IMG/VR virus record: IMGVR_UViG_3300010376_000001
Location: 1-64,000 of that record
Length of the DNA stretch: 64,000 nt
Origin: a virus
Direction: 5' to 3' (one strand)
Shown here: positions 1-64,000 of the stretch, one piece after another
How positions within the stretch are numbered: the stretch's first letter is position 1
Layout: every line of letters starts with the position of its first letter
Notes under the pieces: generated by a model
Databases searched by the model: none
What the model was told of the DNA's origin: nothing
The model's input: only the letters and a program-made list of their open reading frames with translations
Made by a program: the position numbers and the translations under genes

Positions 1-1
1 C

Positions 2-421
2 GGCCAGACTGGCCCGGGTGCGGTGACCGGGACACTAGGCTGGCTCCAAAGCCAGGCTGCCGGCTGGGCTGGCGGCGGAACGCCTCCCGACCCTAATCCT
101 CCTATGGAATCAGCAGAAGGGACAACTGTCCTCAATGATAGCGGTGGCACGATCACCGATTCTACTGGCGCCAACTGGACCTGCTCCGGTGGCGTAGTTA
201 AACGCAATGGAGCAAATGCTGGCTACAGCGCCAATGTAACCAAGATCGCCTATTACAGTCACGTGGTCTGGCAGACCAATAATGCCGGGGGCTGGTGGAA
301 GTGGACTGGCTCTGCTTGGCAGGAAGGTACTGACCCTACGCCCAAGCCACCTAACCCGGATAATCCTTTAGCTAGTGGCACTTATACTGTGCCAGCTGGC
401 ACTAAAATTGTCGTACCCTAA
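2..421 (+). CDS. 3' part of a larger ORF entering from upstream of the window; Trp/Gly/Asn-rich beta-type domain with Pro-rich tail, function unknown
   Basis: The frame of ORF 23..421 has no stop back to nt 2, so the true start lies outside the window. Sequence ..YYSHVVWQTNNAGGWWKWTGSAWQ.. followed by PTPKPPNPDNP. No family assigned. Confidence 0.5.
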   Translation, partial: GQTGPGAVTGTLGWLQSQAAGWAGGGTPPDPNPPMESAEGTTVLNDSGGTITDSTGANWTCSGGVVKRNGANAGYSANVTKIAYYSHVVWQTNNAGGWWKWTGSAWQEGTDPTPKPPNPDNPLASGTYTVPAGTKIVVP

Positions 422-446
422 ACAACAAAACCGAAACTAAAAAAAT

Positions 447-941
447 ATGGCAGCAGTTGAAGTCACAATTAGCGGTGTACTTTATGACAAGGTCGCCCGA
501 ACGACTCAACCCGTCGTTCTGATTGGTGAAGCATCATTAACGGGTCTGGGAGTCGGAGGTGGCCCAGTTATTCCACCATCACAACAACCACCTAGTGGCC
601 AACCACCACAACCGATCCATCCCATCTGGGGTCCCCCCGGCTTTAATCCACCGGGTCCGGGCATGCCCCCGGGTATCGGTGGTGGACCAATAATTCCACC
701 AGAACAGCCGCCAAGCGGCCAACCTCCAAAGCCGGTTTTTCCAATTTGGGGTCCTCCGGGAATTAGTTTGCCTCCGGGTTCCGGTTATCCGCCGGTAGCC
801 GGGCATCCATTGCCTGAACCACCGGATCAACCGCCCCAACCGATTATTGGCTGGGAAGCCAAGGTGGGCTGGACGCCTGATACTGGCTGGTTTGTAGCCA
901 TCGTGCCAAAGCCGGAAACCGAAGTACCGACGCCCAGCTAG
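447..941 (+). CDS. Pro-rich protein with an internal ~40-aa duplication
   Basis: GGGPVIPPSQQPPSGQPPQPIHPIWGPPGF.. is repeated as GGGPIIPPEQPPSGQPPKPVFPIWGPPGI.. Conservation of the repeat at protein level supports this frame over the antisense ORF 579..1034. Confidence 0.55.
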   Translation: MAAVEVTISGVLYDKVARTTQPVVLIGEASLTGLGVGGGPVIPPSQQPPSGQPPQPIHPIWGPPGFNPPGPGMPPGIGGGPIIPPEQPPSGQPPKPVFPIWGPPGISLPPGSGYPPVAGHPLPEPPDQPPQPIIGWEAKVGWTPDTGWFVAIVPKPETEVPTPS

Positions 942-1519
942 TGCTTCCAACACCACTCCGGATACTCGTAATGCGGCTGCTTGGGGAAAGCTTCCAGCGG
1001 GATATGCACGCTGGCAGTGAGCGAGCAGCCGCATACGCCACAGGCGCCTAATCGCTGGTCCAGCGGTGTCTTCCGCTGGCCGATAACCTTAAACACCAGC
1101 CCGATCAGATTGGTGCATGATGTGCAACCGCTGATCGGGCTATTTTTTGGACATGATACACAGGTTTCTGCTCTTCTCTGAGCTTCTGCTTGAGGAACGA
1201 AGTGCCGGATCTGAGAAACGGTTGAAAGAAAATGTTTTACGTCTGCAAAGGCAATTTCGGTTTTACCCTCACCGGCACGTCTTTGTGCATCGCGGCAATA
1301 TGCTGAACGGCCTTCAGCCCCCATGCGTTCGCATATCTGCGCTTGAATTTGGTTATCCAATTCCGGGCCGCAAGGAAGCTGATTCAGCTGGCGATGCTTC
1401 CTGACTGCCTCACGCAGATTATAGTAATCACCGCCCTTGATTTCCAAGCCTGTTTCAGGCTGGGTATAACGCCAGCCGCCGGGCGGGATAGTCATCAAAT
1501 CAGTGAGTGCCGTGAACAT
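938..1519 (-). CDS. Cys-rich (putative Zn-binding) protein; the only minus-strand gene in this plus-strand block
   Basis: 193-aa ORF with clustered Cys motifs (CVSCPKN, GCTSCTN, CGVCGC, CWKH). It converges on the 447..941 stop with a 4-nt overlap. No family name recalled. Confidence 0.6.
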   Translation of the reverse strand: MFTALTDLMTIPPGGWRYTQPETGLEIKGGDYYNLREAVRKHRQLNQLPCGPELDNQIQAQICERMGAEGRSAYCRDAQRRAGEGKTEIAFADVKHFLSTVSQIRHFVPQAEAQRRAETCVSCPKNSPISGCTSCTNLIGLVFKVIGQRKTPLDQRLGACGVCGCSLTASVHIPLEAFPKQPHYEYPEWCWKH

Positions 1520-1562
1520 TGTACTAGAAATCCATTAATGCCTGTGGCATAAGGGTTTCAAT

Positions 1563-1778
1563 ATGGCAACATCATCCGGTTCCAAGCCCGGCGTCAAGGC
1601 TATGGAACGAGTCACCCAAAAAGCAGCAACCAGCCGGCCCGGTGGCAAACCTGGCGTTAAAGCCATGGAACGAGAAGTCAACTCGGTACGGCGGGGAAAA
1701 GCAGGCGCTAGTTCGTCCAACGTCGGAGGAACGAACTTCGAATCAAAGCGCGCCAGTATCCGATCAAAAAAAAAGTAG
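1563..1778 (+). CDS. small basic protein with duplicated KPGVKAMER motif
   Basis: Two copies of K-P-G-V-K-A-M-E-R (nt ~1585-1611 and ~1648-1674) differ only at five synonymous third-codon positions. This argues for selection on this frame rather than antisense ORF 1535..1882. Confidence 0.55.
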   Translation: MATSSGSKPGVKAMERVTQKAATSRPGGKPGVKAMEREVNSVRRGKAGASSSNVGGTNFESKRASIRSKKK

Positions 1779-1857
1779 GGAGCATGGGTTCGTCCAAGTT
1801 TGAGACTCCCCGATTTGGGGCAGCCCGGTGGAATATGTGAGGAGGTGAGATAAGCGT

Positions 1858-2094
1858 TTGGCCAAGCTAACAGGTAGCGCACGCCAAAAACTCAAATCCA
1901 GTCAGTTCGCCTTGCCGGGGAAAGGGACCGGCAAGAGCGGCAAGGGACCGGGTAGTTATCCGATCCCTGATGCCAGTCACGCACGAAACGCGCTGGCAAG
2001 AGTCAGCCAGCATGGCAGCTCAGCCCAAAAAGCAGCAGTCCGAGCCAAGGTACATAACAAGTTTCCAGGTATTGGAAAGGCAAAGAAAAAATGA
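1858..2094 (+). CDS. small basic protein with YPIPD-x2-HARNALARVSQHG motif
   Basis: TTG start 7 nt after GGAGGTGAG (Shine-Dalgarno). Lys-rich ends. The P-I-x-D-x2-H-x-R-N-A-x-A-R motif resembles a small conserved phage/actinobacterial family whose name I cannot confirm. Confidence 0.6.
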   Translation: MAKLTGSARQKLKSSQFALPGKGTGKSGKGPGSYPIPDASHARNALARVSQHGSSAQKAAVRAKVHNKFPGIGKAKKK

Positions 2095-2417
2095 GCTATA
2101 TCCCTCCGGCCAATGTTAACCCGCCATTGCCTGTACCGGTCAATTTACCGGTAGCGGTTCCAGCCAATACCCAGCAGCCACCAGTCCCCGGCGCGGTTAA
2201 TCCGGCTCCCTTGAAGGTATCCAATCTGACCGCGCCACCTTATTACCGGGTACCGCAACAGCTGCCGATGACGCCTGATCCCTATCCAACCCGGTTCCCG
2301 CCGGCCGGCGCACCTCTGGTTCCACAACCGCTAAAACGGTTCCAACGTGTTGGATTACGATCTGTAGCTATAGTTCCTCCTTCAACACCAATTCCACCGT
2401 TTCTGCCACCTGCTTGA
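2091..2417 (+). CDS. Pro-rich protein
   Basis: ATGA start/stop overlap with the upstream gene. About one third of residues are proline. No family assigned. Confidence 0.5.
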   Translation: MSYIPPANVNPPLPVPVNLPVAVPANTQQPPVPGAVNPAPLKVSNLTAPPYYRVPQQLPMTPDPYPTRFPPAGAPLVPQPLKRFQRVGLRSVAIVPPSTPIPPFLPPA

Positions 2418-2986
2418 AAGTCTGGTGGAGAGAAGAAGAATTACTTTATGAGGAGCAGTGGCTGCTTGGTCTTCTTTTCCAGGCGCATCACGATAGTTGT
2501 TTCCGTTCCAATCCCTCTTCAGTAGCAGTTATCAACTCGGCAGCCGGCTCCGGTGATATCAGCAAGGCCATTGCCGCTGCCATTCTGACTATTGGCGGCC
2601 AGCATGCTCCTTTAGAGCAGACCTACCATTTCCTGGAACAGGATGCTCCAGAGAACCAGGTTGTCTGGTTTCTGGCAGCCAAGCAGAAAGTACCAGGCTG
2701 GGGTGGATCATTTCAGAAGGATGGAATTGATCCACTTTGGAAGCCAGTAAATTTCGCTCTATATAAATACCAATCTGTATCCAAGAAACTAGATGATGTT
2801 ACGGCTGTTTTGCATAGAGAGGGTAAAATCATTTACCCAAATCCAAGTGCGCTTACCGCAGCGGTAGCAATTGCACTTGGGATTCCAGCACAGCTGCTGA
2901 GTTATCTTTTTATCAAGGCCAGGTTGGACGCCTGGGCCGAAATCGCATGGAAACAAGAAACAAATGGACAAAGCAATACTAGTTGA
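2414..2986 (+). CDS. truncated citrate synthase-like domain protein, probably catalytically degenerate
   Basis: Colinear with the C-terminal ~180 aa of citrate synthases. AHHD..NPSSVAV..SAAGSGDISKAIAAAILTIGGQHAP matches LHADHE..STSTV..GPxHGGA. KVPGWGGSFQKDGIDP matches GFGHRVYKxxDPR. IYPNPSALTAAVAIALGIP matches LYPNVDFYSGIxxxAxGIP. The second catalytic His and the Asp are replaced. There is no internal ATG; the start is TTG at 2414, overlapping the upstream stop. Confidence 0.55.
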   Translation: MKVWWREEELLYEEQWLLGLLFQAHHDSCFRSNPSSVAVINSAAGSGDISKAIAAAILTIGGQHAPLEQTYHFLEQDAPENQVVWFLAAKQKVPGWGGSFQKDGIDPLWKPVNFALYKYQSVSKKLDDVTAVLHREGKIIYPNPSALTAAVAIALGIPAQLLSYLFIKARLDAWAEIAWKQETNGQSNTS

Positions 2987-3392
2987 TGGTGTAGTTGTAC
3001 CGATTATAGATCTCACTGTCTGGGGTCGCTGGATGGAAAATGCTGATCGGCATGTAGCTGAAGACTGGATCTGTGAAAATAGAGTCAGCACAGTTTTTCT
3101 AGGACTTAACCATTCTTATGATGAAGGAGAGTTGTGGTTTGAGACAATGATTTTCGGTCCTAGGCATAAGGTGAAATCTCTCTGGATTAAAGAATACATC
3201 TCCTGTGGAGATGAGCTTTATATAGCTCGGTATGCCTCTTTAGAGAAAGCTAAAGTTGGACACGCTATAGCTTTGGAATGGCTAAGAGAGCGCATGGATT
3301 TAAGCAAGAAGTATCAGTTGCAGTTAACAGAAGGAAACAGAAATGAGATCGTTGTTAGTGGATCCCTTCCAACAGGAAGTGCATGTAATTGA
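2964..3392 (+). CDS. conserved phage hypothetical protein (..STVFLGLNH..LWFETMIFG.. type)
   Basis: 142-aa ORF. The STVFLG / FETMIF motif pair recurs in small phage and plasmid early proteins as far as I recall. Confidence 0.55.
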   Translation: MDKAILVDGVVVPIIDLTVWGRWMENADRHVAEDWICENRVSTVFLGLNHSYDEGELWFETMIFGPRHKVKSLWIKEYISCGDELYIARYASLEKAKVGHAIALEWLRERMDLSKKYQLQLTEGNRNEIVVSGSLPTGSACN

Positions 3393-3753
3393 GTGTGGAG
3401 AACATATTCATGAGTGGCATAAATGGTGTGATTGCCACTGTTTCGATCACCTGTCACTGGGCAGGTTTTTTGACCAGATGCAGGATATGTGGGTGGATGA
3501 TGAAGGCTTACTGCGTGAGCCACGTTATCCCATGTTCCGCTGGGAATGGTACCACCAGCCGTTGGCTGGTTACGGCCTGATCAATGCTAGCGTTGGCCCG
3601 GAGACAGTGGCAACCCAAATGCCGGCTGAGTTTGTCCAGGAGCATATCTATTGGGAACCCTGGGAGAAACGGTTAGATCCCAAGGACTATTTTGAACAAC
3701 TGAGCCGGTTGTACATGGTAGGCAGCGGCAAATCTCAGAGGAGGTTCGAATGA
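3343..3753 (+). CDS. DUF3846-like protein (tentative)
   Basis: AAGGAA 6-7 nt before the ATG. The ..MWVDDEGLL..P.N.. and ..LAGYGLI.. motifs are typical of DUF3846 as I remember it. Confidence 0.45.
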   Translation: MRSLLVDPFQQEVHVIECGEHIHEWHKWCDCHCFDHLSLGRFFDQMQDMWVDDEGLLREPRYPMFRWEWYHQPLAGYGLINASVGPETVATQMPAEFVQEHIYWEPWEKRLDPKDYFEQLSRLYMVGSGKSQRRFE

Positions 3754-3935
3754 CTAAGGAACTAGCAAATGAGGTTGAAGCCTACCTGACTAAGAAGCTT
3801 ACTCCGGAACATGGTTACATCCTTATTGTGGGAGAAAATGACGGAATCATAATTAGTAATTATGATGGAAATACTATTACTAAAATCTTAGGTGCATTTG
3901 CTCACATGGTTTATGGCAAGCCGGAGGACAATTAA
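3750..3935 (+). CDS. small hypothetical protein
   Basis: GAGGAGG Shine-Dalgarno and ATGA overlap with the upstream gene. Confidence 0.55.
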   Translation: MTKELANEVEAYLTKKLTPEHGYILIVGENDGIIISNYDGNTITKILGAFAHMVYGKPEDN

Positions 3936-4091
3936 ATGGAAGACTTTGCTCTGCTTTTTGCCATAATTCTGATCCTAGCTTTACTGATCTGGATTCTTAA
4001 GCTTCAGCTTCAGGTCTATTCTCTACAAAGAGATCTATTGGAACGGGAGCGCTGGCACTGGCGCGAACTTAACCGAAATCGTCGATTATGA
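3936..4091 (+). CDS. 51-aa single-pass membrane protein (below the ORF-track cutoff)
   Basis: ATG at 3936 directly follows the TAA at 3933-3935. Translation MEDFALLFAIILILALLIWILKLQLQVYSLQRDLLERERWHWRELNRNRRL: a hydrophobic helix followed by a basic tail. Its TGA (4089-4091) overlaps the next ATG (4088). Confidence 0.45.
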   Translation: MEDFALLFAIILILALLIWILKLQLQVYSLQRDLLERERWHWRELNRNRRL

Positions 4092-4441
4092 GCACTATCG
4101 CCCTGGATTTTGATGGAGTTTTGTCTAACTACACAGGCTGGCATGGACCAGGTAGACTGGATCCACCGGTAGATGGCGCTATTGAAGCAATTCGCGCTTA
4201 TCAGGATGCCGGGCTGGATGTGTGCGTTTACACTTCCAGGGCAGATAGTCCGGAGTCGATTCGTCAGCTAGAGCACTGGTTACGCGAATATGGGTTAGAA
4301 TCGCGCCGAGCTAAGCAAATCCAGATTACCAGCCGTAAACCGCCGGCCGTCGTCTATCTGGATGATCGTGCCTGGCAGTTTAAAGGCACTTTTCCTTCGC
4401 CAGGGGAAATCAAGTCATTCAAGACCTGGCAAGGTCATTAG
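4088..4441 (+). CDS. small HAD-superfamily phosphatase / nucleotidase-like protein
   Basis: N-terminal DFDGVL (DxDG nucleophile motif), ..VYTSR.. (motif II Ser/Thr) and a ..YLDDR.. acidic motif. The size is typical of phage 5'(3')-nucleotidase-like HAD proteins. Confidence 0.65.
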   Translation: MSTIALDFDGVLSNYTGWHGPGRLDPPVDGAIEAIRAYQDAGLDVCVYTSRADSPESIRQLEHWLREYGLESRRAKQIQITSRKPPAVVYLDDRAWQFKGTFPSPGEIKSFKTWQGH

Positions 4442-4442
4442 C

Positions 4443-4485
4443 AAAGTTAGGTTAACCTAATATTTCAAAAAATAGGAAAAATTTT
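4443..4485. repeat. 43-bp direct repeat, copy A (contains perfect palindrome TTAGGTTAACCTAA at 4447-4460)
   Basis: aaagttaggttaacctaatatttcaaaaaataggaaaaatttt matches 5648..5690 at 38 of 43 positions (counted by hand). Confidence 0.8.
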
Positions 4486-4524
4486 GATTACAGTTAAATA
4501 ATAGAAACAGAAAACAGAAATGTA

Positions 4525-5655
4525 ATGGACAACATCAAAAAAGAGGAGATCATCAAGGAAATTCGCCAGCATATAGATGAGCGTGCGGATTATCCCAAGG
4601 ATCCCAAAAGAATAATGAAATGGAGCCCAAATGTGTATCGGGCTTACTTCGGTCGGAAATATATACTGCCTAATTATCGGGCACCTTATTATTTTCGGCA
4701 GGACTTCATGAACTACTGCGAGTGGTGTGGGATACAATTGTATCCCCTGGCTAATAACAGGGACGATGTTATTAAAACCCAGTTTGGCTGTAATGCTATT
4801 GCCCTGCGGCATAAGCGGCCTCAGCTATTTCTGGAGATGGAGCTGGGTGCACAGTTAATCAAGTCAGCTATGCCCCTGGACATGATGGCCGAGGATATCA
4901 AATGGAAATGGCCGGGCTTCAGGATCTTTCTGCCTAAGGGACTGCTTACGATTGAGCGAGATGGGTATGATTATTCACTTATGTTCTTAGATATTGCCCT
5001 GGTCGAAGAAGGAGACAGAAACTGGGCAATTTCAGAAGAGTTCGCCAGCGAGTTTGATCGATTTCTAACTAACGAATACTCAGCTCCAATTCGTCCATTC
5101 CGAGAGATTCGATTCATGTATTCAGAAGCATGCATCATTGCTGCTGGCATGATTGAAAAAGGACCGGACAGTTCCGGGCTGACTACCTACGCGCTAGTCA
5201 AACCTTTTGCCCATTATACCCTTCGCTACCTGACCGAGATTCAGGATGAGCTAAAGACCGAGTGGCCCAGGGATAATATTGACCAGGTATTTCTGAAAAA
5301 AATGGAGATCTTGGTTATCAATATCCTACTATTCCTCTCGGCCTATCCACTGGAATATCCACCTGAAGAGAAACATGTGCTTCGCAAACCACGGATGGAA
5401 GGCAAGCATCATATTCCTGGGTTGTATCCCGCAAAGTGGGTAGGTCAAAGCCAGATCAGGCCGGAGCATAGACCACATGCAGTGGCTCATATGGTAGGTA
5501 AGGAAGAGTATCATTTAAGGCACCACTGGCGCTGTGGGCATTGGAAGAGACAAGCCTTTGGCCCTGGTCGAGCTGATCGGAAGTTAGTCTGGATCAGCCC
5601 ATACCAGGCAGGGATGATGGAAGAGGAAGAGGAGAAAAAGAAGCAGAAAAGTTAG
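4525..5655 (+). CDS. orphan 376-aa protein, AT-richer than its neighbours, with Lys/Glu-rich ends and a His/Arg/Trp-rich C-terminal motif
   Basis: Long ORF bracketed by the 43-bp direct repeats. Contains CEWCG..C and ..HLRHHWRCGHWKRQAFGPGRADRKLVWISPY.. No family recognised. Confidence 0.65.
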   Translation: MDNIKKEEIIKEIRQHIDERADYPKDPKRIMKWSPNVYRAYFGRKYILPNYRAPYYFRQDFMNYCEWCGIQLYPLANNRDDVIKTQFGCNAIALRHKRPQLFLEMELGAQLIKSAMPLDMMAEDIKWKWPGFRIFLPKGLLTIERDGYDYSLMFLDIALVEEGDRNWAISEEFASEFDRFLTNEYSAPIRPFREIRFMYSEACIIAAGMIEKGPDSSGLTTYALVKPFAHYTLRYLTEIQDELKTEWPRDNIDQVFLKKMEILVINILLFLSAYPLEYPPEEKHVLRKPRMEGKHHIPGLYPAKWVGQSQIRPEHRPHAVAHMVGKEEYHLRHHWRCGHWKRQAFGPGRADRKLVWISPYQAGMMEEEEEKKKQKS

Positions 5656-5690
5656 GTGAGCCTAATCTTTCAAAAAATGGTAAAAATTTT
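5648..5690. repeat. 43-bp direct repeat, copy B, in the convergent junction of the two arms
   Basis: aaagttaggtgagcctaatctttcaaaaaatggtaaaaatttt. It overlaps the TAG of 4525..5655 and abuts the stop of the giant ORF. Read on the minus strand, the TTAGG/CCTAA stem is followed by a CTTTTCTGCTTCTTTTTC tract. Confidence 0.8.
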
Positions 5691-8600
5691 TACTGCTCCT
5701 CATCCTCGTAGTTTTTGGCGCCCTTGCTAAATAGCCCACTCGGCATATGGTTCCCGCTCTTGCGCGCCTCGCTCAGGATCGATTTGGATGGAATGTAGGC
5801 ATGATAACGCCCAGTCATCAGGTCATTAATCATTTCGTTTGAGTAGCGCCTCTCTTTGAGGGCGCTTTTAATCGCAGTCGTTGTCATCCCTGAATCACGG
5901 GCAGCGGCGATCTTGTCGCGCAAGTTACCAAAGATAATCCGGCGCACGGATTCCATGTGTTGGTAAGCAGCACGCATATCGTTATCAGTCATGGCGTTGC
6001 GCTGGATTGGACCGGTAAAGATCCTTACTGAATTGCCCAGCTCATCCCGGGAGCTATACAAGCTGGATCGGAACCGGTCTGGGATAGAGATCTCGTGCAG
6101 ATCCTGGCCCAGTGTCTCACTCTTGAGCAGAATATTGGGATCGTACACTACTCCTCCCTTGGTAGTCGTACCCATCTGGGGCAGCTGCCGGCCAGCCCGG
6201 CCTAGTGTTCCACCACTCCATCTGGTCCAGGCATAATTGAGCATGTCTAATGCTTTACCTTCGGGATGGTTGCCATACATCCTGAGCCAGTGATCCTCCG
6301 GATTATAAACCTGGGTGCCGTACTCAGTCTGGTTCCGAGAGATATCAACCAGTGCACCTGGCATCAGTCCAAAGTTTACCATCGGATGGAATTGCTCACC
6401 CATAGCTGCCTGGATCCGGCCAGCGATGCCATCCTTGTTCGGAGTGAGCGCAGCAATTACTGACCGGGCCAGGTCGCCTTGTGGCATGACATAATTCAGG
6501 TTCATGTACTGCCGCTTACCATCCTTCATCGGCCCATAGATCCGCACATCATTCTGTTCCCATGGTGGCAGCAGCTTGCGCAGGTTATCATCCTCGCGCT
6601 GGCTCACACCAAACCAGTGCATCGCAGTCTGAGCTAGCGCATAGGCGAAGCCAGCCGATGCCATTAGTCCAGCAGCTCTACGTACTCCTTCGAATCTTTC
6701 GATTCGATTTGGACTACGCAAATAATTCAGAGCATATCCCCATTGATTGGCGTATGAACGCAGCATCTCACTTCTGAATGTCAGGAATGGTCCAATAAAG
6801 GGCTGTGCCCGTACCCTTTTTACCAATGGGCTAGTCAAACTGTAAGAGATATTGGTATCGTTAACGATCCGGGCCGCTTTGCGTTTGATCTCATCCTCAG
6901 TCAATGTCCTGACCTCACCAGTCATTGAATCTTTTCGGTTCAATCGCACATCTTCCAGGTTAGCTTCCCGGACAAACTTCTGCTTGGCATACCACTGGGC
7001 CATCTTGTTTACATCGTTACCAGCCACATGGAACTTCTGGGCTAGCTCAGCTGCCTCTTTCCACCAGGTACCTTTGGTCCGCATGCCAGGTAAGGCTGGA
7101 GCAATTCGTGCCCAGAGTTTGTTTTTAGCCGCATAATTCTCAATCCCCTCCAGATAATCCAGCGGTCCACGCTGCATATACTTGTACCCATTCTGGGTCA
7201 TGTCCCTGAGTGTGAACGGGTCAGTAGTCTTATCGAGTACACCGTAGCGCCTAGCCTCCTCGATGTTCCGCATGACTTCCCGGCTATCGCCTCGAAACAT
7301 ATCGATCACATAATTCTTAGCGGCGCGCAGAGCGCGTGCATCAGTAGGCAGCATTCCATTCTGCACCATACCAAAGAGGCCACTCCACATGTTCGCTATA
7401 CCTCGGCGCGAAGACAGCATGGTAGTCATGTACCTGGAGCTGTTCTCTAGGCTACTGATAAGTGGGATCGAAGAGGTCATGTGCTGGCTCAAGGCATCGT
7501 AGCCTCGCAGGACATCATGGATCTCGCGCGAGGTCCATTTACCAGCCAGTGCCCCCATCATGGTGGGCTTTACCTTCTGGACTACTGAACCATCCTCCTG
7601 CAATACATCTACAGGTGAGAGCTGTGGTATCTGATGGGTCCAATTTCGGGTAGCGTCCTGCCTATCCCCAAAGTATTTACCAGCCCCGGCGCGCAGGAAT
7701 TCCTGGGCTAGCTGTGCTGTCTGCAGGTACTGGTTCTGGCGCTGGATAGTATGGATCAATCGGATACCAACATCTTTTTCCTCACCCATGAGTTCCCGGA
7801 ACGCATCCGGTAATTTGGTTACCTCCTGGAGCAAACTGTCATTGAGCACAAAGGCCGGCCCAAATGATGTGCGTGCCTTATCTCTGGCCTCAGCTGTCTG
7901 CCGATACCGTGCCAGCATCTCACTCATCTTCTGTGAAACCATGCCGTCAGTGATCGAATCATTCAGACGTGCAGCCGTGAAGAGTTCAGCCCTGCGTTTA
8001 GCTTCCAGGTAATCAGATGTACCCGGTCGATACTTCCGGGCTGCCCGGTCCCCGGCCTCCTTACTCTGCACATCTATCCACCATTTTCGCATGTAGGGGA
8101 TAGCATGGTTCCATTTAGCTGGATCAGTATCCTGGGCAAAGCGTGGTTCGTGAAAGATCCTTTGAGATCGGGCGACGTACTGCCCCGGACCACCTGCTGC
8201 CTCCCCGCGCGGGAAGCGGTTACTAAAGAACTCTTTGTAAAGCTCGCTGTCTTCCTTGATAAAGCCTAGCGCGCGCAGTCGGTCACTGAAGTTGTCAATC
8301 GATGCCCGACCCTCCATCAGATGATTGTACAGGTCCGGGTGCATATCTTCAGGAGCAGTCAGGTGTTTACCTTCCAGTACTGCGTTTAATTTCTCATCCT
8401 GCCTGGCTGGTGTAGTCAGGGGATCAACTCCCATATGCTTTTTAATCAGGGTATTCAGTTTCCGATCCCAGAAACCCAGGTAATGGGAGAGAGCGGAGAC
8501 TTCATACTTCAGATGTTCCAGCTGCGCTTTGAATAATTCCTTGGGCAGGTTACCCTGTTGCAATAGCTCTCTACCCCAGCGCATGATCCGATTCTTGGGT

Positions 8601-11600
8601 GCATCTGGATCAGACTCTGGTCCTAGAATTTTGATCTTAGCCAGGCTTCGATAGTTCAGTTCCTTTAGTACATCTTGCACATCCAGGTACTGCCGTTGGG
8701 TAATAGCCTTATCCAGGTAGGCTTGTTGCATCGCTCGTGCTAAACCCTTGCCATCTCTATGATCAATTCCCGTAACTCGAGCGATATGATCCAGGATATC
8801 CTCAGGGTCAGTCTTCTTGGATAACTCTTCACTTGGTAGAACCAATCCGCGCCGGGAAGGATCTGCTACAACCTGTGGTTTATCGGGATCAGCATGCCCT
8901 TGGAAATTTCGTTCACTCTTCCAGTCAGCCAGCCATTTATTTACTGTTGCCTGTGGTACATTAGTCAGGCTGGAGTACCCTTCCATCGTAGCTTTCTTCT
9001 CCAGGAATCGTGCACCAAGCTGCGCTTCCCGCATCAGAGGAGAAAAAGTTCCCTTGGTGGTCATGCCAAGACCATCCTTTAACAGGAAATCACTGCGCAT
9101 GATACGCTGACCCTCAACCATTGTTGCCAGATTTTTTAGAGCCTCGTGCGCGCCGTAACCTTCCTTAAATCCAAGGAACTTACTTAACCAACGGAAGAAC
9201 TTACCGAAGATAGTTTGTCTTTCTCCGGTAGCAGAATCAAAACGAACTTTATTTAGGAGCTGCTGAAAATCATGGTTAGTTAGAGCCTCACTAGCAAACT
9301 CATGTAGATCTAATAAGCCATAGTATTTTCTAAAAGCAGGATCAGCTTCAATAGCATCAACAAAATGTTGTCCTCTATTTCCATAGCCACCAAGGTCGGC
9401 TATCTGTCTTAGCTTATCTGGTACATCTGGGTGCCTGATAGCAGCACGCCTGATCTCTTCCAGCTCTTGCATTGCCCTAAAGTCAGAGGGCTTAAGTAGA
9501 TCAAACCGGCCTGAAAGATAAGCAGAGATTTTGCCACAGGTAATAGAATGTACTACCTCATGCAGCATAGTTCGCTCTAGCTCTCTATCAGTAGCAAATG
9601 GGCTAAGCGTCAGTACATCATTAACAAGAGAGTATGCGCCTCTCCCCGGCTCATCAGGATCTACATGGACTAGAATACCAGGATTCTCTCCCAAGATTTT
9701 TTTAAGCCCTTTAGCCAGTGCCTTATACATTACGTTATCAGTACGCAGATCGATCCTGTCCAGCATGGCCGGCACTCCCTCATGGACGGCATACCTATCG
9801 TAAACTTTTTGAGTTATATCTATTAGGGGCGGTAGTGTAGTAGGAGGATAAAGATCACCTGGAAAGAAGGCATCATTATTAATGCGATCCATTCGATCCT
9901 GATAAGTTTGCTCATTAAGATATCCTCTCTCGTATGCTGTTTGAATTAAATTTGTAGCATACTCTTTTGTTCGAGAGCGCCACTCGTTAATATCTATCTT
10001 GCCGGACTGGTACTCTGCTATGTCTGCTTCAATCTTAGCAGGAAACTTTACTTTTAGCTTTGGTGCTTGAGATGGCGGCGTAAGTGAAGTCTTCTGAGGA
10101 TAAAGATCACTAGGCTTAAATGTATTTTCTTCTATTCGCTTTCTTCGATCCCACCATTCTTGAGGATCAATCAGTCCTTTTTGATGCATGAACTCTATTA
10201 TATCCTTGGCAAAGTCTTTTACTTTTTCTCGCCATTCCCAGATATGAAGTTTACCTGCATGATAATCTTGCTCTGCCCGTATAACATGTTCAGGAAATCC
10301 TCCTGTCATTTGTGATGGGTCTGATAATCGACGTTCACCTTCACGAGGATCCTCTCGCATCACAGCACCTGGCCGATTGTAGGCAACCTCACTAGCCTCT
10401 GGCGCAAACTTGAATGCCTGATCTCCGAACAGAGTCCGGCCCCAGTCATGCACATTATCCCAGAGCGGGTCACCTCGGTCACTTTTAACTGAGCGCAGGT
10501 AATCTCTGAAGTTGGCGCTACTGAATGCCTTCTTAATAAACTCAGTCGGATGTGATGCTGCTTGGATCAGTGGGAACCACTTGCGTTCCTGGTCATTAAT
10601 CTGGTCCCAGTCGATCTCTCCCGTTGAGCTGAGATGATTAAAGATATCGACAAACTTGTTGTCTATCGCATCCCGGATATCGGCCGGTAGCCCACGCTTA
10701 AACTGGTTGGTGAGCGCCGTAGCATGTGCGTTAACTTCATGCTCCTCTCCAGTCTTGGGATTATTCAGGATCTCTTGCGCAACTGAATGCTGCAGCTCAT
10801 TAGCAATTGCCTTGTGCCCATCTGGGTGGCGCAGTGCTGCCTCGGTTACCCAGAGATCGCCGTTATGATAAAAAGCTGCCGGTACCTCATGCTTAAGCTG
10901 CCTAACCTTTACTCCCATCAACTGATCTCGGTGCTGGGTAAGAGTGGTAGCGAATGCGCGCATCTCCGGATCATCTGAAGCACGCAGGTAGCGCGCGAGC
11001 CGGCTGGTGTCACCCTCATCCAGCACATGCGATTCGCCTACGCCGGGGGCCAGGCTGGCCATCTTACCCATGTAGAGCGGCTGACCTGTAGCGCGTGGCT
11101 CATCAGTCAATCCTTCCCGACGTGCCATGTGCTGGAGTGCCGCATTTAAAGTCTGCGGATCAGCACCGAACTTAGCTTTCAGTTTCTGGATAATCTTGTT
11201 GGCATAATCCGGGCCATGCAGAGCGTCATCAAAACGCAGTCCATAAGCTGCCGCGTCACGCGGGTTATCCAGGAAATAATGCCCGAGTTTGCCGGCTAAT
11301 TCCTGAGTCTGCTGGTGCAGTCGGTACGTAGGAGTTGCTGCCGGTGCCGCCTGGTCCATCTTGGCACGCAGATCACTAACCCGTTTCTCCAGGGTATTCA
11401 GTGTATCTTTCCAGAGCGTACCCATGCCGCCTTCCCTGACTCGCAGGGCCATCCGGCGCATGTACCTGAGACTGTCCATGAACCAGTCATGGAGTTTACC
11501 CATTAGCTTTCGATCTTCGTACTGCGTAGTCCGGCCGAAGATATCCAGTTGGGCTAGTTGCCTGGCTAACTCATAGGGTAACTGGGAAGAGACTTCTCTT

Positions 11601-14600
11601 TGCTGGTGCTCATCTAAGGTATCCATCCAGTTTACAAAGTCTCGGAAGCTATGGATATCTTCTGCTCCTGGTAGATCCGCACCCCAGTAGCTTTTGACTG
11701 CACTGGCAAAAGTCTTGTCCAATGCGCGCTCAGTCTGGAAATCTTTACGTTTGGCTGCCGCGTTCTTGGCATCCAGGAACGAGTCAATTAGCTCAGCACC
11801 CTTGTAGTTCTGGTAATCAACAAAGTTTCCGCGCGAGCCAGCACGTGCCCACTCATCCCGATACATACCCAGGTGCGCCCCGTGAATCAGCTCCTCTTCC
11901 AGCATGGATTCAGCCAGGGTGCGTACCTGACCTTCTGTAATTCCTCGGTAGTCTGCTATCCGGCGCCAGTACTGTGGCGAGTGTACATATACCAGACTCC
12001 CATTGGGTAGTGGCACAATTGCATCGGGCGTTTTTCTATCGCGAACCTCTTTGGCAATACCCAGGTGTCTGAAGCCAGGCTCAAACTTGTTCCAGGCTTG
12101 ATTAACGATATTGATTGCCTGCTCAGCTGTGGTAACAGGCTTAGTCTGGTTGGCGTAATTGCGCGAACGTCGCAACTGACTTGCGCTCATTTCGCCCTTG
12201 AGGGGCGGAACGCCACGCAGCGCATCCCGGGCAAGCTGTACTCGGCGCTCATAGCTAGGCTCCTGCTTAACGATACCCTGGACGATATCTTTTAGAGCCT
12301 TGGAAACAGCAGCTTTACTAGCCAGGTCCTCTTTACCTAGCCCAAGATGATTAGCCTGATCAGACCGGCCACGCTTCTTAACCTGGTCCCAGATCGAGTC
12401 AGCAGTCTTCTTTATTAAAGGGTCTGTGGTTCTTTGGAAACGCTCTTCATCGCCCCGAGAGATTGTGGGGAACCGGCTTCGGGCACGCTCTTCTCCTTCG
12501 GGGCTGATGACGATTCGCTCCCCGGTAGCGGTGTCTCGCTGGACTCTTCCGGCCCCTGGGGCGCCTGCACCGGCGGCTCGCTCGTCTCCTCCGCCTGGGG
12601 CGTTTGAAAGAAGTTCAATTTTTGAAGCAAGGGGGCCACCTTGTCCTTCAGACGTTGATTCTGGTAACCCCGCAATTGTGTCACGAGGTCCGCCAGCGGG
12701 AGGCTCCCCGCTAGCCACTTGGCCCTGATCAGTGGTGGTAGTAGTGGTAGGTTGAACAGTACCTGCATCTGCGCCTGTGCCTCCGGGTCCGGCAGGTCCA
12801 CTGCCTCCCGGAACTTCTTCAGTACCTGCGGGTGGAACGGTACCTCCCCCGGCGGCTGTTGCTGTTGCCTCTCCTCCCTCCGCTGCCCCTTTACCGGCTC
12901 GTCCGGATTCACGTTTTTCAAGGAATCTAAGATATTCATTGGTGATCTTATCTAAGAGTTCTTTTCGTCCATTGAACTGGTTTGGTAAAGCGGCTAGCCC
13001 TTCTGGATGTTTAGCCTTACCTGGACCCAGTATCTTATCTACAACATGCCAGAGTGCTTGCTTCTCCCTATTACTACGTAACGTTTTATTCCATTCATCG
13101 GCCACTGCCTGATGATCAACCTGGCCAATCTGTTGCCAGCGTTCAGCTTCAACTGAAAGTGGTTTTATTTGAAAGCCAGCTCTTTCCTCTTCGCTTTCAC
13201 CTCCTTCTTCGCCTTCTCCTTCTTCTTCTGATACTCGACCTCCTCTTTCTTTTTCCTCTCGCTCAATCTCAGACTCCATGAGCTGGGTACCACCACCGGT
13301 ATACTCTTCTTTCTTTTCTTTTTCCCATGGCCCTTGAAACTCTGGGCCGTAGAGTTTTTCTGCTCGTTTTCGATGATCATGGAAATCTCTTTCCAGCTGG
13401 GTAATCATCTGACCAATGCTAGGATCTCCAGTTGGCTTACCAAAATGTTCTCCTTCATCTGGATCTAGTAAGGGAGCCAGGGTATTAACTTGTCTCTGTA
13501 GATCTTCTACGTGTTTTTCTAATGCCTTATTGTCTGGGTCTTGCTTGAATAAATTTTCAGCTTTAATCAGCTTAGCTTTTAATTGCAGATCTACTTCCCT
13601 ACCCGCCTTACGCCACTTAGCAGCATGCGTTCTTATCGCACGTTCATAACGAGCAATAGCTGCCTGAGCAATTCGATCTCCACCCTGTCGTGCTGAAACT
13701 GCTGCAGTCTTTGGAACAGCTGCTTCTAGCATTTCTTTCCCCGCTGGATGCTCTAAATAGTTTTTAGTCTCATCATTATATTCTGTAGTAAGTTCAGCCG
13801 GGCTCCATACCTTTGAAAGCGGTCGCCCTGCTGGTCGCTTCTCTTTAAGTTCTTCCAATGTCTCTTGGAATTTTTCATAAGGGCCAGGCTCGCCTCGCTT
13901 AGCTTTAATTACATAATGATCGCCAACTAGATCAGAATCGAAATTATGATGCTGAAGCCAGTCATCAAGATCCTCGTTCTCTTCTACCGTTTCAGCTTTT
14001 AACTTCAGAGTTTTACCACCAGCCAGCTGATCATGTAGTCCCTGGTGATCATTATCTGAGTACATCTGGAAGAAGTTCTCCGGACTGATTGGCCCACCCA
14101 TCTTAGGCTTGCCAGCTAGAGTTCCTTCTTCCTTGGTTAGTTTATCCAGGTACTGATTAAACTTATCTCGGATCCCTTGTCGTTCAGCTTCTTTGATATA
14201 AGCAAAGGTTGCCTGATTACCTACCCTCTGCAAAGCCAGCTGATGCATCAGCTCATCCGCTGCTCGATCCTGTCCAGGATCACCGCTCTTTTTAATTTCA
14301 GTTTTAAAGTTAGTAGCTAAATCTTTCTTCTCTTCACCGGTAGCATCTCCCAGATAATCCTTAGTCTTCTGCTGGAGCGCACTCCATGGATCAGAAGGTG
14401 GTGGCGTACCAGCGCCCCCTTCAGGTGGAGTACCTGGAGGAGGTGGTGTACCACCTTCACCTGTTGGAGGAGTACCTTCTTTAGTTGGAGGAACACCTTC
14501 TTTAGTTGGAGGTTCACCCTCCTTAGTTGGAGGAATACCTTCTGTAGTTGGAGGAGGCGGTGCCTTGGTTTGATCTGCCGCATCCTGCTTAGCCTGTCGT

Positions 14601-16381
14601 TCTACCTCCCTGGCTTCACGTTCCTCCGGGCTAAGCTTGGCGTACTCAGTTTCAAGTGCAGTCGGTCCTTCCTTGCTTAATGGACCACGGGTAGCAGCGT
14701 GCCGGCGCAAATCGAATATGGTTGGCTCAGCCTGGGTCATGCCGTTAGGCCGATCTGCAGTCTGTTTTACCATGTCAGACAGCCTGTCCATGGTTCCGCT
14801 GGGGTCTTCTGCTACCGTGCTACGCAGATCAACATGCTGATCTCGGGTAATGTGGCCGTTAGCCAGCATCTCATCGATAATCTTCTTTTCGTTATCCTTC
14901 CGATAAGGACGAGATACAGGTACAGTTGTCTCAGTAGCCGCGTCATCAGCTTGCTTGGAAAGCTCAGTAGCTAACTGCGGACTCTTTCCCGCATTAGCTG
15001 TGACCGCCGCAGCACCCAGTGCCTCAGAAGAATCCTGCTGAGCTAGCTTGGCTCGTATTCCATTCCGATATTTTTCCGGTTGCGTCTGAATGAACTCTTC
15101 CTGTACATCCTTGGCATTAGCGTTGGGATCAACTTTGGTCCGTGCCTCTGCCGCACGTCGGGCCGCACCAGCCATGTCGTTTACCTTGGCCTGATCCGCA
15201 CGCCAGCCTTTAAGGAACGAATATGGCCGGGCTACTGCGCCCAGTGCACCGAAACCAAGACCCATCCAAGCGCCCTGCTTTAATGTCTCACCGGTAACGC
15301 CGGTCTTATCTACCCCACTGTACTGATCAGCCAAGGCATCCAGAGCATTTACCCCTGTTCCGATTGCCACCTGGCCAGCAAACTCGCCTGTGCCCTTGAG
15401 CAATACATTCTTGGTAAATTGGTTCCAGACATTCTGCGCCGTATCCAGCTTCATCCCATGCCCAACCAGGCGCCCCACCATCATATTACTGGCAACCATG
15501 AAGGGGACACCAAAGAGCGACATGGATGCGTCATTGGTCGCCATTCGATCCCCATCTTCCTGGGATATAATCTCGCCATGCTTACGCCGATCATCGATCT
15601 TGGCCAGAGCTGCTTCGCGCTTGCCTTGAAACATATCGATACCCTGCGCGGCCATGTCCGCCGTCCAGCCGACAGCGGTACCTAATCCACCAGCAGCTTC
15701 AGCACCGATTAAAGGAGTAGCCGCGCCACCTGTAACAGCTTCAGCACCAACTGCACCGGCAATGAATGGGAGTACACCACCAATAGAGCTGGAAAAAGTA
15801 TGCCAGAATGGATGTTCTTGGGACCAGACTGCATCAGGTGGTGCGTAATTTTCGCTAGTCCATTTCTCCAGCTTACGAAATGGTTTCTCCAGTGTCGTCT
15901 CTGGTGTCTGAGGTATTCCCAGCTTCTGTTCACCCCAGCGGATAGCCGGCCCGACAGTCTGAACTCCTTCACGCAAGACTCGGGCAGTAGTCGTTGCTGC
16001 GGTATTGAGTACATCTCTAAGCGCATTCTCTGGAATACTGTACCGTTCCAGGCTGGCCGTCTTCTCCCGATCCATCTGCTCATCGAGATGTTTCTGGGCT
16101 AGCGACCGTTCCTCATCGCTCTGAGCTAACTGATCAATCTCTTGGCGACGCTGATTGTACCAGTTGGTCAGCATGTTAGTGCGACCCTGGTCATCAGCCT
16201 TCTGGAAAGTATCAGTGGTCTTGATCTGATCCCAGTCCGGGATCACCGTACCCAGGGGCGGCTTATCCTGTTGTTCTGAAGTTGGCGAGGTACCACCAGC
16301 AGCCGCAACAGAAGCGTTAATGATGGATTGATCCAGGGGAGATTTCCCAGGCATCGGTGTTCCTGTGACTGGATCAGCCAT
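5690..16381 (-). CDS. giant (3,563 aa) putative ejected or internal virion polyvalent protein
   Basis: Uninterrupted 10.7-kb ORF, last gene of the late arm, start overlapping the upstream stop by 8 nt. Gly/Ala-rich hydrophobic N-terminal segments, several low-complexity linkers and one HExxH site (MLHEVVHSITCG, nt 9548-9562). Most of the protein is unassignable by eye. Confidence 0.8.
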   Translation of the reverse strand: MADPVTGTPMPGKSPLDQSIINASVAAAGGTSPTSEQQDKPPLGTVIPDWDQIKTTDTFQKADDQGRTNMLTNWYNQRRQEIDQLAQSDEERSLAQKHLDEQMDREKTASLERYSIPENALRDVLNTAATTTARVLREGVQTVGPAIRWGEQKLGIPQTPETTLEKPFRKLEKWTSENYAPPDAVWSQEHPFWHTFSSSIGGVLPFIAGAVGAEAVTGGAATPLIGAEAAGGLGTAVGWTADMAAQGIDMFQGKREAALAKIDDRRKHGEIISQEDGDRMATNDASMSLFGVPFMVASNMMVGRLVGHGMKLDTAQNVWNQFTKNVLLKGTGEFAGQVAIGTGVNALDALADQYSGVDKTGVTGETLKQGAWMGLGFGALGAVARPYSFLKGWRADQAKVNDMAGAARRAAEARTKVDPNANAKDVQEEFIQTQPEKYRNGIRAKLAQQDSSEALGAAAVTANAGKSPQLATELSKQADDAATETTVPVSRPYRKDNEKKIIDEMLANGHITRDQHVDLRSTVAEDPSGTMDRLSDMVKQTADRPNGMTQAEPTIFDLRRHAATRGPLSKEGPTALETEYAKLSPEEREAREVERQAKQDAADQTKAPPPPTTEGIPPTKEGEPPTKEGVPPTKEGTPPTGEGGTPPPPGTPPEGGAGTPPPSDPWSALQQKTKDYLGDATGEEKKDLATNFKTEIKKSGDPGQDRAADELMHQLALQRVGNQATFAYIKEAERQGIRDKFNQYLDKLTKEEGTLAGKPKMGGPISPENFFQMYSDNDHQGLHDQLAGGKTLKLKAETVEENEDLDDWLQHHNFDSDLVGDHYVIKAKRGEPGPYEKFQETLEELKEKRPAGRPLSKVWSPAELTTEYNDETKNYLEHPAGKEMLEAAVPKTAAVSARQGGDRIAQAAIARYERAIRTHAAKWRKAGREVDLQLKAKLIKAENLFKQDPDNKALEKHVEDLQRQVNTLAPLLDPDEGEHFGKPTGDPSIGQMITQLERDFHDHRKRAEKLYGPEFQGPWEKEKKEEYTGGGTQLMESEIEREEKERGGRVSEEEGEGEEGGESEEERAGFQIKPLSVEAERWQQIGQVDHQAVADEWNKTLRSNREKQALWHVVDKILGPGKAKHPEGLAALPNQFNGRKELLDKITNEYLRFLEKRESGRAGKGAAEGGEATATAAGGGTVPPAGTEEVPGGSGPAGPGGTGADAGTVQPTTTTTTDQGQVASGEPPAGGPRDTIAGLPESTSEGQGGPLASKIELLSNAPGGGDERAAGAGAPGAGRVQRDTATGERIVISPEGEERARSRFPTISRGDEERFQRTTDPLIKKTADSIWDQVKKRGRSDQANHLGLGKEDLASKAAVSKALKDIVQGIVKQEPSYERRVQLARDALRGVPPLKGEMSASQLRRSRNYANQTKPVTTAEQAINIVNQAWNKFEPGFRHLGIAKEVRDRKTPDAIVPLPNGSLVYVHSPQYWRRIADYRGITEGQVRTLAESMLEEELIHGAHLGMYRDEWARAGSRGNFVDYQNYKGAELIDSFLDAKNAAAKRKDFQTERALDKTFASAVKSYWGADLPGAEDIHSFRDFVNWMDTLDEHQQREVSSQLPYELARQLAQLDIFGRTTQYEDRKLMGKLHDWFMDSLRYMRRMALRVREGGMGTLWKDTLNTLEKRVSDLRAKMDQAAPAATPTYRLHQQTQELAGKLGHYFLDNPRDAAAYGLRFDDALHGPDYANKIIQKLKAKFGADPQTLNAALQHMARREGLTDEPRATGQPLYMGKMASLAPGVGESHVLDEGDTSRLARYLRASDDPEMRAFATTLTQHRDQLMGVKVRQLKHEVPAAFYHNGDLWVTEAALRHPDGHKAIANELQHSVAQEILNNPKTGEEHEVNAHATALTNQFKRGLPADIRDAIDNKFVDIFNHLSSTGEIDWDQINDQERKWFPLIQAASHPTEFIKKAFSSANFRDYLRSVKSDRGDPLWDNVHDWGRTLFGDQAFKFAPEASEVAYNRPGAVMREDPREGERRLSDPSQMTGGFPEHVIRAEQDYHAGKLHIWEWREKVKDFAKDIIEFMHQKGLIDPQEWWDRRKRIEENTFKPSDLYPQKTSLTPPSQAPKLKVKFPAKIEADIAEYQSGKIDINEWRSRTKEYATNLIQTAYERGYLNEQTYQDRMDRINNDAFFPGDLYPPTTLPPLIDITQKVYDRYAVHEGVPAMLDRIDLRTDNVMYKALAKGLKKILGENPGILVHVDPDEPGRGAYSLVNDVLTLSPFATDRELERTMLHEVVHSITCGKISAYLSGRFDLLKPSDFRAMQELEEIRRAAIRHPDVPDKLRQIADLGGYGNRGQHFVDAIEADPAFRKYYGLLDLHEFASEALTNHDFQQLLNKVRFDSATGERQTIFGKFFRWLSKFLGFKEGYGAHEALKNLATMVEGQRIMRSDFLLKDGLGMTTKGTFSPLMREAQLGARFLEKKATMEGYSSLTNVPQATVNKWLADWKSERNFQGHADPDKPQVVADPSRRGLVLPSEELSKKTDPEDILDHIARVTGIDHRDGKGLARAMQQAYLDKAITQRQYLDVQDVLKELNYRSLAKIKILGPESDPDAPKNRIMRWGRELLQQGNLPKELFKAQLEHLKYEVSALSHYLGFWDRKLNTLIKKHMGVDPLTTPARQDEKLNAVLEGKHLTAPEDMHPDLYNHLMEGRASIDNFSDRLRALGFIKEDSELYKEFFSNRFPRGEAAGGPGQYVARSQRIFHEPRFAQDTDPAKWNHAIPYMRKWWIDVQSKEAGDRAARKYRPGTSDYLEAKRRAELFTAARLNDSITDGMVSQKMSEMLARYRQTAEARDKARTSFGPAFVLNDSLLQEVTKLPDAFRELMGEEKDVGIRLIHTIQRQNQYLQTAQLAQEFLRAGAGKYFGDRQDATRNWTHQIPQLSPVDVLQEDGSVVQKVKPTMMGALAGKWTSREIHDVLRGYDALSQHMTSSIPLISSLENSSRYMTTMLSSRRGIANMWSGLFGMVQNGMLPTDARALRAAKNYVIDMFRGDSREVMRNIEEARRYGVLDKTTDPFTLRDMTQNGYKYMQRGPLDYLEGIENYAAKNKLWARIAPALPGMRTKGTWWKEAAELAQKFHVAGNDVNKMAQWYAKQKFVREANLEDVRLNRKDSMTGEVRTLTEDEIKRKAARIVNDTNISYSLTSPLVKRVRAQPFIGPFLTFRSEMLRSYANQWGYALNYLRSPNRIERFEGVRRAAGLMASAGFAYALAQTAMHWFGVSQREDDNLRKLLPPWEQNDVRIYGPMKDGKRQYMNLNYVMPQGDLARSVIAALTPNKDGIAGRIQAAMGEQFHPMVNFGLMPGALVDISRNQTEYGTQVYNPEDHWLRMYGNHPEGKALDMLNYAWTRWSGGTLGRAGRQLPQMGTTTKGGVVYDPNILLKSETLGQDLHEISIPDRFRSSLYSSRDELGNSVRIFTGPIQRNAMTDNDMRAAYQHMESVRRIIFGNLRDKIAAARDSGMTTTAIKSALKERRYSNEMINDLMTGRYHAYIPSKSILSEARKSGNHMPSGLFSKGAKNYEDEEQ
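14460..14556 (-). repeat. in-frame 18-bp tandem repeat encoding (P-P-T-K/T-E-G)n within the giant ORF
   Basis: Units such as accttctttagttggagg are repeated about five times (PPTTEG IPPTKEG EPPTKEG VPPTKEG TPPTGEG). Boundaries are approximate. Confidence 0.75.
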
Positions 16382-17975
16382 TTCTTTGCTCCGTATCGGT
16401 TTCGAATCCCTGCTCAGTCTTCATTCCAGGAGTGGTCAGTAAGGCAGACTGGATCTGGTGCGCCTCGGCACGCTGTGTCAGGCGATCATGCATCAGGTCC
16501 AGCAGCTTGGGGAATTCTTTTGGATTAAACTTGCTGGAAATATTCTTCTCTCCTGCTGCCAACAGCTCATCATAGCGATCTAATAAGCTCTTGCCCGATT
16601 CTTCACCTACTTCAGCCGGGGCTAGCTCTGCTTCTTTTCTAGTTGGCAGCTTACCTACTTCAGCCGGGGCCAACTCTGATCCACTTGGAGTACCACCCCA
16701 TTCAAAGTGACCTAGGTCATGAAATCGTTCACCACCATAGATATGCCATCTTTCTTCCAGAGTTTGTAATTCTCCTGGGTGTTCATCAATCCACTTCTTA
16801 AAGTCTGGGCTAACTTTATCTCTACCGGTCTGGTTTACATCAATAGCACCACCAAAGGCATGCTCGCTTATTCCCTTAGCCCCTACCTTCTCTCGGTAAT
16901 TCCAGCCGCCGGCTGATGTCACTGGTGCACCGGCTTTTTGTAGATCATTTAGGAATCCCTGGAAATAAGGAGCTGCTTCCTGGTGCACTCGCCAGGTCTG
17001 ATCCCCAACCTTAACGTCAGTTAGACGCGGGTCATCATTGGTCTTGATTGGCTCATCTCCGCGCTTACGGAAGAAATCAGCTACTCCAGTTGGCCCAGCT
17101 TCTTCTTCCTCACGCGATTTTGCTTCAGTTGCCCGGGGCGCCCAGCCCTTCTGGATAGTGCTGGGATGAAAACCTTTAATCTCGATAGGGTTACCGTCTT
17201 GCCCAACCAACTGAACGCTAACCTGGTCTTTGCCAGTTAAACCCAGCTTCTTAGTAGCGCCATAGGTTAGGTCAACCAGGTTCCCCGTCCAGTTAGCCGG
17301 TCCGGCATCAACCAAAGGCATTGTCTCAGTCTGGCCCTTGGCATTAGTAACAACGACCTTGTAATTGCCGTCCTTAATCTGCCGGATAAGACCGGCATCA
17401 GTCGTGTAATCACCAATAGATTGCTTGATTACATCAACTGGCAGTGATGCGCCAACCAGCTTAGGATCGCGCGTGTTGTATCCGAAAGCACCCCAGCCTT
17501 TATCACCCGGATCCAGATATTTTGTATCAACTGTACCATCCGAATTGACTACCGTATTAGGCTGCAAGCCAAACGTGGTAGCTGTGCCGCTTAACTTGTA
17601 AAGATTGCTAGGAGTTGCACTAGCTGCATCAGACTCTGGGGTTGGAGCCGGTGTCGGTGTGTATTGATGGATCGGCTCATTATCGAACTTCTGCCTGGGT
17701 TCCTCAGCTCGGCCAGGGTCGCCCACATTAGAGTAAAGCGTCTGGTAAAACTTGGTCAGGTCATTTAGACCGGCGCCACCCGTTGGATTATAGGATAAAT
17801 AATCTGGCTTGTTGGGAGTATAGATCCCCTGGCCTTGCCCCTGTCCCTCACCACCACTAGGCGTAATGGTAGCCGGTGCTGTTAATTGTGCTGGTTGTTG
17901 CGATAGATCCCAGCCGCCACCTTGGTTTGAAGTAGCTTGAGTAGGATCAACGGCAAGTGACAGTTCACCATCCAC
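16374..17975 (-). CDS. virion-associated peptidoglycan hydrolase: DPBB (RlpA/3D-like) domain plus M15-type peptidase domain
   Basis: M15 signature ..GISEHAFGGAIDVN.. with distal ..HDLGHFEW.. Upstream is ..GTATTFG..VVVTNAKGQTETMPLVDAGPANWTGNLVDLTYGATKKLGL.., typical of double-psi beta-barrel lytic domains. GTG start directly after the upstream TAA. Confidence 0.65.
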   Translation of the reverse strand: MDGELSLAVDPTQATSNQGGGWDLSQQPAQLTAPATITPSGGEGQGQGQGIYTPNKPDYLSYNPTGGAGLNDLTKFYQTLYSNVGDPGRAEEPRQKFDNEPIHQYTPTPAPTPESDAASATPSNLYKLSGTATTFGLQPNTVVNSDGTVDTKYLDPGDKGWGAFGYNTRDPKLVGASLPVDVIKQSIGDYTTDAGLIRQIKDGNYKVVVTNAKGQTETMPLVDAGPANWTGNLVDLTYGATKKLGLTGKDQVSVQLVGQDGNPIEIKGFHPSTIQKGWAPRATEAKSREEEEAGPTGVADFFRKRGDEPIKTNDDPRLTDVKVGDQTWRVHQEAAPYFQGFLNDLQKAGAPVTSAGGWNYREKVGAKGISEHAFGGAIDVNQTGRDKVSPDFKKWIDEHPGELQTLEERWHIYGGERFHDLGHFEWGGTPSGSELAPAEVGKLPTRKEAELAPAEVGEESGKSLLDRYDELLAAGEKNISSKFNPKEFPKLLDLMHDRLTQRAEAHQIQSALLTTPGMKTEQGFETDTEQRNG

Positions 17976-19694
17976 TTATTGGCCAAAGTAAGATTTTTTC
18001 TTGCCGCCACCAAAAAATGATCGTTGATCTTCTTCCAGTTGTGGCTCAGCAAAAACCTCTGGTTCAAATCCAGTAGGTCCAGCTGGAGTAGGTATTGGTG
18101 TTTCAAGTGCTGGTGCTTGAAAATAGGATGTAGCACGTTGTGCTGGTCCAGGAGCCTGTGGATTAAGATTCTGATAGAGCCAGGACCATGGAGTCTGACC
18201 TGACATCCAAGGTTCTTTTTCCTCGTATACATTTCCTCTAAAATAACCGGCTGGTGTATCTGGTGAAGCAGCCGGTGTCGCTGTTGGTGTCGCTGTTGCC
18301 GCTGGCAAAGATGGTTTAGCAGCAGCTGTACCTGCCTTGTGAGAAACAATTACGTCCCCAGGTAATGCTCCGCTTCCACCCTTCTCACCCGTCTTATTTA
18401 ATCCGGCAGCAGATTTTTCAAGCGTGTCTTTGGATGCTCCAGCCTGGCCTTGCCCAGACATTTGTATCTCATGCTGAGTTTCCTTATTGATCTGGTCAAT
18501 CATGTCAGGACCATGCCCACCTTGATCTACCCACTTCTCAACTCGTGATTTAGCATCACGTTGATGAGCCTCCTTTTCTGCCGGACTCCATGCTGGATTG
18601 GCAACTAAGTCACCTTCATCATCAGTAAATTTGGCATGGCTATCGATGGTCTTCTGATCCCAGTTTAGGGCATGCTTTCCGGTATCTTTAATAGAGGCTT
18701 TGGTTAATTCTTCAGCATGCCTGGCGCCAGCCATGGCAGTCTCTTCATCTTTACCCTGGGCTTTGAGCGTTTTATAAGTTTCAACTGAAAGTGCATCCAT
18801 GCCGCGCCGTGCATTCTCATTTTCATTCATCCGGCGACCATACTCATAGGCGCTATTGAATCGTTGCTGGGCAGTCTGATTCTCACCAGCACTATTGTAC
18901 CGATCTAAGAACGCATCTCGACCTTGAGCAGTCCAGGTTGTCATCTCACTCTGGCGATCCAGTTCCTGGCCAAGTGCCATCTGCTTGCCAGTGATCATAG
19001 ATAAGCGCTGCTCACCATAAGCTGTCTTCATATGCGCGTGCGCATCCTGGATAACTTTCTGTAGCTCTGGATTACTATCGATCTTGTAATGATCTACTGG
19101 ACCAAATTTGGCTAAAGCTTGATTCAGCTTATCCAGTTCCTGGTCATCATTAGTTCGATCATCTAGCTCTCGTTTCTTAAGATTTGTTTCCTGTTCTCGA
19201 TAGGCTTTCTGCGATTCCATATCAGCCCGTTGGACATCACGCAGCTGGGCTTCACTTTTTTCTCTATCTCTTTCAAACTGGAGTTGATCCTGTGCCCGAG
19301 TTTCGTCTACTTTATTGTGCCGCTCAGCTTCTCGTTCCCTATCTCCTTCTAAGCCTAATAGACCGGTCTGATAGGTTTCATCTGCTCGATTATGCCGAGC
19401 AACTTCATCTTGTGCTCTACCGCGTAAAGCCAGGTCCAGTACGTCATGCTGTTCCTTAATCAGATTGGCTCGCTTGGTTTCATTCAGCTCAGATCCTCTC
19501 AGCCCAAGCTCTTGCAATTTATTAGCTAGCTCCTGACTCTGGTAATAGGTACCCCAGGAGAACTCAGCCGGAGCTAACGCGGCCTTGATCGCCTCCCCGT
19601 ACATGGCGACATAGTTCGGGGCATGCTCTGGCTTGGCAATCTGGGCGGCACTACCGCCACCAGTTGGTTCAATCAGTTGAGGGCCTTCTGCCAT
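17976..19694 (-). CDS. charged coiled-coil protein, putative internal or ejection protein
   Basis: 572 aa with a long Glu/Arg/Lys/Gln-rich helical region and a Pro/Ala-rich C-terminus. The call is by position, between a Gly-rich protein and the peptidoglycan hydrolase. Confidence 0.45.
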   Translation of the reverse strand: MAEGPQLIEPTGGGSAAQIAKPEHAPNYVAMYGEAIKAALAPAEFSWGTYYQSQELANKLQELGLRGSELNETKRANLIKEQHDVLDLALRGRAQDEVARHNRADETYQTGLLGLEGDREREAERHNKVDETRAQDQLQFERDREKSEAQLRDVQRADMESQKAYREQETNLKKRELDDRTNDDQELDKLNQALAKFGPVDHYKIDSNPELQKVIQDAHAHMKTAYGEQRLSMITGKQMALGQELDRQSEMTTWTAQGRDAFLDRYNSAGENQTAQQRFNSAYEYGRRMNENENARRGMDALSVETYKTLKAQGKDEETAMAGARHAEELTKASIKDTGKHALNWDQKTIDSHAKFTDDEGDLVANPAWSPAEKEAHQRDAKSRVEKWVDQGGHGPDMIDQINKETQHEIQMSGQGQAGASKDTLEKSAAGLNKTGEKGGSGALPGDVIVSHKAGTAAAKPSLPAATATPTATPAASPDTPAGYFRGNVYEEKEPWMSGQTPWSWLYQNLNPQAPGPAQRATSYFQAPALETPIPTPAGPTGFEPEVFAEPQLEEDQRSFFGGGKKKSYFGQ

Positions 19695-19700
19695 AAACTT

Positions 19701-20579
19701 TTAGAATCCGCTTAACGCCGAAACTAGATCAGCATTTGAAAGAGTATCCTCTCCACCTAAAAATCCCCAGCCGCTACTTGAGCCGCCCCCACCACCGCCG
19801 CCACCGCCGCTAAAAAAATTGCCTATGGAGCCAGCCAGTCCGGTTGATAATCCACTTGGGTTACTGGCACTGCCAAACAAGCCACTGAAGATACCACCCA
19901 GGCTACTCTGTTGCTTGGCTTGCTGGGCCATTTGCATAGCATTAGCCTGCTGGGCCATCCCGGCATTGATTATCTGTTGCTGGTTTTGTACCTCGTTATT
20001 GTAATAATTCTTTTGATCATCTCTGGCCAGGATCTGAGCTGGGCTAAATAGAAGCTGTCCTGGATTAATGAAGCCGGGTATCATACTCTTGGCAGCGTTT
20101 AGTCCGGCTCCATAAAGACCAACTCCTTGCTGCTGCAGGTTCATACTGGTCTGCCCAAAATCGCGTGCCGTCAGATTCGATGCCATGCCAGTGCCACCAT
20201 ATCCGCCAGTCAATGCCTGTTGTGCTGTAGCACGCTGGATCTGGGATTGAACATCCTGTGGAATCTGACCTTGCATGTAACTCTGAGCCAGGTTGGAAAT
20301 CTGACCAAGCTGCTTAGTTGCCCCAGGGTAGAGCTGGTTAAGCATCTGGGTATACTGCTGCATAGCAGTCTGGTTAATCTGATTAGTAAAACCAGCTACC
20401 CCTGGAAATGATCCTGCCTCATTGATGTAACCCCAAAGCCCGGCGTTTACATCCGGCAGATCAATTGTCTTTAATTTGACGGATGGTGTGCTACCGCCAC
20501 CACCACCTAGTATACCGCTACCCAGTACACCGCCGGCTATTGAACCGACTGCGCCGATTGCTGCACCTAAGACTCCCAT
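19701..20579 (-). CDS. Gly/Gln-rich putative internal virion or membrane-active protein
   Basis: N-terminal GVLGAAIGAVGSIAGGVLGSGILGGGGG, a Gln/Asn/Ala-rich core and a G9 tract near the C-terminus. Confidence 0.45.
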   Translation of the reverse strand: MGVLGAAIGAVGSIAGGVLGSGILGGGGGSTPSVKLKTIDLPDVNAGLWGYINEAGSFPGVAGFTNQINQTAMQQYTQMLNQLYPGATKQLGQISNLAQSYMQGQIPQDVQSQIQRATAQQALTGGYGGTGMASNLTARDFGQTSMNLQQQGVGLYGAGLNAAKSMIPGFINPGQLLFSPAQILARDDQKNYYNNEVQNQQQIINAGMAQQANAMQMAQQAKQQSSLGGIFSGLFGSASNPSGLSTGLAGSIGNFFSGGGGGGGGGSSSGWGFLGGEDTLSNADLVSALSGF

Positions 20580-21106
20580 AGCTTTAATCCTTCATGCTTG
20601 GCGACAAACTCTTTGGCCTTCCGTAAGATGACTTCTTTAGGTACTGTGATATTGAAAGTTTCCAGCATCTCAGTTCGATCTTTATTCAAAGGCACCTCCG
20701 GCATCAGGAAGTTCCAGATCCCAGGCGCATCGAAATTGTGATAATTAACAACCAGTGGATTATGCTTCTCTTCAATCTGGTCCAGTGCCTGGTTCATCCG
20801 CTCAATCAGTTCCGGACAATGCCAGCCAAGCGCATCTAGACTATGCACAACTTCAACTGCTGGCCGGCGAACTAAAACCAATTTGGCAATTGGAAAGATC
20901 TTTAAAAGCCGGTCCAGTAACAGGGTATTCAAACTGTCACTGGTACCGACATACTGCTTGCCTGTAGCTCGAAACAAAAACGGTAAGTCCTCAACTCCGC
21001 ACTCGTTAAATGGTTCATGGAAACAATGGCAGGCACTGTAGGACAAAAAGTTTGCCAGCCAAGCTGTTCGTGACCGGGGAAGTGCGCAGATGAAGAATGT
21101 GTTCAC
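20567..21106 (-). CDS. sulfotransferase-fold-like protein (tentative)
   Basis: N-terminal FFICALPRSRTAWLANFL resembles the PAPS 5'-phosphosulfate loop (PxSGTT). LVLVRRPAVEVVHSL resembles the RxPxDxxxS 3'-phosphate motif. GTGA overlap with the upstream gene. Confidence 0.45.
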   Translation of the reverse strand: MNTFFICALPRSRTAWLANFLSYSACHCFHEPFNECGVEDLPFLFRATGKQYVGTSDSLNTLLLDRLLKIFPIAKLVLVRRPAVEVVHSLDALGWHCPELIERMNQALDQIEEKHNPLVVNYHNFDAPGIWNFLMPEVPLNKDRTEMLETFNITVPKEVILRKAKEFVAKHEGLKLWES

Positions 21107-21393
21107 TTGGTCCGAGTACCGCTATCCCAGTCCTTCTGGCAAGCAGCGCGTGCCTCCTCTATGCTGTGTACATTTTCCGCAACGACATTGTTAAGGGTAC
21201 CCCTCCCTCGTTTTTCCAGGACAATTGCCAGGAACGTACCATTCTCATGATCATGAATTCGATACGTAGTTCCCGGGCTGGGTGCGCCAACCAGGGTGGC
21301 TGAAGTGGCTTCGTCTGCTACGGCTACCTGCTGGCCTGGTTCAACTCTTTCGGGGCCAGTCAGTGAACCTTCTTTCCAGTTTATTGTACTCAT
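21103..21393 (-). CDS. hypothetical protein
   Basis: 96-aa ORF filling the gap in the co-directional operon. The ATG follows the upstream TAG by 6 nt. Confidence 0.5.
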   Translation of the reverse strand: MSTINWKEGSLTGPERVEPGQQVAVADEATSATLVGAPSPGTTYRIHDHENGTFLAIVLEKRGRGTLNNVVAENVHSIEEARAACQKDWDSGTRTK

Positions 21394-21399
21394 ATTTTT

Positions 21400-23478
21400 C
21401 TACCATCCGGTATCTGCCACGAATTGAAAACGGTAAGATTGAGATGCTATGCTACTGGTCATCACGATATAGTCCAGAGACTTGGAGGTAACCTCAGTAC
21501 TGGTAACGGCATAGGAAACACCACCTGGAAAAGAGGTAGCCTGGTTCACCGTACCGTTATTGTTGTAGATGGTTACCGCTGGTACCTTGGCCATTTGTAC
21601 GGGGAAGGGAATTGATCCAAACCCATATCCAGCGGCAAAGGAGTGCATCCATTTTTCACCGGCAGTGGTATTGGTGGCTACCGCTGTAGCATCCTCGTAG
21701 CTCTTGTAGTAATAGCGGAAGCAGTCATTCCGGTTTTCAATCCAGGCTTTATCAATGATACTGCCGGCAGTATTGCCCGGTTCATGCTGGATAAAGGCAA
21801 TATCTATGGTTGAGCCAGCCGGTGAGGCAGCGAAATTACTCTGACCAGCAGCCCCTTTAAAGTTGCCGGGTGCCCACACATTATTGGCAGCTGCCATGAA
21901 GGTAGGCCCAGAGAACAGGCAAAGGCCAAGTACGTACCCCACTGTACCGGGGAGCAATGACCAGGTGGCACTAGGGTTCCACGGTGCGATATTGGATAAG
22001 GGAACAACTGTCCAGGTATTGGCAGTAGTCAGGGCAACTGGCAGCGTCAGACTATTTGTCCCAGCCGCATCCTGCAGGTGTAACCCAAGAGTTATGTTGG
22101 GTACACTGGAGCGTAACACAACCGTGATTGCAGTGTTTCCGGCAATCAGCTCGCGTAAGGCAATACCTTCAACACTCTGTTGCAGGTACGCTCGGTCAGT
22201 TGCGCCAAGTGTAACCTGCTGGGTAGTAAGCGTGATCCGGTAAAACTTGGATGAAAGACTAAAGGCAGCTCCAGGCAAGACTATACCGCTGGGTGCGGCA
22301 GTTTGCTTACCAGTAAAGACTGCGCCACCAGAGCCGGTACTAATAAACCATTGCCAACGGTCCAGGCCCCAGGTGCCATTTCCAGCCTGGCCGGCACCAG
22401 CGGTGCGTGAATCAACCTCGAAGTTCGGGTTGTGCAAGCTGTTAAAACTACGGACAAAAGGCGCTACCAGCTTAATCTGGCCAACCAGGTCATGACAGGC
22501 ATTATCGCCACCGATGTAATCAGTGGTTAGTCCACTGACCTTATTGAGTAGTCCCGCTTGAGTAGTGTCAGCCAGTGGTACAGTAGGTCCAACCGGTACC
22601 GGATTAGAGGCTTTAATGCAGTAGGTCAGGACCAGGAACGGGCTCATGTTATTGTGCCCAGCACCGGATCCAACACTGGTTGCGCTTGCCGTAATCCCGG
22701 TAGCAACTGAGTTGACATTAATCGCCGCTGCATTTGCTACCGTACACCCTGTACCAGCTGCTTGGATCCCAGTACCCGAGGCACTATTGTAGCAGCCCGT
22801 ACCTGAATTCTGGATTAGACCACCAGCCCCAGCAGCACCTGATTGAACACGACCCAGATTGCTTGTAGCCGTACAGTTCGTTGTCCAGCTTATCGTGTGC
22901 GAATGCTGTGGATCATTCAGCCCATGATTGTGTCCTGGGTCACCGTGATTATGCCCTGGATCACTGAAGGTGTGGCCGTGAGCCGGCAGGGTATGCAGGT
23001 GCTTGGGATCATTGATACTGATCGAATGAGTGTGCGATGCTGACTCGGCCAGAGTTAGGATGTGATTCTCTTCACCACCAGTATCGCCCAGGTTACGCAA
23101 GCTTAACCCGCTACCTTGCCCAGAACCCAGGATCATGCGGCCCAGCAGGTTTGGCGTATTGAACGTGGTTGAACCATCACCCTGGCCAAAGGGCGAACTG
23201 GCACCACCCAGAATAGCGTAGAGCGCAGCGTAGGTATTCCGGTTCTGTTGTGCTCCATCACAAAGTAAGCTACCCGCTGGTGGAGTTAAGGAGGGCCAGG
23301 CAAATATAGTCCCAATCATCATCCCCTCTGGCCCGGTTGGTCCTGGCGGCCCTTGTGGTCCCACACCATACGGCCCTTGAATACCTTGTGGCCCTTGCGC
23401 ACCACCAGGGCTGACTAGCGCACCGGTTGGTACCGCAGTACCGGGGACCGCATCCTGCTGAATTGGGGTTCCGTTCAT
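21400..23478 (-). CDS. tail fibre: short collagen-like tract, phage tail-collar domain, HxH repeat shaft and C-terminal receptor-binding-type domain
   Basis: [27 protein letters not shown], then the collar motif ..LLCDGAQQNRNTYAALYAILG..TFNTPNLLGRM..GGEENHILTLAE... HxH run HTHSISINDPKHLHTLPAHGHTFSDPGHNHGDPGHNHGLNDPQHSHT. The C-terminus is paralogous to that of 43586..46330 ([42 protein letters not shown]). Confidence 0.8.
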   Translation of the reverse strand: MNGTPIQQDAVPGTAVPTGALVSPGGAQGPQGIQGPYGVGPQGPPGPTGPEGMMIGTIFAWPSLTPPAGSLLCDGAQQNRNTYAALYAILGGASSPFGQGDGSTTFNTPNLLGRMILGSGQGSGLSLRNLGDTGGEENHILTLAESASHTHSISINDPKHLHTLPAHGHTFSDPGHNHGDPGHNHGLNDPQHSHTISWTTNCTATSNLGRVQSGAAGAGGLIQNSGTGCYNSASGTGIQAAGTGCTVANAAAINVNSVATGITASATSVGSGAGHNNMSPFLVLTYCIKASNPVPVGPTVPLADTTQAGLLNKVSGLTTDYIGGDNACHDLVGQIKLVAPFVRSFNSLHNPNFEVDSRTAGAGQAGNGTWGLDRWQWFISTGSGGAVFTGKQTAAPSGIVLPGAAFSLSSKFYRITLTTQQVTLGATDRAYLQQSVEGIALRELIAGNTAITVVLRSSVPNITLGLHLQDAAGTNSLTLPVALTTANTWTVVPLSNIAPWNPSATWSLLPGTVGYVLGLCLFSGPTFMAAANNVWAPGNFKGAAGQSNFAASPAGSTIDIAFIQHEPGNTAGSIIDKAWIENRNDCFRYYYKSYEDATAVATNTTAGEKWMHSFAAGYGFGSIPFPVQMAKVPAVTIYNNNGTVNQATSFPGGVSYAVTSTEVTSKSLDYIVMTSSIASQSYRFQFVADTGW

Positions 23479-26156
23479 TTCAGATAAAGACTGCCATTTA
23501 TCACGGTCCCATTGGCCATGAAGTTATTGCCGTTGGTAAGACTCTGTGCGGCGCTACTCAGCTGGGTAGCAACTGATCCAGCTACGGTATTGGCCAGGAT
23601 CCACCAGACCGCTCCTCCAGCGCACTGTAACAGATAGGTTAACGCCGCTGAGTAAAGGTTTACGAGATCGATTGAAACCGGGGTGCCTTCAGCTAGGTGA
23701 GCAAAGGTGACATTGATGCTCTGGCCCGAGGCATTCATCTGTATCCAAACGCTGACTGCATCGTAGCCAGCACACTCGATTGTCACTGTACCTGGGTTAG
23801 TGCCGCGATAAATTCGGGTAATCGGTGTAACAAGACGCCAGGAAGTACCGTCATAGACTACCCCAAACATCTTGCCAGCGGCCAGCTCGCTAGCACTGAG
23901 CGCGATGTTGGAACGGTTGACGATTGCCTTAACTCCAGTCCCATTGACGTTCAGGGTTGGGCTGGCCGCACTATTGGCATTGGTTGGCAGTACCCAGACA
24001 ACTACACCTGGAGTTAAAAGAAAATCACTGGCTACACTGACTATGTAAGCTCCGCTATTGGCTGTGTCTGTACCGTAGTACCGTCCTAAAGTTAAAGCCG
24101 ATACCGCACCGGCCAGGTTCTGGGCTGTATCAGTTCCATCAATAAAGTCAGTAGTACGACCGCTTAAGGGCGCCATTAAACCAGGCGCAGTCGTAGTGGC
24201 TAACGGTATAGCAGGAGCTTGTGGTGGCGTTAAAAGGGTAAGCTGGTTCCCGGCCTTAGATACAACCTGTAATGAACCGGAGTGACCAACCCCACCACCA
24301 GCCTGATCAATCCAGACCATTTGCCCGGGCACAACCCAGCTGGCATCTGATACGGTAACAACTACTGTGCTACCAACAGGTGGGACAGTGAATCCAGCAC
24401 TAGTCAGAGTAACCGCATTGGTTCCAGCTGGCCCAGTGGGGCCAACCGACCCAGCTGGACCTGCTACACCAGTGGGTCCTATCGGGCCGGAGGCGCCAAC
24501 ATTCGCCCCGGAATTGACAACTGTTCCAGGTGCGACATTGATCGGGTAGCCCAGGTTCTGGCAGGTAGCGACACTGCCAGCTACCGAGACAACGGTGTAA
24601 TAACCGCCGCCGTTAATGTAAAGAACTAGCCCAGGTGAAACACCACCTACTCCAGCGAGGGTAATCCCAACTGTAGAATTGACCGCTGGCTGGGTATAAT
24701 TAGCTGCGGTAGTGGTAGCGACAGTCGTACCAGCCGGTCCCGGCGGTCCCATCGCGCCATTGGTACCCGGTGTGCCAGCCGGTCCTTGTACACCAGTAGG
24801 ACCTTGCGCACCAGTAGCAGATACGAGACTCCCCTGAGCAACATTGGTACCCGCCGGGACTACCGGCGAGATACAAGTCAGGATCACCTGGTTTCCGGTC
24901 TGGATAGCCTGGACCTGGTACGAACCAGATCCCGCAATAAAGACATTGCAGTAGGGTACCAACCATCCTGTGTTATCAAAGGGAACAGTAATGGTTTGGC
25001 CAGCTGAAGGCGAACTAAAGGGCGCAGTCGTCTTACTCAGTGCGCTGATCCCGGTCGGTCCCTGTGCTCCGGTAATACCAGCTGCGCCTGAAGAAGTAAC
25101 CAGCCCCCCGGCCGACAGGATTGTACCAGCTGCGTGATTCTCCGGCACACCCGTATTGAGTATCGTCAGGGTATTGGCATCATTAACCTGCTGGACCAGG
25201 TAATAACCCAATCCATTCAAAAATACATATTGCCCAGCCTGAACCCAGTTTGTGGCAACTACTTTAAGAGTGCCATTCACATTAACTGGTGGCGCTACAA
25301 ACTGCGCAGTCGTGGTAGTGAAACAGCCTTGCCCAATCGGACCAACTGGACCAGCAGCCCCGACCGGACCTGCTACTCCGGTTGGTCCTTGTGGACCAGA
25401 GCCAATTACTGAAGTCGTAATTGGTACAGTCGTACCCGCAATCGGGTTTCCTGGTGTGCCACTATCAGTGATCGTGACATGAGTACCATCAGGTACAGCG
25501 GTCACTACATAGTAGCCAATCCAGCTCAAAGTATTGAAATAAAGGACCGTACCTGGGATCAGACCCGCGCTGGAATTAACCGAGATCGTTACAGTAGCTG
25601 GAGATTTGCCAGGGGTTACCGCAGCTGCTGTAGTAACACTGGAATAGGCTACTCCCGGTGGCCCAATTGGGCCTGGTATTCCTTGTGGCCCGGAGGCGCC
25701 AATCACTCCCTGCGGTCCCTGTGGACCAGTTGGCCCGATTGACCCGGAGATCGATACCTGGTTACCGACCGGCACGGTTGTACCGGATAGCGCGTTACCC
25801 TGCGCCCCGGTATTGAGCAGTGATACCGTGCCGGAGGTGAGCGCACTCACTGTAAAGTAACCGGCCCCCTGTACATAAACTTCCATACCGACCTGAAGCC
25901 AGTAGGTAGGCGTCATATTAACTACGACCTGGGTAATACCGTCTACAGGCGGTACCTCAAATGGAAGTGTAGTGATGCTGACTACACCCTGCCCGGCATC
26001 GCCCGTCGGGCCAGAAGGTCCCGGAGGACCAGTTAATCCCGGTGGTCCAGCCGGTCCTTGTGGACCTTCCGGCCCGGTAAAATCGATTTCGGTTTCAATC
26101 GGTCCAGCTGTCTGGATATCGACATTGATCGCACCGGTATAATCTAGTGCTGGCAT
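23475..26156 (-). CDS. beads-on-a-string fibre: six ~70-90-aa beta modules separated by collagen-like G-X-Y tracts
   Basis: Module consensus F-x-V-P-x-V-G..V.V....W...GQ.V.....G.Y.V......V.L.N recurs six times with G-X-Y spacers. The C-terminal ~200 aa are paralogous to the C-terminus of 42413..43582 (..NPTLNVNGTG.K..VN.., ..YDGTSWR.., ..IECAG..). Confidence 0.8.
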   Translation of the reverse strand: MPALDYTGAINVDIQTAGPIETEIDFTGPEGPQGPAGPPGLTGPPGPSGPTGDAGQGVVSITTLPFEVPPVDGITQVVVNMTPTYWLQVGMEVYVQGAGYFTVSALTSGTVSLLNTGAQGNALSGTTVPVGNQVSISGSIGPTGPQGPQGVIGASGPQGIPGPIGPPGVAYSSVTTAAAVTPGKSPATVTISVNSSAGLIPGTVLYFNTLSWIGYYVVTAVPDGTHVTITDSGTPGNPIAGTTVPITTSVIGSGPQGPTGVAGPVGAAGPVGPIGQGCFTTTTAQFVAPPVNVNGTLKVVATNWVQAGQYVFLNGLGYYLVQQVNDANTLTILNTGVPENHAAGTILSAGGLVTSSGAAGITGAQGPTGISALSKTTAPFSSPSAGQTITVPFDNTGWLVPYCNVFIAGSGSYQVQAIQTGNQVILTCISPVVPAGTNVAQGSLVSATGAQGPTGVQGPAGTPGTNGAMGPPGPAGTTVATTTAANYTQPAVNSTVGITLAGVGGVSPGLVLYINGGGYYTVVSVAGSVATCQNLGYPINVAPGTVVNSGANVGASGPIGPTGVAGPAGSVGPTGPAGTNAVTLTSAGFTVPPVGSTVVVTVSDASWVVPGQMVWIDQAGGGVGHSGSLQVVSKAGNQLTLLTPPQAPAIPLATTTAPGLMAPLSGRTTDFIDGTDTAQNLAGAVSALTLGRYYGTDTANSGAYIVSVASDFLLTPGVVVWVLPTNANSAASPTLNVNGTGVKAIVNRSNIALSASELAAGKMFGVVYDGTSWRLVTPITRIYRGTNPGTVTIECAGYDAVSVWIQMNASGQSINVTFAHLAEGTPVSIDLVNLYSAALTYLLQCAGGAVWWILANTVAGSVATQLSSAAQSLTNGNNFMANGTVINGSLYLK

Positions 26157-26160
26157 AGTG

Positions 26161-27351
26161 TTAGCGATTGGTACAGGTGTAGTACAAAGTCAGGTAACCA
26201 TAATCGAAAGTATCATTTGCCGATTGTGCCCGAATAGTAATGTTAACGGCATCAACTGAAATTGCGTAAGATCCAGGCTGCCCTGAAACAGGTACTGGTA
26301 TCCAGCTGGGGTTAGTTGAATCATGAAACCAAGAATCGTGACGAATGATATTGGCTAAGAAGGTGATATTATGCGCAACAGTACTTGAATTATTACCACC
26401 TGGTAACGTGCCTAAATTGATTGTCTTCTGGTAAACCTTCTTCCCATCAATCCAGAGCCGGCCAGTCCACTGCTCGTTAGTAGAATAATTGATTACACCT
26501 TGTGGCGGCAGGGCAATCCAGTCACCGGATTGTCGTCCATAAAACCGACCATCAGTAGGCGCCTCTCCCGGAATACCAATCCAGGTTTCACTTTGCCGGC
26601 CATAAACGTTGGTATCAATCGGTGCTTCTAAGACCACATCCGGTAGCTGTGCCATTGGCACCTGACCATCCAAGTCCAACCCGGCATAACCAAATGGAGT
26701 GCCCTTGTTTACCTGGACCTCAACTACGCCAGCCGTTCCGCCTACCCCGGACCAAGGCACACTCTCAGCCTGATCTACTACCCCGTTAGCATTCTGGTCA
26801 TAAACACTCAGACGCATCTCACCACCAGCATCAGCATACTGGGCATGATCAACTAGGTTTGGATTGTACTGACTCGCTCCTAAACAGTAATCGCTCTTGA
26901 GCATTACCTGGCCAACCGCACCACCACCACCACCACCTCCACCCCCACCTCCGCCACTAGGCGGTGTACTGCCATTAGTCATTACCCCCGGCACAGCGGT
27001 AATCGGCCAGGTGCCAGCCATGATGGTTGTAACTGTTCCCATCAAGTCAGCCATATCTAGATTGAAGTAATACGCCCCTGGCTCAAGTGTAGCCGTCAGG
27101 CTGCTCGGTACCGAAAAAGTAGTTTGTCCATCTGGAGATAAATCAGCCTCAACCCAGTTGATTCGAACTGGTGGTTGTAACTGGCCAGTCAAATCCTTAC
27201 TGGCGATAAAGGAAAAAGAGTACCCAGTGATATCAATCGGTGAGCCGTTCTGGTTAACGGTTACATTGAATGACATCGAGTTACCCTTAGGGCAAGCTGG
27301 CAAACCGACTGTGTTACCCATAGTTTTAAAGTGGTTGATTGCGCAGCACAC
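26161..27351 (-). CDS. fibre or baseplate-type structural protein (start uncertain)
   Basis: Ig-like N-terminal region, a G12 tract (nt 26920-26955), ..VYDQNANGVVDQAE.. and two EAPxDG..YGRQ..W motifs shared with other fibre genes. Alternative starts at 27321 (MGNTV) or 27276 (MSFNV, AAGGG upstream) would avoid the 26-nt overlap. Confidence 0.6.
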   Translation of the reverse strand: MCCAINHFKTMGNTVGLPACPKGNSMSFNVTVNQNGSPIDITGYSFSFIASKDLTGQLQPPVRINWVEADLSPDGQTTFSVPSSLTATLEPGAYYFNLDMADLMGTVTTIMAGTWPITAVPGVMTNGSTPPSGGGGGGGGGGGGAVGQVMLKSDYCLGASQYNPNLVDHAQYADAGGEMRLSVYDQNANGVVDQAESVPWSGVGGTAGVVEVQVNKGTPFGYAGLDLDGQVPMAQLPDVVLEAPIDTNVYGRQSETWIGIPGEAPTDGRFYGRQSGDWIALPPQGVINYSTNEQWTGRLWIDGKKVYQKTINLGTLPGGNNSSTVAHNITFLANIIRHDSWFHDSTNPSWIPVPVSGQPGSYAISVDAVNITIRAQSANDTFDYGYLTLYYTCTNR

Positions 27352-29254
27352 CCGTCATCCAGCCGCGCATTTGAATATTGAGGTTACCGGTGGCACTGCC
27401 CCGATGCGCCCTAAGCTCGTCATTTAAAATCTTGCAAGCCCGTTGTTCATGGACTTGGGCCACATCCAGCTTCTGGGCTTCCTCATTGGCAATAGCAAAC
27501 ACCATTTCTTTAAGTGCCGGGTAATTGGTTACAGTCATGAAGTCATCTGGATTCCATACCCGGGCAGCCTTTAGCTTGCACTGGCAGTAGGCTGCCGCAT
27601 CAAAGGGGAGCGGGTCATGCCCGAGTCCGCCAACAAACCAGCGCCGGAACTCGGCTACCTTCATTTGAGGTGGCATGCTCGCCAGGGTCTGACCGTAGGC
27701 CCAGAGCTGGATTGAGCCTTGAGTCAGCGGCTTTAATATTGCCGTTATATTGCCAAATAAACTAAGTGAGGAATTATTGACAAAAACCTGCTCACCCTTC
27801 CACTTGGTCCCATTGATCTCGACCTGGTTATCAATTTCGTTCCCGTTCTGATCGTACCCCTGGATCAGTACCCATTGCTGGGAGTCAGCGGCAGTAGTCG
27901 AACCCACCGCAATATTCGTTGGATCCCGTAAAAGAAAGAAGGTCGGCCCGGTCCCACGATCAATAGCTGACATAGCCGGAGAATCGTCCTTAGTCTTTAT
28001 TCCCACAGCACCTTCCTGGCTTTCAAACCAGCGATTACGCATAACCATAGCCCGGTTTTGAATAGCCAGCGTGGTAATAGACTCGACATTTGGCGGGGGA
28101 ATTACATACCCATCTCCCAGAATCTTAAGCCAGAGATTGATTACCGTATTCTTCCAGTACCCCTGGCTGATTAATCGTTCCTGCGCGGTATTAAGCCCTC
28201 TGGTTATATTGCGTAAACCAACTCGCAAGAACTGCGGATTCTCCAGAGCAAGCCTGGCTCGGATATGACCCAGCTGGTTCTTATCATAAGTCGCCTCATC
28301 ATTTAGACACTGTGCCTTACGATAACTGACTCTGGTTGGATCTTGCTGGTACTGCTTGGCCTCAGCTTGCAACAGATCAAGCGCACGCTTATGGAACTCG
28401 GCACTGGACTGAAAATCGTTCCCATCCTCGCGATCCAAGGCCATCATTTCCAGGCGCAACGCTCCCAGATTAGACAGGATCAGAAAATCTGTGTCATTCT
28501 GGATAGGCAGGAACCGACGGATACCCGTTACCCGAATTCGAACAGGTGGTTCAGCAGGATCTACTGCTGGGATATCGTCACAGTAGTAACGACGATAGGA
28601 AGGTACTCGCTCAGTCGGATCCAGGATGGCCAGCATAATATGGTTACCGGTATTTAAGGGATCAACCTCATAAACTCGTACTGGCCCAACTGTTTGAGGT
28701 TTCTCGATATTAGTGATACGCGAGAAAGTGCTAGCTGTTACTGCTCCAGCAATTGTCAGATCTACTAGCTCGCCTGGAGCATAACCTTGAGCTTGTACGG
28801 TATAGATTTCATTGCCATTCTCATCTAACCCAAAGATCCGAATCTGGGAGCCAGTCGTCTCTGTAAACTGGCTGTAAATAATCAGCTGCCCAGGAGTACA
28901 AATATCGAATAGGGTTGGATACTCACCACGATCAATCAGTACCACGTCATTCAGGAACTCCGGGTCAATGTAGGTACTGGGATTTTCAATTGAGTACCAG
29001 CCACTGGTTACATCCAGGCTTTGGTCCAGGATAAATACCTCCATGACGGCATCAATCTCGCGTGGCAAGGTAAAGCACTTAGCCTGAGTACAAACATTGT
29101 ACTCTTGCACCATGCCGACAAAAACTCCACCTGCCATTAATCGCTCAGTAGCCTGGTTAATCCGATCCGGTACGCGCGGGTCAGTTACCGGCACTCCGTT
29201 ATCTACCGCGCGGCAGAGTTGCGGCCTGGCTTCAGCTAGTGTGATTCGTGCCAT
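27326..29254 (-). CDS. large virion structural protein, function unknown
   Basis: 642-aa ORF in the tail block. Only the N-terminus (MARITLAEAR..) loosely recalls head-tail adaptor N-termini. No firm motif. Confidence 0.4.
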   Translation of the reverse strand: MARITLAEARPQLCRAVDNGVPVTDPRVPDRINQATERLMAGGVFVGMVQEYNVCTQAKCFTLPREIDAVMEVFILDQSLDVTSGWYSIENPSTYIDPEFLNDVVLIDRGEYPTLFDICTPGQLIIYSQFTETTGSQIRIFGLDENGNEIYTVQAQGYAPGELVDLTIAGAVTASTFSRITNIEKPQTVGPVRVYEVDPLNTGNHIMLAILDPTERVPSYRRYYCDDIPAVDPAEPPVRIRVTGIRRFLPIQNDTDFLILSNLGALRLEMMALDREDGNDFQSSAEFHKRALDLLQAEAKQYQQDPTRVSYRKAQCLNDEATYDKNQLGHIRARLALENPQFLRVGLRNITRGLNTAQERLISQGYWKNTVINLWLKILGDGYVIPPPNVESITTLAIQNRAMVMRNRWFESQEGAVGIKTKDDSPAMSAIDRGTGPTFFLLRDPTNIAVGSTTAADSQQWVLIQGYDQNGNEIDNQVEINGTKWKGEQVFVNNSSLSLFGNITAILKPLTQGSIQLWAYGQTLASMPPQMKVAEFRRWFVGGLGHDPLPFDAAAYCQCKLKAARVWNPDDFMTVTNYPALKEMVFAIANEEAQKLDVAQVHEQRACKILNDELRAHRGSATGNLNIQMRGWMTGVLRNQPL

Positions 29255-29452
29255 TTAGCGTATTGATCCAACATTCAGTAAGGGCAAGAGCAGGTATATC
29301 AGAATGAGCACGAAAATTATTACTATGATAAACCGTGCTATCTGAGCAAAAGGAGCTGGCAATGGCAGAAAGGACAAAGCCCACCAGACCAGCCAGCAGA
29401 TCAATCCCATTACCAGGATTACGATCAGTATATGGATGAGTGCAGCGATCAT
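29255..29452 (-). CDS. 65-aa two-helix membrane protein
   Basis: Almost entirely hydrophobic (IHILIVILVMGLICWLVWWAL .. FIIVIIFVLILIYLLLPLL). ATGA overlap upstream and TAA-ATG junction downstream. Confidence 0.6.
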   Translation of the reverse strand: MIAALIHILIVILVMGLICWLVWWALSFLPLPAPFAQIARFIIVIIFVLILIYLLLPLLNVGSIR

Positions 29453-30153
29453 GTTGTGTACCCCACGAATTGTGCAAACCCTAAAGCAATGTAAGGCGGG
29501 ATCAGGCTAATAGGAGCCTGTGCGCCAGTACCAGATAGCGGATAAGTCCAGACAGCATCATGCTGATCACCGTACCCGGTTACACCGGTCATATTTCCAC
29601 CTTGAAATCCATCCCTAGTATTTAACGTAATAGTCATAGAAGGCAGATTTGTTAACTGGATTTGAAAAGTAGCTCGCCCACCAGTATAAGCATCATATCC
29701 GTCTACATTAGTTACCCACAAATACCAGCCATCGCATCGGTATCCAGGGACGATAAATTTATTAGTCAGATTGATTGTGCCGTTGTTGCCATTAGCAATA
29801 GCCCAACCATCCCAGGGCAGCGTAGCATAGCCCAGCCCACTACCATCGAAATAGGTAGCCCAGTCTCCGGCATACATGGTGATCTGAGCTGGATTACCGG
29901 TCGCTACCTGGCGCCACCGCCCATTATACATGACAAATAGCCCAAGAGGCCGACCAACTGAGTCAGTCTTTAACCAGATCTTATTCTGATCTTGTGCCTG
30001 GGGCGTATTCGGCCCTTTAACCAGGAGTACATAATCCGGATCAAACTGGTAAAGCGTGTACTGCGCTACTGTCTGCAGTAAGGATTGAAAAGTCGAAGGC
30101 GCACTTAAACTCTTGGGAAACTGTAATGGCTGCGCTCTGATTGGAATCGACAT
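29449..30153 (-). CDS. tail-collar-type small fibre protein (paralogue of 30154..31092)
   Basis: ..WDGWAIANGNNGTINLTNKFIVPGY.. and C-terminal ..PPYIALGFAQFVGY.. match tail-collar (MdpB-like) hallmarks. The N-terminus is alignable with its neighbour. Confidence 0.65.
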   Translation of the reverse strand: MSIPIRAQPLQFPKSLSAPSTFQSLLQTVAQYTLYQFDPDYVLLVKGPNTPQAQDQNKIWLKTDSVGRPLGLFVMYNGRWRQVATGNPAQITMYAGDWATYFDGSGLGYATLPWDGWAIANGNNGTINLTNKFIVPGYRCDGWYLWVTNVDGYDAYTGGRATFQIQLTNLPSMTITLNTRDGFQGGNMTGVTGYGDQHDAVWTYPLSGTGAQAPISLIPPYIALGFAQFVGYTT

Positions 30154-31092
30154 TTATTTGTAACCCATAAATTGTACGTACCCTAAAGCGATATAAGGCG
30201 GTAATCGACTGACTGGGGTATCTTTCATGTATGGTGCTTGATCAATCGGATACTGCCAAAGACCAGCGAAACTCTGCTGAGCAGAGGGTGCTCCAGGTGG
30301 TGAAACTGATCGCATGCCGCCACTTGCCGTGTCGCCAGCGTCATGCCCGACAAAGATAAGCTCGTAATTGTTGTTCGAGCCACCCTGCATATTCAGTTCT
30401 ACATTTACCCCGATAAAAGGCATTGCCCCTGAGCCATTACCTAAGTTAAAAGGAGCAATCTGGAAAAAGTGCCAGCCGCCTGTAACGGCATCTACTGGAG
30501 CTGTCTGGGCAGCTTGTACATTTGGGCCAGTAAAGCTAATGCCCAAATCGGTATTGTAAGCAACTTCACCCTGAATCCTACCAGGGCCATGACCACCACC
30601 GCCAGGTCCCTCACCACCTGGTTGATCCAGGGCACTTCCAACATTGGTAATCCAGCCTTGGCCGCTGGCATATCGGTAACCAGGCACAACAAATTTATGC
30701 CCCAGATTAACTGTGCCATTGTTCCCATTACATATGGCCCAACCTTCCCAGCCAGTGGCCTCAATTCCATAGCCACTGGAATCAAAGTATGGCCCGGGTG
30801 GCCCACAAAAAGTACGAATTTCGCCAAACTTGCCAGTATAGACCTGCCACCAATTGTTACGATAGCCGGTCATTGCTCGAGGTGCTAAGAAACGACCTTG
30901 CAACATCCAGATCCAGAGTGAATCCAAGCTTGCCCCAGAGCCATCTGCGTTAGCCATGACTGGCGGCCCACTAACCTGTGCTTCGTAATCAGTATACTGG
31001 GCAATCGCCTCCAGCACTCCCTGCATCTCATTTGGTACCGTGTAATTAGACGGCACATTTTTAGGAGTAGCTGTAACTGGGATCGGAATCAT
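30154..31092 (-). CDS. tail-collar-type small fibre protein (paralogue of 29449..30153)
   Basis: ..WEGWAICNGNNGTVNLGHKFVVPGY.. and ..PPYIALGYVQFMGY.. It carries an extra Gly-rich insertion relative to the paralogue. Confidence 0.65.
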   Translation of the reverse strand: MIPIPVTATPKNVPSNYTVPNEMQGVLEAIAQYTDYEAQVSGPPVMANADGSGASLDSLWIWMLQGRFLAPRAMTGYRNNWWQVYTGKFGEIRTFCGPPGPYFDSSGYGIEATGWEGWAICNGNNGTVNLGHKFVVPGYRYASGQGWITNVGSALDQPGGEGPGGGGHGPGRIQGEVAYNTDLGISFTGPNVQAAQTAPVDAVTGGWHFFQIAPFNLGNGSGAMPFIGVNVELNMQGGSNNNYELIFVGHDAGDTASGGMRSVSPPGAPSAQQSFAGLWQYPIDQAPYMKDTPVSRLPPYIALGYVQFMGYK

Positions 31093-33503
31093 GGCAGCGG
31101 TACTCCGGGTTCAACCAGGATTTCACGCACTGGTGGCAGTGGCCCTGGTGTTATAGACAGGCCCAGCATCTCATCCACAGTTGGCTGAGGCGTGTATTGC
31201 AAACTGACTCCACCAGAACGAACTGCTGCCTTACCATTCAGAGAACAATCTATTTCTCCGTCATAAGCATCGTTGTAGATTTGCCAAGCAGGTGAAGGCA
31301 TCTTAGCCAATCGCCCTGCTGGTGAACGAGTGTCAAAAAACCAGGCTGCAATATGCTGTGGCCCGGCCGGCTCAAGCCCGAGTGTGGCACAGTAAAGCGC
31401 AATTGCCTGATAAACTTCGTCAATGGCAAAATCTGTTCCGTATGCCCCCTGGATATTCCAAAGATGATAATTGTTCCAAAACACAGCAGCATTCGCATTA
31501 GTGGCATCCATGTAACTGAGTGGAATATTGGCGGCACCAGACCATTGAATTGTCTGATTGCGCGTAAATGGATCCGCTGCGCTACCTTGGACTGAACCAT
31601 ACCCGGTAATGGTTACCCATTTTTTCATGCCAGGATCCCAGGCGGTTCGGATACCATTATAGGAATCTTCGAAATAAAACTCGCCACCAGACAGGTTATC
31701 GCCCTGGCCTAAAAGAAACCGGAGCCAGTAAATCCGGCCATTCCAGTTGCTGTACCCAGCTGGCTGTTTGTAAGGCGACGAAGGATTACCCATCCAGGCG
31801 GTCTGGTTTGCGCTAGGCATAACAAATGTTTTGCCCGGATCAGGAACAGCATCCTGATCTTGTACCTGGTTTACCAGAATTGATACCTTGTCTGGCGTAT
31901 AGGTCAGCTCAATTGCGCCATGCCAGAGTGTAAAAAGAGCTACTGATAAAGTACTCCCATCATTTTGCGGCAGCTGTAGCGTAATTGTACCATCCAGTAT
32001 ATCGATGTTAAGCCCAAAAGAGCTATTGAATATCCGGTAGTTCTGATTAGTTGAGCTAGTCAGCGCGTTTAAGGCGAACTCAATTTCAAATTGAAGCTGG
32101 CTACTATCCGGAATACTGGCTGGCGCGCTAAAAAAGCAGTATGTCTCGGTATCGAACTCGATATAGTTTGAATGCAGATCTGGGATCTGGGCAATCCCTC
32201 CACTATCTGGGGTAAATGTAGCAGTTTCACTAATTACCACAGCATTACCAATAATGTGTGCACAAACTTTTGGATCACCCGGGCACACAGCAATAGGTGG
32301 AGTACAACCAGCTAACCTCCCTGGTATGCGTGGATAGTAATGATTAAAGTCTAGCCACTCTTCAATATCCTTTACCCCCTTAACTCGTGGATTAATCTGC
32401 TGCTTAGTCAGGCCAGTTTTAAACGTATTGGTGGTATTCGATATCAGTCGATCAGTAAAAGGACTTCCTCGCCACAGAAAATTAGCTAAAGAAAAATCAT
32501 ACCCCTCACTTCGTAGCGTATTTAAAGTCAGCTGAGTTACATCCTCAGAATTATCCAGGGCTAATGGAGCAAACCAATTTACACCAACCAGATCCAGTTC
32601 TGCAGTAGTCCAGATTGGGTCGAGGTTACATGCAAAATTAGCAATCAGATATGGATAAAAATATTCATCCAGATCGGCAAAATATGTAACCAGTGAATTA
32701 GGTAGCTTTGCTTTAGCGTATCGAATTAAACCTTGAAAGGCAGAAACTATCTGTGGAAACTTGGAACGATCACTGATTGCCGTCAGATCGCGCATGCCAG
32801 AACCGATTGAAAAAAGCCAAGGGCGGACATTATTGGTTACACAAAGATCAACATAATGCTTAATGAATAGCGTATAGTTATTCAGGTAAGTCGTTAACTG
32901 TGTAGTAGCTGCCCAGGATTTATTGTTTCGATCAATCTCCCACTCTCCACCGTTATTGTAATAGTAATTCCGGCTTATCAATGCATTGATAGGCAAGATT
33001 CCTACCTCATACCCCTGGCTTTGCAGGTACTTAATACCTTGGATCAAGGTAGTATCTTCTGGGGTTGGCCAGACCTGATGATTGTTCTTTAACCAATAGG
33101 CATTGCTCCGAGTCCAAGGGCCAACCTGCCACATAGGCGGTGGATTAGACCAGTTCCAGCTTTGCACCTCTGGACCAATAGCTGGGCCGATATTGAACAT
33201 CCAGCCCGTACCGCTATCATTTGAGGTATACCAGTAAAGGGCAATCAGTACCCGCTTGACTGTGGGCAATTGTTTTAAATCGTTCTGGACCAGGTAAACC
33301 AGGTCGCTCATAGGCGCACTAGCTGGGTCATTCTGGTAAGACTGGGTATTTACGCCATAGGTGCCGCCAAGCTTAGTCCAATATCCGCCAGGGGCCATCC
33401 CGTACTCGCCATAAGGACGAATCACTACGGTATCAGGCAGAAACTGCGGCACGAATACCTTGTATGAGCCTATCTTGTAGCTGAGATCTGAAGGTACACT
33501 CAT
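31089..33503 (-). CDS. large tail protein, possibly with a TIM-barrel glycoside-hydrolase-like (GTA-type) domain
   Basis: 804 aa. The N-terminal half (..VLIALYWYTSND..GYEVGILPIN..RPWLFSIGSGMRDLT..) resembles the TIM-barrel-like domain of GTA/phage host-specificity proteins as I recall it. The central part is AT-richer by eye. Confidence 0.35.
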   Translation of the reverse strand: MSVPSDLSYKIGSYKVFVPQFLPDTVVIRPYGEYGMAPGGYWTKLGGTYGVNTQSYQNDPASAPMSDLVYLVQNDLKQLPTVKRVLIALYWYTSNDSGTGWMFNIGPAIGPEVQSWNWSNPPPMWQVGPWTRSNAYWLKNNHQVWPTPEDTTLIQGIKYLQSQGYEVGILPINALISRNYYYNNGGEWEIDRNNKSWAATTQLTTYLNNYTLFIKHYVDLCVTNNVRPWLFSIGSGMRDLTAISDRSKFPQIVSAFQGLIRYAKAKLPNSLVTYFADLDEYFYPYLIANFACNLDPIWTTAELDLVGVNWFAPLALDNSEDVTQLTLNTLRSEGYDFSLANFLWRGSPFTDRLISNTTNTFKTGLTKQQINPRVKGVKDIEEWLDFNHYYPRIPGRLAGCTPPIAVCPGDPKVCAHIIGNAVVISETATFTPDSGGIAQIPDLHSNYIEFDTETYCFFSAPASIPDSSQLQFEIEFALNALTSSTNQNYRIFNSSFGLNIDILDGTITLQLPQNDGSTLSVALFTLWHGAIELTYTPDKVSILVNQVQDQDAVPDPGKTFVMPSANQTAWMGNPSSPYKQPAGYSNWNGRIYWLRFLLGQGDNLSGGEFYFEDSYNGIRTAWDPGMKKWVTITGYGSVQGSAADPFTRNQTIQWSGAANIPLSYMDATNANAAVFWNNYHLWNIQGAYGTDFAIDEVYQAIALYCATLGLEPAGPQHIAAWFFDTRSPAGRLAKMPSPAWQIYNDAYDGEIDCSLNGKAAVRSGGVSLQYTPQPTVDEMLGLSITPGPLPPVREILVEPGVPLP

Positions 33504-35299
33504 GTCAGGCGCCCTTTAAATTTAGCAATCTCTACTAGTTTCTGGGCATGTAGCCGTAGCCGACTGATTGACCAGGAACCAGTAATATCCAGCCGTACCT
33601 GGAAGGAGTAACCCAGGTTTGCTTTACGGCCAGTACTTAAATCCTCTCCATTCGGAGGAGTGGGTAACTGGAACCGAGGCTCAAAAGAAGGCTGGTAATA
33701 CTGCAGCGGAAATACTTGCTCAGATGTACCAGACCGGTACTGTGTTCTGATTATGTTGTTGTACCAGGGGAACCAGTTAGGGTATTCATCCGGTCGATAA
33801 GAAGCGGTGATGTTAACATCTCCACGCAAATTGTTAAACCAGATATCACCACCATAAAGCCTCTTTTCCTCCCGATCATTCTGGAAAATAAAAGCGCGCG
33901 ATTCGACGGACGATTGGATTGGCTGGTCAGTTGTACCGAAATTATCAAATGGATCGTCCTTGGTAATCTCATAAAGCTGAATCCGTCCATTATCATTAGC
34001 CAAAGCAAAGGCTTTATCCTCGGTATTAATGGATCCCTCTAAAAGCTGATAAGGAAAAATACCAGTCCAGAGATCGTTCCAGACTGGATAAGGATTCATG
34101 TACAACTGCAGATAAGGCGATGGAGTAATAGAGACACTGGAAACAGGATGGAAATCTAGTACCAGCATGCCCTGATGATAGATTCCATTCGGTCCTTGGG
34201 TCGGAAGATGAGTAACAATCAGCCGATTATCAAAAAATATGGTCGATCCAAAAGAAAGCAGCGGCTCAGACTCATCACTGATTCGATGCTGTACCTCACT
34301 GGAAAATGAAGTTTGTGCCCAGCTCCCGCCATTCCCGTTGGGCTGCATACTTTGGGCTCGGGCATTCCGATAAGAGCACCAGCCGTTGTAGGCTCTATAC
34401 CAAATATCGCCATTGACTGCCGCAGCAGATAGATCACCCAATGAACCGTTGTTTACCAAGGTGACAGTAATAAATCCACCAGCCTGCCCGCTTATATCTT
34501 TCCAGCCAACAGTGATTAACTGCCCTTGTGTTGAATAAGTTGTTTCTCTGGGAAATTCTACCTTAGCTGTAATAGCACCGTCAGTACCAAATATAATTAA
34601 TGATCCCTGCCCGGTAGCGGTATCCATTACTGGGGTAAACATCATTCCCGTAATCTCACCGACAAATGAAGGTGGCCCAAAATCACCTCCTTCATCCAGA
34701 TAATTAGTTTCAGTAAAAGTCAACGGCGCACCGGTAATACTTCCAGTCTGATCACCAGCTCGAACAGCGCGCGGCCCGACCTTAACAAATAAACGCCCCT
34801 GGCCATAAGCCATCATGGTACCAACTGGCACAGTAGCAGAAGTTGCTACAGTAGAACCGTCCCAGGTTAGCGGTGGATTCTGCCCATCCTGTACCACCAG
34901 GTACTTGTCTGCTATGCAAAAATAACACCTGGTTACATAAGGGTTAAGGTAATTGTAGATTAGAGGACTAACATTGGCATACCCGCTTTCCAGCTGCAGC
35001 TGGTAAAGATTCGCTCCTGAAGCCACTATAATGGCTGGCTTGTAAAAGATTAAGTCTGGAAAGTAACAGGCTCCGCGAAAAGCACCTTGTTCAAAAAGAT
35101 TTTGATCAGCTGGATTAGCGTATCTTAAGATCCACTTCTTAAATCCAGGACGATTAGAGAGAAATCCACCACGGTATGCGCAATTAACTGACCGAACACA
35201 ACGGTCTGGCTGCAAAAGACGAGGCTGGTGCCCGGTATCGGTTCCACCTTGAAAGGAAACGATTTGGTCTTGCAGTTCACCTTGGGTAACTTCAGCCAT
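33500..35299 (-). CDS. virion structural protein, function unknown (beta-rich)
   Basis: 599-aa ORF, translationally coupled on both sides. No motif recognised. Confidence 0.4.
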   Translation of the reverse strand: MAEVTQGELQDQIVSFQGGTDTGHQPRLLQPDRCVRSVNCAYRGGFLSNRPGFKKWILRYANPADQNLFEQGAFRGACYFPDLIFYKPAIIVASGANLYQLQLESGYANVSPLIYNYLNPYVTRCYFCIADKYLVVQDGQNPPLTWDGSTVATSATVPVGTMMAYGQGRLFVKVGPRAVRAGDQTGSITGAPLTFTETNYLDEGGDFGPPSFVGEITGMMFTPVMDTATGQGSLIIFGTDGAITAKVEFPRETTYSTQGQLITVGWKDISGQAGGFITVTLVNNGSLGDLSAAAVNGDIWYRAYNGWCSYRNARAQSMQPNGNGGSWAQTSFSSEVQHRISDESEPLLSFGSTIFFDNRLIVTHLPTQGPNGIYHQGMLVLDFHPVSSVSITPSPYLQLYMNPYPVWNDLWTGIFPYQLLEGSINTEDKAFALANDNGRIQLYEITKDDPFDNFGTTDQPIQSSVESRAFIFQNDREEKRLYGGDIWFNNLRGDVNITASYRPDEYPNWFPWYNNIIRTQYRSGTSEQVFPLQYYQPSFEPRFQLPTPPNGEDLSTGRKANLGYSFQVRLDITGSWSISRLRLHAQKLVEIAKFKGRLT

Positions 35300-37003
35300 T
35301 TACGTACTCTGGATAACGTGATCTATGCCACCGCCTCCCATGTAATGAAGCTTGTTGTCCCCTGGGCTGAGATATAAAAAACAAGCATTCTGCCCTGGGT
35401 TGTAAAAGCCTATACCGGCGCGACCTGCTGCAGTTGCTGCCTGGATCAGTATAGCTGCCTGTGAATAGCTAGGTGGCCCTAAACCAACATCTTTTGTGCA
35501 AACAATTTGGCCGCTATTATAGGAAAAAATGGCATTATTTACTGTATCTCCATTTTTATTAACTGGTGGGTAATTTAAACCATAGGCATATGGGCTATTA
35601 CCCTGAGTACAAGGAGGAGAAGCCAAGCCGTAAGCATACGGACTATTACCATTGTCACAAAGAACTCGAACTCTTCCACCGGAGTCAACAGTGCGCATGC
35701 TAAAATCGTTTTCCAGATAAAGCGACAACGCACCAACCGGTATATTCCAAAAGGCAATCTGTGCTCTGGCTCCAGAAGTAGAAGCCTGTACTCGAATTGG
35801 CGCTACCGACCAGGAGGCTGAACCTAAACCAGCCTCTTTTTGCCAGGCGAATATACCGGTATTTGTCATCTGGTCCCCATTCCAGTTAACTGGGCGGAAA
35901 CCTAGATTAGCCTGAGCCACGCCAGCAGCTAAAGCAGAAGCCATAATTGACTTGGCCGCCAATTGACTACCTGGAATCGAAGAAATTGAAGAGAGCAAAT
36001 AAGCTGCTGTGCCATCTGCATACTGCAAATTCAAATCTGAATGACCACTATTGTACCAGATCGCGACTGAACCACCACCGGGCGCCAGACGAGCTAAACC
36101 AATTGTCGGATATCCAGTACCAGTGGGAGTCACCTCAGCAAATAGGTGCGCATTCTGGTACATATTGGCATTGACGTTTGGTCCACTCATCAACACCGCC
36201 AGCTGGCCACTCATCACGTCCCCAGTCTTATTGACCGGTTCGAAACCCAGATTTGTGGCAGCTGCACCCAAGGCCAGTTTATCTGCAGTAACTGCTCCTG
36301 GCTGAATTGCGGCATTGTTTACGCCATTGGGCTGGACTGCTTCAGCTTTGTCTACAATCCCGTTAAAATTACGGTCATAGACCGCCATGGTCATATCACC
36401 CGCACCGACACTGGCCGGGTACCAGCCCAATACTCCATCTGGGTCCGTCCCGTAACGCATATCCGGGCCGGGATCGGCTTGATCACCAATCAAGGAGATT
36501 GTCAGGTCACCTGATAATGGCCCTCCGCCTTCAATCGAAAACGAGGTATTGACCATCCTCGTATTGGGCACCTTGGTTCCCAGATCAGTAGTCAGATTTA
36601 TAACATCTGACTCATGAATGGGTAGCGTTGGTGGAAAGGTCAGTGGTACACCGGTAATTCCACCCCAGGGTACATGCGCAGCCTGACTGACTATTCCAGT
36701 TGCACTGGGGTCATAGGTGCTCTGGAGCATGACCCCAGGAGTATTGCCAGCCAGGACCGATGAAGTAATAACTAGCGCGTTACCATCCGGCGCTTTAGTA
36801 ATTGTTACTCCAGTGCCGGGCTGTAATCGATAAAATGCCAGCTCAGAGTTGGTATCTGTACCCTGTAAAACAGGTTGTCCATCACTGGATGTACCCAAGT
36901 TATAACCGTCCAGGATCGCACCAGCAGTGGGTGCAAGCGTACCCTGTACCTCGCGGCCAAGATCGACCTTTTTGCCAAGTGGAGTCCAGCCGTTATTGCT
37001 CAT
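35300..37003 (-). CDS. fibre-like structural protein
   Basis: ..AVYDRNFNGIVDKAEAV.. motif shared with 26161..27351. Repeated ..NSPYAYGL.. segments. Ala/Gly/Thr/Ser-rich beta-type composition. Confidence 0.55.
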   Translation of the reverse strand: MSNNGWTPLGKKVDLGREVQGTLAPTAGAILDGYNLGTSSDGQPVLQGTDTNSELAFYRLQPGTGVTITKAPDGNALVITSSVLAGNTPGVMLQSTYDPSATGIVSQAAHVPWGGITGVPLTFPPTLPIHESDVINLTTDLGTKVPNTRMVNTSFSIEGGGPLSGDLTISLIGDQADPGPDMRYGTDPDGVLGWYPASVGAGDMTMAVYDRNFNGIVDKAEAVQPNGVNNAAIQPGAVTADKLALGAAATNLGFEPVNKTGDVMSGQLAVLMSGPNVNANMYQNAHLFAEVTPTGTGYPTIGLARLAPGGGSVAIWYNSGHSDLNLQYADGTAAYLLSSISSIPGSQLAAKSIMASALAAGVAQANLGFRPVNWNGDQMTNTGIFAWQKEAGLGSASWSVAPIRVQASTSGARAQIAFWNIPVGALSLYLENDFSMRTVDSGGRVRVLCDNGNSPYAYGLASPPCTQGNSPYAYGLNYPPVNKNGDTVNNAIFSYNSGQIVCTKDVGLGPPSYSQAAILIQAATAAGRAGIGFYNPGQNACFLYLSPGDNKLHYMGGGGIDHVIQST

Positions 37004-38070
37004 AGGACAAAGAAGCTGAGGCCGTTGGAGTAAATAAAAACGTGCCCATAGGGGATATCGATTACGTAAGTAGATTGTCCCTGAATCAGGCTGCCATCAC
37101 TGGTAGTAATTGTAATCGGGTATTGATCAGCTGTGCCTGTTTCATCCTTGATTGCCAGGAGCCGGGTCATCCAATTTGTAATCGGCGCCAGCACCACATT
37201 CATTGGCGTAGGGATAGTAGGAAGTGAAATGCCAATGAGAGTTTCCACTCCGGTTAAAAGAATTGGGCTGGCTGAATAATTATGTCGTGAGAAGCTTAGC
37301 CCTATTGGTGCTTGCCAGCTTACTCCCGGATCCGCTGTTGAATCCATGGTCAGTACCAAGCCGTTCATATTGACGGCTGGCACCCTGACATTGGCTTCTC
37401 CGTTAAAAGCAATCAAATCTCCTTTAACCCGGGTAGGCGCGATCTCATCAAAGGAAACCTGCAGCTCGCTCTGAGGCGCCCAGCGCAAGCCTGTTGGAGT
37501 GCTGTTGTCGGTGATAAGAACTTCACCATTATTGTCTGAAACAACGGCAATATTGTGCGCAGCATCATGCCCAATAATCTGACCAGGTCCAGTTAGTGGC
37601 GAAAGATTGTCAAAAGCGCCAAGTGAGGTAGCCGATCCAGTCCCGCCTAAATTGATCCCAAGCGGAGAAGTTAAAACCCAGGGTGGTCCTTGTGGCCCTT
37701 GTAAACCGGAGGGAGCTACTTGAATACCTGTACCTACCTGACTGTCCGGTGGTAAATTTCCTGGATATCCCAGGTTGGTCAGCACCATGACCGAGAGCGT
37801 ACTGACAAAGGCTACCTGGTAGTAGCCGACTCCCATCAGGTAAACTACCTGGTTAGGAGTAGCCCATTCAGCTGGATCAACTGCAACATTAACATTAGAC
37901 CCAACTGCTGGGACAATAAAGGGCGCTGTAGAAATACCAAAAGCGTTCTGGCCATCAATCCCTTGAGGGCCAGTATCTCCTTTAGGACCAGTTGGTCCCG
38001 GCGGACCCGGCGTTCCACTGATCGGAGGACAATCGGGTTCGCATTGGCAACCTAAAGCTATGAGTGACAT
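37000..38070 (-). CDS. collagen-like fibre protein carrying one copy of the shared beta module
   Basis: [23 protein letters not shown], then ..APFIVPAVGSNVNVAVDPAEWATPNQVVYLMGVGYYQV..LTNLGYPGN.., then GLQGPQGPP. Confidence 0.7.
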   Translation of the reverse strand: MSLIALGCQCEPDCPPISGTPGPPGPTGPKGDTGPQGIDGQNAFGISTAPFIVPAVGSNVNVAVDPAEWATPNQVVYLMGVGYYQVAFVSTLSVMVLTNLGYPGNLPPDSQVGTGIQVAPSGLQGPQGPPWVLTSPLGINLGGTGSATSLGAFDNLSPLTGPGQIIGHDAAHNIAVVSDNNGEVLITDNSTPTGLRWAPQSELQVSFDEIAPTRVKGDLIAFNGEANVRVPAVNMNGLVLTMDSTADPGVSWQAPIGLSFSRHNYSASPILLTGVETLIGISLPTIPTPMNVVLAPITNWMTRLLAIKDETGTADQYPITITTSDGSLIQGQSTYVIDIPYGHVFIYSNGLSFFVL

Positions 38071-38417
38071 TATTCTGGCTCTTCTTCAGACATGTCTCCC
38101 CCAGGCTCACCCAAAGCACCAGCAATCTGCTTAGGGCTAACCTTCTTTTTTCCACCACTCACCTTAATCGAATGAACTTTAAGCCGGACATGATGATGGT
38201 GCTGCCCAGGCTTAGTTGGATGCCGTTCCCTAGTGTGGGAATGCTTATGAAAATGGATGGTCGCTTTACCTTCCTCCGGAATATCAGCCATGTCTGGATG
38301 ATCACTGGACATGCTCAAATCCGGAAAAGACGGACCATCGCCACCACCACCACCCATCATTCCGGGTGGGCCACCATCGCCACCTCCTAAAGGAATACCA
38401 TCGCCATCGCCATTCAT
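38070..38417 (-). CDS. Gly/Asp- and His-rich small protein (115 aa)
   Basis: The internal ATG at 38417 is preceded by GGAGAA. The longer track ORF (to 38537) would overlap the lysozyme gene. Sequence MNGDGDGIPLGGGDGGPPGMMGGGGGDG..HFHKHSHTRERHPTKPGQHHHHVRLKVHSIKV.. Confidence 0.5.
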   Translation of the reverse strand: MNGDGDGIPLGGGDGGPPGMMGGGGGDGPSFPDLSMSSDHPDMADIPEEGKATIHFHKHSHTRERHPTKPGQHHHHVRLKVHSIKVSGGKKKVSPKQIAGALGEPGGDMSEEEPE

Positions 38418-38430
38418 ATTTGTTCTCCGA

Positions 38431-39171
38431 TTATGTGGGTGGATTTTGCTGTAGCACAACAATGTTAACGTTAGCTGGACAGTAAATGGTAACCGTAGCC
38501 GTCTCAGGCGATGGCGGCAACGGGGCAGGAGTTCCACCAGACCACTCAGCTATGAGCTGATCTTCAGTGCCATCAAAAGCATTCATATCACATGCTCCAC
38601 ATCCAGCAGCGCTGTGCGGCTCGGGGCCAGTGCTCCCGTCAGTAAATTGCCAAAGCCAATAGCCCTGCGTAGCCCAGGCTGCGGGCACCTGAGGAGTATC
38701 GCCATACTGGCAAAGCCAGAGGCGTCGCGCGCTCCAAAACTCAGAAGCGTCATTGCCCAGCGTCTCCTTGATCCGATTACCAGAATAAAGCACCGTCTGG
38801 TTTGGACGCTGCTGCTGGTCCTCGACCTTCTGAACCCATTCTTGAGCTTGCGCCAGAAGCATGGTGTTGGACTGATTGTCCTCAAAGTCCAGAATGATCA
38901 TGTCGTCATTGGTCGGAGTAGCATAGGCTAGAAAGTTATTAACTTGTTTATTAACCTCGCTGGCATCACCGAAATGGTAGGCACCCCAGAGCAAACCGGC
39001 GGCATAGGCAGCAGCCCGTGCGTCATGATAAGTCGGATCTTGATAACCAGTACCTTCAGTTGCTTTCCAGATTACCCCTACACATCCGGCATCAGCTAAG
39101 GCACTGAGGTCAGCTGGCCACTCATAATGACTCAGGTCGGGAATAAAAACTTGGGTTGGTTTCCAATTCAT
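38431..39171 (-). CDS. GH25-family lysozyme (endolysin)
   Basis: ..IPDLSHYEW.., ..VGVIWKATEGTGYQDPTY.., ..GAYHFG.. and ..ILDFED.. follow the GH25 muramidase motif order. Confidence 0.85.
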   Translation of the reverse strand: MNWKPTQVFIPDLSHYEWPADLSALADAGCVGVIWKATEGTGYQDPTYHDARAAAYAAGLLWGAYHFGDASEVNKQVNNFLAYATPTNDDMIILDFEDNQSNTMLLAQAQEWVQKVEDQQQRPNQTVLYSGNRIKETLGNDASEFWSARRLWLCQYGDTPQVPAAWATQGYWLWQFTDGSTGPEPHSAAGCGACDMNAFDGTEDQLIAEWSGGTPAPLPPSPETATVTIYCPANVNIVVLQQNPPT

Positions 39172-39668
39172 TTGGATGGTGATGGGTAAGCTTTTTCTAT
39201 CTCCAAAGGAGCTACAGCTCGGTGTATTGCATCCAAAATTTTGGTATCATTTTCCATCTGCTGATTCTGATTAGCCAGCATCTTGGTCTGATTGGAAAGT
39301 TCAGTGAGTTGCCTGTTCTCAAAACTTAAAAGCTCATCTCCAAACTTCCGCAATATTTCCCGATTAGCCGCTGAATCGGCATTTCCCTGATGAAATTCGT
39401 CAGAGGATTGCTTGATCCATTTGCGATTCTCGGCAATCCAGTCATGGACATCGTTAATCTGCTGGCGCACCTCCTGCCTGATCCGCTCTTGCCCTTGCAG
39501 ATTCTGCTGGCCAGTGTTCTGGGTCGCAAACCAATTGCCCAGGCCGCTGATGCCAACCAGAACAAGTACTCCGAATTGAATCATTTTATCACCACTGGCT
39601 GCCAGTGTAGAAAGTAGTTTGCTTGTACCATTTGTATCCTGTGGTGTTTTAGGCTGTGGTTGTGTCAT
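39168..39668 (-). CDS. N-terminally anchored coiled-coil membrane protein; holin or i-spanin candidate
   Basis: One TM helix (MIQFGVLVLVGISGLGNWFA) followed by a Gln/Glu/Asn-rich helical domain. ATGA overlap with the lysozyme gene. Confidence 0.45.
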   Translation of the reverse strand: MTQPQPKTPQDTNGTSKLLSTLAASGDKMIQFGVLVLVGISGLGNWFATQNTGQQNLQGQERIRQEVRQQINDVHDWIAENRKWIKQSSDEFHQGNADSAANREILRKFGDELLSFENRQLTELSNQTKMLANQNQQMENDTKILDAIHRAVAPLEIEKAYPSPSK

Positions 39669-39843
39669 ACCGGCTCAGTAACTGAGCTGCATCTTCTTCC
39701 ATTAATCGGTAAACAAACTTATCAGCTTCACTTAATGCGTCTTCAGGCTTCATACTTTTAGCAGCTACAAGTTGCATAGCTACATGAAGCCGAATTTGAT
39801 AAACGCTTTGCCCATACAAACTGACTATTTGTTGTTTAGTCAC
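39649..39843 (-). CDS. small hypothetical protein
   Basis: GTGA overlap with the upstream gene. 64 aa, helical, no TM segment. Confidence 0.45.
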   Translation of the reverse strand: MTKQQIVSLYGQSVYQIRLHVAMQLVAAKSMKPEDALSEADKFVYRLMEEDAAQLLSRYDTTTA

Positions 39844-40166
39844 ACTGCGCCCATAGCCTGAAGAAATGTACGCGGATTTCCTCCGCCTTGCTGAGCACCA
39901 GCCGTAGCCGCAGCACCTCCCGGCGCCGGCGGTGCACCAGCGCGTTGCGCTGCTGCTTGTTCCTCACCGCCTTCCACTGGTAAACCATCCAGGGCCAGAA
40001 GTTGGCACTTGCCATCTTCGCCTACAGAAAGCGTAGCAACTGCATCAAATGATTCACCTGGTTCAGTATCGTCTGGAACCTGGAATCCGGCCGGCAGATC
40101 AAATTCAACTGGCATAAGCTTAGGATATGAGTAAATGCCGGAAGAGTGAACAAGCTCTTCCGGCAC
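39840..40166 (-). CDS. small acidic protein downstream of the capsid gene (decoration or cement candidate)
   Basis: 108 aa with ..EPGESFDAVATLSVGEDGKCQLLALDGLPV.. and an Ala/Gly-rich tail. The call is by position only. GTG start without a clear Shine-Dalgarno. Confidence 0.35.
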   Translation of the reverse strand: MPEELVHSSGIYSYPKLMPVEFDLPAGFQVPDDTEPGESFDAVATLSVGEDGKCQLLALDGLPVEGGEEQAAAQRAGAPPAPGGAAATAGAQQGGGNPRTFLQAMGAV

Positions 40167-40188
40167 TCTATGCTTCTAGGGCGTTTGT

Positions 40189-41355
40189 TTAGCTGGTCGG
40201 ACAAGCCGACATATCAAGGAACGTATCGCACCGTAAATGCCGGATCACGTAAGCAAAAGCCGGAATAACCGGCTTGGTACCTTGCATGAAAATGGCACGG
40301 AAAAATCCAATCGTTCCATCAGGGTTATCCGTCTGGTGTGGGATATTGAGCCACTTGAATTCACCCCGATAACTTACCGGGTCAAACCGAGTATTCCCAC
40401 CAGGAGATGTGATCGGCGACGGGACCAGGCTGATCATGACATCATTGTGGAAAATGACTGAATCAGTGTACTGCGCATTCTCATACACTGGATCAATATT
40501 GGCCTTGTTTCCTTGTGTCGCTGGGCTGTTTACATACGGGTATCGTCTGACCCAGTTACCGGCAGAAAAATCCCAACGAGCTGGAAGGTCATCTACGATA
40601 TGGAAAAAGCCGCCATAAGAGCGCTCAACCCCTAAAGGAGCCAGTAGCTCATTTGAGCGCGAACTGAACCGGTAATCCTCACGGATATTGATGTTCTGCT
40701 TAATCAAGTTTTCACTGGTTTCCGCATCCGTAATCAGTCCGTAAACCGGCCGGCCGTTTTCACGATCCAACGGATTAAGCGAGCCACCATCACGGTTAAG
40801 CTTCATGTAGAACTTGCGCAGGATCCCTTGGGTCAACGTTGCCGTGGGTACAGTGGTAGGAAATCCACCTCCGGCGCCATCTGGGAAACCGGCTGCAGCA
40901 ATAACCTGATGCCCGGCAATCCGGGTATACTCATCCCGGTATCGATTGATCCAGGCGTATGCGCTGTTTTCAGTCAGCACATACATCATGTTGGTCAGCT
41001 GCTCCTTGCGCTTAAACGCCACCCGCAAGTCATTGACGCAGAGCGGTGGACTCTGGAGCGCCATGTGCTGCAGCTGGTATTGGAGCAAGGTTTGTGCGTA
41101 ATCGACCTCGGTCGTAGGCGGTAAACAGGTGCCGCCGGCCGTGCCAGTCGAAATACCAACATTCTGCCAGCCAAGCGGATATGCTGGCAGCGAGCGTTCG
41201 TAAGTCAGAACTGAGATGATCTGACCCATTTCCTCAGGAAACTCTTCTTGTTTAATGAGTTTCAACCAAGGGGACATATTGAGCGTGCGCCGGTAGATAT
41301 CCGGCCCGATACGCCCAGATTCCAGGATTAGCTGTTCCTGAATTGTGTAAGCCAT
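40189..41355 (-). CDS. putative major capsid protein
   Basis: 388 aa, preceded by the only large non-coding gap of the late arm (176 nt). Size, composition and N-terminal pattern (..NMSPWLKLIKQEEFPEEMGQIISVLTYER..) resemble HK97-fold coat proteins of podophages as I recall them. Not verified. Confidence 0.55.
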   Translation of the reverse strand: MAYTIQEQLILESGRIGPDIYRRTLNMSPWLKLIKQEEFPEEMGQIISVLTYERSLPAYPLGWQNVGISTGTAGGTCLPPTTEVDYAQTLLQYQLQHMALQSPPLCVNDLRVAFKRKEQLTNMMYVLTENSAYAWINRYRDEYTRIAGHQVIAAAGFPDGAGGGFPTTVPTATLTQGILRKFYMKLNRDGGSLNPLDRENGRPVYGLITDAETSENLIKQNINIREDYRFSSRSNELLAPLGVERSYGGFFHIVDDLPARWDFSAGNWVRRYPYVNSPATQGNKANIDPVYENAQYTDSVIFHNDVMISLVPSPITSPGGNTRFDPVSYRGEFKWLNIPHQTDNPDGTIGFFRAIFMQGTKPVIPAFAYVIRHLRCDTFLDMSACPTS

Positions 41356-41531
41356 TTGAGTAACTTTCCAAGAGACAAAGTGAGACTAGGAGATCGATTT
41401 AGAGAGCCGATCAACCAACTCTGCCCAAGGAGGAATACTCAGGCCGTACACTCAGAGTTTGGAAATGTCACCCAATTTGGACCGGCAGGGGGATCGCCGT
41501 AGGATAAGAGTGCTAGGAATTCTCGAAAAAA

Positions 41532-42416
41532 TCAAGTCTTTATGATCTGGTTGTAAACAATAAATGGCATCATGGTATTATGCGCTACCCCAGAACCATT
41601 ATTGCCGCTGCTGGCGGTAATACCTGTCCCTGCTCCAGCGGTATTAGCCGTGCTTGCACCATCAGAGGTGTTCGTACTAGGTCCACCGGTATTTACCCAG
41701 CCAGAATTAGTCTGACTAGCGTATACTGTACTCCCAGCCGGGAGCGAAGCAGCTGCTACCGTATCGCCCGTGGCGCGAGCATCAGTTGAGTAACCGTAGG
41801 CTGTTCCACCAAGAGAATTTACGCCACTTCCACCAGCGGCGTTTAAAGCATATCCCATCGCATGAGCATGCGTCGCGGCATTTAAACCGTGAGAGTGAGA
41901 AAAACCGGCGCCAATATTGTGGTAGTGATCCATCCCATGCACATGATTTCCCAGTGTATGGGTATGAGCGTGCCCATGAACATGGGTACCTGGATCACTG
42001 ATACTGATCGTATGATTATGGGCAGCTAGTTCAGCTGTAATCAGCGCGTGTTTTTCTTCTCCGCCGATATCGCCCACCGATCTGGCCGTTAATCCCGTTC
42101 CTTGCCCAGCACCAACCTTGGCTCTACCTCGACCATCCGGAACATTAAATGTGCCGCCACTGCCGCCAAACGTATAACCAATCACGGCAAACAGATTGGC
42201 CATGGCGCCAGTCGTGGAATAACTGGAGCCATCCACCATTACATACCCAGGCGGTGCTGTACTTCCGGCATAATCGAAAATACACCCAGTTGGAACACCA
42301 CCTATAGCCGCACCACCCGGACCTTGAATCCCTTGCGGCCCTTGCGCACCGGCTGGAGTAACCAGTGACGCATTAGGTACACTGGTACCGGGGATAGCCT
42401 GGCCGGTCGCGCTCAT
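41532..42416 (-). CDS. tail-collar / HxH fibre protein
   Basis: [13 protein letters not shown], the collar motif ..PPGYVMVDGSSYSTTGAMANLFAVIG..TFNVPDGRGR..GGEEKHALITAEL.. and the HxH run HNHTISISDPGTHVHGHAHTHTLGNHVHGMDHYHN..HSHG..HAHA. The N-terminus and nt 42318-42350 are near-identical to 23371-23403. Confidence 0.8.
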   Translation of the reverse strand: MSATGQAIPGTSVPNASLVTPAGAQGPQGIQGPGGAAIGGVPTGCIFDYAGSTAPPGYVMVDGSSYSTTGAMANLFAVIGYTFGGSGGTFNVPDGRGRAKVGAGQGTGLTARSVGDIGGEEKHALITAELAAHNHTISISDPGTHVHGHAHTHTLGNHVHGMDHYHNIGAGFSHSHGLNAATHAHAMGYALNAAGGSGVNSLGGTAYGYSTDARATGDTVAAASLPAGSTVYASQTNSGWVNTGGPSTNTSDGASTANTAGAGTGITASSGNNGSGVAHNTMMPFIVYNQIIKT

Positions 42417-43582
42417 AGGAATAGCAGGTAACCCTGGCCATCACCACCTCCAACCAGAAGCACTTGCACACCAGCCGAAATACTTGTTGCCGCTGCATCA
42501 AGCTGTGTTGCTCCAGCTCCAGCAAGAGTATTAGCCCAGATCCACCAGCAATTTATTGCATTCCCAGCTACATCAGTTGCCTTGATCTGGTAGGTGCTCG
42601 CGGCACTAGCATAAGCATTCAATATTCGAACCATGAAATGCGAACCGTAAGCAACATGCTGAAAGGTCACCACCAATGACCCAGCGGCACCGCTGGTGCC
42701 GACACTGGCAAAGTAGCAAACACTGGTAAACCCGGCGCACTCGATTGAGTGTGTTCCAGGATTAACCAAAGTGACTCTGCGGAAAAGTGGACTTAAAACT
42801 CTCCAAGAGGTGCCGTCATAAACGGCCAAGTGAGTTCCGACGGGCAGTTCTAGGGCGGTTGTTAAAGCTACATTTGCCTTGTTAACAACCGGTTTTGCTC
42901 CAGTGCCATTGACGTTTAAGGTCGGGTTCGCAGCATTATTTCCTATGGAAATAGTGAAAGAAACGACCACCCCTGCTACCAAGGTAAAATCGCTCGCCAC
43001 AGTTATGGCATAAGCTAACGTGTTAGTGGTATCAGCTCCGTAGTAACGACCTACAGCTGGAGCAAAAAGATGTGAATCACTGCCCAGCTTAACAATGTTC
43101 CCGGCATCAGTACTAATGAGAGGATGACTGGCATTGTCTCCACCGATATAATCAGTGGCATTACCACTGATCGTATTCATCAGCCCAGGACCAGAAGTTG
43201 ATGCTAAATCCTCCGGTACATAAACTAGGTTATCTGAACCAAGCTCAGCCAAATTACCGGCATCGGTACTGACTAATTCTTCTGGCCCGGCAAAAACATT
43301 GAGCAAGGTCACCTGGTTTGTACTGATGGCCTGTACCTGAAAGCAGCCAGCCTGACCACTACCGCCAGCGCCTTCAACATAAACCATCTGACCAACAGTT
43401 AACCAGCTGGGATCGGCTACTGTAACAACTACAGTCCAACCGTAATTAGGTACGGTAAAAGCGCCTACCGTTTCAGTTGTGCCACCAAAACCACCGGTAC
43501 CCTGCTGACCGCCGGGGCTAACTTGAGTGCCGCTTGGTACTATAGTCCCGGGTGGTGCTTGACGTATTTCGACTTCCGGCAT
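42413..43582 (-). CDS. fibre protein with the shared beta module and a C-terminal domain paralogous to 23475..26156
   Basis: ..FTVPNYGWTVVVTVADPSWLTVGQMVYVEGAG..; C-terminal ..NPTLNVNGTGAKPVVNK..YDGTSWRV..IECAGF.. Confidence 0.75.
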   Translation of the reverse strand: MPEVEIRQAPPGTIVPSGTQVSPGGQQGTGGFGGTTETVGAFTVPNYGWTVVVTVADPSWLTVGQMVYVEGAGGSGQAGCFQVQAISTNQVTLLNVFAGPEELVSTDAGNLAELGSDNLVYVPEDLASTSGPGLMNTISGNATDYIGGDNASHPLISTDAGNIVKLGSDSHLFAPAVGRYYGADTTNTLAYAITVASDFTLVAGVVVSFTISIGNNAANPTLNVNGTGAKPVVNKANVALTTALELPVGTHLAVYDGTSWRVLSPLFRRVTLVNPGTHSIECAGFTSVCYFASVGTSGAAGSLVVTFQHVAYGSHFMVRILNAYASAASTYQIKATDVAGNAINCWWIWANTLAGAGATQLDAAATSISAGVQVLLVGGGDGQGYLLFL

Positions 43583-43585
43583 AAT

Positions 43586-46330
43586 TCACCAAGTGGTATC
43601 CACCGAATAATGATAAATAGCCACTGCTGAGCTAGCTGGTGGCGCTCCAGGCAAATATCCACCACCTTTTTCATTTACCAAGGAGGCGGTCACTGCCACA
43701 TCTCCACCTACGGCACCGGCTGTAGTTCTAGAACTGATCGAACCTACTGTACCGTTATCATAAGAAAAAAGAGTTACAGTTGGTGTTCTAGCAAGCGGCT
43801 TAGATAATACTGGAAATCCCCAAGCTCCTGCATTGCCTGCTCCCCAAACGGAATTGACAAAACCAGCTGCTGTTTTGGCTCCGGCTGCTGTAGGTGCAGT
43901 AGCATAAGCCAATGATTTTTGATAAAAACGTAAGCAACGGTCATAATTAGTCTGCCAATCAACATCAATCAGCGGTGAACAGTCGCTACCAACCTCGTGT
44001 TGAACAAAAAATAACGTGATCCCATTATTGACCGTTGCCAGAACGTTGTCCTGTCCTTGCGCTCCATAAAAATTACCGCTATTCCATGTTCCATTAGACG
44101 GTGCTGTATATGTCGTTCCAGCAGCTAGACAAATTCCAAGCTGATAACCAACTGTCCCAGGTGTTCCAACATTTGCTAGACTCGTTGGAAATGGAGCCAA
44201 GTTTGGAATCTGGATTGTCTGTGCTGTGTTAGAATACGGCAGTAATGTCAACAAATAAGTCAGAGTTGTAGCTCTACCAGAATCAGCTATACTCAATCCT
44301 AACTTGAAAGTTCCGGCAGCATTATTGCAAGCCACTATCGTAAAAGAATGGCTTCCGCTAAATATCTCTCTAAACTGCGAACCTTCTACTATCTGCTGAA
44401 GCATTACATAATCAGTAGCAGCAAGTGAAGCTTTAGCTGTGCCGACAGCTATCTTGATTCCATTTATAAAGCTAGGAAAATAGCTACCTGAAATAGCAGC
44501 CCGACTAGTATTAACATTTGGTGCTAATGGTCCAAAAATAATCCAGCGGTCACAAATTCGAGTATTATTAGCTGGAGCGTTCTTGGTTGGCGTGGCGGTC
44601 TGGTCAATCTCGAAATTGGCGTTCTGAATTGCATTAAAACTATTGGAACGAACTGCCCAGATAACTGGTTTAGCCACCGTTGTAAGGTTGGTCCAACCTT
44701 GGCTCTGACGCACATAAGACTGAAAATCATTTGGCGCATCGGCCTGGATCGGATCTGGTGTCCAGACTGAATTCTGGCGCACATAAATCTTGCCATCCGT
44801 AGATGCTTCCAGTACCGGAACAGGAGTCCAGGTCTTATTCTCCCGGGCATAAAGTCCTCCGTCATTAGGTGCCTCACCTACTTCTGGCTCAGCCTTTTGG
44901 TTGTACAGAGTAACAGTGTTTCCGGTCTTTGCCGTACAGACCAAGGTGGCCGCATTGCCAGGACTACCCATATTACCAACCCAGACAGTCTGCCCGACTA
45001 CAATCCAGCTGGCATCAGCTAGTGTCACCGTGGTAGAAGCACCCACTGCCGGAACAGTAAAATTGGCTAAGGTAGTCGTAGAAGCCGTTCCCGGCGGACC
45101 GGGTACAGTCGAATCCGCTCCTGATGGACCAGCTGGTCCTTGTGCGCCTGTAGAACCAGTTGCACCGGGATTTCCCTGCGGTCCTTGTGGCCCGGTTAAG
45201 CCAGGATCTCCCGTTGCACCAGTTGGACCCATCGGGCCAGCTGGACCCATTGGTCCTGGAACAACTGAATCTGCTCCAGCTGGTCCCTGTGGTCCGGTTG
45301 GGCCAGCTGGTCCGGTCGCACCGGTATTTCCAGTCGGGCCTTGCGGCCCAGCTGGACCTTGAATTGGACCAATATCAATCCAGCTTGTGCCTTGCCATAC
45401 CCAACCATGACCAGTATCCAGGGCGGTATAGCAATCATTTGGCTGATTCCCGGTTGTTGGCAGACTGGCAGCAGTAGGCACTGTGCCTTTCATATTTAAG
45501 CCAACACCGGCTGGACCTTCCGGTCCGATTGGTCCTGGTGGACCAGCTACTCCGGTTGCACCCTGCGGCCCAGTTGCACCAACATCACCTTGCAGACCTT
45601 GCGGCCCGGTTGCGCCCGTATTACCAGTTGGTCCCGACGGTCCAGTTGAACCTTGCGGCCCGGTCGCACCGGTTGTGCCCTGAATTCCTTGCGGCCCCTG
45701 CGGTCCGGGGACAGTTGAATCTGCTCCCGCTGGTCCTTGAGGACCAGTTGCACCGATATTACCCTGCGGTCCTTGTGGGCCAGTTAACCCTGTCGCCCCG
45801 GTTGCACCGGTATTTCCTTGCGGCCCGGGCACTCCTTGCGGCCCAGTATCGCCTTTTGGTCCTTGTGGACCAACATCGCCTGTTTCACCCTGCGGACCTT
45901 GAACTCCCGGTGGTCCTTGTGGCCCAACCGGCCCTCCTGGTGTTCCCGGCGGTCCTTGTGGTCCAGTTGGACCAGCTGGCCCCGGTTCACCGGGTGGAAT
46001 TACTTCCCAAGCTTCGTTCTGGCGTCCGTAAAGTTCACCATCAGTGGGCGCCTCGGGAATGCCACCGCCCCCGCCCCCGCTACCGCCTTTAATTACTTGC
46101 GCCGCAGTGAGTAACGCAGCTGCCTCGAAATCTATGTTCCTCTCGCCATAGGCATAGTACTCTCCGAAAATCTTGAGTATTTCCGGGTCGATTTTGCCAC
46201 CGTCTTTATTGACCTGGGCGAGCGCAAGAGTCGCTGCCGTTTCCGGATTCCAGTTACCCTGTCCTTGGGCCAGGTAATCCTTAAAAAGCTTGAGCGTTGC
46301 TGGATCAATGTCTGGATAGGTTTGCGGCAT
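43586..46330 (-). CDS. long collagen-like fibre protein (914 aa)
   Basis: More than 250 residues of G-X-Y with GADS(T/V)VPGP interruptions. Four EAPxDG..Y.R.N..W motifs, one shared beta module, and an AT-richer C-terminal domain paralogous to that of 21400..23478. Confidence 0.8.
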
Positions 46331-46348
46331 TGTTCCACGTGGAACAAA

Positions 46349-46489
46349 TCATTTCTTCTTGGTCGGTCGACGACGTACTCTACGGAAATCAGCCTTTTCG
46401 TGCGGTTTATACTCGGAATGCGACTCCTTACGAACCTTCTCACTGGCCGCTAGGCCAGACTTGCCAACTGTAAATCCACCTTTTGCCAT
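46349..46489 (-). CDS. 46-aa basic protein (below the ORF-track cutoff)
   Basis: The ATG overlaps the upstream TAA (TAATG). Translation MAKGGFTVGKSGLAASEKVRKESHSEYKPHEKADFRRVRRRPTKKK. It fills an otherwise unexplained gap. Confidence 0.4.
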   Translation of the reverse strand: MAKGGFTVGKSGLAASEKVRKESHSEYKPHEKADFRRVRRRPTKKK

Positions 46490-47802
46490 TATCGTGCTTT
46501 CATTTTCGCCTCAATTGCATCAATGAACGACGTCTCATCCGATACGCGCGGTGCGATTGCCTCAGTTCCAGCTCCCGAATTACCGCCGCCGGCCCCCGGC
46601 GTAACTCCCTGGTATCGCTTTAACGCGGTAGTTGCCTCATTATACATGTTCCAGAGTTGTGAAATCGCGACACATGCCCTAGGAAGTAACGCCGCCTGAA
46701 CTAAAACTTTAGCTCTATCGACCGGATCCATTGACGAAAAATCAGTTTTCGCTACTAATTGCTTTGAATCGTTAAGCGAGCTGTTCCAGCCGTCATTACC
46801 CTGAATTGGCCGAGCCAGGTAAAGGGATTCTCCTACACTTTCCCAGGCTTTGTTGAGGGCTTTGCCCCACTCTGACTTAACTGCCGCATTCTTAGCTTCT
46901 GTATCCGCGCTGCGCTTGGCCTCGATGTAATCGAGAGCCTGTTTAACGTCCTTATGCAGCACATCTCGCTTTCGAGCGATCTCGGCCGCCGCATCGGCGA
47001 CCTTGAAAAGGTTGAGCTTGTCCCGGTCATTAAAGGTTTCAGTAACCTGTGCTAAAAGTTCGCTTTGCTTATCCGGGTCTGACTCGGTTATTGCTCGACG
47101 GACATGGTGATCGTTTAAACTGTACTTGCTGCTTAGCCGATTAATCTCACCATTGATTTGTTCTAGTGGCCTGGTAACAGCTGCCTTGTATTCAGGTGTA
47201 GCCTCTAACTTAGATAGGCGTAGCTCCTGATTAAGCGTATCGCGCTCATTGGTCAGCCGATTAAACTCATCGGTTGCCATCGGAGTCTTACCATCAAACT
47301 CCAACAGCTTTTCCTGGGCTGCTTTGAGTTGTGCCTCAGCTTCTTTAAACTTGGTCGTGAGTTCCGCATTCTGATCCCAGAGCGCCTTATTGCTTTTGCG
47401 CATACTGGTAAATGCTTGCTCAACCTGGGGGGTAACCTTACCTGGTAATTTCTCCGGAAATTGTTCCGGTGCAGGTATTTCTGGCTGTTTTTCTTTACCG
47501 TCCGGTATTGCTGGCAGCTTGGTTGCTATCTCCTGACCAAAAGCAAGCTTGGAAAAATCCGGAAGAAGCGCATCTTTAACTGGTTCAGCCTGTTTTTGAT
47601 CCGATTTTAGCTCTGTCTTATCCGATTTTGGCTCAGAACTGACAGCCGCCGGGGTGCCACCTTCCACAGTTTCAGACTTCGGCCCCTCAATGGCCGGCAT
47701 TCGAGGGTTCTCTTTAAGCGCGGCGCCGATTGAATCGGACATAAAGTCCTCAAATCGTTGCGGTTCAGGCGCTTTTACTGGAGGTTCAGCTGTTTCACTC
47801 AT
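46489..47802 (-). CDS. scaffolding-like coiled-coil protein
   Basis: 437 aa, acidic/Lys-rich, with long helical heptad-like stretches. It lies downstream of the portal and a small ORF. The call is by position and composition. Confidence 0.45.
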   Translation of the reverse strand: MSETAEPPVKAPEPQRFEDFMSDSIGAALKENPRMPAIEGPKSETVEGGTPAAVSSEPKSDKTELKSDQKQAEPVKDALLPDFSKLAFGQEIATKLPAIPDGKEKQPEIPAPEQFPEKLPGKVTPQVEQAFTSMRKSNKALWDQNAELTTKFKEAEAQLKAAQEKLLEFDGKTPMATDEFNRLTNERDTLNQELRLSKLEATPEYKAAVTRPLEQINGEINRLSSKYSLNDHHVRRAITESDPDKQSELLAQVTETFNDRDKLNLFKVADAAAEIARKRDVLHKDVKQALDYIEAKRSADTEAKNAAVKSEWGKALNKAWESVGESLYLARPIQGNDGWNSSLNDSKQLVAKTDFSSMDPVDRAKVLVQAALLPRACVAISQLWNMYNEATTALKRYQGVTPGAGGGNSGAGTEAIAPRVSDETSFIDAIEAKMKAR

Positions 47803-48098
47803 TGCTTTTGTGGTCCAGGTGGCAGTTTTATCTCTTCTTCATCCCGTTCCCACGGTTTTTTAAGGGCTTTTGGAGGCTCAGGTACAGGTTGAGCAAGCCC
47901 ACGAAAACTGCGAATGGCACTAAAAACTCCTTCCCTGAACTGATTCTGTAGGGCATTAACCTCACTGGATGTTGGCGGAGTGCGAACACTGGAAGCTTCC
48001 TCCATAACTACCGAACAAGCTTGCTGAAAAATCTCCTGAGCAACCATTTGGCGCCAGGGGCCATCCAGATTTCGTGCGTACCATTCACGATAAGTCAC
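47799..48098 (-). CDS. hypothetical protein
   Basis: GTGA overlap with the portal stop. 99 aa. Confidence 0.5.
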   Translation of the reverse strand: MTYREWYARNLDGPWRQMVAQEIFQQACSVVMEEASSVRTPPTSSEVNALQNQFREGVFSAIRSFRGLAQPVPEPPKALKKPWERDEEEIKLPPGPQKQ

Positions 48099-50626
48099 AC
48101 CTCGCCGCCTTCAGCTACCCCTTCGGTTCCTGCTGCTCCCATATTTCCCCGGGATGCTTGCATTCCCATAAGTTGCGCTTCACGCGCGATTCGGCGAGCC
48201 ATGCGCGCATCCTCAAAAGCAATCTTCTGGCGTCCTTGATCGGCATTAATCTGGTTTTTAAGATCAGCTTCATCTTTCATGATTTGCATCTTGATCTGAT
48301 GCGCCTGTAAATCCGAAATCAGTTTTGGATCCAATGGAGGTTGTCCTTGTGCTGCTGCTTGATGTTGTGCGTACTGTGTAGCGGTTGTTTGTGCTGCCTG
48401 GGCAACACCTGGTTGCCCCATAAGTACCGGTGCGCCACCAGCTACTCTGGCAACACTGCCGTTCCGGCCGCCGCCGGCACCGGTTACCGGTCCACCACCA
48501 GCTACCTGTCCACCAGGCAATTGACCTTGTTGCGCGCGCTGCGCGAGCAGCGCCTGAGCTTGGGCCGCTTGTTCACCTTCCTTGGCAATTGCTTGCTGTG
48601 CTTCAGCAATATTGTGATCAAGCTGGGTCAGAAATCCTTCAACCAGGTTTAGTCCCTTATTTATCATCCGCACTTCCTGAAAACGAGTAGGATCGGCGGA
48701 TAGTTGCTGCACATGCCCAACAATATGATTAAGCAGCCCATGCAAAATGGGACTTCCCCGCATAGCTGGAATTTGACCCTGCTTAATTCCAGCAATCACA
48801 GCATGGATTGCCATCAAATGAACCATGATATGGGTCTTTGGTATATCGTCCGGATCAACCGGTACCGGCTGCCCCAGCATTATTACTGCATTCTCCAGTT
48901 CTGCGTCTTTCTTATCGCGTGGCTGACGCCCACCCTGGGAAATTGAAGGTACGTACCGATCTGCCTGGGCATACCCGACATAAGCAGCTACCCGATCCCG
49001 AATCGCGTTACGCCGGCCAATCTCATCAAACTGAGGTGCCAATTGTGCTACCTGGTCTAAAGCCAAAAGGCGTGCTGAAGCACTTCCATAACCTACAGCC
49101 CGAACGGCACGTACCCGCTTGATATGCTCTAAGGCTTTACTAGGTACCTGACGTTTCAAGCAACGTTGTCTAAACTCAAACGCTTCCCGACCACCAGGAT
49201 CCAATTGAGTCAGAGATGGACTAACTGCTCGCCGAAAACATTCTGTCAGTACCCTATCCCAAGGAATATAGAAAAGGTTCATCGCGCTTGTCGAAAGCGT
49301 TGACTCCTTTTGCAATTCCGCCTGTACCTCAAACTTGGTTTTACGCTCCCTACCCGGCTGTTGCACCTGCTGGCCCGGAACCCTGGGCTGATAGGTGCCC
49401 GTGTTATTCTGGATCTGGGAAGACAAGTCCTGGACGATTGGCAGGATATTCTGGGAGATATTTTCACGCTTATAATCGACAAATTTAATGTTTGGCGGCA
49501 CCAGCGTGAAAGGACCCATGTAGCTAAATGAGAGTTCGTCGAGCGCCACCGAGTCCTCCGGTTGAATAACAGCCCCGGCACTAAAGAAGGTAGCGTCGAT
49601 GACAGCACACCGAAGCTGATTAGAGACTTGTATCTGGGGGAAGATCTTGTAACCAAGTCCGCGTATCGAATGGTAATAACCGTTGCCAATCCCATAAGTA
49701 AATACATGGAGACAATTTCGAACTGACTTGAATCTGCCGATGTTTCTATATAGAAAGTCTTGGTTTAAACCGTTCTCCAGGGTGAGAAAATGGCTGATAG
49801 TGCCATCAAATTCTTTAACCCAGAAATGCAGCACCCAGATCTCTTTTGCCCGGACCCGGCCGAAGTAGACGTCATTCTGTTTAAGCTCACGTTCCAGTTC
49901 CTCCCATTCCCAACTGGTAGGTGCAGAATTACGCGAAGAAGTAGCCCAGTAGATCGCCTTTTTGGTTTCCTCAATATTCCAACCATTCTCCTTGGCAAAA
50001 TCCGGATCCTTGATGAACTGATAGAGCTGCGTGGTCGTGTACCGGCGCCGGGCGATAGCGTAATCAATATCTTCCTCATTCGCTGGCGTATTACGCGGCA
50101 GAATGAAATCAGCGAGGCCACAGGTTTTCCAGCGCCAGTCATGATCGTCCTCGAAATAGACGACGCCCAGGCCGTGCACAACAAACTCACGCGCGAGTGC
50201 CTGGTTATTGAATTCAAAGCGGTGCCAGCCGCGCAGGAGTCGGTCGAACTCCTCACTGATTATCTGGTTCCATTCACTCCTGGTCTGAGCATCCCCTTCT
50301 GCAGTCTCGACATGCGCGATATAATCAACACTGGAGGTCAAATCATTATAGGGCTGGAGTGCGGCCTCAATAATGGCAGCGCCTTCCAAAAGATTCAGGT
50401 TGGTGCGCTGCGCCTGACCCAGATTATCCAGTTCAGATTGATCGTAGGGGGGAAAACCATCCAACATTTCCTGAACCCTGGCTCGATTATAGGCATTCTC
50501 CCGGTCAGCTTGCCAGGCGGCAGTCCAGAGCGCCCAGGCAGCAAAAACATCAGTTAAACGTGAACCCTTGGGAATTTTCCCTTGGTAATCAATATTAGCT
50601 AACTGGTCTTCAGTAAGCTGATTCAT
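48095..50626 (-). CDS. portal protein
   Basis: 843 aa, two genes after the large terminase. The conserved-looking core is followed by a long Gln/Ala/Gly-rich C-terminal extension reminiscent of P22-type portal barrels. Confidence 0.7.
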   Translation of the reverse strand: MNQLTEDQLANIDYQGKIPKGSRLTDVFAAWALWTAAWQADRENAYNRARVQEMLDGFPPYDQSELDNLGQAQRTNLNLLEGAAIIEAALQPYNDLTSSVDYIAHVETAEGDAQTRSEWNQIISEEFDRLLRGWHRFEFNNQALAREFVVHGLGVVYFEDDHDWRWKTCGLADFILPRNTPANEEDIDYAIARRRYTTTQLYQFIKDPDFAKENGWNIEETKKAIYWATSSRNSAPTSWEWEELERELKQNDVYFGRVRAKEIWVLHFWVKEFDGTISHFLTLENGLNQDFLYRNIGRFKSVRNCLHVFTYGIGNGYYHSIRGLGYKIFPQIQVSNQLRCAVIDATFFSAGAVIQPEDSVALDELSFSYMGPFTLVPPNIKFVDYKRENISQNILPIVQDLSSQIQNNTGTYQPRVPGQQVQQPGRERKTKFEVQAELQKESTLSTSAMNLFYIPWDRVLTECFRRAVSPSLTQLDPGGREAFEFRQRCLKRQVPSKALEHIKRVRAVRAVGYGSASARLLALDQVAQLAPQFDEIGRRNAIRDRVAAYVGYAQADRYVPSISQGGRQPRDKKDAELENAVIMLGQPVPVDPDDIPKTHIMVHLMAIHAVIAGIKQGQIPAMRGSPILHGLLNHIVGHVQQLSADPTRFQEVRMINKGLNLVEGFLTQLDHNIAEAQQAIAKEGEQAAQAQALLAQRAQQGQLPGGQVAGGGPVTGAGGGRNGSVARVAGGAPVLMGQPGVAQAAQTTATQYAQHQAAAQGQPPLDPKLISDLQAHQIKMQIMKDEADLKNQINADQGRQKIAFEDARMARRIAREAQLMGMQASRGNMGAAGTEGVAEGGEV

Positions 50627-51420
50627 GTAGTTACCGGCTCCTCTTCAACTGCATCTTCTTTCCTAGCCGAGAAAAAGCCGCGCATGATCTGCATAATCGT
50701 TCCGTCTTTACAGCCGTGATGCAGTACTGCATCAGGTCGTAACCTGGGCTGCGCAATATGGGTTGGTAATATCCCAGGCGCCCTGTCACCTACAATTTCA
50801 CCTGACTTCTTATCTCGCCTGTAGTTATACGAACGCCAGTCCAACTGTATTAAGTTGGTATTAGAAGCGTACTTAACAATATCCCACTGCCAATAAACAT
50901 CCCAAGGCAAATGGGTATCTTTGATTGTCGAAAAAAGCTTACTGTAAAGCGGCGCGTTCTTAGGATAGATGCCAGACCCATTCATGTGAGTTCCATCTTG
51001 AAAGAAAGTACCGTCTTTCCTTTTCCAATAAGTAGCGTGTACTACGCCCATGAATGGCCGCGCCGCTCTGGTGTATTCCTCTTGCAAGGTATTCAGCCAG
51101 CCGGGCTTGATTGGCGTGTTGTCCGGCTCGAACATGTACCAGCAGGTACAATCCACATTACGCCATATATGGTCGGCAATGATCTGGAACATTCGGTTAG
51201 ATCCCTGGGGCCAGCCGTCAGAACAATTAGGAGTTAAGGTAGAAACCTTGCTGAACTGATCACCAATCAGTTTTTCCAGTTCTTCGATGTTTTCCTTAAT
51301 CTCCGGGCGACAAACCAGCATAAGCTCGTGCTGTTTATAGGGACCGAGATGCTGGAGGTACTTGGCTAAGGAAAGCGCCAGTTTAAGATCAAGCCGACAG
51401 AAAGGCAGGACGATTAGCAT
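50623..51420 (-). CDS. enzyme-like protein, possibly a GT-A-type glycosyltransferase (tentative)
   Basis: 265 aa, Trp/Cys/His-rich globular sequence. ..WYMFEPDNTPIKPGWL.. looks like a beta-strand plus an acidic ExD/DxD metal site. ..DGWPQGSNRMF.. No confirmed family. Confidence 0.3.
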   Translation of the reverse strand: MLIVLPFCRLDLKLALSLAKYLQHLGPYKQHELMLVCRPEIKENIEELEKLIGDQFSKVSTLTPNCSDGWPQGSNRMFQIIADHIWRNVDCTCWYMFEPDNTPIKPGWLNTLQEEYTRAARPFMGVVHATYWKRKDGTFFQDGTHMNGSGIYPKNAPLYSKLFSTIKDTHLPWDVYWQWDIVKYASNTNLIQLDWRSYNYRRDKKSGEIVGDRAPGILPTHIAQPRLRPDAVLHHGCKDGTIMQIMRGFFSARKEDAVEEEPVTT

Positions 51421-51437
51421 CGGTAAGCTCCTTATTA

Positions 51438-53252
51438 TCAGCGAAATCGACCGGAAGCAAGGTCATTACCATATCTGAGTCGTGGCGCTGTAATCCGGGC
51501 AAAACGTTGAATTTTTTGATTAATTATCATTTGTGGGGGTGCAGTGCCATCAGATCTGGACTCAATTTTACGAAGCCCTTTCTCTCCACCTGGAATCGCA
51601 CCCAGCCTGGTTCGACACAGGTCCACCACAATCATAGCTGAATCGGCAATATCCGGACTTTTCTGCGCCCGTTGCTTCATGTCTTCTTTAGGCTCAACTT
51701 GAATTCGAAGCCCGGTGGAATGCTTGTGTGTAGTGTATCGGCGAGCGCACAGTTCTCGGGCGAACTCCGGGATAACGCCTTTAAGCTGGTAATTACGAAG
51801 GAATTCGTGAGCAACTCCCCAAAGTTCACTGACTCGGTTTTCATACCGGTCCTGCCCCGTCTCGGAACCAAACATCGATATCGGCTGCTCACTGGGTTTG
51901 CCGCTGAAAGACACAGCCAGGACATCCGGGTGCCACAGCTTGCGCACGATATCGACAAAGACGTGCCCTCCGGCCGTTGTATCAACCGCTGCATGAATCG
52001 GTAAGACCCCTTTGCGTTCACTGTTCTCCTTAAACTTGCGCGCAATCTGGAAATTACGCGGCTCTTCTTTATTGGTAACATCTTCTTCCAGAATGATTAG
52101 CTCACTGAAATAAATCACCATCCGCCCATCCCGATCCCGGCCATAGTAAGCAATCCACATGGCACTCCGATCTCCACCATTAGTAAATCCTGGATCAAGC
52201 CCAGAAAGAATAGTTGGATTCTCCGTGCTCCAGATGGGAGGTTCAGCAGCCTTAAACTTGATCAGATCACTCTCGGCAAAAATTGCGCTCTCTTCTCCAA
52301 CTGGACTCCAGAAGCCCCTGAACATGCGCCAGAATTGGAGTGAATTCTGATCCATGTTAGTTTGCGCTTCACGAATCTGCTTCACTCCAACAATGGGCCA
52401 GATATCCTCTTGCGCTAACCAGTTAGGCGATTTTAAAGCATCAAAATGAAGACAGTAGCCCCGTTTCGTTCGCCACTCCTCGTCCTCGACGGTGATGGAT
52501 CCCCATCCTTCCTCTGGTTCGGAAAGAAGCCCATGCGGGTCATAGAGCGAGTTTGGATTCCCGCTAGCGATAAGCTGGAAGAACGGATTGAGCGCGAGGT
52601 TGGATTCAGCGGCAGTAACAAGGGCTTCGGACAATTCTGGAAGCTCGTCAGCCAGCAGAAAAACCCGCTTATTCTTCATTCCGATAAGTTTGGCGATAGC
52701 CTCACGCTCTTTCTTTTTCTCGCCTGCCAGCAGGGAAATCCCGCATCGATCCGAAGAGTAGACTTTACCGTTGTATTCAAACCGGATAATCCCAGCGGAA
52801 TCAACAAGTTTACCTGGAAGTCCGGGTACGGAGCGCCAATAATCGCAAACCGCACCCCAGATCCGGCGCCGGCTGTCCTTGAGGGAAGTGGAAGTAACCA
52901 GCACTAGGGTATCCTGAGGCGCACAAATGAAGTTGATTATCCCCCAGACCGCACAGAAATCCGTCTTTCCACTAGACCCGCAACCAGCCAGGCTGATGTA
53001 CTTGTGCTCACAGGCGACCTCAGCCATCCGGATGGCCCAAGGGTGCCACTGGAATGGACGCTTGGACTCCTTACCCCAGAAATGGCGGACTACATTAATG
53101 AAATGCTTGTACTTACCCAGGCCCCCTGACTCCTCACTGAACCCGTCCCGGAAAGCACACAGCTCAATCTCCAGGTGCCCGAACCCAGGCTTAAACTTTC
53201 TATTGTACTTGATAATCCGTCCATCCTCGGTAAGCTGCACAGGTTCAGGCAT
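51438..53252 (-). CDS. terL: terminase large subunit
   Basis: Walker A GCGSSGKT and Walker B ..VFLLADELPE.. The C-terminal RNase H-like nuclease has acidic motifs (..SGLDPGF..GGDRSAM.., ..HAAVDTTAGG.., ..DIADSAMIV..). Confidence 0.85.
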   Translation of the reverse strand: MPEPVQLTEDGRIIKYNRKFKPGFGHLEIELCAFRDGFSEESGGLGKYKHFINVVRHFWGKESKRPFQWHPWAIRMAEVACEHKYISLAGCGSSGKTDFCAVWGIINFICAPQDTLVLVTSTSLKDSRRRIWGAVCDYWRSVPGLPGKLVDSAGIIRFEYNGKVYSSDRCGISLLAGEKKKEREAIAKLIGMKNKRVFLLADELPELSEALVTAAESNLALNPFFQLIASGNPNSLYDPHGLLSEPEEGWGSITVEDEEWRTKRGYCLHFDALKSPNWLAQEDIWPIVGVKQIREAQTNMDQNSLQFWRMFRGFWSPVGEESAIFAESDLIKFKAAEPPIWSTENPTILSGLDPGFTNGGDRSAMWIAYYGRDRDGRMVIYFSELIILEEDVTNKEEPRNFQIARKFKENSERKGVLPIHAAVDTTAGGHVFVDIVRKLWHPDVLAVSFSGKPSEQPISMFGSETGQDRYENRVSELWGVAHEFLRNYQLKGVIPEFARELCARRYTTHKHSTGLRIQVEPKEDMKQRAQKSPDIADSAMIVVDLCRTRLGAIPGGEKGLRKIESRSDGTAPPQMIINQKIQRFARITAPRLRYGNDLASGRFR

Positions 53253-53298
53253 ATACAGGTAAGTCCTTGGTTGTAAGGTAATTATTTCACTTTTTCAC

Positions 53299-53327
53299 TT
53301 GACAACGGCCCTGGGCCGTGCTATATT
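53299..53327 (+). promoter_or_regulatory. sigma70-type promoter for the plus-strand arm
   Basis: TTGACA (53299-53304), a 17-nt spacer, then TATATT (53322-53327), 25 nt upstream of the ATG at 53352. Tandem TTTCACT repeats at 53285-53291 and 53293-53299 abut the -35 element. Confidence 0.7.
53305..53319. promoter_or_regulatory. 15-bp palindrome (candidate operator) inside the promoter spacer
   Basis: ACGGCCC-T-GGGCCGT is a perfect 7-1-7 inverted repeat occupying the -35/-10 spacer. Confidence 0.6.
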
Positions 53328-53351
53328 AACTTTCTATCAGACACGAACTTT

Positions 53352-53708
53352 ATGGTACGCCTGACTCTTCCCCACGGAGATTATTCCATCAGATCAGCCG
53401 GAAACCAGATCGAAATTACCAGCCTCGACCGGGAACTAACCCGGGAAGAGGTAGCTGAGCGGCTAGGTAGGACCGAGCGGTCAATCGATCTGTATCGTAC
53501 CCTAAATGGGCCAGCGCGGCTCAAAAGCACTCGACGGGGCGGTCGTATTACGATCCTGGAGAGTGAGCTTGCCCGTTGGCTCACCTATATGGAGGCCAAC
53601 CCTGATGAATACCCAGATGGCGGTAGACCCCGGAAAGAACGGCGGAATCGCCTGGCGCTCAATGGACGGCGAGCCAAGGGCCGCACGCTGGCCAAAATTG
53701 CCGCGTGA
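53352..53708 (+). CDS. helix-turn-helix DNA-binding protein (MerR/excisionase-like), first gene of the plus arm
   Basis: ..LTREEVAERLGRTERSIDLYRTL.. followed by ..ITILESELARWL.. and an Arg-rich tail. Confidence 0.5.
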   Translation: MVRLTLPHGDYSIRSAGNQIEITSLDRELTREEVAERLGRTERSIDLYRTLNGPARLKSTRRGGRITILESELARWLTYMEANPDEYPDGGRPRKERRNRLALNGRRAKGRTLAKIAA

Positions 53709-54054
53709 TGCAGTTAAACTAATCACTGAGATTGATCCAACTGACACTGTAATAGAAAAAGTCGGTGGCTACATCGGCGATGAAGAGAAAGCAAAAGGAT
53801 GGATGATGTTCCAGTTCGGATACATGGCGGGAGGTCCTTATTGGATTCTCCTAACACTTGGCAAACGGGTACGGTTCGTGACCCCACAGAAGTGGCAGCG
53901 CGCCTTGTCGGTGGGGACTCGGGAGACTTACCGGCAAGGGTGGAAAAATCATCTGAAGTCGATTGCGTCGGATCTTTACCCTTCGATTACAGTCTCATTA
54001 GCGACAGCGGATGCGCTCCTGATGCTGGAAGCAATGAACCGGCGCCTGATCTGA
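53605..54054 (+). CDS. RuvC-like Holliday junction resolvase
   Basis: GGAGG 9 nt upstream of the ATG at 53605. N-terminal ..MAVDPGKNGGIAW.. (RNase H-fold first Asp) and C-terminal ..SLATADALLMLEA.. (terminal Asp motif). It overlaps the upstream ORF in another frame. Confidence 0.6.
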   Translation: MNTQMAVDPGKNGGIAWRSMDGEPRAARWPKLPRDAVKLITEIDPTDTVIEKVGGYIGDEEKAKGWMMFQFGYMAGGPYWILLTLGKRVRFVTPQKWQRALSVGTRETYRQGWKNHLKSIASDLYPSITVSLATADALLMLEAMNRRLI

Positions 54055-54170
54055 CCGTTTTTATTCCAAATCCGGCTTCACCAGCGCATTCTCTGGATGA
54101 CCAAGCGCCAATACCAGGAGTGGCTGAAGAACCAATTTCAATCCCGCATGAGCAAGAAATCAGACAAGAA

Positions 54171-54392
54171 ATGCAAACAACAACCACACCCAAAATCAGC
54201 CTGGTTAAACATAACCAGATTAAAGCACTTGCCCTAGAACTCATGGCCGACCGTTTTACCTTTAACGGTCAGCCGAAATTCACCCGCGTCTCCCCATCTT
54301 TCACTGACGCTATTGAGCGTTTTCTTTACGCGGCAATTGTTGCTGCTATTAAGCGGCATCCATCTACCGGAAAAAGCATCAAGGAGTTCTAG
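54171..54392 (+). CDS. small hypothetical protein (73 aa)
   Basis: Internal ATG of track ORF 53799..54392, downstream of the resolvase stop. Its stop abuts the next ATG. Confidence 0.4.
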   Translation: MQTTTTPKISLVKHNQIKALALELMADRFTFNGQPKFTRVSPSFTDAIERFLYAAIVAAIKRHPSTGKSIKEF

Positions 54393-54686
54393 ATGGATCC
54401 TCAGGATGCACCTGAACTGGAGCACGCGCTCTATTCACCTTCCAGCCTGAAGTACTACGCCCTTTGCCCAAGCTGGAAACCAGGTGATAGCGAGAAGGCC
54501 GGTGAAGAAACCGCTGCGCGTGGTACCGCCATGCACAAGGCGTTTGAAACCGGTGATCTTAATTTTTGTGAAACTGACGAAGAAAAAGTCCTAGTTCAAA
54601 AGGCACTAGCTTATGTCGAGTCAATCAAACGGATCCGGCTTGACCAGCTGGATCGAGCACAAAGAGCTGCGCGTCAAAGTACTTGA
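54393..54686 (+). CDS. N-terminal fragment of a Cas4-like PD-(D/E)XK Fe-S nuclease
   Basis: AAGGAG Shine-Dalgarno. ..YSPSSLKYYALCPSW.. carries the first cluster Cys and ..RGTAMHKAFE.. follows. The frame ends at 54686, inside the overlap with the next ORF. Confidence 0.6.
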   Translation: MDPQDAPELEHALYSPSSLKYYALCPSWKPGDSEKAGEETAARGTAMHKAFETGDLNFCETDEEKVLVQKALAYVESIKRIRLDQLDRAQRAARQST

Positions 54687-55503
54687 CCAATGGGGCTGGC
54701 TGGACCGCACATTCCTTTTTCCCTCAGCCCGGCACGCTAGCCTCTTTGATCTGAAAACCGGTCGGTATTCAGTAGATCCACCGGAAACCAATCTGCAGAT
54801 CTGGGGTTATAATGTCGGCCTCTGGGACACCTTCGATTTTGTCGATACAATCGATTCCCATATTATCATCCCGCGCCGGAATGAGGCGCACCACGCCCTG
54901 TTCAGTCGCCAGGAGGATTATGAACGTCAAAAAACTGAGGTGTTCAAAATCATTGAGCGAGCCAAGCTGGAAGCTGGAAAATGGTATAACCCAGGCTGGT
55001 TTCAATGCCGGTTTTGCGGCAACAAAGTAGCCTGTGAAGCCTTGCGCTCCTTTGTCAGCAACATTGTTCCCCGATACAATGAGGATTTCGTTATCCCGGA
55101 TCCAATCCATCCTTCTGAAATCACTGATATTCAGACCCTGGATCGCACCTTTTTACTGGGAAGAGTGATCGAAAAATGGTACGAGTCTCTTCGCTTTCAC
55201 GTTACCCAGCTAGCCCGGGAAGGCTATGAATTCGAGCACTTCAAACTGGTCGAAATTCGCGGCGAGCGACGTATTACACGTCCCCTTCGCCTCTGGGAAA
55301 TCCTACAGGAAAAGGGATGGGATTTGGACAAATTTTTAAGCTGCTGTGAGGTATCGATTACCAAGCTTGACTCGGAAGTGGCTAATACCGCACCGCGTGG
55401 GCAGAAGAATCGGACCAAGGAGCAGTTTAACATGGATCTGCAGGACGAAAATGTTCTGGAGATAGGGCAACCTACATATCAAATGCGAACCAAAGCGTTA
55501 TAA
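54613..55503 (+). CDS. C-terminal part of the Cas4-like PD-(D/E)XK Fe-S nuclease (+1 frame relative to 54393..54686)
   Basis: ..EHKELRV..GWLDRTF..LFDLKTG.. (D ... D-x-K), ..QIWGYNVGL.. (QxxxY) and C-terminal CRFCGNKVAC (CxxCx5C). Confidence 0.65.
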   Translation: MSSQSNGSGLTSWIEHKELRVKVLDQWGWLDRTFLFPSARHASLFDLKTGRYSVDPPETNLQIWGYNVGLWDTFDFVDTIDSHIIIPRRNEAHHALFSRQEDYERQKTEVFKIIERAKLEAGKWYNPGWFQCRFCGNKVACEALRSFVSNIVPRYNEDFVIPDPIHPSEITDIQTLDRTFLLGRVIEKWYESLRFHVTQLAREGYEFEHFKLVEIRGERRITRPLRLWEILQEKGWDLDKFLSCCEVSITKLDSEVANTAPRGQKNRTKEQFNMDLQDENVLEIGQPTYQMRTKAL

Positions 55504-55505
55504 TT

Positions 55506-56270
55506 ATGGCAACAACATCATTAGATGACCTGAACTTCGAGAATGAAGGCAAAATCACGGCACAATCCGAACCAACTGGAACTGAAGATCTGGTTCCCGG
55601 CAACTTCTGGGACGGAGATATTTCGGGAGAAATCACTACCCGGGATAAAAAATTTCCCACGCTGAACTTAGGCCAGAAGGCTGGTAACATTGGAGAGGAC
55701 AAAGGATTTGGTTCCCTGGTCCTAAACCGCGAGACAGTAATTCTACCCGGGTTTCCACCCAATGAAACCCATGGTCAGATCCTCTCTGGAGTAATCGTAG
55801 CCAAAATCCAAAAGATGTACCAGGAGAAGCGGGATTATGACCCCTCTAACACTTCCCTGCCTCGCCGGTTTTCTACGGCTAAGGAAGCCGTAGCAGCCGG
55901 ATTCAGCACTGAGTACGGAGCAGGAGAGAGATTTGTTCAACCGGTGGCAGCCGAGCTGCTTCTGGTACCGGTTCCACCTGAGATGAAACCCGAAATGGCT
56001 GAACAAATCTTCCCTTACGAGTTTGGTGGAAACCGGTATCTGGCCGCTGGCTTTTTTGCCGCTGGTACCAGCTGGCATGAGGCAGCTAAACCGGTATTTA
56101 CCGCTTGGGATTCACCCAAGGTACGGGAACGAGGACTGCGCAGCGTGCGCTGGAACATGAGTGTGATCCGGCGCAGCGGGACAAAGGGCACTTGGTACGC
56201 CCTGAAGTTGTCGGCCGGCGGATTTAATGCGCCGGAACTGGTTAATGCTACTAAAGAACTGCTTCCCTAG
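55506..56270 (+). CDS. hypothetical protein; ssDNA-binding or annealing role suggested by position only
   Basis: 254-aa ORF directly after the nuclease gene. No motif recognised. Confidence 0.3.
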   Translation: MATTSLDDLNFENEGKITAQSEPTGTEDLVPGNFWDGDISGEITTRDKKFPTLNLGQKAGNIGEDKGFGSLVLNRETVILPGFPPNETHGQILSGVIVAKIQKMYQEKRDYDPSNTSLPRRFSTAKEAVAAGFSTEYGAGERFVQPVAAELLLVPVPPEMKPEMAEQIFPYEFGGNRYLAAGFFAAGTSWHEAAKPVFTAWDSPKVRERGLRSVRWNMSVIRRSGTKGTWYALKLSAGGFNAPELVNATKELLP

Positions 56271-56297
56271 AAGCATTGAACAATAGAAAGAGCGCCC

Positions 56298-56480
56298 ATG
56301 AACTATGACGAATATGCCATCGACCGGGTTTTGCACGAAACCCATGCTGTAATAACCGAACTGCAAAACCAATTGGCATTGGAACAGACCAAGCTAACCC
56401 AGCTTGAATCTAGAATCACGCCAGGTGTAAACTATGACGATGCCAACAACTACAATTCGCCGGCCTGGTTCGGCTCGTAA
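56298..56480 (+). CDS. small hypothetical protein
   Basis: 60-aa ORF with a short coiled-coil segment. Confidence 0.4.
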   Translation: MNYDEYAIDRVLHETHAVITELQNQLALEQTKLTQLESRITPGVNYDDANNYNSPAWFGS

Positions 56481-56964
56481 CGAGCCGCTTAAACTAAATC
56501 GTGAAGTAGCTCTTCAGATGATTCGCGGCCTACTTTGTGGGCCGCGCGTCATCAATTACACCCAGGAATCTATCCAGGGTCAAAATCAATGGCGCCATAG
56601 TTATCGATTCTTCATTGTTAACCCGACCGGGCTTTATAATGTTTCAGGGCTAGTAACCCTGATTTTTGATGTCCCGGTAGGAGATCGCACCCAGTGTTTT
56701 AGTGTTACCCAGATGACTCCGGAACAGGACCGGGAAGCTTTCTTAAAAGCGCTTCGCGGCCACCTGGAAATGCCGGATTTGGAGCTGACTGACCTACTCT
56801 TAAGCGCCAAACAAACCTTAGAGTTTGTTATTAGTCCGATGGCCTATGAATTTCTACCTTTAAGTAAATTGCCGCCCGATACCGAACTCAATGGCGGACC
56901 ACAAGAGCCACTAGATCATCAGTACCAAGGTGAACCTGTCGAAGATCCCCATCCAGGAGGATAA
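56434..56964 (+). CDS. hypothetical protein
   Basis: 176-aa ORF. The start is uncertain (ATG at 56434 or 56440). Confidence 0.5.
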   Translation: MTMPTTTIRRPGSARNEPLKLNREVALQMIRGLLCGPRVINYTQESIQGQNQWRHSYRFFIVNPTGLYNVSGLVTLIFDVPVGDRTQCFSVTQMTPEQDREAFLKALRGHLEMPDLELTDLLLSAKQTLEFVISPMAYEFLPLSKLPPDTELNGGPQEPLDHQYQGEPVEDPHPGG

Positions 56965-56965
56965 A

Positions 56966-57229
56966 ATGAGTGAAGAAAACGGTGATCAACCCCAGGTAAA
57001 CTGGAAAGGCGCCATAGCCAGTAACATTGGCTTCTTTCGCGATCAGGCGAAAGCTTTAGATGATGTCTACAATCCATCCCAGGTGGCCAGTGGTGCGCTC
57101 ATGACAGTTCTCATCATGAACCACAACATGCTTATGGCACAGGTTGCTGTTCTTCATCAACGCCTGGAAAAAATTGAGCAACACTTAAGCACCCATTCCG
57201 GTGAACCCGGTCCCCCACATCGCGATTGA
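56966..57229 (+). CDS. small hypothetical protein
   Basis: The ATG at 56966 is preceded by AGGAGG. The upstream GTG start given in the track is unlikely. Confidence 0.5.
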   Translation: MSEENGDQPQVNWKGAIASNIGFFRDQAKALDDVYNPSQVASGALMTVLIMNHNMLMAQVAVLHQRLEKIEQHLSTHSGEPGPPHRD

Positions 57230-59081
57230 TTTTGAGACGTACTACGACACCCAGTTCACGGTAAAGAAAATGGGGGTACAAGAGTACCTTGCCCATGTCG
57301 AAATTTACCTTATAACCGCTTATGACGGAAACGGACTTTCTATCGCCACTGATCCCAGGGATTTCGACTATCGTATTCTTCACGAACGAACCCTTGTCAG
57401 TCACAATGCCAATTTCGATGCTGGAGTGTTCGCCGCTCTCAAGGATAGAGGAATCGTACCTAAATCCATCCTTCCCAAAGAATGGAACTGTACCGCCAAC
57501 CTGTCCGCCTATCTTGGGGCACCTCGCGGATTAGAAGGTGCCTCCAAACACCTTTTAGGAGCAGATCATTCTAAAGACATTCGCAAAAAAATGCGGGGCA
57601 AACGCTGGGCAACACTGCCCAACGATCTCCAGCTAGCGGTTATCCAGTACGCCCAGCGCGATGCCCAGCTTTGTTGGCAAATCTGGAACCAGAACTGGTT
57701 TAAATGGCCTGAAACGGAACGATATTTCAGTCTTTTAACTTTAAGCATGTGCTCCCGGGGAGTTTTCCTGGATGCCAGTCACCTGGAAGAATGCCGGGAA
57801 TCGCTTTATAGCCAGAAAGAAATTGCCCTGGACGGTATCCCTTGGCGCCCACCGCTTTCCATGGCTGCCTTTCGCAAGGCTTGTGAGGCCGAGGGTATCG
57901 TCCCACCCCAGTCACTGGCCATAACTGATGAGGAATGCGATGCCTGGATGGAAATGTACCGTGGCAAGTATCCCTGGGTGGAGCATATGCGTAATTACCG
58001 GCGGTGCAACATCTTAGACAAAAAGATCGATAAGATGCTGGCCCGGCAACGTTGGGATGGCCGAATGCCGTATGAACTTAAATACTGGGGTAGTCACACC
58101 GGCCGGGATTCCGGTGCCGGCGGAGTTAACATGCAAAACCTGCCCCATGGTGAACTGTACGGAGCAGATTTGCGCGCTGCAATCATTGCTCCACCAAGAA
58201 CCCGGCTCGTTATCGCCGACCTGGAGCAAATCGAAGCGCGTATTTTGCTCACATTGGTCAAGGATAAGGACCAGTTAGGGCTAATCCAGGGTGGGATGAG
58301 TCCCTACGAGGCCCATTGCCGGGCCACAATGGGCTTTAGCGGCGCGGTTCTGGACAAAAAGGATCCAATGTACCGTCTCGCCAAGGCTCGTGTCCTGGCG
58401 CTCGGTTATGGCGCTGGCTGGCGAAAATTTAACATTATGGCTTACCTGCCCATGTATTTGGGGAAGGATGCAGCCAAAGTATTTGCTGCGCCCGTAAGCA
58501 AAGCAGATATCGCCGCATTCGCTGAATACTTGCATTCCTACGAGAAGGATAAGGCGATTTTGGCCAAATGGAAGGAACGTACTCCGGAACTGGAACGAGA
58601 ATGGACCAATTCCTGGCTGATTGTAAAGCAATTCCGGACTGACAACTACCGGATTACAAAGTTCTGGAAACACTTGGATGAAGCGGTACGAGAGAGCGTA
58701 GGTCACGAATACGGCGTCCAGCTGCCCTCTGGCCGGATCCTGCACTATGAGCGCGTAAAATCTTCCAAGGAAAATGATATCACGGCTGAAATCTGCCGAG
58801 GAGATAAACGGATGCGCACTAAAATCTATGGTGGCCGGATCTGTGAGAACATCGTTCAGGCTATTGCCCGGGATATTTTCAAGGATGCCTGTTTACGAGT
58901 CGCCCTGGCTGGTTACCAGATCATTATGCGCGTCCATGACGAGCTGGTTTGTGAAGTACCTGCTGAGCACCCTGATATCGATGCCCTCGCAATCAAAAAT
59001 TTAATGGGCGTTAGTCCTTCTTGGCTGCCTAGCTGCCCGGTATCTGCCGAAGCCAAGGTTACAGAAAGGTACCAAAAATGA
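57201..59081 (+). CDS. family A DNA polymerase with 3'-5' exonuclease domain
   Basis: Exo I ..IAIDFETYY.., Exo II ..SHNANFDAGV.., Exo III ..YAQRDAQLC.. Pol motif A ..VIADLEQIEARIL.., motif B ..RLAKARVLALGYGAG.. and motif C ..MRVHDELVCE.. The GTG start is required because Exo I precedes the first ATG. Confidence 0.9.
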   Translation: MNPVPHIAIDFETYYDTQFTVKKMGVQEYLAHVEIYLITAYDGNGLSIATDPRDFDYRILHERTLVSHNANFDAGVFAALKDRGIVPKSILPKEWNCTANLSAYLGAPRGLEGASKHLLGADHSKDIRKKMRGKRWATLPNDLQLAVIQYAQRDAQLCWQIWNQNWFKWPETERYFSLLTLSMCSRGVFLDASHLEECRESLYSQKEIALDGIPWRPPLSMAAFRKACEAEGIVPPQSLAITDEECDAWMEMYRGKYPWVEHMRNYRRCNILDKKIDKMLARQRWDGRMPYELKYWGSHTGRDSGAGGVNMQNLPHGELYGADLRAAIIAPPRTRLVIADLEQIEARILLTLVKDKDQLGLIQGGMSPYEAHCRATMGFSGAVLDKKDPMYRLAKARVLALGYGAGWRKFNIMAYLPMYLGKDAAKVFAAPVSKADIAAFAEYLHSYEKDKAILAKWKERTPELEREWTNSWLIVKQFRTDNYRITKFWKHLDEAVRESVGHEYGVQLPSGRILHYERVKSSKENDITAEICRGDKRMRTKIYGGRICENIVQAIARDIFKDACLRVALAGYQIIMRVHDELVCEVPAEHPDIDALAIKNLMGVSPSWLPSCPVSAEAKVTERYQK

Positions 59082-59464
59082 CTGGAAACCGTAGTCACCG
59101 GGGAACTAATCCGCCGGCTAATCTTCCACCAGAATATCCCACTCCCATGAACGCACTGGATCGCTTAAGAGCCCAATCAATGTCGCTTACCGGCGGCAGA
59201 TCGCCCGATGCGCTTCCCTCTGGAGGTCCCGGTTTACAAGGCCGGTGTGATGATTTCCCGCGTGAGGCTTATGTACGTGGCAAAACCAACCTGAAACGAC
59301 CTGAGGCAATCGTGCCGGTCAGAACCGGCGCGCGCGATGCGGCCGGGCCACCGCTTAACGTAAATCTGACCCAGCTGACCAGTGACGCTTCAGGCAAGTG
59401 TAACACCAGCGAGTGGATGCATGGTTGGTGGGGCCATTCCTGCGGTTGTGGCGAAGAAACATGA
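59078..59464 (+). CDS. hypothetical protein
   Basis: ATGA overlap with the polymerase stop. 128 aa, ending ..[16 protein letters not shown]. Confidence 0.45.
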
Positions 59465-60789
59465 GTAACGGTTCAATTACTGATGTCCCGGCTGGTTCCA
59501 GCGGATCCTTTGTCCGTCAATACGGTAAATGGGTCATTGCACCCAGGCCAACCCAAGGCGCGCAAGGTGTAGCCGGACCAGCCGGACCCGCTGGACCAAG
59601 CGGTTCTCCCGGTCCGCGCGGTCCCAGCGGTGTGTCGGGTGTGGCAGGTCAAACTGGACCACAAGGCGCACAAGGACCGCCGGGACCGACCGGGGCAGAT
59701 TCAACTGTGCCGGGTCCGATTGGACCACAAGGTCCAGCCGGAGCAGCCGGAGCAGATTCAACTGTGCCCGGTCCAGCAGGTCCAATCGGACCAGCCGGAC
59801 CACAAGGGCCAACCGGTGCAGATTCAACTGTACCGGGTCCACCGGGTTCAACTGGTCCAGCTGGACCGCAAGGACCGGCTGGGCCTGCTTCAACTGTGCC
59901 AGGACCGCAAGGTCCGGCTGGTGCAGTCGGTCCCGCAGGACCAACGGCAGTCAGTGCCAATGCCGGAAACTTAGCTACCCTGGGAACCGATAACCTGCTT
60001 TTTGTTTCCCAAGCCACTCTGGATGGGCGCTACGTCAACATTACCGGAAATGAAACCCTGACCGGGCCACTCACAATCATCCCGGCCAGCGGTACGCCTT
60101 TCACTGTTCAGACCGATCCGACTCCACGGACAATCAGCATTGATGCCGCCCGGAGTGGCTGGCCTACCATCGATTTTCAAGTCAGCGGGGGAAATCCTTT
60201 GTTGTGGGGAGATACACTGGGAATTGGAGTCACTAATGGTTCCAGGTTTGACCTCTATAGCATGAGTCTGCTCTTCGAGGATCCGGGGGGCAGCGTACAG
60301 CTCAGTAAGGGCGCCAATAACGCTCTTCAGGTTAATAACAACATCCTGTTTTCTCCCAGTACGGCTGGACTAAAGGGAACTACCACAGCTGATAACGCGG
60401 CGGCGGGTGTGGTCGGAGAATTGCTCTCGATAGTGCAAAGTTCCAATGTTGCACTCACTACCGCTGTCACGGCTAATATTGCCACTCTGTCCCTGACAGC
60501 GGGGGATTGGGATGTGGATGGGGTGATAAATTTTAACCCAAGTGCTGCTCCCACAGCGCTAAGCGCCGGTATTGCCACAACCAGCGCAACCCTGCCTAAT
60601 CCGGTTACACCTAATGGAGCACTTAATGCCCTTCGCCTCACTTTTACCGCCGCTGTCCAGACTATGCCGACCGGAACCTATCGGGTTAATGTCTCGGCTA
60701 CGACTAATGTTTACCTGGTGGCCCAGGCGACTTTCTCTTCAGGCAACTGTCAGACAACCGGGTTCATGCGCGCCAGGAGGGTGCGATGA
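59461..60789 (+). CDS. collagen-like fibre-type protein encoded in the replication arm
   Basis: The ATG at 59461 overlaps the upstream TGA. About 150 aa of G-X-Y with the same GADSTVPGP interruptions as 43586..46330, then a beta-rich C-terminal domain (..[15 protein letters not shown]..). Confidence 0.75.
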
Positions 60790-60861
60790 AAAAGAAATTT
60801 CTAAACCAGGCTGCCTCCTACCAGGGTGGTGGCGTATCAAACGACCAGCGAGGAATAACTA

Positions 60862-61041
60862 ATGAACGGAGGTCCAGCAACCGGAAACGTTCCGGTCGGC
60901 GGAGCGGCGCCATCTTATCAAGGCGCCGGCCAGCAAGCGAAAGTTTTTCAGGGGAAAGGCTCAATACCCGCTAGCCCCCGCAACCAAAAAAGGAACCAAA
61001 AACGCGCGGCCCGGCGCGCCAAAGCAAGGGCACATAAATAA
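60862..61041 (+). CDS. 59-aa protein with a basic tail (competes with track ORF 60786..60974)
   Basis: GAGGAA 7 nt upstream of the ATG. Its TAA ends 1 nt before the next ATG at 61043. The alternative ORF 60786..60974 has an ATGA overlap with the fibre gene. I cannot decide between them. Confidence 0.3.
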   Translation: MNGGPATGNVPVGGAAPSYQGAGQQAKVFQGKGSIPASPRNQKRNQKRAARRAKARAHK

Positions 61042-61042
61042 T

Positions 61043-61351
61043 ATGGCAGGACCATTAACTGTAACATTCGAAACTCCAACCAGGGATGAAGAGGATAACC
61101 TGGATTACAAGGCTACCTTGACCTACCAGGACAAGGATGGCAAAGAGCAAACCGTAGAGCTGGAGGGGCATGAACCACTGATCGTGATCAACATGGTCAA
61201 TGACGCCATGCGCAACTCCCAAATCGATTTGAGTCGCGGTGCTCCACCGCCGGCTAAAAAGAAAGACGAAGCGGAGGAAAAACACCCGGTGGCAGCCGCT
61301 GCCAAGCAGAAGGCTGGCCAGCATCAGGAGCAGCACGCGCATGCCGGCTAA
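61043..61351 (+). CDS. hypothetical protein
   Basis: 102-aa ORF: an acidic N-terminal beta-type domain and a Lys/Ala/Gln/His-rich tail. Confidence 0.5.
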   Translation: MAGPLTVTFETPTRDEEDNLDYKATLTYQDKDGKEQTVELEGHEPLIVINMVNDAMRNSQIDLSRGAPPPAKKKDEAEEKHPVAAAAKQKAGQHQEQHAHAG

Positions 61352-61511
61352 ATCCAAGGTTCAACAGGAGTTCATGGGCGCCGAACTGGCCCGAAAAAGG
61401 GCTGGGGAGGCGACCAAGACCGGGATGAGCGAGCGCCAGCTTAAAGATTTCGCCTCAACCAAACGGAAGGGGCTGCCCAAACGCCTAGGCAAGAAAAAAA
61501 AGGCGAAATAA
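61341..61511 (+). CDS. DUF3008-like small basic protein
   Basis: MPAKSKVQQEFMGAELARKRAGE..MSERQLKDFASTKRKGLPKRL.. matches my memory of DUF3008 (MPAKSKAQQ..AA..KRGE..ASTKRKGLP). The internal ATG of track ORF 61239..61511 overlaps the upstream stop. Confidence 0.6.
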   Translation: MPAKSKVQQEFMGAELARKRAGEATKTGMSERQLKDFASTKRKGLPKRLGKKKKAK

Positions 61512-61571
61512 CAGGAGGAGATTAGCCTATTGGTACGGAAAAAGACGTCCAAGCAAAGCTAGTTAAGGACT

Positions 61572-61599
61572 GAACCCCGACCCACCCGGGCCGGGGTTC
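61572..61599 (+). terminator. GC-rich hairpin without a U-tract (possible terminator or processing site)
   Basis: GAACCCCGACCC-accc-GGGCCGGGGTTC pairs 11 of 12 positions. It is followed by the short tandem repeats CGCAAT x2 and ACAATTCA x2. Confidence 0.4.
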
Positions 61600-61663
61600 A
61601 AACTCGCAATCGCAATGCAACAGTGATTATGAACAATTCAACAATTCAACCGGGCTATTATGC

Positions 61664-62947
61664 ATGAAGCTCTTCAGTTATCAAGAACCGCATGTCGATG
61701 CGCTGGAGCGCGCCCTCTACTGCTACAATGTAGCGCTGGATGCCAGTGACCTAGGCACAGGAAAGACGATTTGTGCCTGTGCCGTTGGCCAACGGCTGGA
61801 AAAAGACCTGATCGTAGTTTGCAAGAAGGTCATGATCCCTACCTGGCAGTACTGGATGAACCAGTGGTGCCTATCTGGGGTAGTGGGAAACTGGGAACTG
61901 GCGCGCCGTCGAGGGCTTCCCAACCGGCAGGGCGCGCTTTACGTGTTTGACGAGATCCATGAAGGAGCGGGTTACAAGACCCTGAACAGCCGCCTGGTCA
62001 TAAACACCTTTGAGGCTGGCCATATGATTCTGGGCCTCTCCGCGACGGCTATTGAGTCGCCCTTGAAAATGTATGCCCTGGGCTATCTCCTGGGGTTTCA
62101 TAACTTAAATGACTACTACCGGTGGATGCTCAAGAACGGGGTAGTCAAGAATTACGGGTACGGCGGCTATCATTTTAACGGTTCCAAGAAAGTACTCCAG
62201 AACATTCACGTTAATATCTTCCCCCGGCGCGGGTCGCGTATGCGCAAAGAGGAAATTCCGGACTTTCCAGAGTGTCAGTTCATCGTGGAACTGGTCCAGG
62301 GGGAGAAAGACCCCAAATTAGACCAGTGGTACAAGCAAATTGACCTCCGGGAGACTGAACACGAAGCCAGGATGGCCGAAAGTGAGAAACCCTGGGACCT
62401 GACTCAGGACCTTTTGTCCTCCATTCTCTATTCCAGGATGCGTGCGGAGCTGTCCAAGGTGCCGGCCATCCTGGAAATGATCAAGGAAGGAGTTGCTGAG
62501 GGTCATCGGGTAGTGGTTTTTGTGAACTTCCTCCCAACGCTCCAGGCACTAGAGAGTATTTTGGATTTAGGTAGCGAACAATTGCTCTATGGGGGCCAGA
62601 AAACCGCAGAACGACTTCAAGCAATTGCGAGTTTTCAGGCAGGGAAAACTCCGATTCTCGCATCGACCATCGATAGCGGCGGCGCTTCAATTGATCTCCA
62701 CGACATAATTGGAGGTCAACCACGACTCGCGCTCCTCTGTCCGACCTGGCGGGCAGTTTCTCTGCGTCAGGCATTGGGAAGGGTACACAGGGCCGGGGCT
62801 TTGTCTAAATCAATCCAGAAACTGGTCTTCTGTGAGGGTGGAGTTGAGGCCCGGGTAGCTGAGAGGGTCAGAGAAAAGCTTAACGCGATAGACACGATCA
62901 ATGACAGCGATCTGAATGAGGAGGAATATGCCGTCCCAAGAAGTTAA
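61664..62947 (+). CDS. SF2 (SNF2/DEAH-like) helicase
   Basis: Motif I ..DLGTGKT.., motif II ..VFDEIHE.., motif III ..LSATA.. and motif VI ..QALGRVHRAG.. Confidence 0.8.
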   Translation: MKLFSYQEPHVDALERALYCYNVALDASDLGTGKTICACAVGQRLEKDLIVVCKKVMIPTWQYWMNQWCLSGVVGNWELARRRGLPNRQGALYVFDEIHEGAGYKTLNSRLVINTFEAGHMILGLSATAIESPLKMYALGYLLGFHNLNDYYRWMLKNGVVKNYGYGGYHFNGSKKVLQNIHVNIFPRRGSRMRKEEIPDFPECQFIVELVQGEKDPKLDQWYKQIDLRETEHEARMAESEKPWDLTQDLLSSILYSRMRAELSKVPAILEMIKEGVAEGHRVVVFVNFLPTLQALESILDLGSEQLLYGGQKTAERLQAIASFQAGKTPILASTIDSGGASIDLHDIIGGQPRLALLCPTWRAVSLRQALGRVHRAGALSKSIQKLVFCEGGVEARVAERVREKLNAIDTINDSDLNEEEYAVPRS

Positions 62948-63308
62948 ATACCCCTTCTGGCCTTATCCGCTAGATCCTAAAAAACCACGTAACAAGCACG
63001 AAGCCAAATTCTGGGAAGTGCACGCGCTTAATCCGGCAATCTACGACAAAATCAATGCCCAGGCTCAGACTTTACTGAGCCAGGGCAGAACTCACTATGG
63101 GGTCGAAGCCTTCTTTGCTTCTATTCGCTGGGATAGTGTGCTGGGAATGAACAATGAAGAGTTTAAAATGAACGATCATTACACTGCCTACTATGCCCGG
63201 TTCTGGCTGCAGAATAATCCCTACTTCTGGGGCTTCTTCGAACTGCGCCGGGTAAAAGGCGAGTACCCTAAAAAAGATGAAGCAGAAGAGGAACCGGTGC
63301 TTTTATAA
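62928..63308 (+). CDS. conserved phage hypothetical protein
   Basis: GAGGAGGAA precedes the ATG at 62928. ..FWEVHALNPAIYDKI.., ..FASIRWDS.. and ..YYARFWLQNNPYFWGFFELRR.. resemble a phage family whose name I cannot recall. Confidence 0.55.
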   Translation: MPSQEVKYPFWPYPLDPKKPRNKHEAKFWEVHALNPAIYDKINAQAQTLLSQGRTHYGVEAFFASIRWDSVLGMNNEEFKMNDHYTAYYARFWLQNNPYFWGFFELRRVKGEYPKKDEAEEEPVLL

Positions 63309-63342
63309 AAACGAAAACCGCCGGGAGTCCTATCCCCGGCGG
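63301..63342 (-). terminator. intrinsic-terminator-like hairpin oriented for the minus strand
   Basis: An 8-bp GC stem CCGCCGGG/CCCGGCGG (63318-63325 and 63335-63342) with a 9-nt loop. The T-rich tract (TTTTCGTTTTTATAAAA) follows the stem only when read on the minus strand. Confidence 0.5.
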
Positions 63343-63417
63343 CATTCGCCTAGAAACAATGTAGTATTTGTGCGAGCGCCCAACCCCCTAACACCTTGCC
63401 AAAAATGAAAGGAAGAT

Positions 63418-64000
63418 ATGGCTGAACAAGCCGATAATACCGCAAACCCCCCGGAAAGCAACATCGGAAGTTACCCTTATGATTGCATCAGGCTGGAACT
63501 CAAAGATTTACTTGCCCGGTTCGGTTCCAGACTGGGAATCGATTTTGTCCCGCTGGTTTTCGCTGCGGGGACCAAAGGCGGCGGAAAGTTTGCCAAGGAA
63601 TGGACCAAACGTAGCTGGGCAGAACTGGAAACTCAGCCCGGGTACAAGGAAGCTCTCACTAGCGGGAACTGGAATGTCGGTATCCGCCTAGGACCAAAAA
63701 GCGGCAAACTGTCCAGTTTCGATATCGATACCGCTAACCGGGTCGTAATTGACACTCTGCTCAAGTACAAGCCCGAATTAGCGGACACATTGTGGACCAA
63801 AAGCCCCAATCTGAAAAGTGGGGCCAATATCTGGTTCCGACAGAAGGGGGACTGGGCTAGGTGGACTCTGGGAAAGCATGAAATCAAGGTTCCGGGGATA
63901 TCCGGCAAGGAAGCTGATGCCTGCCTCGAATTCCGGACCCAGGACTGTATCCAGAACATTATCTACGGAGTCCACGATAAAGGCGGGGAGTACTTTTGCG
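63418..64000 (+). CDS. primase-polymerase (AEP/prim-pol) domain protein, 3' end outside the window
   Basis: AAAGGAAG precedes the ATG at 63418 and the frame stays open to the window end; it is not in the ORF track. ..NVGIRLGPKSGKLSSFDIDT.. (DxD) and ..YGVHDKGGEYF.. fit the N-terminal prim-pol domain. Confidence 0.55.
   Translation, partial: MAEQADNTANPPESNIGSYPYDCIRLELKDLLARFGSRLGIDFVPLVFAAGTKGGGKFAKEWTKRSWAELETQPGYKEALTSGNWNVGIRLGPKSGKLSSFDIDTANRVVIDTLLKYKPELADTLWTKSPNLKSGANIWFRQKGDWARWTLGKHEIKVPGISGKEADACLEFRTQDCIQNIIYGVHDKGGEYFC

Follow-up and report, generated by a model that had tools for sequence, protein, structure and literature searches.

A 3,563-residue protein that closes a phage late block is probably an ejection protein of N4-type layout with other domains in the polymerase slot

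The minus-strand late (virion) block in the window, by which we mean the whole 64,000-nucleotide stretch of IMG/VR record IMGVR_UViG_3300010376_000001 analysed here, has as its final gene one unbroken open reading frame that starts with ATG and encodes 3,563 amino acids (5690..16381; this and all features located below lie on the minus strand). The protein, hereafter the giant, is thus as uninterrupted as a preliminary description of a single 10.7-kb frame had stated. There is an 8-nt overlap (ATGGCTGA) between its ATG and the stop codon of the 533-aa ORF upstream, and the two genes are candidates for translational coupling. At its other end the gene faces a convergent plus-strand gene whose end is at 5655. 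This neighbour is AcrVA2-like, which places a counter-defence context beside the giant. An identical protein is present on an ENA contig of 78,631 bp (the genome of this phage measures about 78.5 kb), and the giant can be aligned end to end with five independent metagenomic relatives of 3,335-3,649 aa (27-33% identity), one of which has the same gene neighbourhood. Because of the identical protein on the contig, the five full-length relatives and the shared neighbourhood, we conclude that the ORF is real and is no assembly fusion, a possibility that the preliminary description had raised and of which we found no sign.

Three cysteine-free proteins are encoded upstream. The 533-aa protein (16374..17975) matches M15 peptidoglycan peptidases weakly and below the Pfam threshold (E 5e-4; 21 bits, with the cut-off at 25), and a relative's counterpart has Amidase_2 instead of M15; it is a candidate wall-degrading ejection protein. 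Beyond it lie a highly charged 572-aa protein without a family match (17976..19694), a candidate for a periplasmic-tunnel ejection protein, and a 292-aa protein rich in Gly, Gln and Asn with a hydrophobic Gly-rich N-terminus (19701..20579), which may be a membrane-pore ejection protein. Both are kept in the relative with the same neighbourhood, at 33% and 45% identity, respectively. The earlier description of these three genes held for the Gly/Gln-rich and the charged protein, the coiled coil of the latter being read by eye off the translation; the M15 assignment stayed sub-threshold, and the DPBB domain proposed for the 533-aa protein was detected by no tool. Homology of the three proteins to N4 gp51/gp52 or T7 gp14/gp15 was not detectable.

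Cysteine is avoided by the giant and by the three proteins encoded upstream of it, which together contain one such residue in 4,960 aa compared with 0.97% in the other late genes, each of which encodes at least one. Against an expectation of 34.5 cysteines the giant has 1 (P about 4e-14), and against one of 13.5 the three upstream proteins have none (P about 1e-6). Cysteine is likewise absent from all 11 fetched N4-like virion RNA polymerases (vRNAPs) and from six of seven fetched gp16-like proteins, the seventh having one.

The giant opens with a family-conserved N-terminal domain (aa 1-490; 14912..16381) common to P0009-P0014 and P0016. Kyte-Doolittle scanning located the hydrophobic Gly/Ala-rich segments that had been described here, at aa 195-221 (15719..15799), where G201 and P205 are invariant across the family, and at aa 285-307 (15461..15529). 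In HHalign, aa 196-380 match N4 gp50 230-434 weakly (Prob 58%, E 1e-4; reversed-sequence decoy E 0.48), and in this weak match the hydrophobic helices line up with the N4 membrane helices, which have been placed at 224-278 (PMC13434306). The domain is a candidate for membrane insertion. Between it and the next recognisable domain, a variable middle (aa 491-1399; 12185..14911) is composed of low-complexity linkers between short helical stretches, and only a small fraction of it aligns among relatives. All the linkers noticed earlier could be located: Tandem Repeats Finder places five copies of the PPTKEG heptad repeat at 14452-14555 (period 21 nt) and an E/G-rich stretch at 13188-13228, and poly-Thr and Gly/Ala/Pro runs occupy about aa 1170-1290. 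For the helical stretches, no relatives were detectable outside the giant's family, and none was found there for aa 690-1050.

Next comes D1 (aa 1400-1685, 286 aa; 11327..12184), a domain with an EExxH motif. It is missing from the closest relatives and found in at least 12 other giant proteins, with E98, H101, W112, F121, Y166, E205, R208 and W234 invariant (A6 numbering). Its AlphaFold2 model (pLDDT 75) has the topology helix, three strands, helices, and the domain has no match in PDB or Pfam. D2 (aa 1672-2022; 10316..11368) is a degenerate, zincin-like paralogue of the D3 domain described below (HHalign Prob 99.9%, E 3e-37); its motif reads NELQH in the giant and HEIQH in three relatives, and the D2 equivalent of relative P0016 clears the Pfam SprT-like cut-off. 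The internal tandem duplication that follows, also seen in the preliminary description, comprises two copies of a small helical unit (aa 2019-2098 and 2100-2182; 9836..10327) that are 32-36% identical by self-BLAST (E 6e-15). The unit has only a weak SHOCT-like/DUF1707 match (Pfam DUF1707 E 0.013), and the duplication is absent from the relatives, where the aligned fraction is 0.12-0.23.

D3 (aa 2186-2450; 9032..9826) is an ejection-protein-type zincin-like metallopeptidase domain. It contains the one HExxH site that had been noted, HEVVH (aa 2274-2278; 9548-9562), which is the sole such site in the giant. Among 20 diverse D3 members, H2274, E2275, H2278, Y2354 and E2361 are invariant, and E2361 is a candidate third ligand. 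The D3 profile matches PDB entries 9sfn_G (3e-13), PhiM1 gp48 (8vb2_A, 1.5e-6) and N4 vRNAP (1e-5 to 2.5e-4); 9sfn_G and phiKMV gp37 are of equal length and share an LHEAVHAAT motif. HHalign pairs D3 with N4 vRNAP C1 (2204-2372; 97.8%, E 1e-12) and with phiKMV gp37 420-557, of the gp16-like family (97.7%, E 1.7e-12). These profile comparisons make D3 a homologue of N4 vRNAP C1 and of the zincin-like domain in T7 gp16-type ejection proteins. All characterised proteins with such a domain are ejected. This domain family is not known to have peptidase activity, and the N4 and T7 proteins are not known to be processed in virions.

The C-terminal module (aa 2451-3563, about 1,100 aa; 5693..9031) is all-alpha and is the best-conserved part of the giant. 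The region of roughly 1,300 aa had been described as devoid of motifs, which is correct for Pfam; the region can nevertheless be assigned to a family, since a core of about 900 aa (aa ~2660-3560) occurs at the C-terminus of diverse phage giant or polyvalent proteins. Searched with Foldseek against BFVD, the module, modelled by AlphaFold2 as helical (pLDDT 70.5), matches C-terminal chunks of 'large polyvalent proteins' (E 8e-26 to 1e-5) and Cellulophaga phi19:3 gp129 (E 1.5e-21; tblastn 21% identity, E 4e-13). It also matches PHROG 22602, 'virion structural protein' (E 4e-11), and, among predicted viral structures in Foldseek, an Anabaena phage A-4L 'tail protein' (E 3e-4), internal virion protein D of Roseobacter phage CRP-5 (E 2e-3) and the C-terminal chunk of one schitovirus vRNAP (E 6e-3). 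The likeness to N4 C2 is weak in HHalign as well (2973-3215 against 3201-3439; Prob 26%, E 7e-4; reversed decoy E 0.47). In profile comparison the module did not resemble the C-terminal region of gp16, and a search of PDB folds, in a library that runs to April 2026 and from which the N4 C-terminal domain may be missing, gave nothing significant.

From N to C, then, the giant consists of an N-terminal domain with two hydrophobic helices, low-complexity linkers, D1, D2, two repeats, D3 and the C module. The closest parallel in layout is N4 gp50, the 3,500-aa member of the schitovirus vRNAPs (3,000-3,800 aa; PDB 9pnq, 11gp; PMC13434306). The two are similar in size, and three collinear matches (N-terminal domain, C1 and C module) fall at nearly equal coordinates, the zincin-like C1 of N4 also being followed by a large helical domain. 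Schitovirus vRNAPs likewise have a long low-complexity linker and avoid cysteine. The genes are sited alike: gp50 is the last late gene, after the other ejection proteins, and converges on opposite-strand genes as the giant, which follows a wall hydrolase gene, converges on a plus-strand block; in ZC03 a peptidoglycan hydrolase gene lies immediately upstream of the vRNAP.

In contrast to N4 vRNAP, the giant has no detectable T7-like polymerase domain. A polymerase-domain HMM from 11 schitoviruses, run against the giant, 73 other retrieved proteins and the six-frame window, gave best E-values of 0.012-1.5 at less than 6 bits; HHalign of the polymerase domain against the giant's family gave Prob 0.2%; and DxDxD, HD[S/A/C] motifs and T7-type motif B in context are absent from the giant. 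The domain was not detected in the giant, its relatives or the ~78.5-kb genome, in the rest of which PHROG and BLAST searches showed no schitovirus hallmark genes. The slot of about 1,100 aa holds D1, the zincin paralogue and the two 80-aa repeats instead, which leaves no ordered stretch of ~800-1,100 aa unassigned.

T7 gp16-type proteins such as phiKMV gp37 and PhiM1 gp48 resemble the giant in their D3-homologous domain, in being the largest of a run of internal-virion genes with a wall hydrolase adjoining, and in being cysteine-free (the giant has one). The giant is about 2.7 times longer, has no lytic transglycosylase domain in its chain and shows no detectable profile similarity to them outside the zincin domain. 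The vRNAP has itself been termed a 'gp16-like ejection protein' (bioRxiv 10.64898/2026.05.18.726046). Cellulophaga phi19:3 gp129 (Pachyviridae, 1,871 aa, annotated 'virion structural protein'), which has homologues in phi18:3 and phi13:2, carries the homologous C module, and its gene, preceded by other virion structural genes, is the final annotated one in the circular record. It is about half the giant's size, and no similarity was found to the giant's N-terminal 2,190 aa.

D3 homology, the C module, gene position and cysteine avoidance support the earlier proposal of an ejected giant following T7 gp14-16 logic. We put at roughly two in three the probability that the giant corresponds to T7 gp16 and N4 gp50 as the largest of this phage's internal virion (ejection) proteins; most likely it is packaged in the virion and ejected into the host ahead of the DNA.

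The proposal had also foreseen several effector domains, and here the analysis departs from it: catalytic-type modules were limited to three zincin-related or zincin-like domains, of which just one has an intact active site, and neither an ADP-ribosyltransferase nor a nuclease, methylase, helicase, kinase or polymerase was detected in the giant. This bears on the reading, which we consider unlikely, that the giant is a true polyvalent effector carrier whose C module is only a packaging and delivery handle, with D1, D2 and aa 690-1290 as several as yet unrecognised anti-defence enzymes freed by the D3 peptidase. Phage-type polyvalent proteins (Iyer, Burroughs, Anand, de Souza and Aravind 2017, PMC5512222), for which zincin-mediated processing was proposed, share with the giant a zincin-like peptidase hub, a giant multidomain chain among virion genes and the same C module; examples are P0005, an ART-PolyVal protein that ends in this module and lies on a crAss-like contig, and WPJ21803 of Pseudoalteromonas phage vB_Pun_Y3. 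The module likewise closes BFVD entries that bear the names Zeta toxin, RelA/SpoT and helicase. D1, with its invariant E, H, E and R residues, turns up again in other giants and is swapped in when the giant is compared with its closest relatives, and the AcrVA2-like neighbour would suit such a role. However, no second, biochemically different catalytic domain type is recognisable by Pfam, PHROGs, PDB profiles or Foldseek, the D2 active-site motif is decaying within the family, and aa 690-1050 lack relatives outside it. This reading and the ejectosome reading overlap and are not mutually exclusive.

It is improbable that the giant stays in the head, packaged as an internal protein and not ejected (an inner-body, DNA-spooling or scaffold-like core with no envelope-channel role). 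Some C-module relatives are annotated just 'virion structural', large pre-ejectosome proteins of cyanophage A4 bind and organise packaged DNA (PMC12002296), and the PDB fold search returned nothing specific; against this stand the cysteine avoidance common to the upstream wall hydrolase and all known ejected homologues, the alignment of the N-terminal helices with N4 membrane helices, and the ejection of every characterised carrier of this zincin domain. Very improbable is a highly divergent vRNAP with a catalytic domain beyond sequence recognition: size, gene position and flanking domains resemble N4 gp50, and N4-type polymerase domains are notorious for divergence, yet the HMM, HHalign and motif checks were all negative and the slot is taken. 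The matches to a vRNAP, a case that the preliminary description had considered, cover only the non-polymerase flanks and not most of the length. A tape measure, some other ordinary tail protein or a fusion of several genes by misassembly or frameshift is scarcely credible despite the great length, the helical content and a GTA_TIM domain (which we take to be of siphovirus type) in one tail gene, given that no tape-measure or tail family matches, that the gene follows the fibre genes at the operon end and does not lie between chaperones and distal tail genes, that its homologues are internal or ejection proteins, and that a 3,335-3,649-aa frame recurs in six independent assemblies, with the same neighbours in two.

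For the giant as an ejection protein, homologues suggest every step of a possible mechanism. In N4, the N-terminal domain inserts into the membrane, and a low-complexity linker and a beads-on-a-string model have been described (PMC13434306). The giant would be made late, coupled in translation to the upstream wall hydrolase, and a few copies would be packed inside the capsid. On infection, the three cysteine-free upstream proteins would open the envelope as pore former, periplasmic tunnel and peptidoglycan hydrolase, and the giant, in the manner of 'beads on a string', would pass through the narrow tail, a passage eased by the linkers and the lack of disulfides. Its N-terminal helices would then enter the inner membrane and complete a DNA conduit, while the remainder refolds at the cytoplasmic side, tethered by the linkers, where the intact D3 zincin site may act as a peptidase whose substrate is either the giant itself or a host target. 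Since neither the giant nor the genome was found to contain a polymerase, the phage would rely on host RNA polymerase for DNA entry and early transcription, as T7 does. The giant would thus present the N4-type layout in a new phage lineage, with its polymerase slot occupied by other domains.

The open reading frame at 5690..16381 (minus strand) is single and unbroken, as the preliminary description had it; it starts with ATG, encodes a protein of 3,563 amino acids (the giant protein) and has the same G+C content as its surroundings. An 8-nt overlap between its ATG and the stop codon of the 533-aa ORF upstream suggests that the two genes may be translationally coupled. The giant gene is the final one of a long minus-strand block that holds tail-collar and collagen-like fibre genes and an endolysin gene, and the plus-strand gene convergent with it ends 34 nt away. 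This 376-aa gene (4525-5655) encodes an AcrVA2-like domain (PF26125), and a 433-aa AcrVA2-like gene sits at the equivalent convergent position on the contig of a relative (L017, 20351-21652).

So long an ORF might have been an assembly fusion of several genes. It is no such artefact: an identical protein is encoded on a 78,631-bp ENA metagenome contig (ena:ERZ27264385:k141_1175078), and an exhaustive HMMER search recovered five other full-length proteins (3,335-3,649 aa, 27-33% identity) whose alignments cover the whole length of the giant protein, one of them from a 76-kb contig where the genes on either side are the same. The window runs across the joined ends of the 78,631-bp contig, offset by 141 nt, the length of the assembler's k-mer; this makes the genome circular or terminally redundant, at about 78.5 kb, an N4-like size. 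Direct searches returned little. The gene matched no phage by Megablast, nor did aa 1-2193 by tblastn, and an IMG/VR pattern scan with the C-terminal 1,074 aa found no relative; phmmer of the whole protein against the PDB gave nothing, and Pfam gave sub-threshold noise only.

Elsewhere in the late block, three minus-strand ORFs (46489-47802, 48095-50626 and 51438-53252; 437, 843 and 604 aa) have sizes and positions that allow capsid, portal and terminase proteins, and none has a significant Pfam or PHROG match. Among phages, BLAST matched the 604-aa ORF to one protein alone, a hypothetical one from Escherichia phage Bas95 (30% identity, E = 8e-5). An 804-aa tail protein (31089-33503, minus strand) carries a GTA TIM-barrel-like domain (PF13547, E = 3e-13). 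This domain is characteristic of long-tailed phages and of gene transfer agents, and it therefore sits uneasily with a short-tailed morphology for this phage. The gene for a 179-aa protein with weak sulfotransferase-family matches (20567-21106, minus strand) separates the fibre genes from the ejection genes and occupies the same place in the relative (46% identity), and a 458-aa collagen-repeat, tail-fibre-like gene (59413-60789, plus strand) lies between the DNA polymerase and helicase genes, apart from the late block.

Mapping against 74 retrieved proteins set the region boundaries of the giant protein. An N-terminal domain (aa 1-490) common to the closest relatives is followed by linkers and short helical stretches (aa 491-1399) that are poorly conserved and have no relatives outside the family; aa 690-1050 found no match in an index of 5.8 billion proteins. 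Next come D1 (aa 1400-1685), which is missing in the closest relatives and present in at least 12 other giant proteins, D2 (aa 1672-2022), which the closest relatives share, a tandem repeat (aa 2019-2182) missing in relatives, and D3 (aa 2186-2450), which more than 50 giant proteins (1,000-5,600 aa) contain. A helical C-terminal module, the C module (aa 2451-3563), completes the chain, its final 400 aa being the best conserved (44-57% identity). The features listed in the preliminary description were all recovered: two hydrophobic Gly/Ala-rich segments (aa 195-221 and 285-307), a PPTKEG heptad repeat of five copies with a 21-nt period (14452-14555), low-complexity stretches (one E/G-rich, plus poly-Thr and G/A/P runs), exactly one HExxH site (aa 2274) and a tandem duplication (aa 2019-2098 against 2100-2182, E = 6e-15), the unit of which has only a weak SHOCT-like match (E = 0.013). 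That description had also proposed comparing homologues for swapped segments. Judged by presence and absence across relatives, D1, the repeats and the linkers are swapped, and the N-terminal domain, D2, D3 and the C module form a constant chassis.

The clearest homology lies in D3. Its motif, HEVVH (aa 2274-2278), has H, E and H invariant in six full-length relatives and 20 diverse members of the domain family; across the 20 diverse sequences the invariant positions are H2274, E2275, H2278, Y2354 and E2361. The HExxH site is thus followed downstream by YGLxDLxEFxSE, which contains E2361, a putative third metal ligand. Against the PDB, the D3 profile matched a 1,337-aa 'internal virion protein' (9sfn_G, E = 3e-13), the tetrameric ejection protein gp48 of phage PhiM1 (8vb2_A, E = 1.5e-6) and the N4 virion RNA polymerase (vRNAP) at residues about 2216-2320 (E = 1e-5 to 2.5e-4). 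The first of these is equal in length to phiKMV gp37 and shares with it the motif LHEAVHAAT; gp48 has been placed in one class with T7 gp16, named 'the T7 tetrameric ejection protein' (PMC11440229). In profile-profile comparisons (HHalign) with 11 schitovirus polymerases and seven gp16-like proteins, D3 aligned to residues 2204-2372 of the N4 polymerase, gp50 (Prob 97.8%, E = 1.2e-12), and to phiKMV gp37 420-557 (Prob 97.7%, E = 1.7e-12), and phiKMV gp37 itself matches a schitovirus polymerase by tblastn (E = 3e-6). The matching region of N4 is the domain described as C1 (2124-2375), with a conserved HExxH (PMC13434306), a region earlier placed among the zincin-like peptidases and treated as a hub of the polyvalent-protein network (Iyer et al. 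2017, PMC5512222). By sequence, then, D3 is a predicted zincin-like metallopeptidase domain of ejection proteins, of the N4 C1 or gp16 type. Homology of the giant protein to the gp16-like family is confined to this domain and does not run along the ~1,300-aa gp16 body.

D2 is a paralogue of D3 (Prob 99.9%, E = 3e-37 by HHalign), and its motif is decaying: three relatives have HEIQH, two have QELQH and HTLQH, and the giant protein has NELQH. In one relative (P0016) the D2 equivalent exceeds the Pfam SprT-like cut-off. That HExxH...E is strictly conserved in D3 while the D2 motif decays argues that D3 is probably catalytically active, with the giant protein itself or a host protein as candidate substrates. 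N4 gp50 has a second, weaker match to the D3 profile at 2456-2578 (Prob 83%, E = 9e-6), inside its helical domain C2, suggesting that N4 may carry a degenerate second zincin-like repeat there, mirroring the D2/D3 pair.

Eight positions of D1 (E, H, W, F, Y, E, R and W) are invariant, and its EExxH motif reads HEIIH in one family member. In its model (pLDDT 75, pTM 0.67), a helix and three strands lead into long helices, the first of which bears the motif. We considered D1 as a third zincin, which would rest on the [E/H]ExxH motif and a topology recalling zincins. D1 found no match in the PDB or Pfam, nor its model anything significant in the PDB by Foldseek, and HHalign to D2 and D3 stayed below Prob 4%; for these reasons we assign it to no family.

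Beyond C1, two weaker matches link the giant protein to N4 gp50 (3,500 aa). Giant aa 196-380 gave a weak profile match to N4 230-434 (Prob 58%, E = 1e-4), and aa 2973-3215 one to N4 3201-3439 in C2 (Prob 26%, E = 7e-4). Both matches to the schitovirus family are collinear, at nearly equal residue numbers, and reversed target alignments used as a control reached E values of only 0.4-0.5 at best (C2 decoy 0.47). The N-terminal match spans N4 helices 224-278, which are predicted to be membrane-spanning; the isolated N4 N-terminal domain inserts into nanodiscs (PMC13434306). N4 gp50 also has a 100-aa low-complexity linker and has been modelled as 'beads on a string' (PMC13434306). Gene order agrees as well. 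In N4, gp52, gp51 and gp50 end the late operon, convergent with the replication genes; in the schitovirus ZC03 a peptidoglycan hydrolase gene directly precedes the polymerase gene; and, like schitovirus vRNAPs, the giant protein is encoded by the last late-operon gene, after the other candidate ejection proteins.

What the giant protein lacks is the polymerase. An HMM of the polymerase domain (N4 998-2103, 11 sequences) found nothing in the giant protein, the 73 other retrieved proteins or the six-frame translated window, HHalign of the domain against the giant protein's family gave Prob 0.2%, and the polymerase catalytic motifs are absent from the giant protein. Its polymerase slot is occupied by D1, D2 and the repeats. 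Inspection of the 14.6 kb of genome outside the window likewise revealed no RNA polymerase; this part holds small early genes, a GH10-like gene of 471 aa in the early region (locus L028, 8560-9975) and a Prim-Pol-like gene of 854 aa that runs on the plus strand from about 63418 to beyond 64000 (locus L027, 11755-14319). The latter, with a weak Prim-Pol match at its N-terminus (E = 8e-4), was considered as an RNA polymerase and rejected, being Prim-Pol-like and not RNA-type. A match to a virion RNA polymerase, which the preliminary description had named as refuting its reading if it covered most of the length, is seen for C1, and weakly for the N-terminal region and C2, but not for the polymerase domain.

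Pfam is silent on the C module, and PHROGs give a single match, family 22602 'virion structural protein' (aa 3160-3363, E = 4e-11). Its core of ~900 aa forms the C-terminus of otherwise differing metagenomic proteins (P0002-P0007, P0016 and P0033). One of them, P0005, combines it with an ART-PolyVal domain and is encoded downstream of the muzzle protein, where its gene closes the structural block of a crAss-like contig. By tblastn, the module recurs at the C-terminus of the 1,871-aa gp129 of phi19:3 and of the matching phi18:3 and phi13:2 gene products, all annotated as structural, and at that of a 1,027-aa protein of Pseudoalteromonas phage vB_Pun_Y3 located after a 3,421-aa giant gene. The gp129 gene is the last annotated before the end of the circular phi19:3 record (taxonomy line Pachyviridae), behind other virion structural genes. 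For these Cellulophaga phages, the structural annotations reportedly derive from the virion proteomics of Holmfeldt et al. 2013.

AlphaFold2 modelled aa 2650-3563 as all-helical (pLDDT 70.5, pTM 0.54). Foldseek of this model against the PDB gave nothing significant (best E = 0.11) with a library that extends to 2026-04-08 and may lack N4 C-terminal-domain structures. Among predicted viral structures (BFVD), the model matched terminal chunks of many phage proteins named 'large polyvalent protein associated domain-containing' (E = 8e-26 to 1e-5), some targets of this type being called Zeta toxin, RelA/SpoT or helicase, as well as phi19:3 gp129 (E = 1.5e-21), a 'tail protein' of Anabaena phage A-4L (E = 3e-4), internal virion protein D of Roseobacter phage CRP-5 (E = 2e-3) and the third chunk of a schitovirus (Mukerjeevirus) giant protein (E = 6e-3). 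Neither the C module (Prob <2%) nor N4 C2 showed profile similarity to the gp16-like family, and the idea that D3 and the C module together make up the whole gp16 body was dropped.

An independent mark is the avoidance of cysteine. The giant protein has one cysteine where 34.5 are expected (P about 4e-14), and its five full-length relatives have none or one each. The three proteins encoded directly upstream on the minus strand (533 aa, 16374-17975; 572 aa, 17976-19694; 292 aa, 19701-20579) have none against 13.5 expected (P about 1e-6), so that the four genes from 5690 to 20579 encode one cysteine in 4,960 aa. The other 19 late ORFs (20567-53252) have 95 in 9,808 aa (0.97%), each at least one. 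All 11 schitovirus polymerases lack cysteine, as do six of the seven gp16-like proteins, the seventh having one. The four consecutive genes that had been picked out as ejection-type are exactly those so marked in the window. We infer that cysteine avoidance may mark proteins that cross the oxidising periplasm unfolded, and it may be a cheap predictor of ejected proteins.

Homology says less about the upstream neighbours. The 572-aa and 533-aa proteins found nothing useful in the PDB, and the late-block ORFs, these three included, had no BLAST similarity to the N4-like, Pachyviridae, crAss-like and Autographiviridae loci that we fetched. A DPBB domain ascribed to the 533-aa wall-hydrolase protein could not be confirmed. 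Its N-terminal half is kept in the relative (L017 8206-10008, 40% identity) and its catalytic domain is swapped, with a weak M15_4 match in the window and Amidase_2 in the relative.

Set beside the observed anatomy, D3 homology, C-module family, conserved synteny, lack of a detectable polymerase and cysteine avoidance, the best explanation is a four-gene ejection set, in a new phage lineage of ~78.5 kb, to which the giant protein belongs as the gp16/vRNAP-class member. By homology, gene position and cysteine avoidance, we put the probability that it is packaged, ejected and crosses the envelope at roughly 65%. By analogy with N4, T7, PhiM1 and phiKMV-like phages, and with less confidence in each detail, the protein would be packaged in the head and threaded through the tail as loosely linked domains; its N-terminal helices would insert into the inner membrane, the remainder would refold at the cytoplasmic side, and DNA entry and early transcription would depend on host RNA polymerase.

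The preliminary description had expected several effector domains. A true multi-effector polyvalent protein, for which D1 and aa 491-1399 leave room, overlaps with our reading. The gene lies with late and packaging genes, the protein has the zincin hub, and its C module is shared with P0005 and many BFVD entries of the polyvalent type. Polyvalence as defined by Iyer et al. 2017 means that a single chain holds at least two domains of disparate biochemical activity, however, and only zincin-type domains were recognised, with no second activity detectable; we consider this reading unlikely. Less probable by some distance is a packaged core protein that is not ejected, which would keep the head packaging and dispense with the envelope crossing. 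A polymerase hidden in a protein of N4 size and layout is hardly credible, the HMM, HHalign and motif checks all being negative. A tape measure, tail protein or assembly fusion is just as implausible: no tape-measure family matched, and the gene sits behind the fibre genes at the operon end, whereas a tape measure gene would be expected between those for the tail chaperones and the distal tail.

Giant ejected proteins with a zincin hub had been catalogued by 2017 (Iyer et al. 2017, PMC5512222), and N4 gp50 has been described structurally as a gp16-like ejection protein (bioRxiv 10.64898/2026.05.18.726046). New here are a family of proteins that equal N4 gp50 in size and layout yet lack a polymerase, and the phage lineage in which it occurs, where the genes proposed for portal, capsid and terminase fall into no Pfam or PHROG family. 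Also new is a ~900-aa helical module that ends diverse phage polyvalent proteins and can be linked, weakly, to N4 C2. Tentatively, and against the odds as we judge them, the giant family could be a sister of the schitovirus vRNAP, or an ancestral-type form of it, without the polymerase. If so, a membrane-associated N-terminal domain, linker, zincin C1 and helical C2 would be an old and widespread giant ejection-protein chassis into which a T7-like polymerase was inserted in N4-like phages, the cargo in other lineages being D1, extra zincin copies, ADP-ribosyltransferases and toxins, and phage polyvalent proteins would have the C module in common as their handle for delivery or packaging.

The giant ejected enzyme of textbooks is that of N4-type phages, in which a chain of 3,500 residues has to be packed, passed through the tail and anchored at the membrane. 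A protein of N4 size and layout without the polymerase would show the flanking parts (N-terminal membrane domain, zincin and helical C module) to be a self-standing ejection chassis, would supply an evolutionary route for polymerase acquisition and would offer a cleaner system for the role of the strictly conserved HExxH domain. The C module and the near-absence of cysteine are two simple markers that could flag ejected proteins in those phage genomes whose virion genes mostly escape current family libraries; in this window, cysteine avoidance alone picks out exactly the four consecutive candidate ejection genes.

Follow-up and report, generated by a model that had tools for sequence, protein, structure and literature searches.

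The fibre-type genes of an uncultured soil phage raise the question of whether they are built from a common set of protein modules or merely resemble each other through collagen-like repeats and, if modules are shared, whether these were exchanged inside this genome or between genomes. We addressed this in the window, i.e. the whole 64,000-nt stretch analysed here, which is part of a genome of about 78.6 kb. The initial annotation had counted at least eleven fibre-type genes in it and had described them as chimeras of a small set of shuffled modules forming an internally recombining repertoire.

Fibre genes and their modules

Fibre genes are found at three loci, namely A (41532-46330), B (21400-27351) and C (59461-60789, plus strand), and every fibre gene of loci A and B is on the minus strand. 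Seven of the eleven proposed genes have clear fibre hallmarks (those starting at 21400, 23475, 37000, 41532, 42413, 43586 and 59461). Those at 26161 and 35300 contain only short fibre-associated motifs, and the fibre nature of those at 29449 and 30154 was not confirmed, as they are paralogues of each other that nothing ties to fibres. This pair had no Pfam, PHROG or NCBIfam match, and a collar-like assignment based on their common PPY..L.. C-terminus was rejected, since hhalign found no similarity to the collar profile. The features are as follows:

21400..23478, minus strand: 692-aa fibre; ANCH1 peptide and short collagen run (23317-23478), Collar+HxH (22603-23316), LINK joint (22480-22578) and head A (21403-22455), delimited by blastp, Pfam and module HMMs
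23475..26156, minus strand: 893-aa fibre; ANCH3 N-terminus (26076-26156), six collagen plus beta-module units (24207-26075), LINK (24108-24206) and head B (23478-24104)
26161..27351, minus strand: 396-aa tail protein; weak BppU_N-like N-terminus, 12-Gly tract, YD-type repeat (26725-26820) and two foldon-like hairpins (26503-26634)
29449..31092, minus strand: two paralogous genes encoding proteins of 234 and 312 aa, with 30% mutual identity (blastp E 4e-31)
35300..37003, minus strand: 567-aa protein, kept in all relatives; two YD-type repeats (36629-36733 and 36293-36397), common to the 396-aa protein
37000..38070, minus strand: 356-aa protein, 55-86% conserved among relatives; short collagen run and one beta module (37696-38016)
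41532..42416, minus strand: 294-aa fibre; ANCH1 peptide (42291-42416), then a terminal Collar+HxH (41535-42290)
42413..43582, minus strand: 389-aa fibre; ANCH1 (43475-43582), beta module (43253-43474), STDAGN-LINK-STDAGN joints (43055-43273) and head B (42416-43054)
43586..46330, minus strand, N-terminal part of the 914-aa fibre: lineage-specific ANCH2 domain (46067-46330), foldon (45992-46060) and collagen (45113-45991) with a CBM5/12-like insert (45359-45502)
43586..46330, minus strand, distal part of the 914-aa fibre: beta module (44876-45100), three foldon-like hairpins (44684-44881) and head A (43589-44647)
59461..60789, plus strand: 442-aa collagen fibre of locus C, downstream of the DNA polymerase; contains STDAGN, and its C-terminal domain matches the tail-fibre family phrog_11393

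The Collar+HxH module, in whose sequence the HxH repeats are visible, scored 57.6 bits in the 692-aa and 47.5 bits in the 294-aa protein with the Pfam Collar model (PF07484, cut-off 24 bits). In the PDB its profile recovered the long tail fibre gp34 of the Anabaena myophage A-1(L) (8KEC, residues 175-378, E 1e-26), whose arm binds host cells experimentally (PMC10966104), as well as T4 gp12 (1OCY and 1PDI, E 2e-5). The profile of head A had no sequence match in the PDB. Its AF2 monomer model (pLDDT 89, pTM 0.82) is a double beta-sandwich with a putatively CBM-like fold, for which Foldseek returned CBM61, CBM4, CBM11 and CBM16 (E 2e-6, probability 1.0) with a target TM of 0.67 but a query TM of only 0.28 and an identity of 9-14%. 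More than 345 homologues of head A were detected, in which its fusion partners are Collar, collagen or CBM_5_12. For head B the count is 27, with beta modules, Collar, collagen or a bare anchor as the partner, and its distal ~118 residues in the 893-aa protein (23478-23831) are variable. The AF2 model of the 389-aa protein is confident for its beta module and head B; by Foldseek it matched the Mu fibre (6o38_C), the tail fibre of Pa193 (9b45_2, 32% identity) and, in BFVD, viral tail fibres.

The beta module occurs nine times, as had been proposed: six copies in the 893-aa protein and one each in the 356-, 389- and 914-aa proteins, alignable over ~75 residues at 17-48% pairwise identity. A profile built from the nine copies retrieved 2,710 cluster representatives among 1.84 billion proteins. 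The module has no Pfam, NCBIfam or PDB entry, the NCBIfam search giving collagen matches only, and the best hit among PDB sequences was a marginal match to a tail-tube insertion (E 0.49). The recurrence of the EAPxDG..Y.R....W motif likewise held, with four copies in the 914-aa and two in the 396-aa protein. The first of these (residues 88-110 of the 914-aa protein) reached 26.9 bits with the Pfam Fibritin_C model (PF07921, cut-off 21) at profile positions 67-89 of 93, and the remaining five were detected by an in-house HMM only; these motifs are T4-fibritin foldon-like. Two short conserved joints connect such modules, namely LINK, with the consensus PLAxTTxxGLxNxxSGxxTDYIGGDNxCHxL, and STDAGN. 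LINK stands ahead of all four shaft-following kinds of head. Neither the beta module nor LINK nor either of heads A and B belongs to a curated family.

Module sharing and its age

The 692-aa protein is a chimera, as first suggested: by blastp its residues 56-289 match residues 44-293 of the 294-aa protein (35% identity, E 2.5e-18), and its residues 343-692 match residues 563-914 of the 914-aa protein (32% identity, E 3.5e-35). The 893-aa and 389-aa proteins have a common C-terminal head (residues 661-876 versus 135-371, 45% identity, E 2.7e-47). The N-terminal peptides of the 692-, 294- and 389-aa proteins are similar, and 30 of 33 positions are identical between nucleotides 23371-23403 and 42318-42350. 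The GXY collagen runs of the 914-aa and 893-aa proteins score 98.2 and 59.5 bits, above the cut-off of 27.2 bits of Pfam PF01391. One could hence ask if the similarities are merely of the collagen low-complexity type, with no real modules in common, as might be suspected from the many weak DNA repeats, which are collagen-coding, and from NCBIfam matches that are limited to collagen. Yet with the GXY runs masked and the low-complexity filter on, 16 inter- or intra-gene matches survived at E<=1e-3 (best 1.7e-45, the shared modules ranging from E 1e-6 to 1e-45), while 20 shuffled controls yielded none; moreover, AF2 models predict the shared regions as confident globular folds. Collagen low complexity therefore does not account for the similarities; we consider the probability of that explanation negligible, and the shared globular modules are real. 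Taken together, blastp, the module HMM map and the masked comparison support the view that the fibre genes are chimeras from one small module set common to both clusters, 20 kb apart.

The impression that the heads are AT-richer than the collagen shafts was correct as far as composition goes, with GC values of 0.61-0.67 in the shafts versus 0.44-0.52 elsewhere. The excess sits in the first and second codon positions of the collagen (GC12 0.75-0.80), GC3 being 0.34-0.42 and not above that elsewhere. The AT-richness of the heads is an effect of amino acid composition, namely the Gly and Pro codons of collagen, and gives no sign of foreign origin. Within the 914-aa gene, GC3 is about 0.30-0.34 in the collagen and head A, 0.46 in the beta/foldon segment and 0.53 at the N-terminus. 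The low values past residue 113 were considered as a mark of foreign origin, but equally low windows occur in other genes and we regard this as suggestive only.

The notion of an internally recombining repertoire was not supported, the in-genome copies being old paralogues with 30-48% amino acid identity. In the large modules codon identity at identical residues is 0.34-0.40 and synonymous sites are saturated. Codon identity at the joints is weakly above this background, with 13 of 22 for ANCH1 (0.59) and 11 of 20 for LINK (0.55), and the longest DNA matches among in-genome copies span 43-87 nt at 72-86% identity. Gene conversion or ectopic exchange between the two clusters, ongoing inside this genome, might be read from this slight rise at ANCH1 and LINK, from the 43-nt stretch that is 86% identical between the N-termini of the 692- and 294-aa genes, and from stretches of 52-87 nt at 71-75% identity in homologous cores. 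Against it stand the divergence and synonymous saturation of the large modules and the lack of any inter-cluster DNA repeat longer than 87 nt or more than 87% identical. Furthermore, locus B is syntenic and 67-76% identical in a close relative, and its architecture therefore predates their split. We accordingly hold ongoing exchange within this genome to be improbable.

A programmed system, either a diversity-generating retroelement (DGR) or an invertible tail-fibre segment like Mu G or P1 C, is more improbable still. It would be in keeping with the distal tip of head B being the most divergent part in comparison with the close relative. However, a search for a template/variable repeat pair, or for near-identical inverted repeats on either side of a fibre segment, yielded nothing, and indeed no near-identical direct or inverted repeat pair of these kinds was found across 20000-47000. 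The fibre genes of loci A and B all lie on one strand, and no reverse transcriptase or invertase came up among the ORFs scanned, a set that includes some of the small ones.

Exchange between genomes

Comparison of related phages did reveal exchange of fibre cassettes. In relatives with 82-92% identical core proteins the N-terminal anchors are kept whereas the distal modules differ, and their fibre cassettes occupy three alternative loci. Contig ..765_000088, with core proteins 82-92% identical to those of the window, encodes at locus A fibres of 669, 514 and 409 aa whose modules follow other orders. Contig ..765_000163 lacks a locus A fibre and encodes at locus B a single 815-aa fibre, in which the N-terminus of the 893-aa protein is joined to a terminal Collar+HxH. 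In a 78,595-nt relative (L008) locus A is empty and locus C holds a cluster of five genes, three of which are module-bearing fibre genes. The borders of such replacements can be located within single proteins: in comparison with relatives L001 and L002 only residues 1-120 of the 914-aa protein are conserved (75-87% identical), the remainder being replaced, and in comparison with the close relative L006 the 893-aa protein is 80-90% identical up to residue ~720, dropping to 25-40% from ~780. The breakpoints between relatives coincide with module borders, and these positions point to recombination at the joints themselves.

Exchange also extends beyond the lineage, as the unrelated contigs L010 and L011 have only a three-gene fibre cassette in common with the window. 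A systematic survey of mosaic receptor-binding proteins (RBPs) by Smug et al. 2023 (PMC10684548) took 70% identity as the criterion for recent sharing; by this measure the in-genome sharing is old, whereas the ANCH2 domain, 75-82% identical among relatives whose distal parts differ, and the CBM-like insert, 84% identical between the window and L010, lie above the threshold. The exchange that can be demonstrated is clearly one between genomes, at conserved joints. Nor did the 692-aa protein acquire its combination of collar and head in this genome, as full-length homologues of the same architecture (P0029-P0041, 84-99% coverage) exist elsewhere. Among deposited phages none has a single region covering 80% of this protein, and its halves match different phages. 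The DNA of 21400-29254 had no match in 50,697 phage records, nor did tblastn with three core structural proteins find one among deposited phages, and the lineage has no deposited relative. When the conserved 388-aa protein was used to scan the genomes of bacteria and archaea, nothing was returned, which gives no pointer to the host, and no tRNA genes were found.

A fibre apparatus of swappable modules

These observations lead us to propose, with good confidence, an adsorption apparatus with at least seven trimeric fibres from three loci, each a linear chain of swappable modules that are re-paired by recombination. Each chain would start with an N-terminal attachment element, either ANCH2 or ANCH3, which would be lineage-specific and inherited with the core genome, or ANCH1, a short attachment peptide common to the secondary fibres. 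Next would come trimer-registering elements, i.e. foldon-like hairpins and collagen GXY runs, followed by spacer beta modules and the short joints LINK or STDAGN. The chain would end in a distal head, which in this phage comes in three kinds: Collar+HxH of the T4 gp12 or A-1(L) gp34-arm type, head A, a double beta-sandwich with a putative likeness to CBMs, and head B, similar to a Mu/Pa193 tail-fibre domain. Recombination at the conserved joints and collagen runs would create new fibres by re-pairing anchors, shafts and heads, and whole multi-gene cassettes would be moved between phages. From homology and monomer models we predict that the proteins are trimers and that the heads recognise distinct glycans or receptors on the host surface. 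Homology to solved tail fibres and to PHROG tail-fibre families suggests a virion-fibre, receptor-binding role, and the repertoire may serve to broaden or stage host recognition.

Locus A is flanked by a coiled-coil 437-aa gene on one side and by the most conserved structural gene (388 aa) on the other, a setting that is unusual for tail fibres, and some of its products could therefore be head or neck fibres. Searches of Pfam, PHROG and PDB sequences placed the core structural genes in no recognisable family. It is conceivable, though unlikely, that a part of the set, above all the 914-aa fibre and its neighbours, is fibritin- or whisker-like or decorates the capsid. This would suit the position of locus A away from tail-type genes and next to a putatively scaffold-like gene, the fibritin-type foldon of the 914-aa protein, and the dispensability of the locus, where one relative has an empty site and another carries small genes that are unrelated. 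On the other hand, heads A and B and Collar+HxH also occur in locus B amid tail-type genes (with a GTA_TIM domain, a BppU_N-like region and a minor-tail PHROG), the solved homologues of these heads are tail fibres, and the scaffold and capsid identities of the genes flanking locus A are putative.

Mosaic tail-fibre or receptor-binding proteins are exemplified by the fibres of P2, Mu, P1 and the T-even phages. The window is clearly a further example of this familiar tail-fibre mosaicism, the general principle of which is already well established. Like the RBPs of the above survey, its fibres combine conserved N-terminal anchors with swapped C-terminal heads and have homologous domains in otherwise unrelated proteins, with exchange across phage lineages; they differ in that several of their modules (the beta module, LINK and heads A and B) lack a curated family. 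The Collar+HxH module is homologous to that of A-1(L) gp34 (8KEC) and T4 gp12 (1OCY, 1PDI), and in the 294-aa protein it is C-terminal, as in gp34. In the 692-aa protein, by contrast, it is internal and followed by LINK and a second head, placing two head-type domains in tandem, and the phages are otherwise unrelated. The foldon-like motif is above the Pfam cut-off for the T4 fibritin foldon, and one copy in the 914-aa protein directly precedes the collagen run, as expected of an element predicted to nucleate trimers. In T4 fibritin the foldon is a single C-terminal cap, whereas here the copies are internal and in tandem (three in a row in the 914-aa and two in the 396-aa protein). Streptococcal phage fibres with collagen repeats have a comparable collagen arrangement. 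In the collagen-like tail-fibre proteins of E. coli O157:H7 prophages (PMC3368898), collagen likewise lies between globular fibre domains and is a candidate substrate for recombination. The flanking domains differ from those of the window, in which collagen alternates regularly with the ~75-aa beta module, up to six times.

Several receptor-binding proteins per virion or branched fibres are known from the CBA120 tailspikes, G7C, DT57C LtfA/LtfB (PMC4728585) and Klebsiella phiK64-1. The window resembles these in having many RBPs per virion, as judged from its genes, and short secondary genes behind a long primary gene. Among the matches obtained for the window fibres there was no docking domain of a known kind, and branching is a hypothesis here. 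On such a reading, which we put forward tentatively and think rather unlikely, the secondary 692-, 389- and 294-aa fibres would dock on the beta/collagen units of the primary 893- and 914-aa fibres or assemble together with them, and ANCH1 would be identical to the neck in which a beta module closes and the following collagen run opens. At seven loci ANCH1-bearing genes stand last in the fibre gene run, behind one or two longer fibre genes. In three proteins a collagen-free ANCH1 profile matched exactly at the end of a beta module and outscored all shuffled sequences, but it made no such match in the 893-aa protein itself. The first HMM signal for ANCH1 as a post-beta neck was partly due to the collagen part of the profile, and we keep it as a hypothesis only. 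If branching were true, one primary fibre could display several different heads, and the beta module would be a new and widespread scaffold and docking domain of phage fibres.

Returning to the linear chains of swappable modules, the window offers a clean natural example of the rebuilding of host recognition, in which close relatives keep their anchors while shafts and heads are swapped at short conserved joints, and three-gene cassettes are mobile between unrelated phages. The beta module, LINK and heads A and B are abundant environmental fibre modules outside the curated families, and the annotation of soil viromes is limited as a consequence. LINK and the collagen joints are natural splice points, which could guide the swapping of receptor-binding proteins in laboratory phage-host pairs.

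Shared modules of the fibre proteins

The fibre proteins were compared all-against-all by blastp with SEG filtering on, which recovered every shared module listed in the initial annotation, where the fibre genes had been described as chimeras:

692-aa and 294-aa proteins: residues 56-289 and 44-293, 35% identity, E 2.5e-18
692-aa and 914-aa proteins: residues 343-692 and 563-914, 32% identity, E 3.5e-35
893-aa and 389-aa proteins: residues 661-876 and 135-371, 45% identity, E 2.7e-47

Likewise recovered were nine copies of the beta module, a spacer unit alignable across about 75 residues, the EAPxDG..Y.R....W motifs common to the genes at 26161 and 43586, and the similarity of nucleotides 23371-23403 to 42318-42350 (30 of 33 positions identical). 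With every collagen (GXY) run masked, 16 matches were left, with E-values down to 1.7e-45, and none arose in residue-shuffled controls (n=20); hence the alternative that the similarity is of collagen type only fails, and the chimeric nature of the genes is supported. Of the eleven genes counted as fibre-type, those at 29449 and 30154 are paralogues of each other for which no tie to fibres was found. Collagen shafts and heads do differ in GC, as reported; the difference sits in codon positions 1 and 2 (collagen GC12 0.75-0.80, GC3 0.34-0.42) and is due to Gly and Pro codons in collagen.

In the module map, built with in-house HMMs seeded from window sequences, ANCH1 denotes a short N-terminal peptide of secondary fibres, ANCH2 and ANCH3 lineage-specific N-terminal elements, LINK and STDAGN conserved joints, and heads A, B and Collar+HxH distal domains.

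Module order in the fibre proteins of the window
43586 onward, 914 aa: ANCH2, foldon, collagen (with CBM5/12-like insert), beta, three foldons, head A
42413 onward, 389 aa: ANCH1, beta, STDAGN, LINK, STDAGN, head B
41532 onward, 294 aa: ANCH1, Collar+HxH
23475 onward, 893 aa: ANCH3, six (collagen, beta) units, LINK, head B
21400 onward, 692 aa: ANCH1, Collar+HxH, LINK, head A
37000 onward, 356 aa: collagen, beta, C-terminal part
59461 onward, plus strand, 442 aa: collagen, STDAGN, tail-fibre C-domain (phrog_11393)

LINK (PLAxTTxxGLxNxxSGxxTDYIGGDNxCHxL) precedes every shaft-borne head, including a fourth head type seen in one relative. Collar+HxH scores above the Pfam Collar cut-off, and its profile matches T4 gp12 and, at E 1e-26, gp34 (PDB 8KEC, residues 175-378), which is the long tail fibre of the Anabaena myophage A-1(L); the arm of gp34 has been seen experimentally to bind host cells (PMC10966104). 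It forms the protein end, ...IIK(T/Y), in six of seven proteins of the lineage; the 692-aa type alone has LINK and head A after it, and thus possesses two tandem head-type domains. This architecture is also present in full-length homologues elsewhere (P0029-P0041), so it did not originate in this genome. The model of head A is confident (pLDDT 89, pTM 0.82) and bears some resemblance, at the level of fold, to the carbohydrate-binding beta-sandwiches CBM61, 4, 11 and 16 (E 2e-6); head A may bind glycans. The model of the 389-aa protein, confident for the beta module and head B, aligns with the chaperone-bound Mu fibre (6o38_C), with the tail fibre of Pa193 (9b45_2; 32% identical across 106 columns) and with numerous tail fibres of viruses. 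The first EAPxDG motif scores above the Pfam Fibritin_C cut-off and lies directly ahead of the long collagen run, the position expected for a trimer-nucleating element. The beta module has no sequence match in Pfam, NCBIfam or PDB; its profile retrieves 2,710 cluster representatives, of which 961 reach E<=1e-10, and many of the representatives carry 4-10 copies in tandem. Since several abundant modules lack a curated family, the map has some annotation value.

The 396-aa protein contains 12 consecutive glycines, encoded by a GGT-rich trinucleotide tract at 26917-26956, possibly a slippage-prone linker. A 96-aa gene (21103-21393, minus strand) directly follows the last fibre gene and is conserved in that position in two relatives, at 64% and 38% identity; its product may be a fibre-associated factor, e.g. 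an assembly chaperone.

Age of the copies within the genome

The paralogous modules within the genome are 30-48% identical, and in the large modules codons agree at 34-40% of identical residues, indicating that synonymous sites are saturated. DNA matches between the clusters span just 43-87 nt at about 72-86% identity; codon identity is somewhat raised at the joints, albeit on small numbers (ANCH1 13/22, LINK 11/20). No template/variable repeat pairs, and no near-identical inverted repeats fit for a DGR or invertible segment, were found in 20000-47000. Given old copies and the absence of such programmed-variation repeats, ongoing recombination inside this genome, the "internally recombining" repertoire of the initial annotation, is unsupported.

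In the 914-aa gene GC3 beyond residue 113 (43589-45991, minus strand) is 0.30-0.34 in collagen and head A and 0.46 in the beta/foldon segment, against 0.53 in the conserved N-terminus; the low values would fit a junction with foreign DNA, but other genes have equally low windows.

The phage lineage and exchange among its relatives

The window belongs to a contig of 78,631 nt from a soil metagenome, and its content reads as a tailed-phage genome:

about 5690 to 53252, minus strand: long structural gene block
plus strand: replication block with an exonuclease-like gene, a family A DNA polymerase (57201-59081) and a helicase

Neither the DNA of 21400-29254 nor three core structural proteins matched any of 50,697 deposited phage records, and the identity of the polymerase to those known from phages is only about 26%; by these searches the lineage has no deposited or cultured relative. 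The core structural proteins at 40189-41355, 46489-47802 and 48095-50626 (minus strand) are 50-92% conserved in relatives and have no match in Pfam or PHROGs, nor, for the 388-aa and 843-aa proteins, in a PDB sequence search. The giant ORF 5690-16381 (minus strand, 3,563 aa) has no Pfam match, its sole match being a weak one of residues 3160-3363 to phrog_22602, 'virion structural protein'. A 46-nt direct repeat (4440-4485 and 5645-5690, 87% identical) brackets ORF 4525-5655 (plus strand, 376 aa); each copy comprises a small palindrome (TTAGGTnnnCCTAA) and then an A/T-rich run, and resembles a terminator or regulatory element present as a repeat.

IMG/VR holds four relatives, among which exchange is evident as other module sets at loci A (41532-46330), B (21400-27351) and C (59461-60789, plus strand). 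The core proteins of 3300043765_000088 are 82-92% identical to those of the window, whose 914/389/294-aa set at locus A is there replaced by another.

Locus A fibres of 3300043765_000088
669 aa: ANCH2, foldon, collagen, beta, collagen, beta, Collar+HxH
514 aa: ANCH1, beta, LINK, head A
409 aa: ANCH1, STDAGN, head A

Conservation of the 914-aa protein with this relative is limited to residues 1-120. Locus A holds unrelated small genes in 3300043765_000163 and is empty in a 78,595-nt relative; the slot looks like an insertion hotspot. In 3300043765_000163 (11487-12878) it encodes no fibres, and instead has a 191-aa ORF rich in proline and a protein of 251 aa that, as read by eye, resembles a signal peptide at its N-terminus and PEP-CTERM at its C-terminus. 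Locus B is syntenic in 3300043765_000088 at 67-76% identity, falling to 25-40% in the final ~118 residues of head B and 12-37% in the HxH segment within the 692-aa protein. In 3300043765_000163 it encodes a 272-aa ANCH1 fibre and one 815-aa fibre that joins the N-terminus of the 893-aa protein to a terminal Collar+HxH. The 78,595-nt relative has its fibres at locus C, after the DNA polymerase, in a five-gene cluster, three genes of which bear these modules.

Beyond the lineage, two unrelated phage contigs from ENA, L010 (74,463 nt; cassette at 5839-11242) and L011 (62,110 nt; 5750-11224), have in common with the window only a three-gene cassette: a Collar+HxH fibre, a long head A fibre and a short ANCH1 head A fibre. 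Homologues of head A number more than 345 and are joined to Collar, to collagen, or to CBM_5_12 together with collagen; those of head B number 27, with four kinds of N-terminal part. Searched against deposited phages, the 692-aa protein matches different phages with its two halves, never one region.

Mosaic organisation of the fibres

Smug et al. (PMC10684548), in their survey, count sharing under 70% identity as not recent, and the in-genome sharing of modules belongs to this class. By the same measure two cases here count as recent mosaicism: ANCH2, 75-82% identical in relatives with differing distal parts, and the CBM-like insert, 84% identical between the 914-aa protein and the unrelated contig L010.

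Locus A has an unusual place, adjoining a coiled-coil 437-aa gene on one side and the most conserved structural gene on the other, and part of what it encodes may be fibres of the neck or head. In seven loci ANCH1-bearing genes close the fibre gene run, behind one or two longer fibre genes, and ANCH1 resembles the neck ending a beta module; as just three matches support this once the collagen part of the profile is removed, a branched fibre apparatus might at most be hypothesized.

The fibres of the window display the mosaicism that is classical for phage receptor-binding proteins: anchors are inherited together with the core genome, whereas shafts and heads are swapped, probably at short conserved joints, and whole fibre cassettes pass from one lineage to another. 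Several trimeric fibres with different heads would bind different host surface structures.
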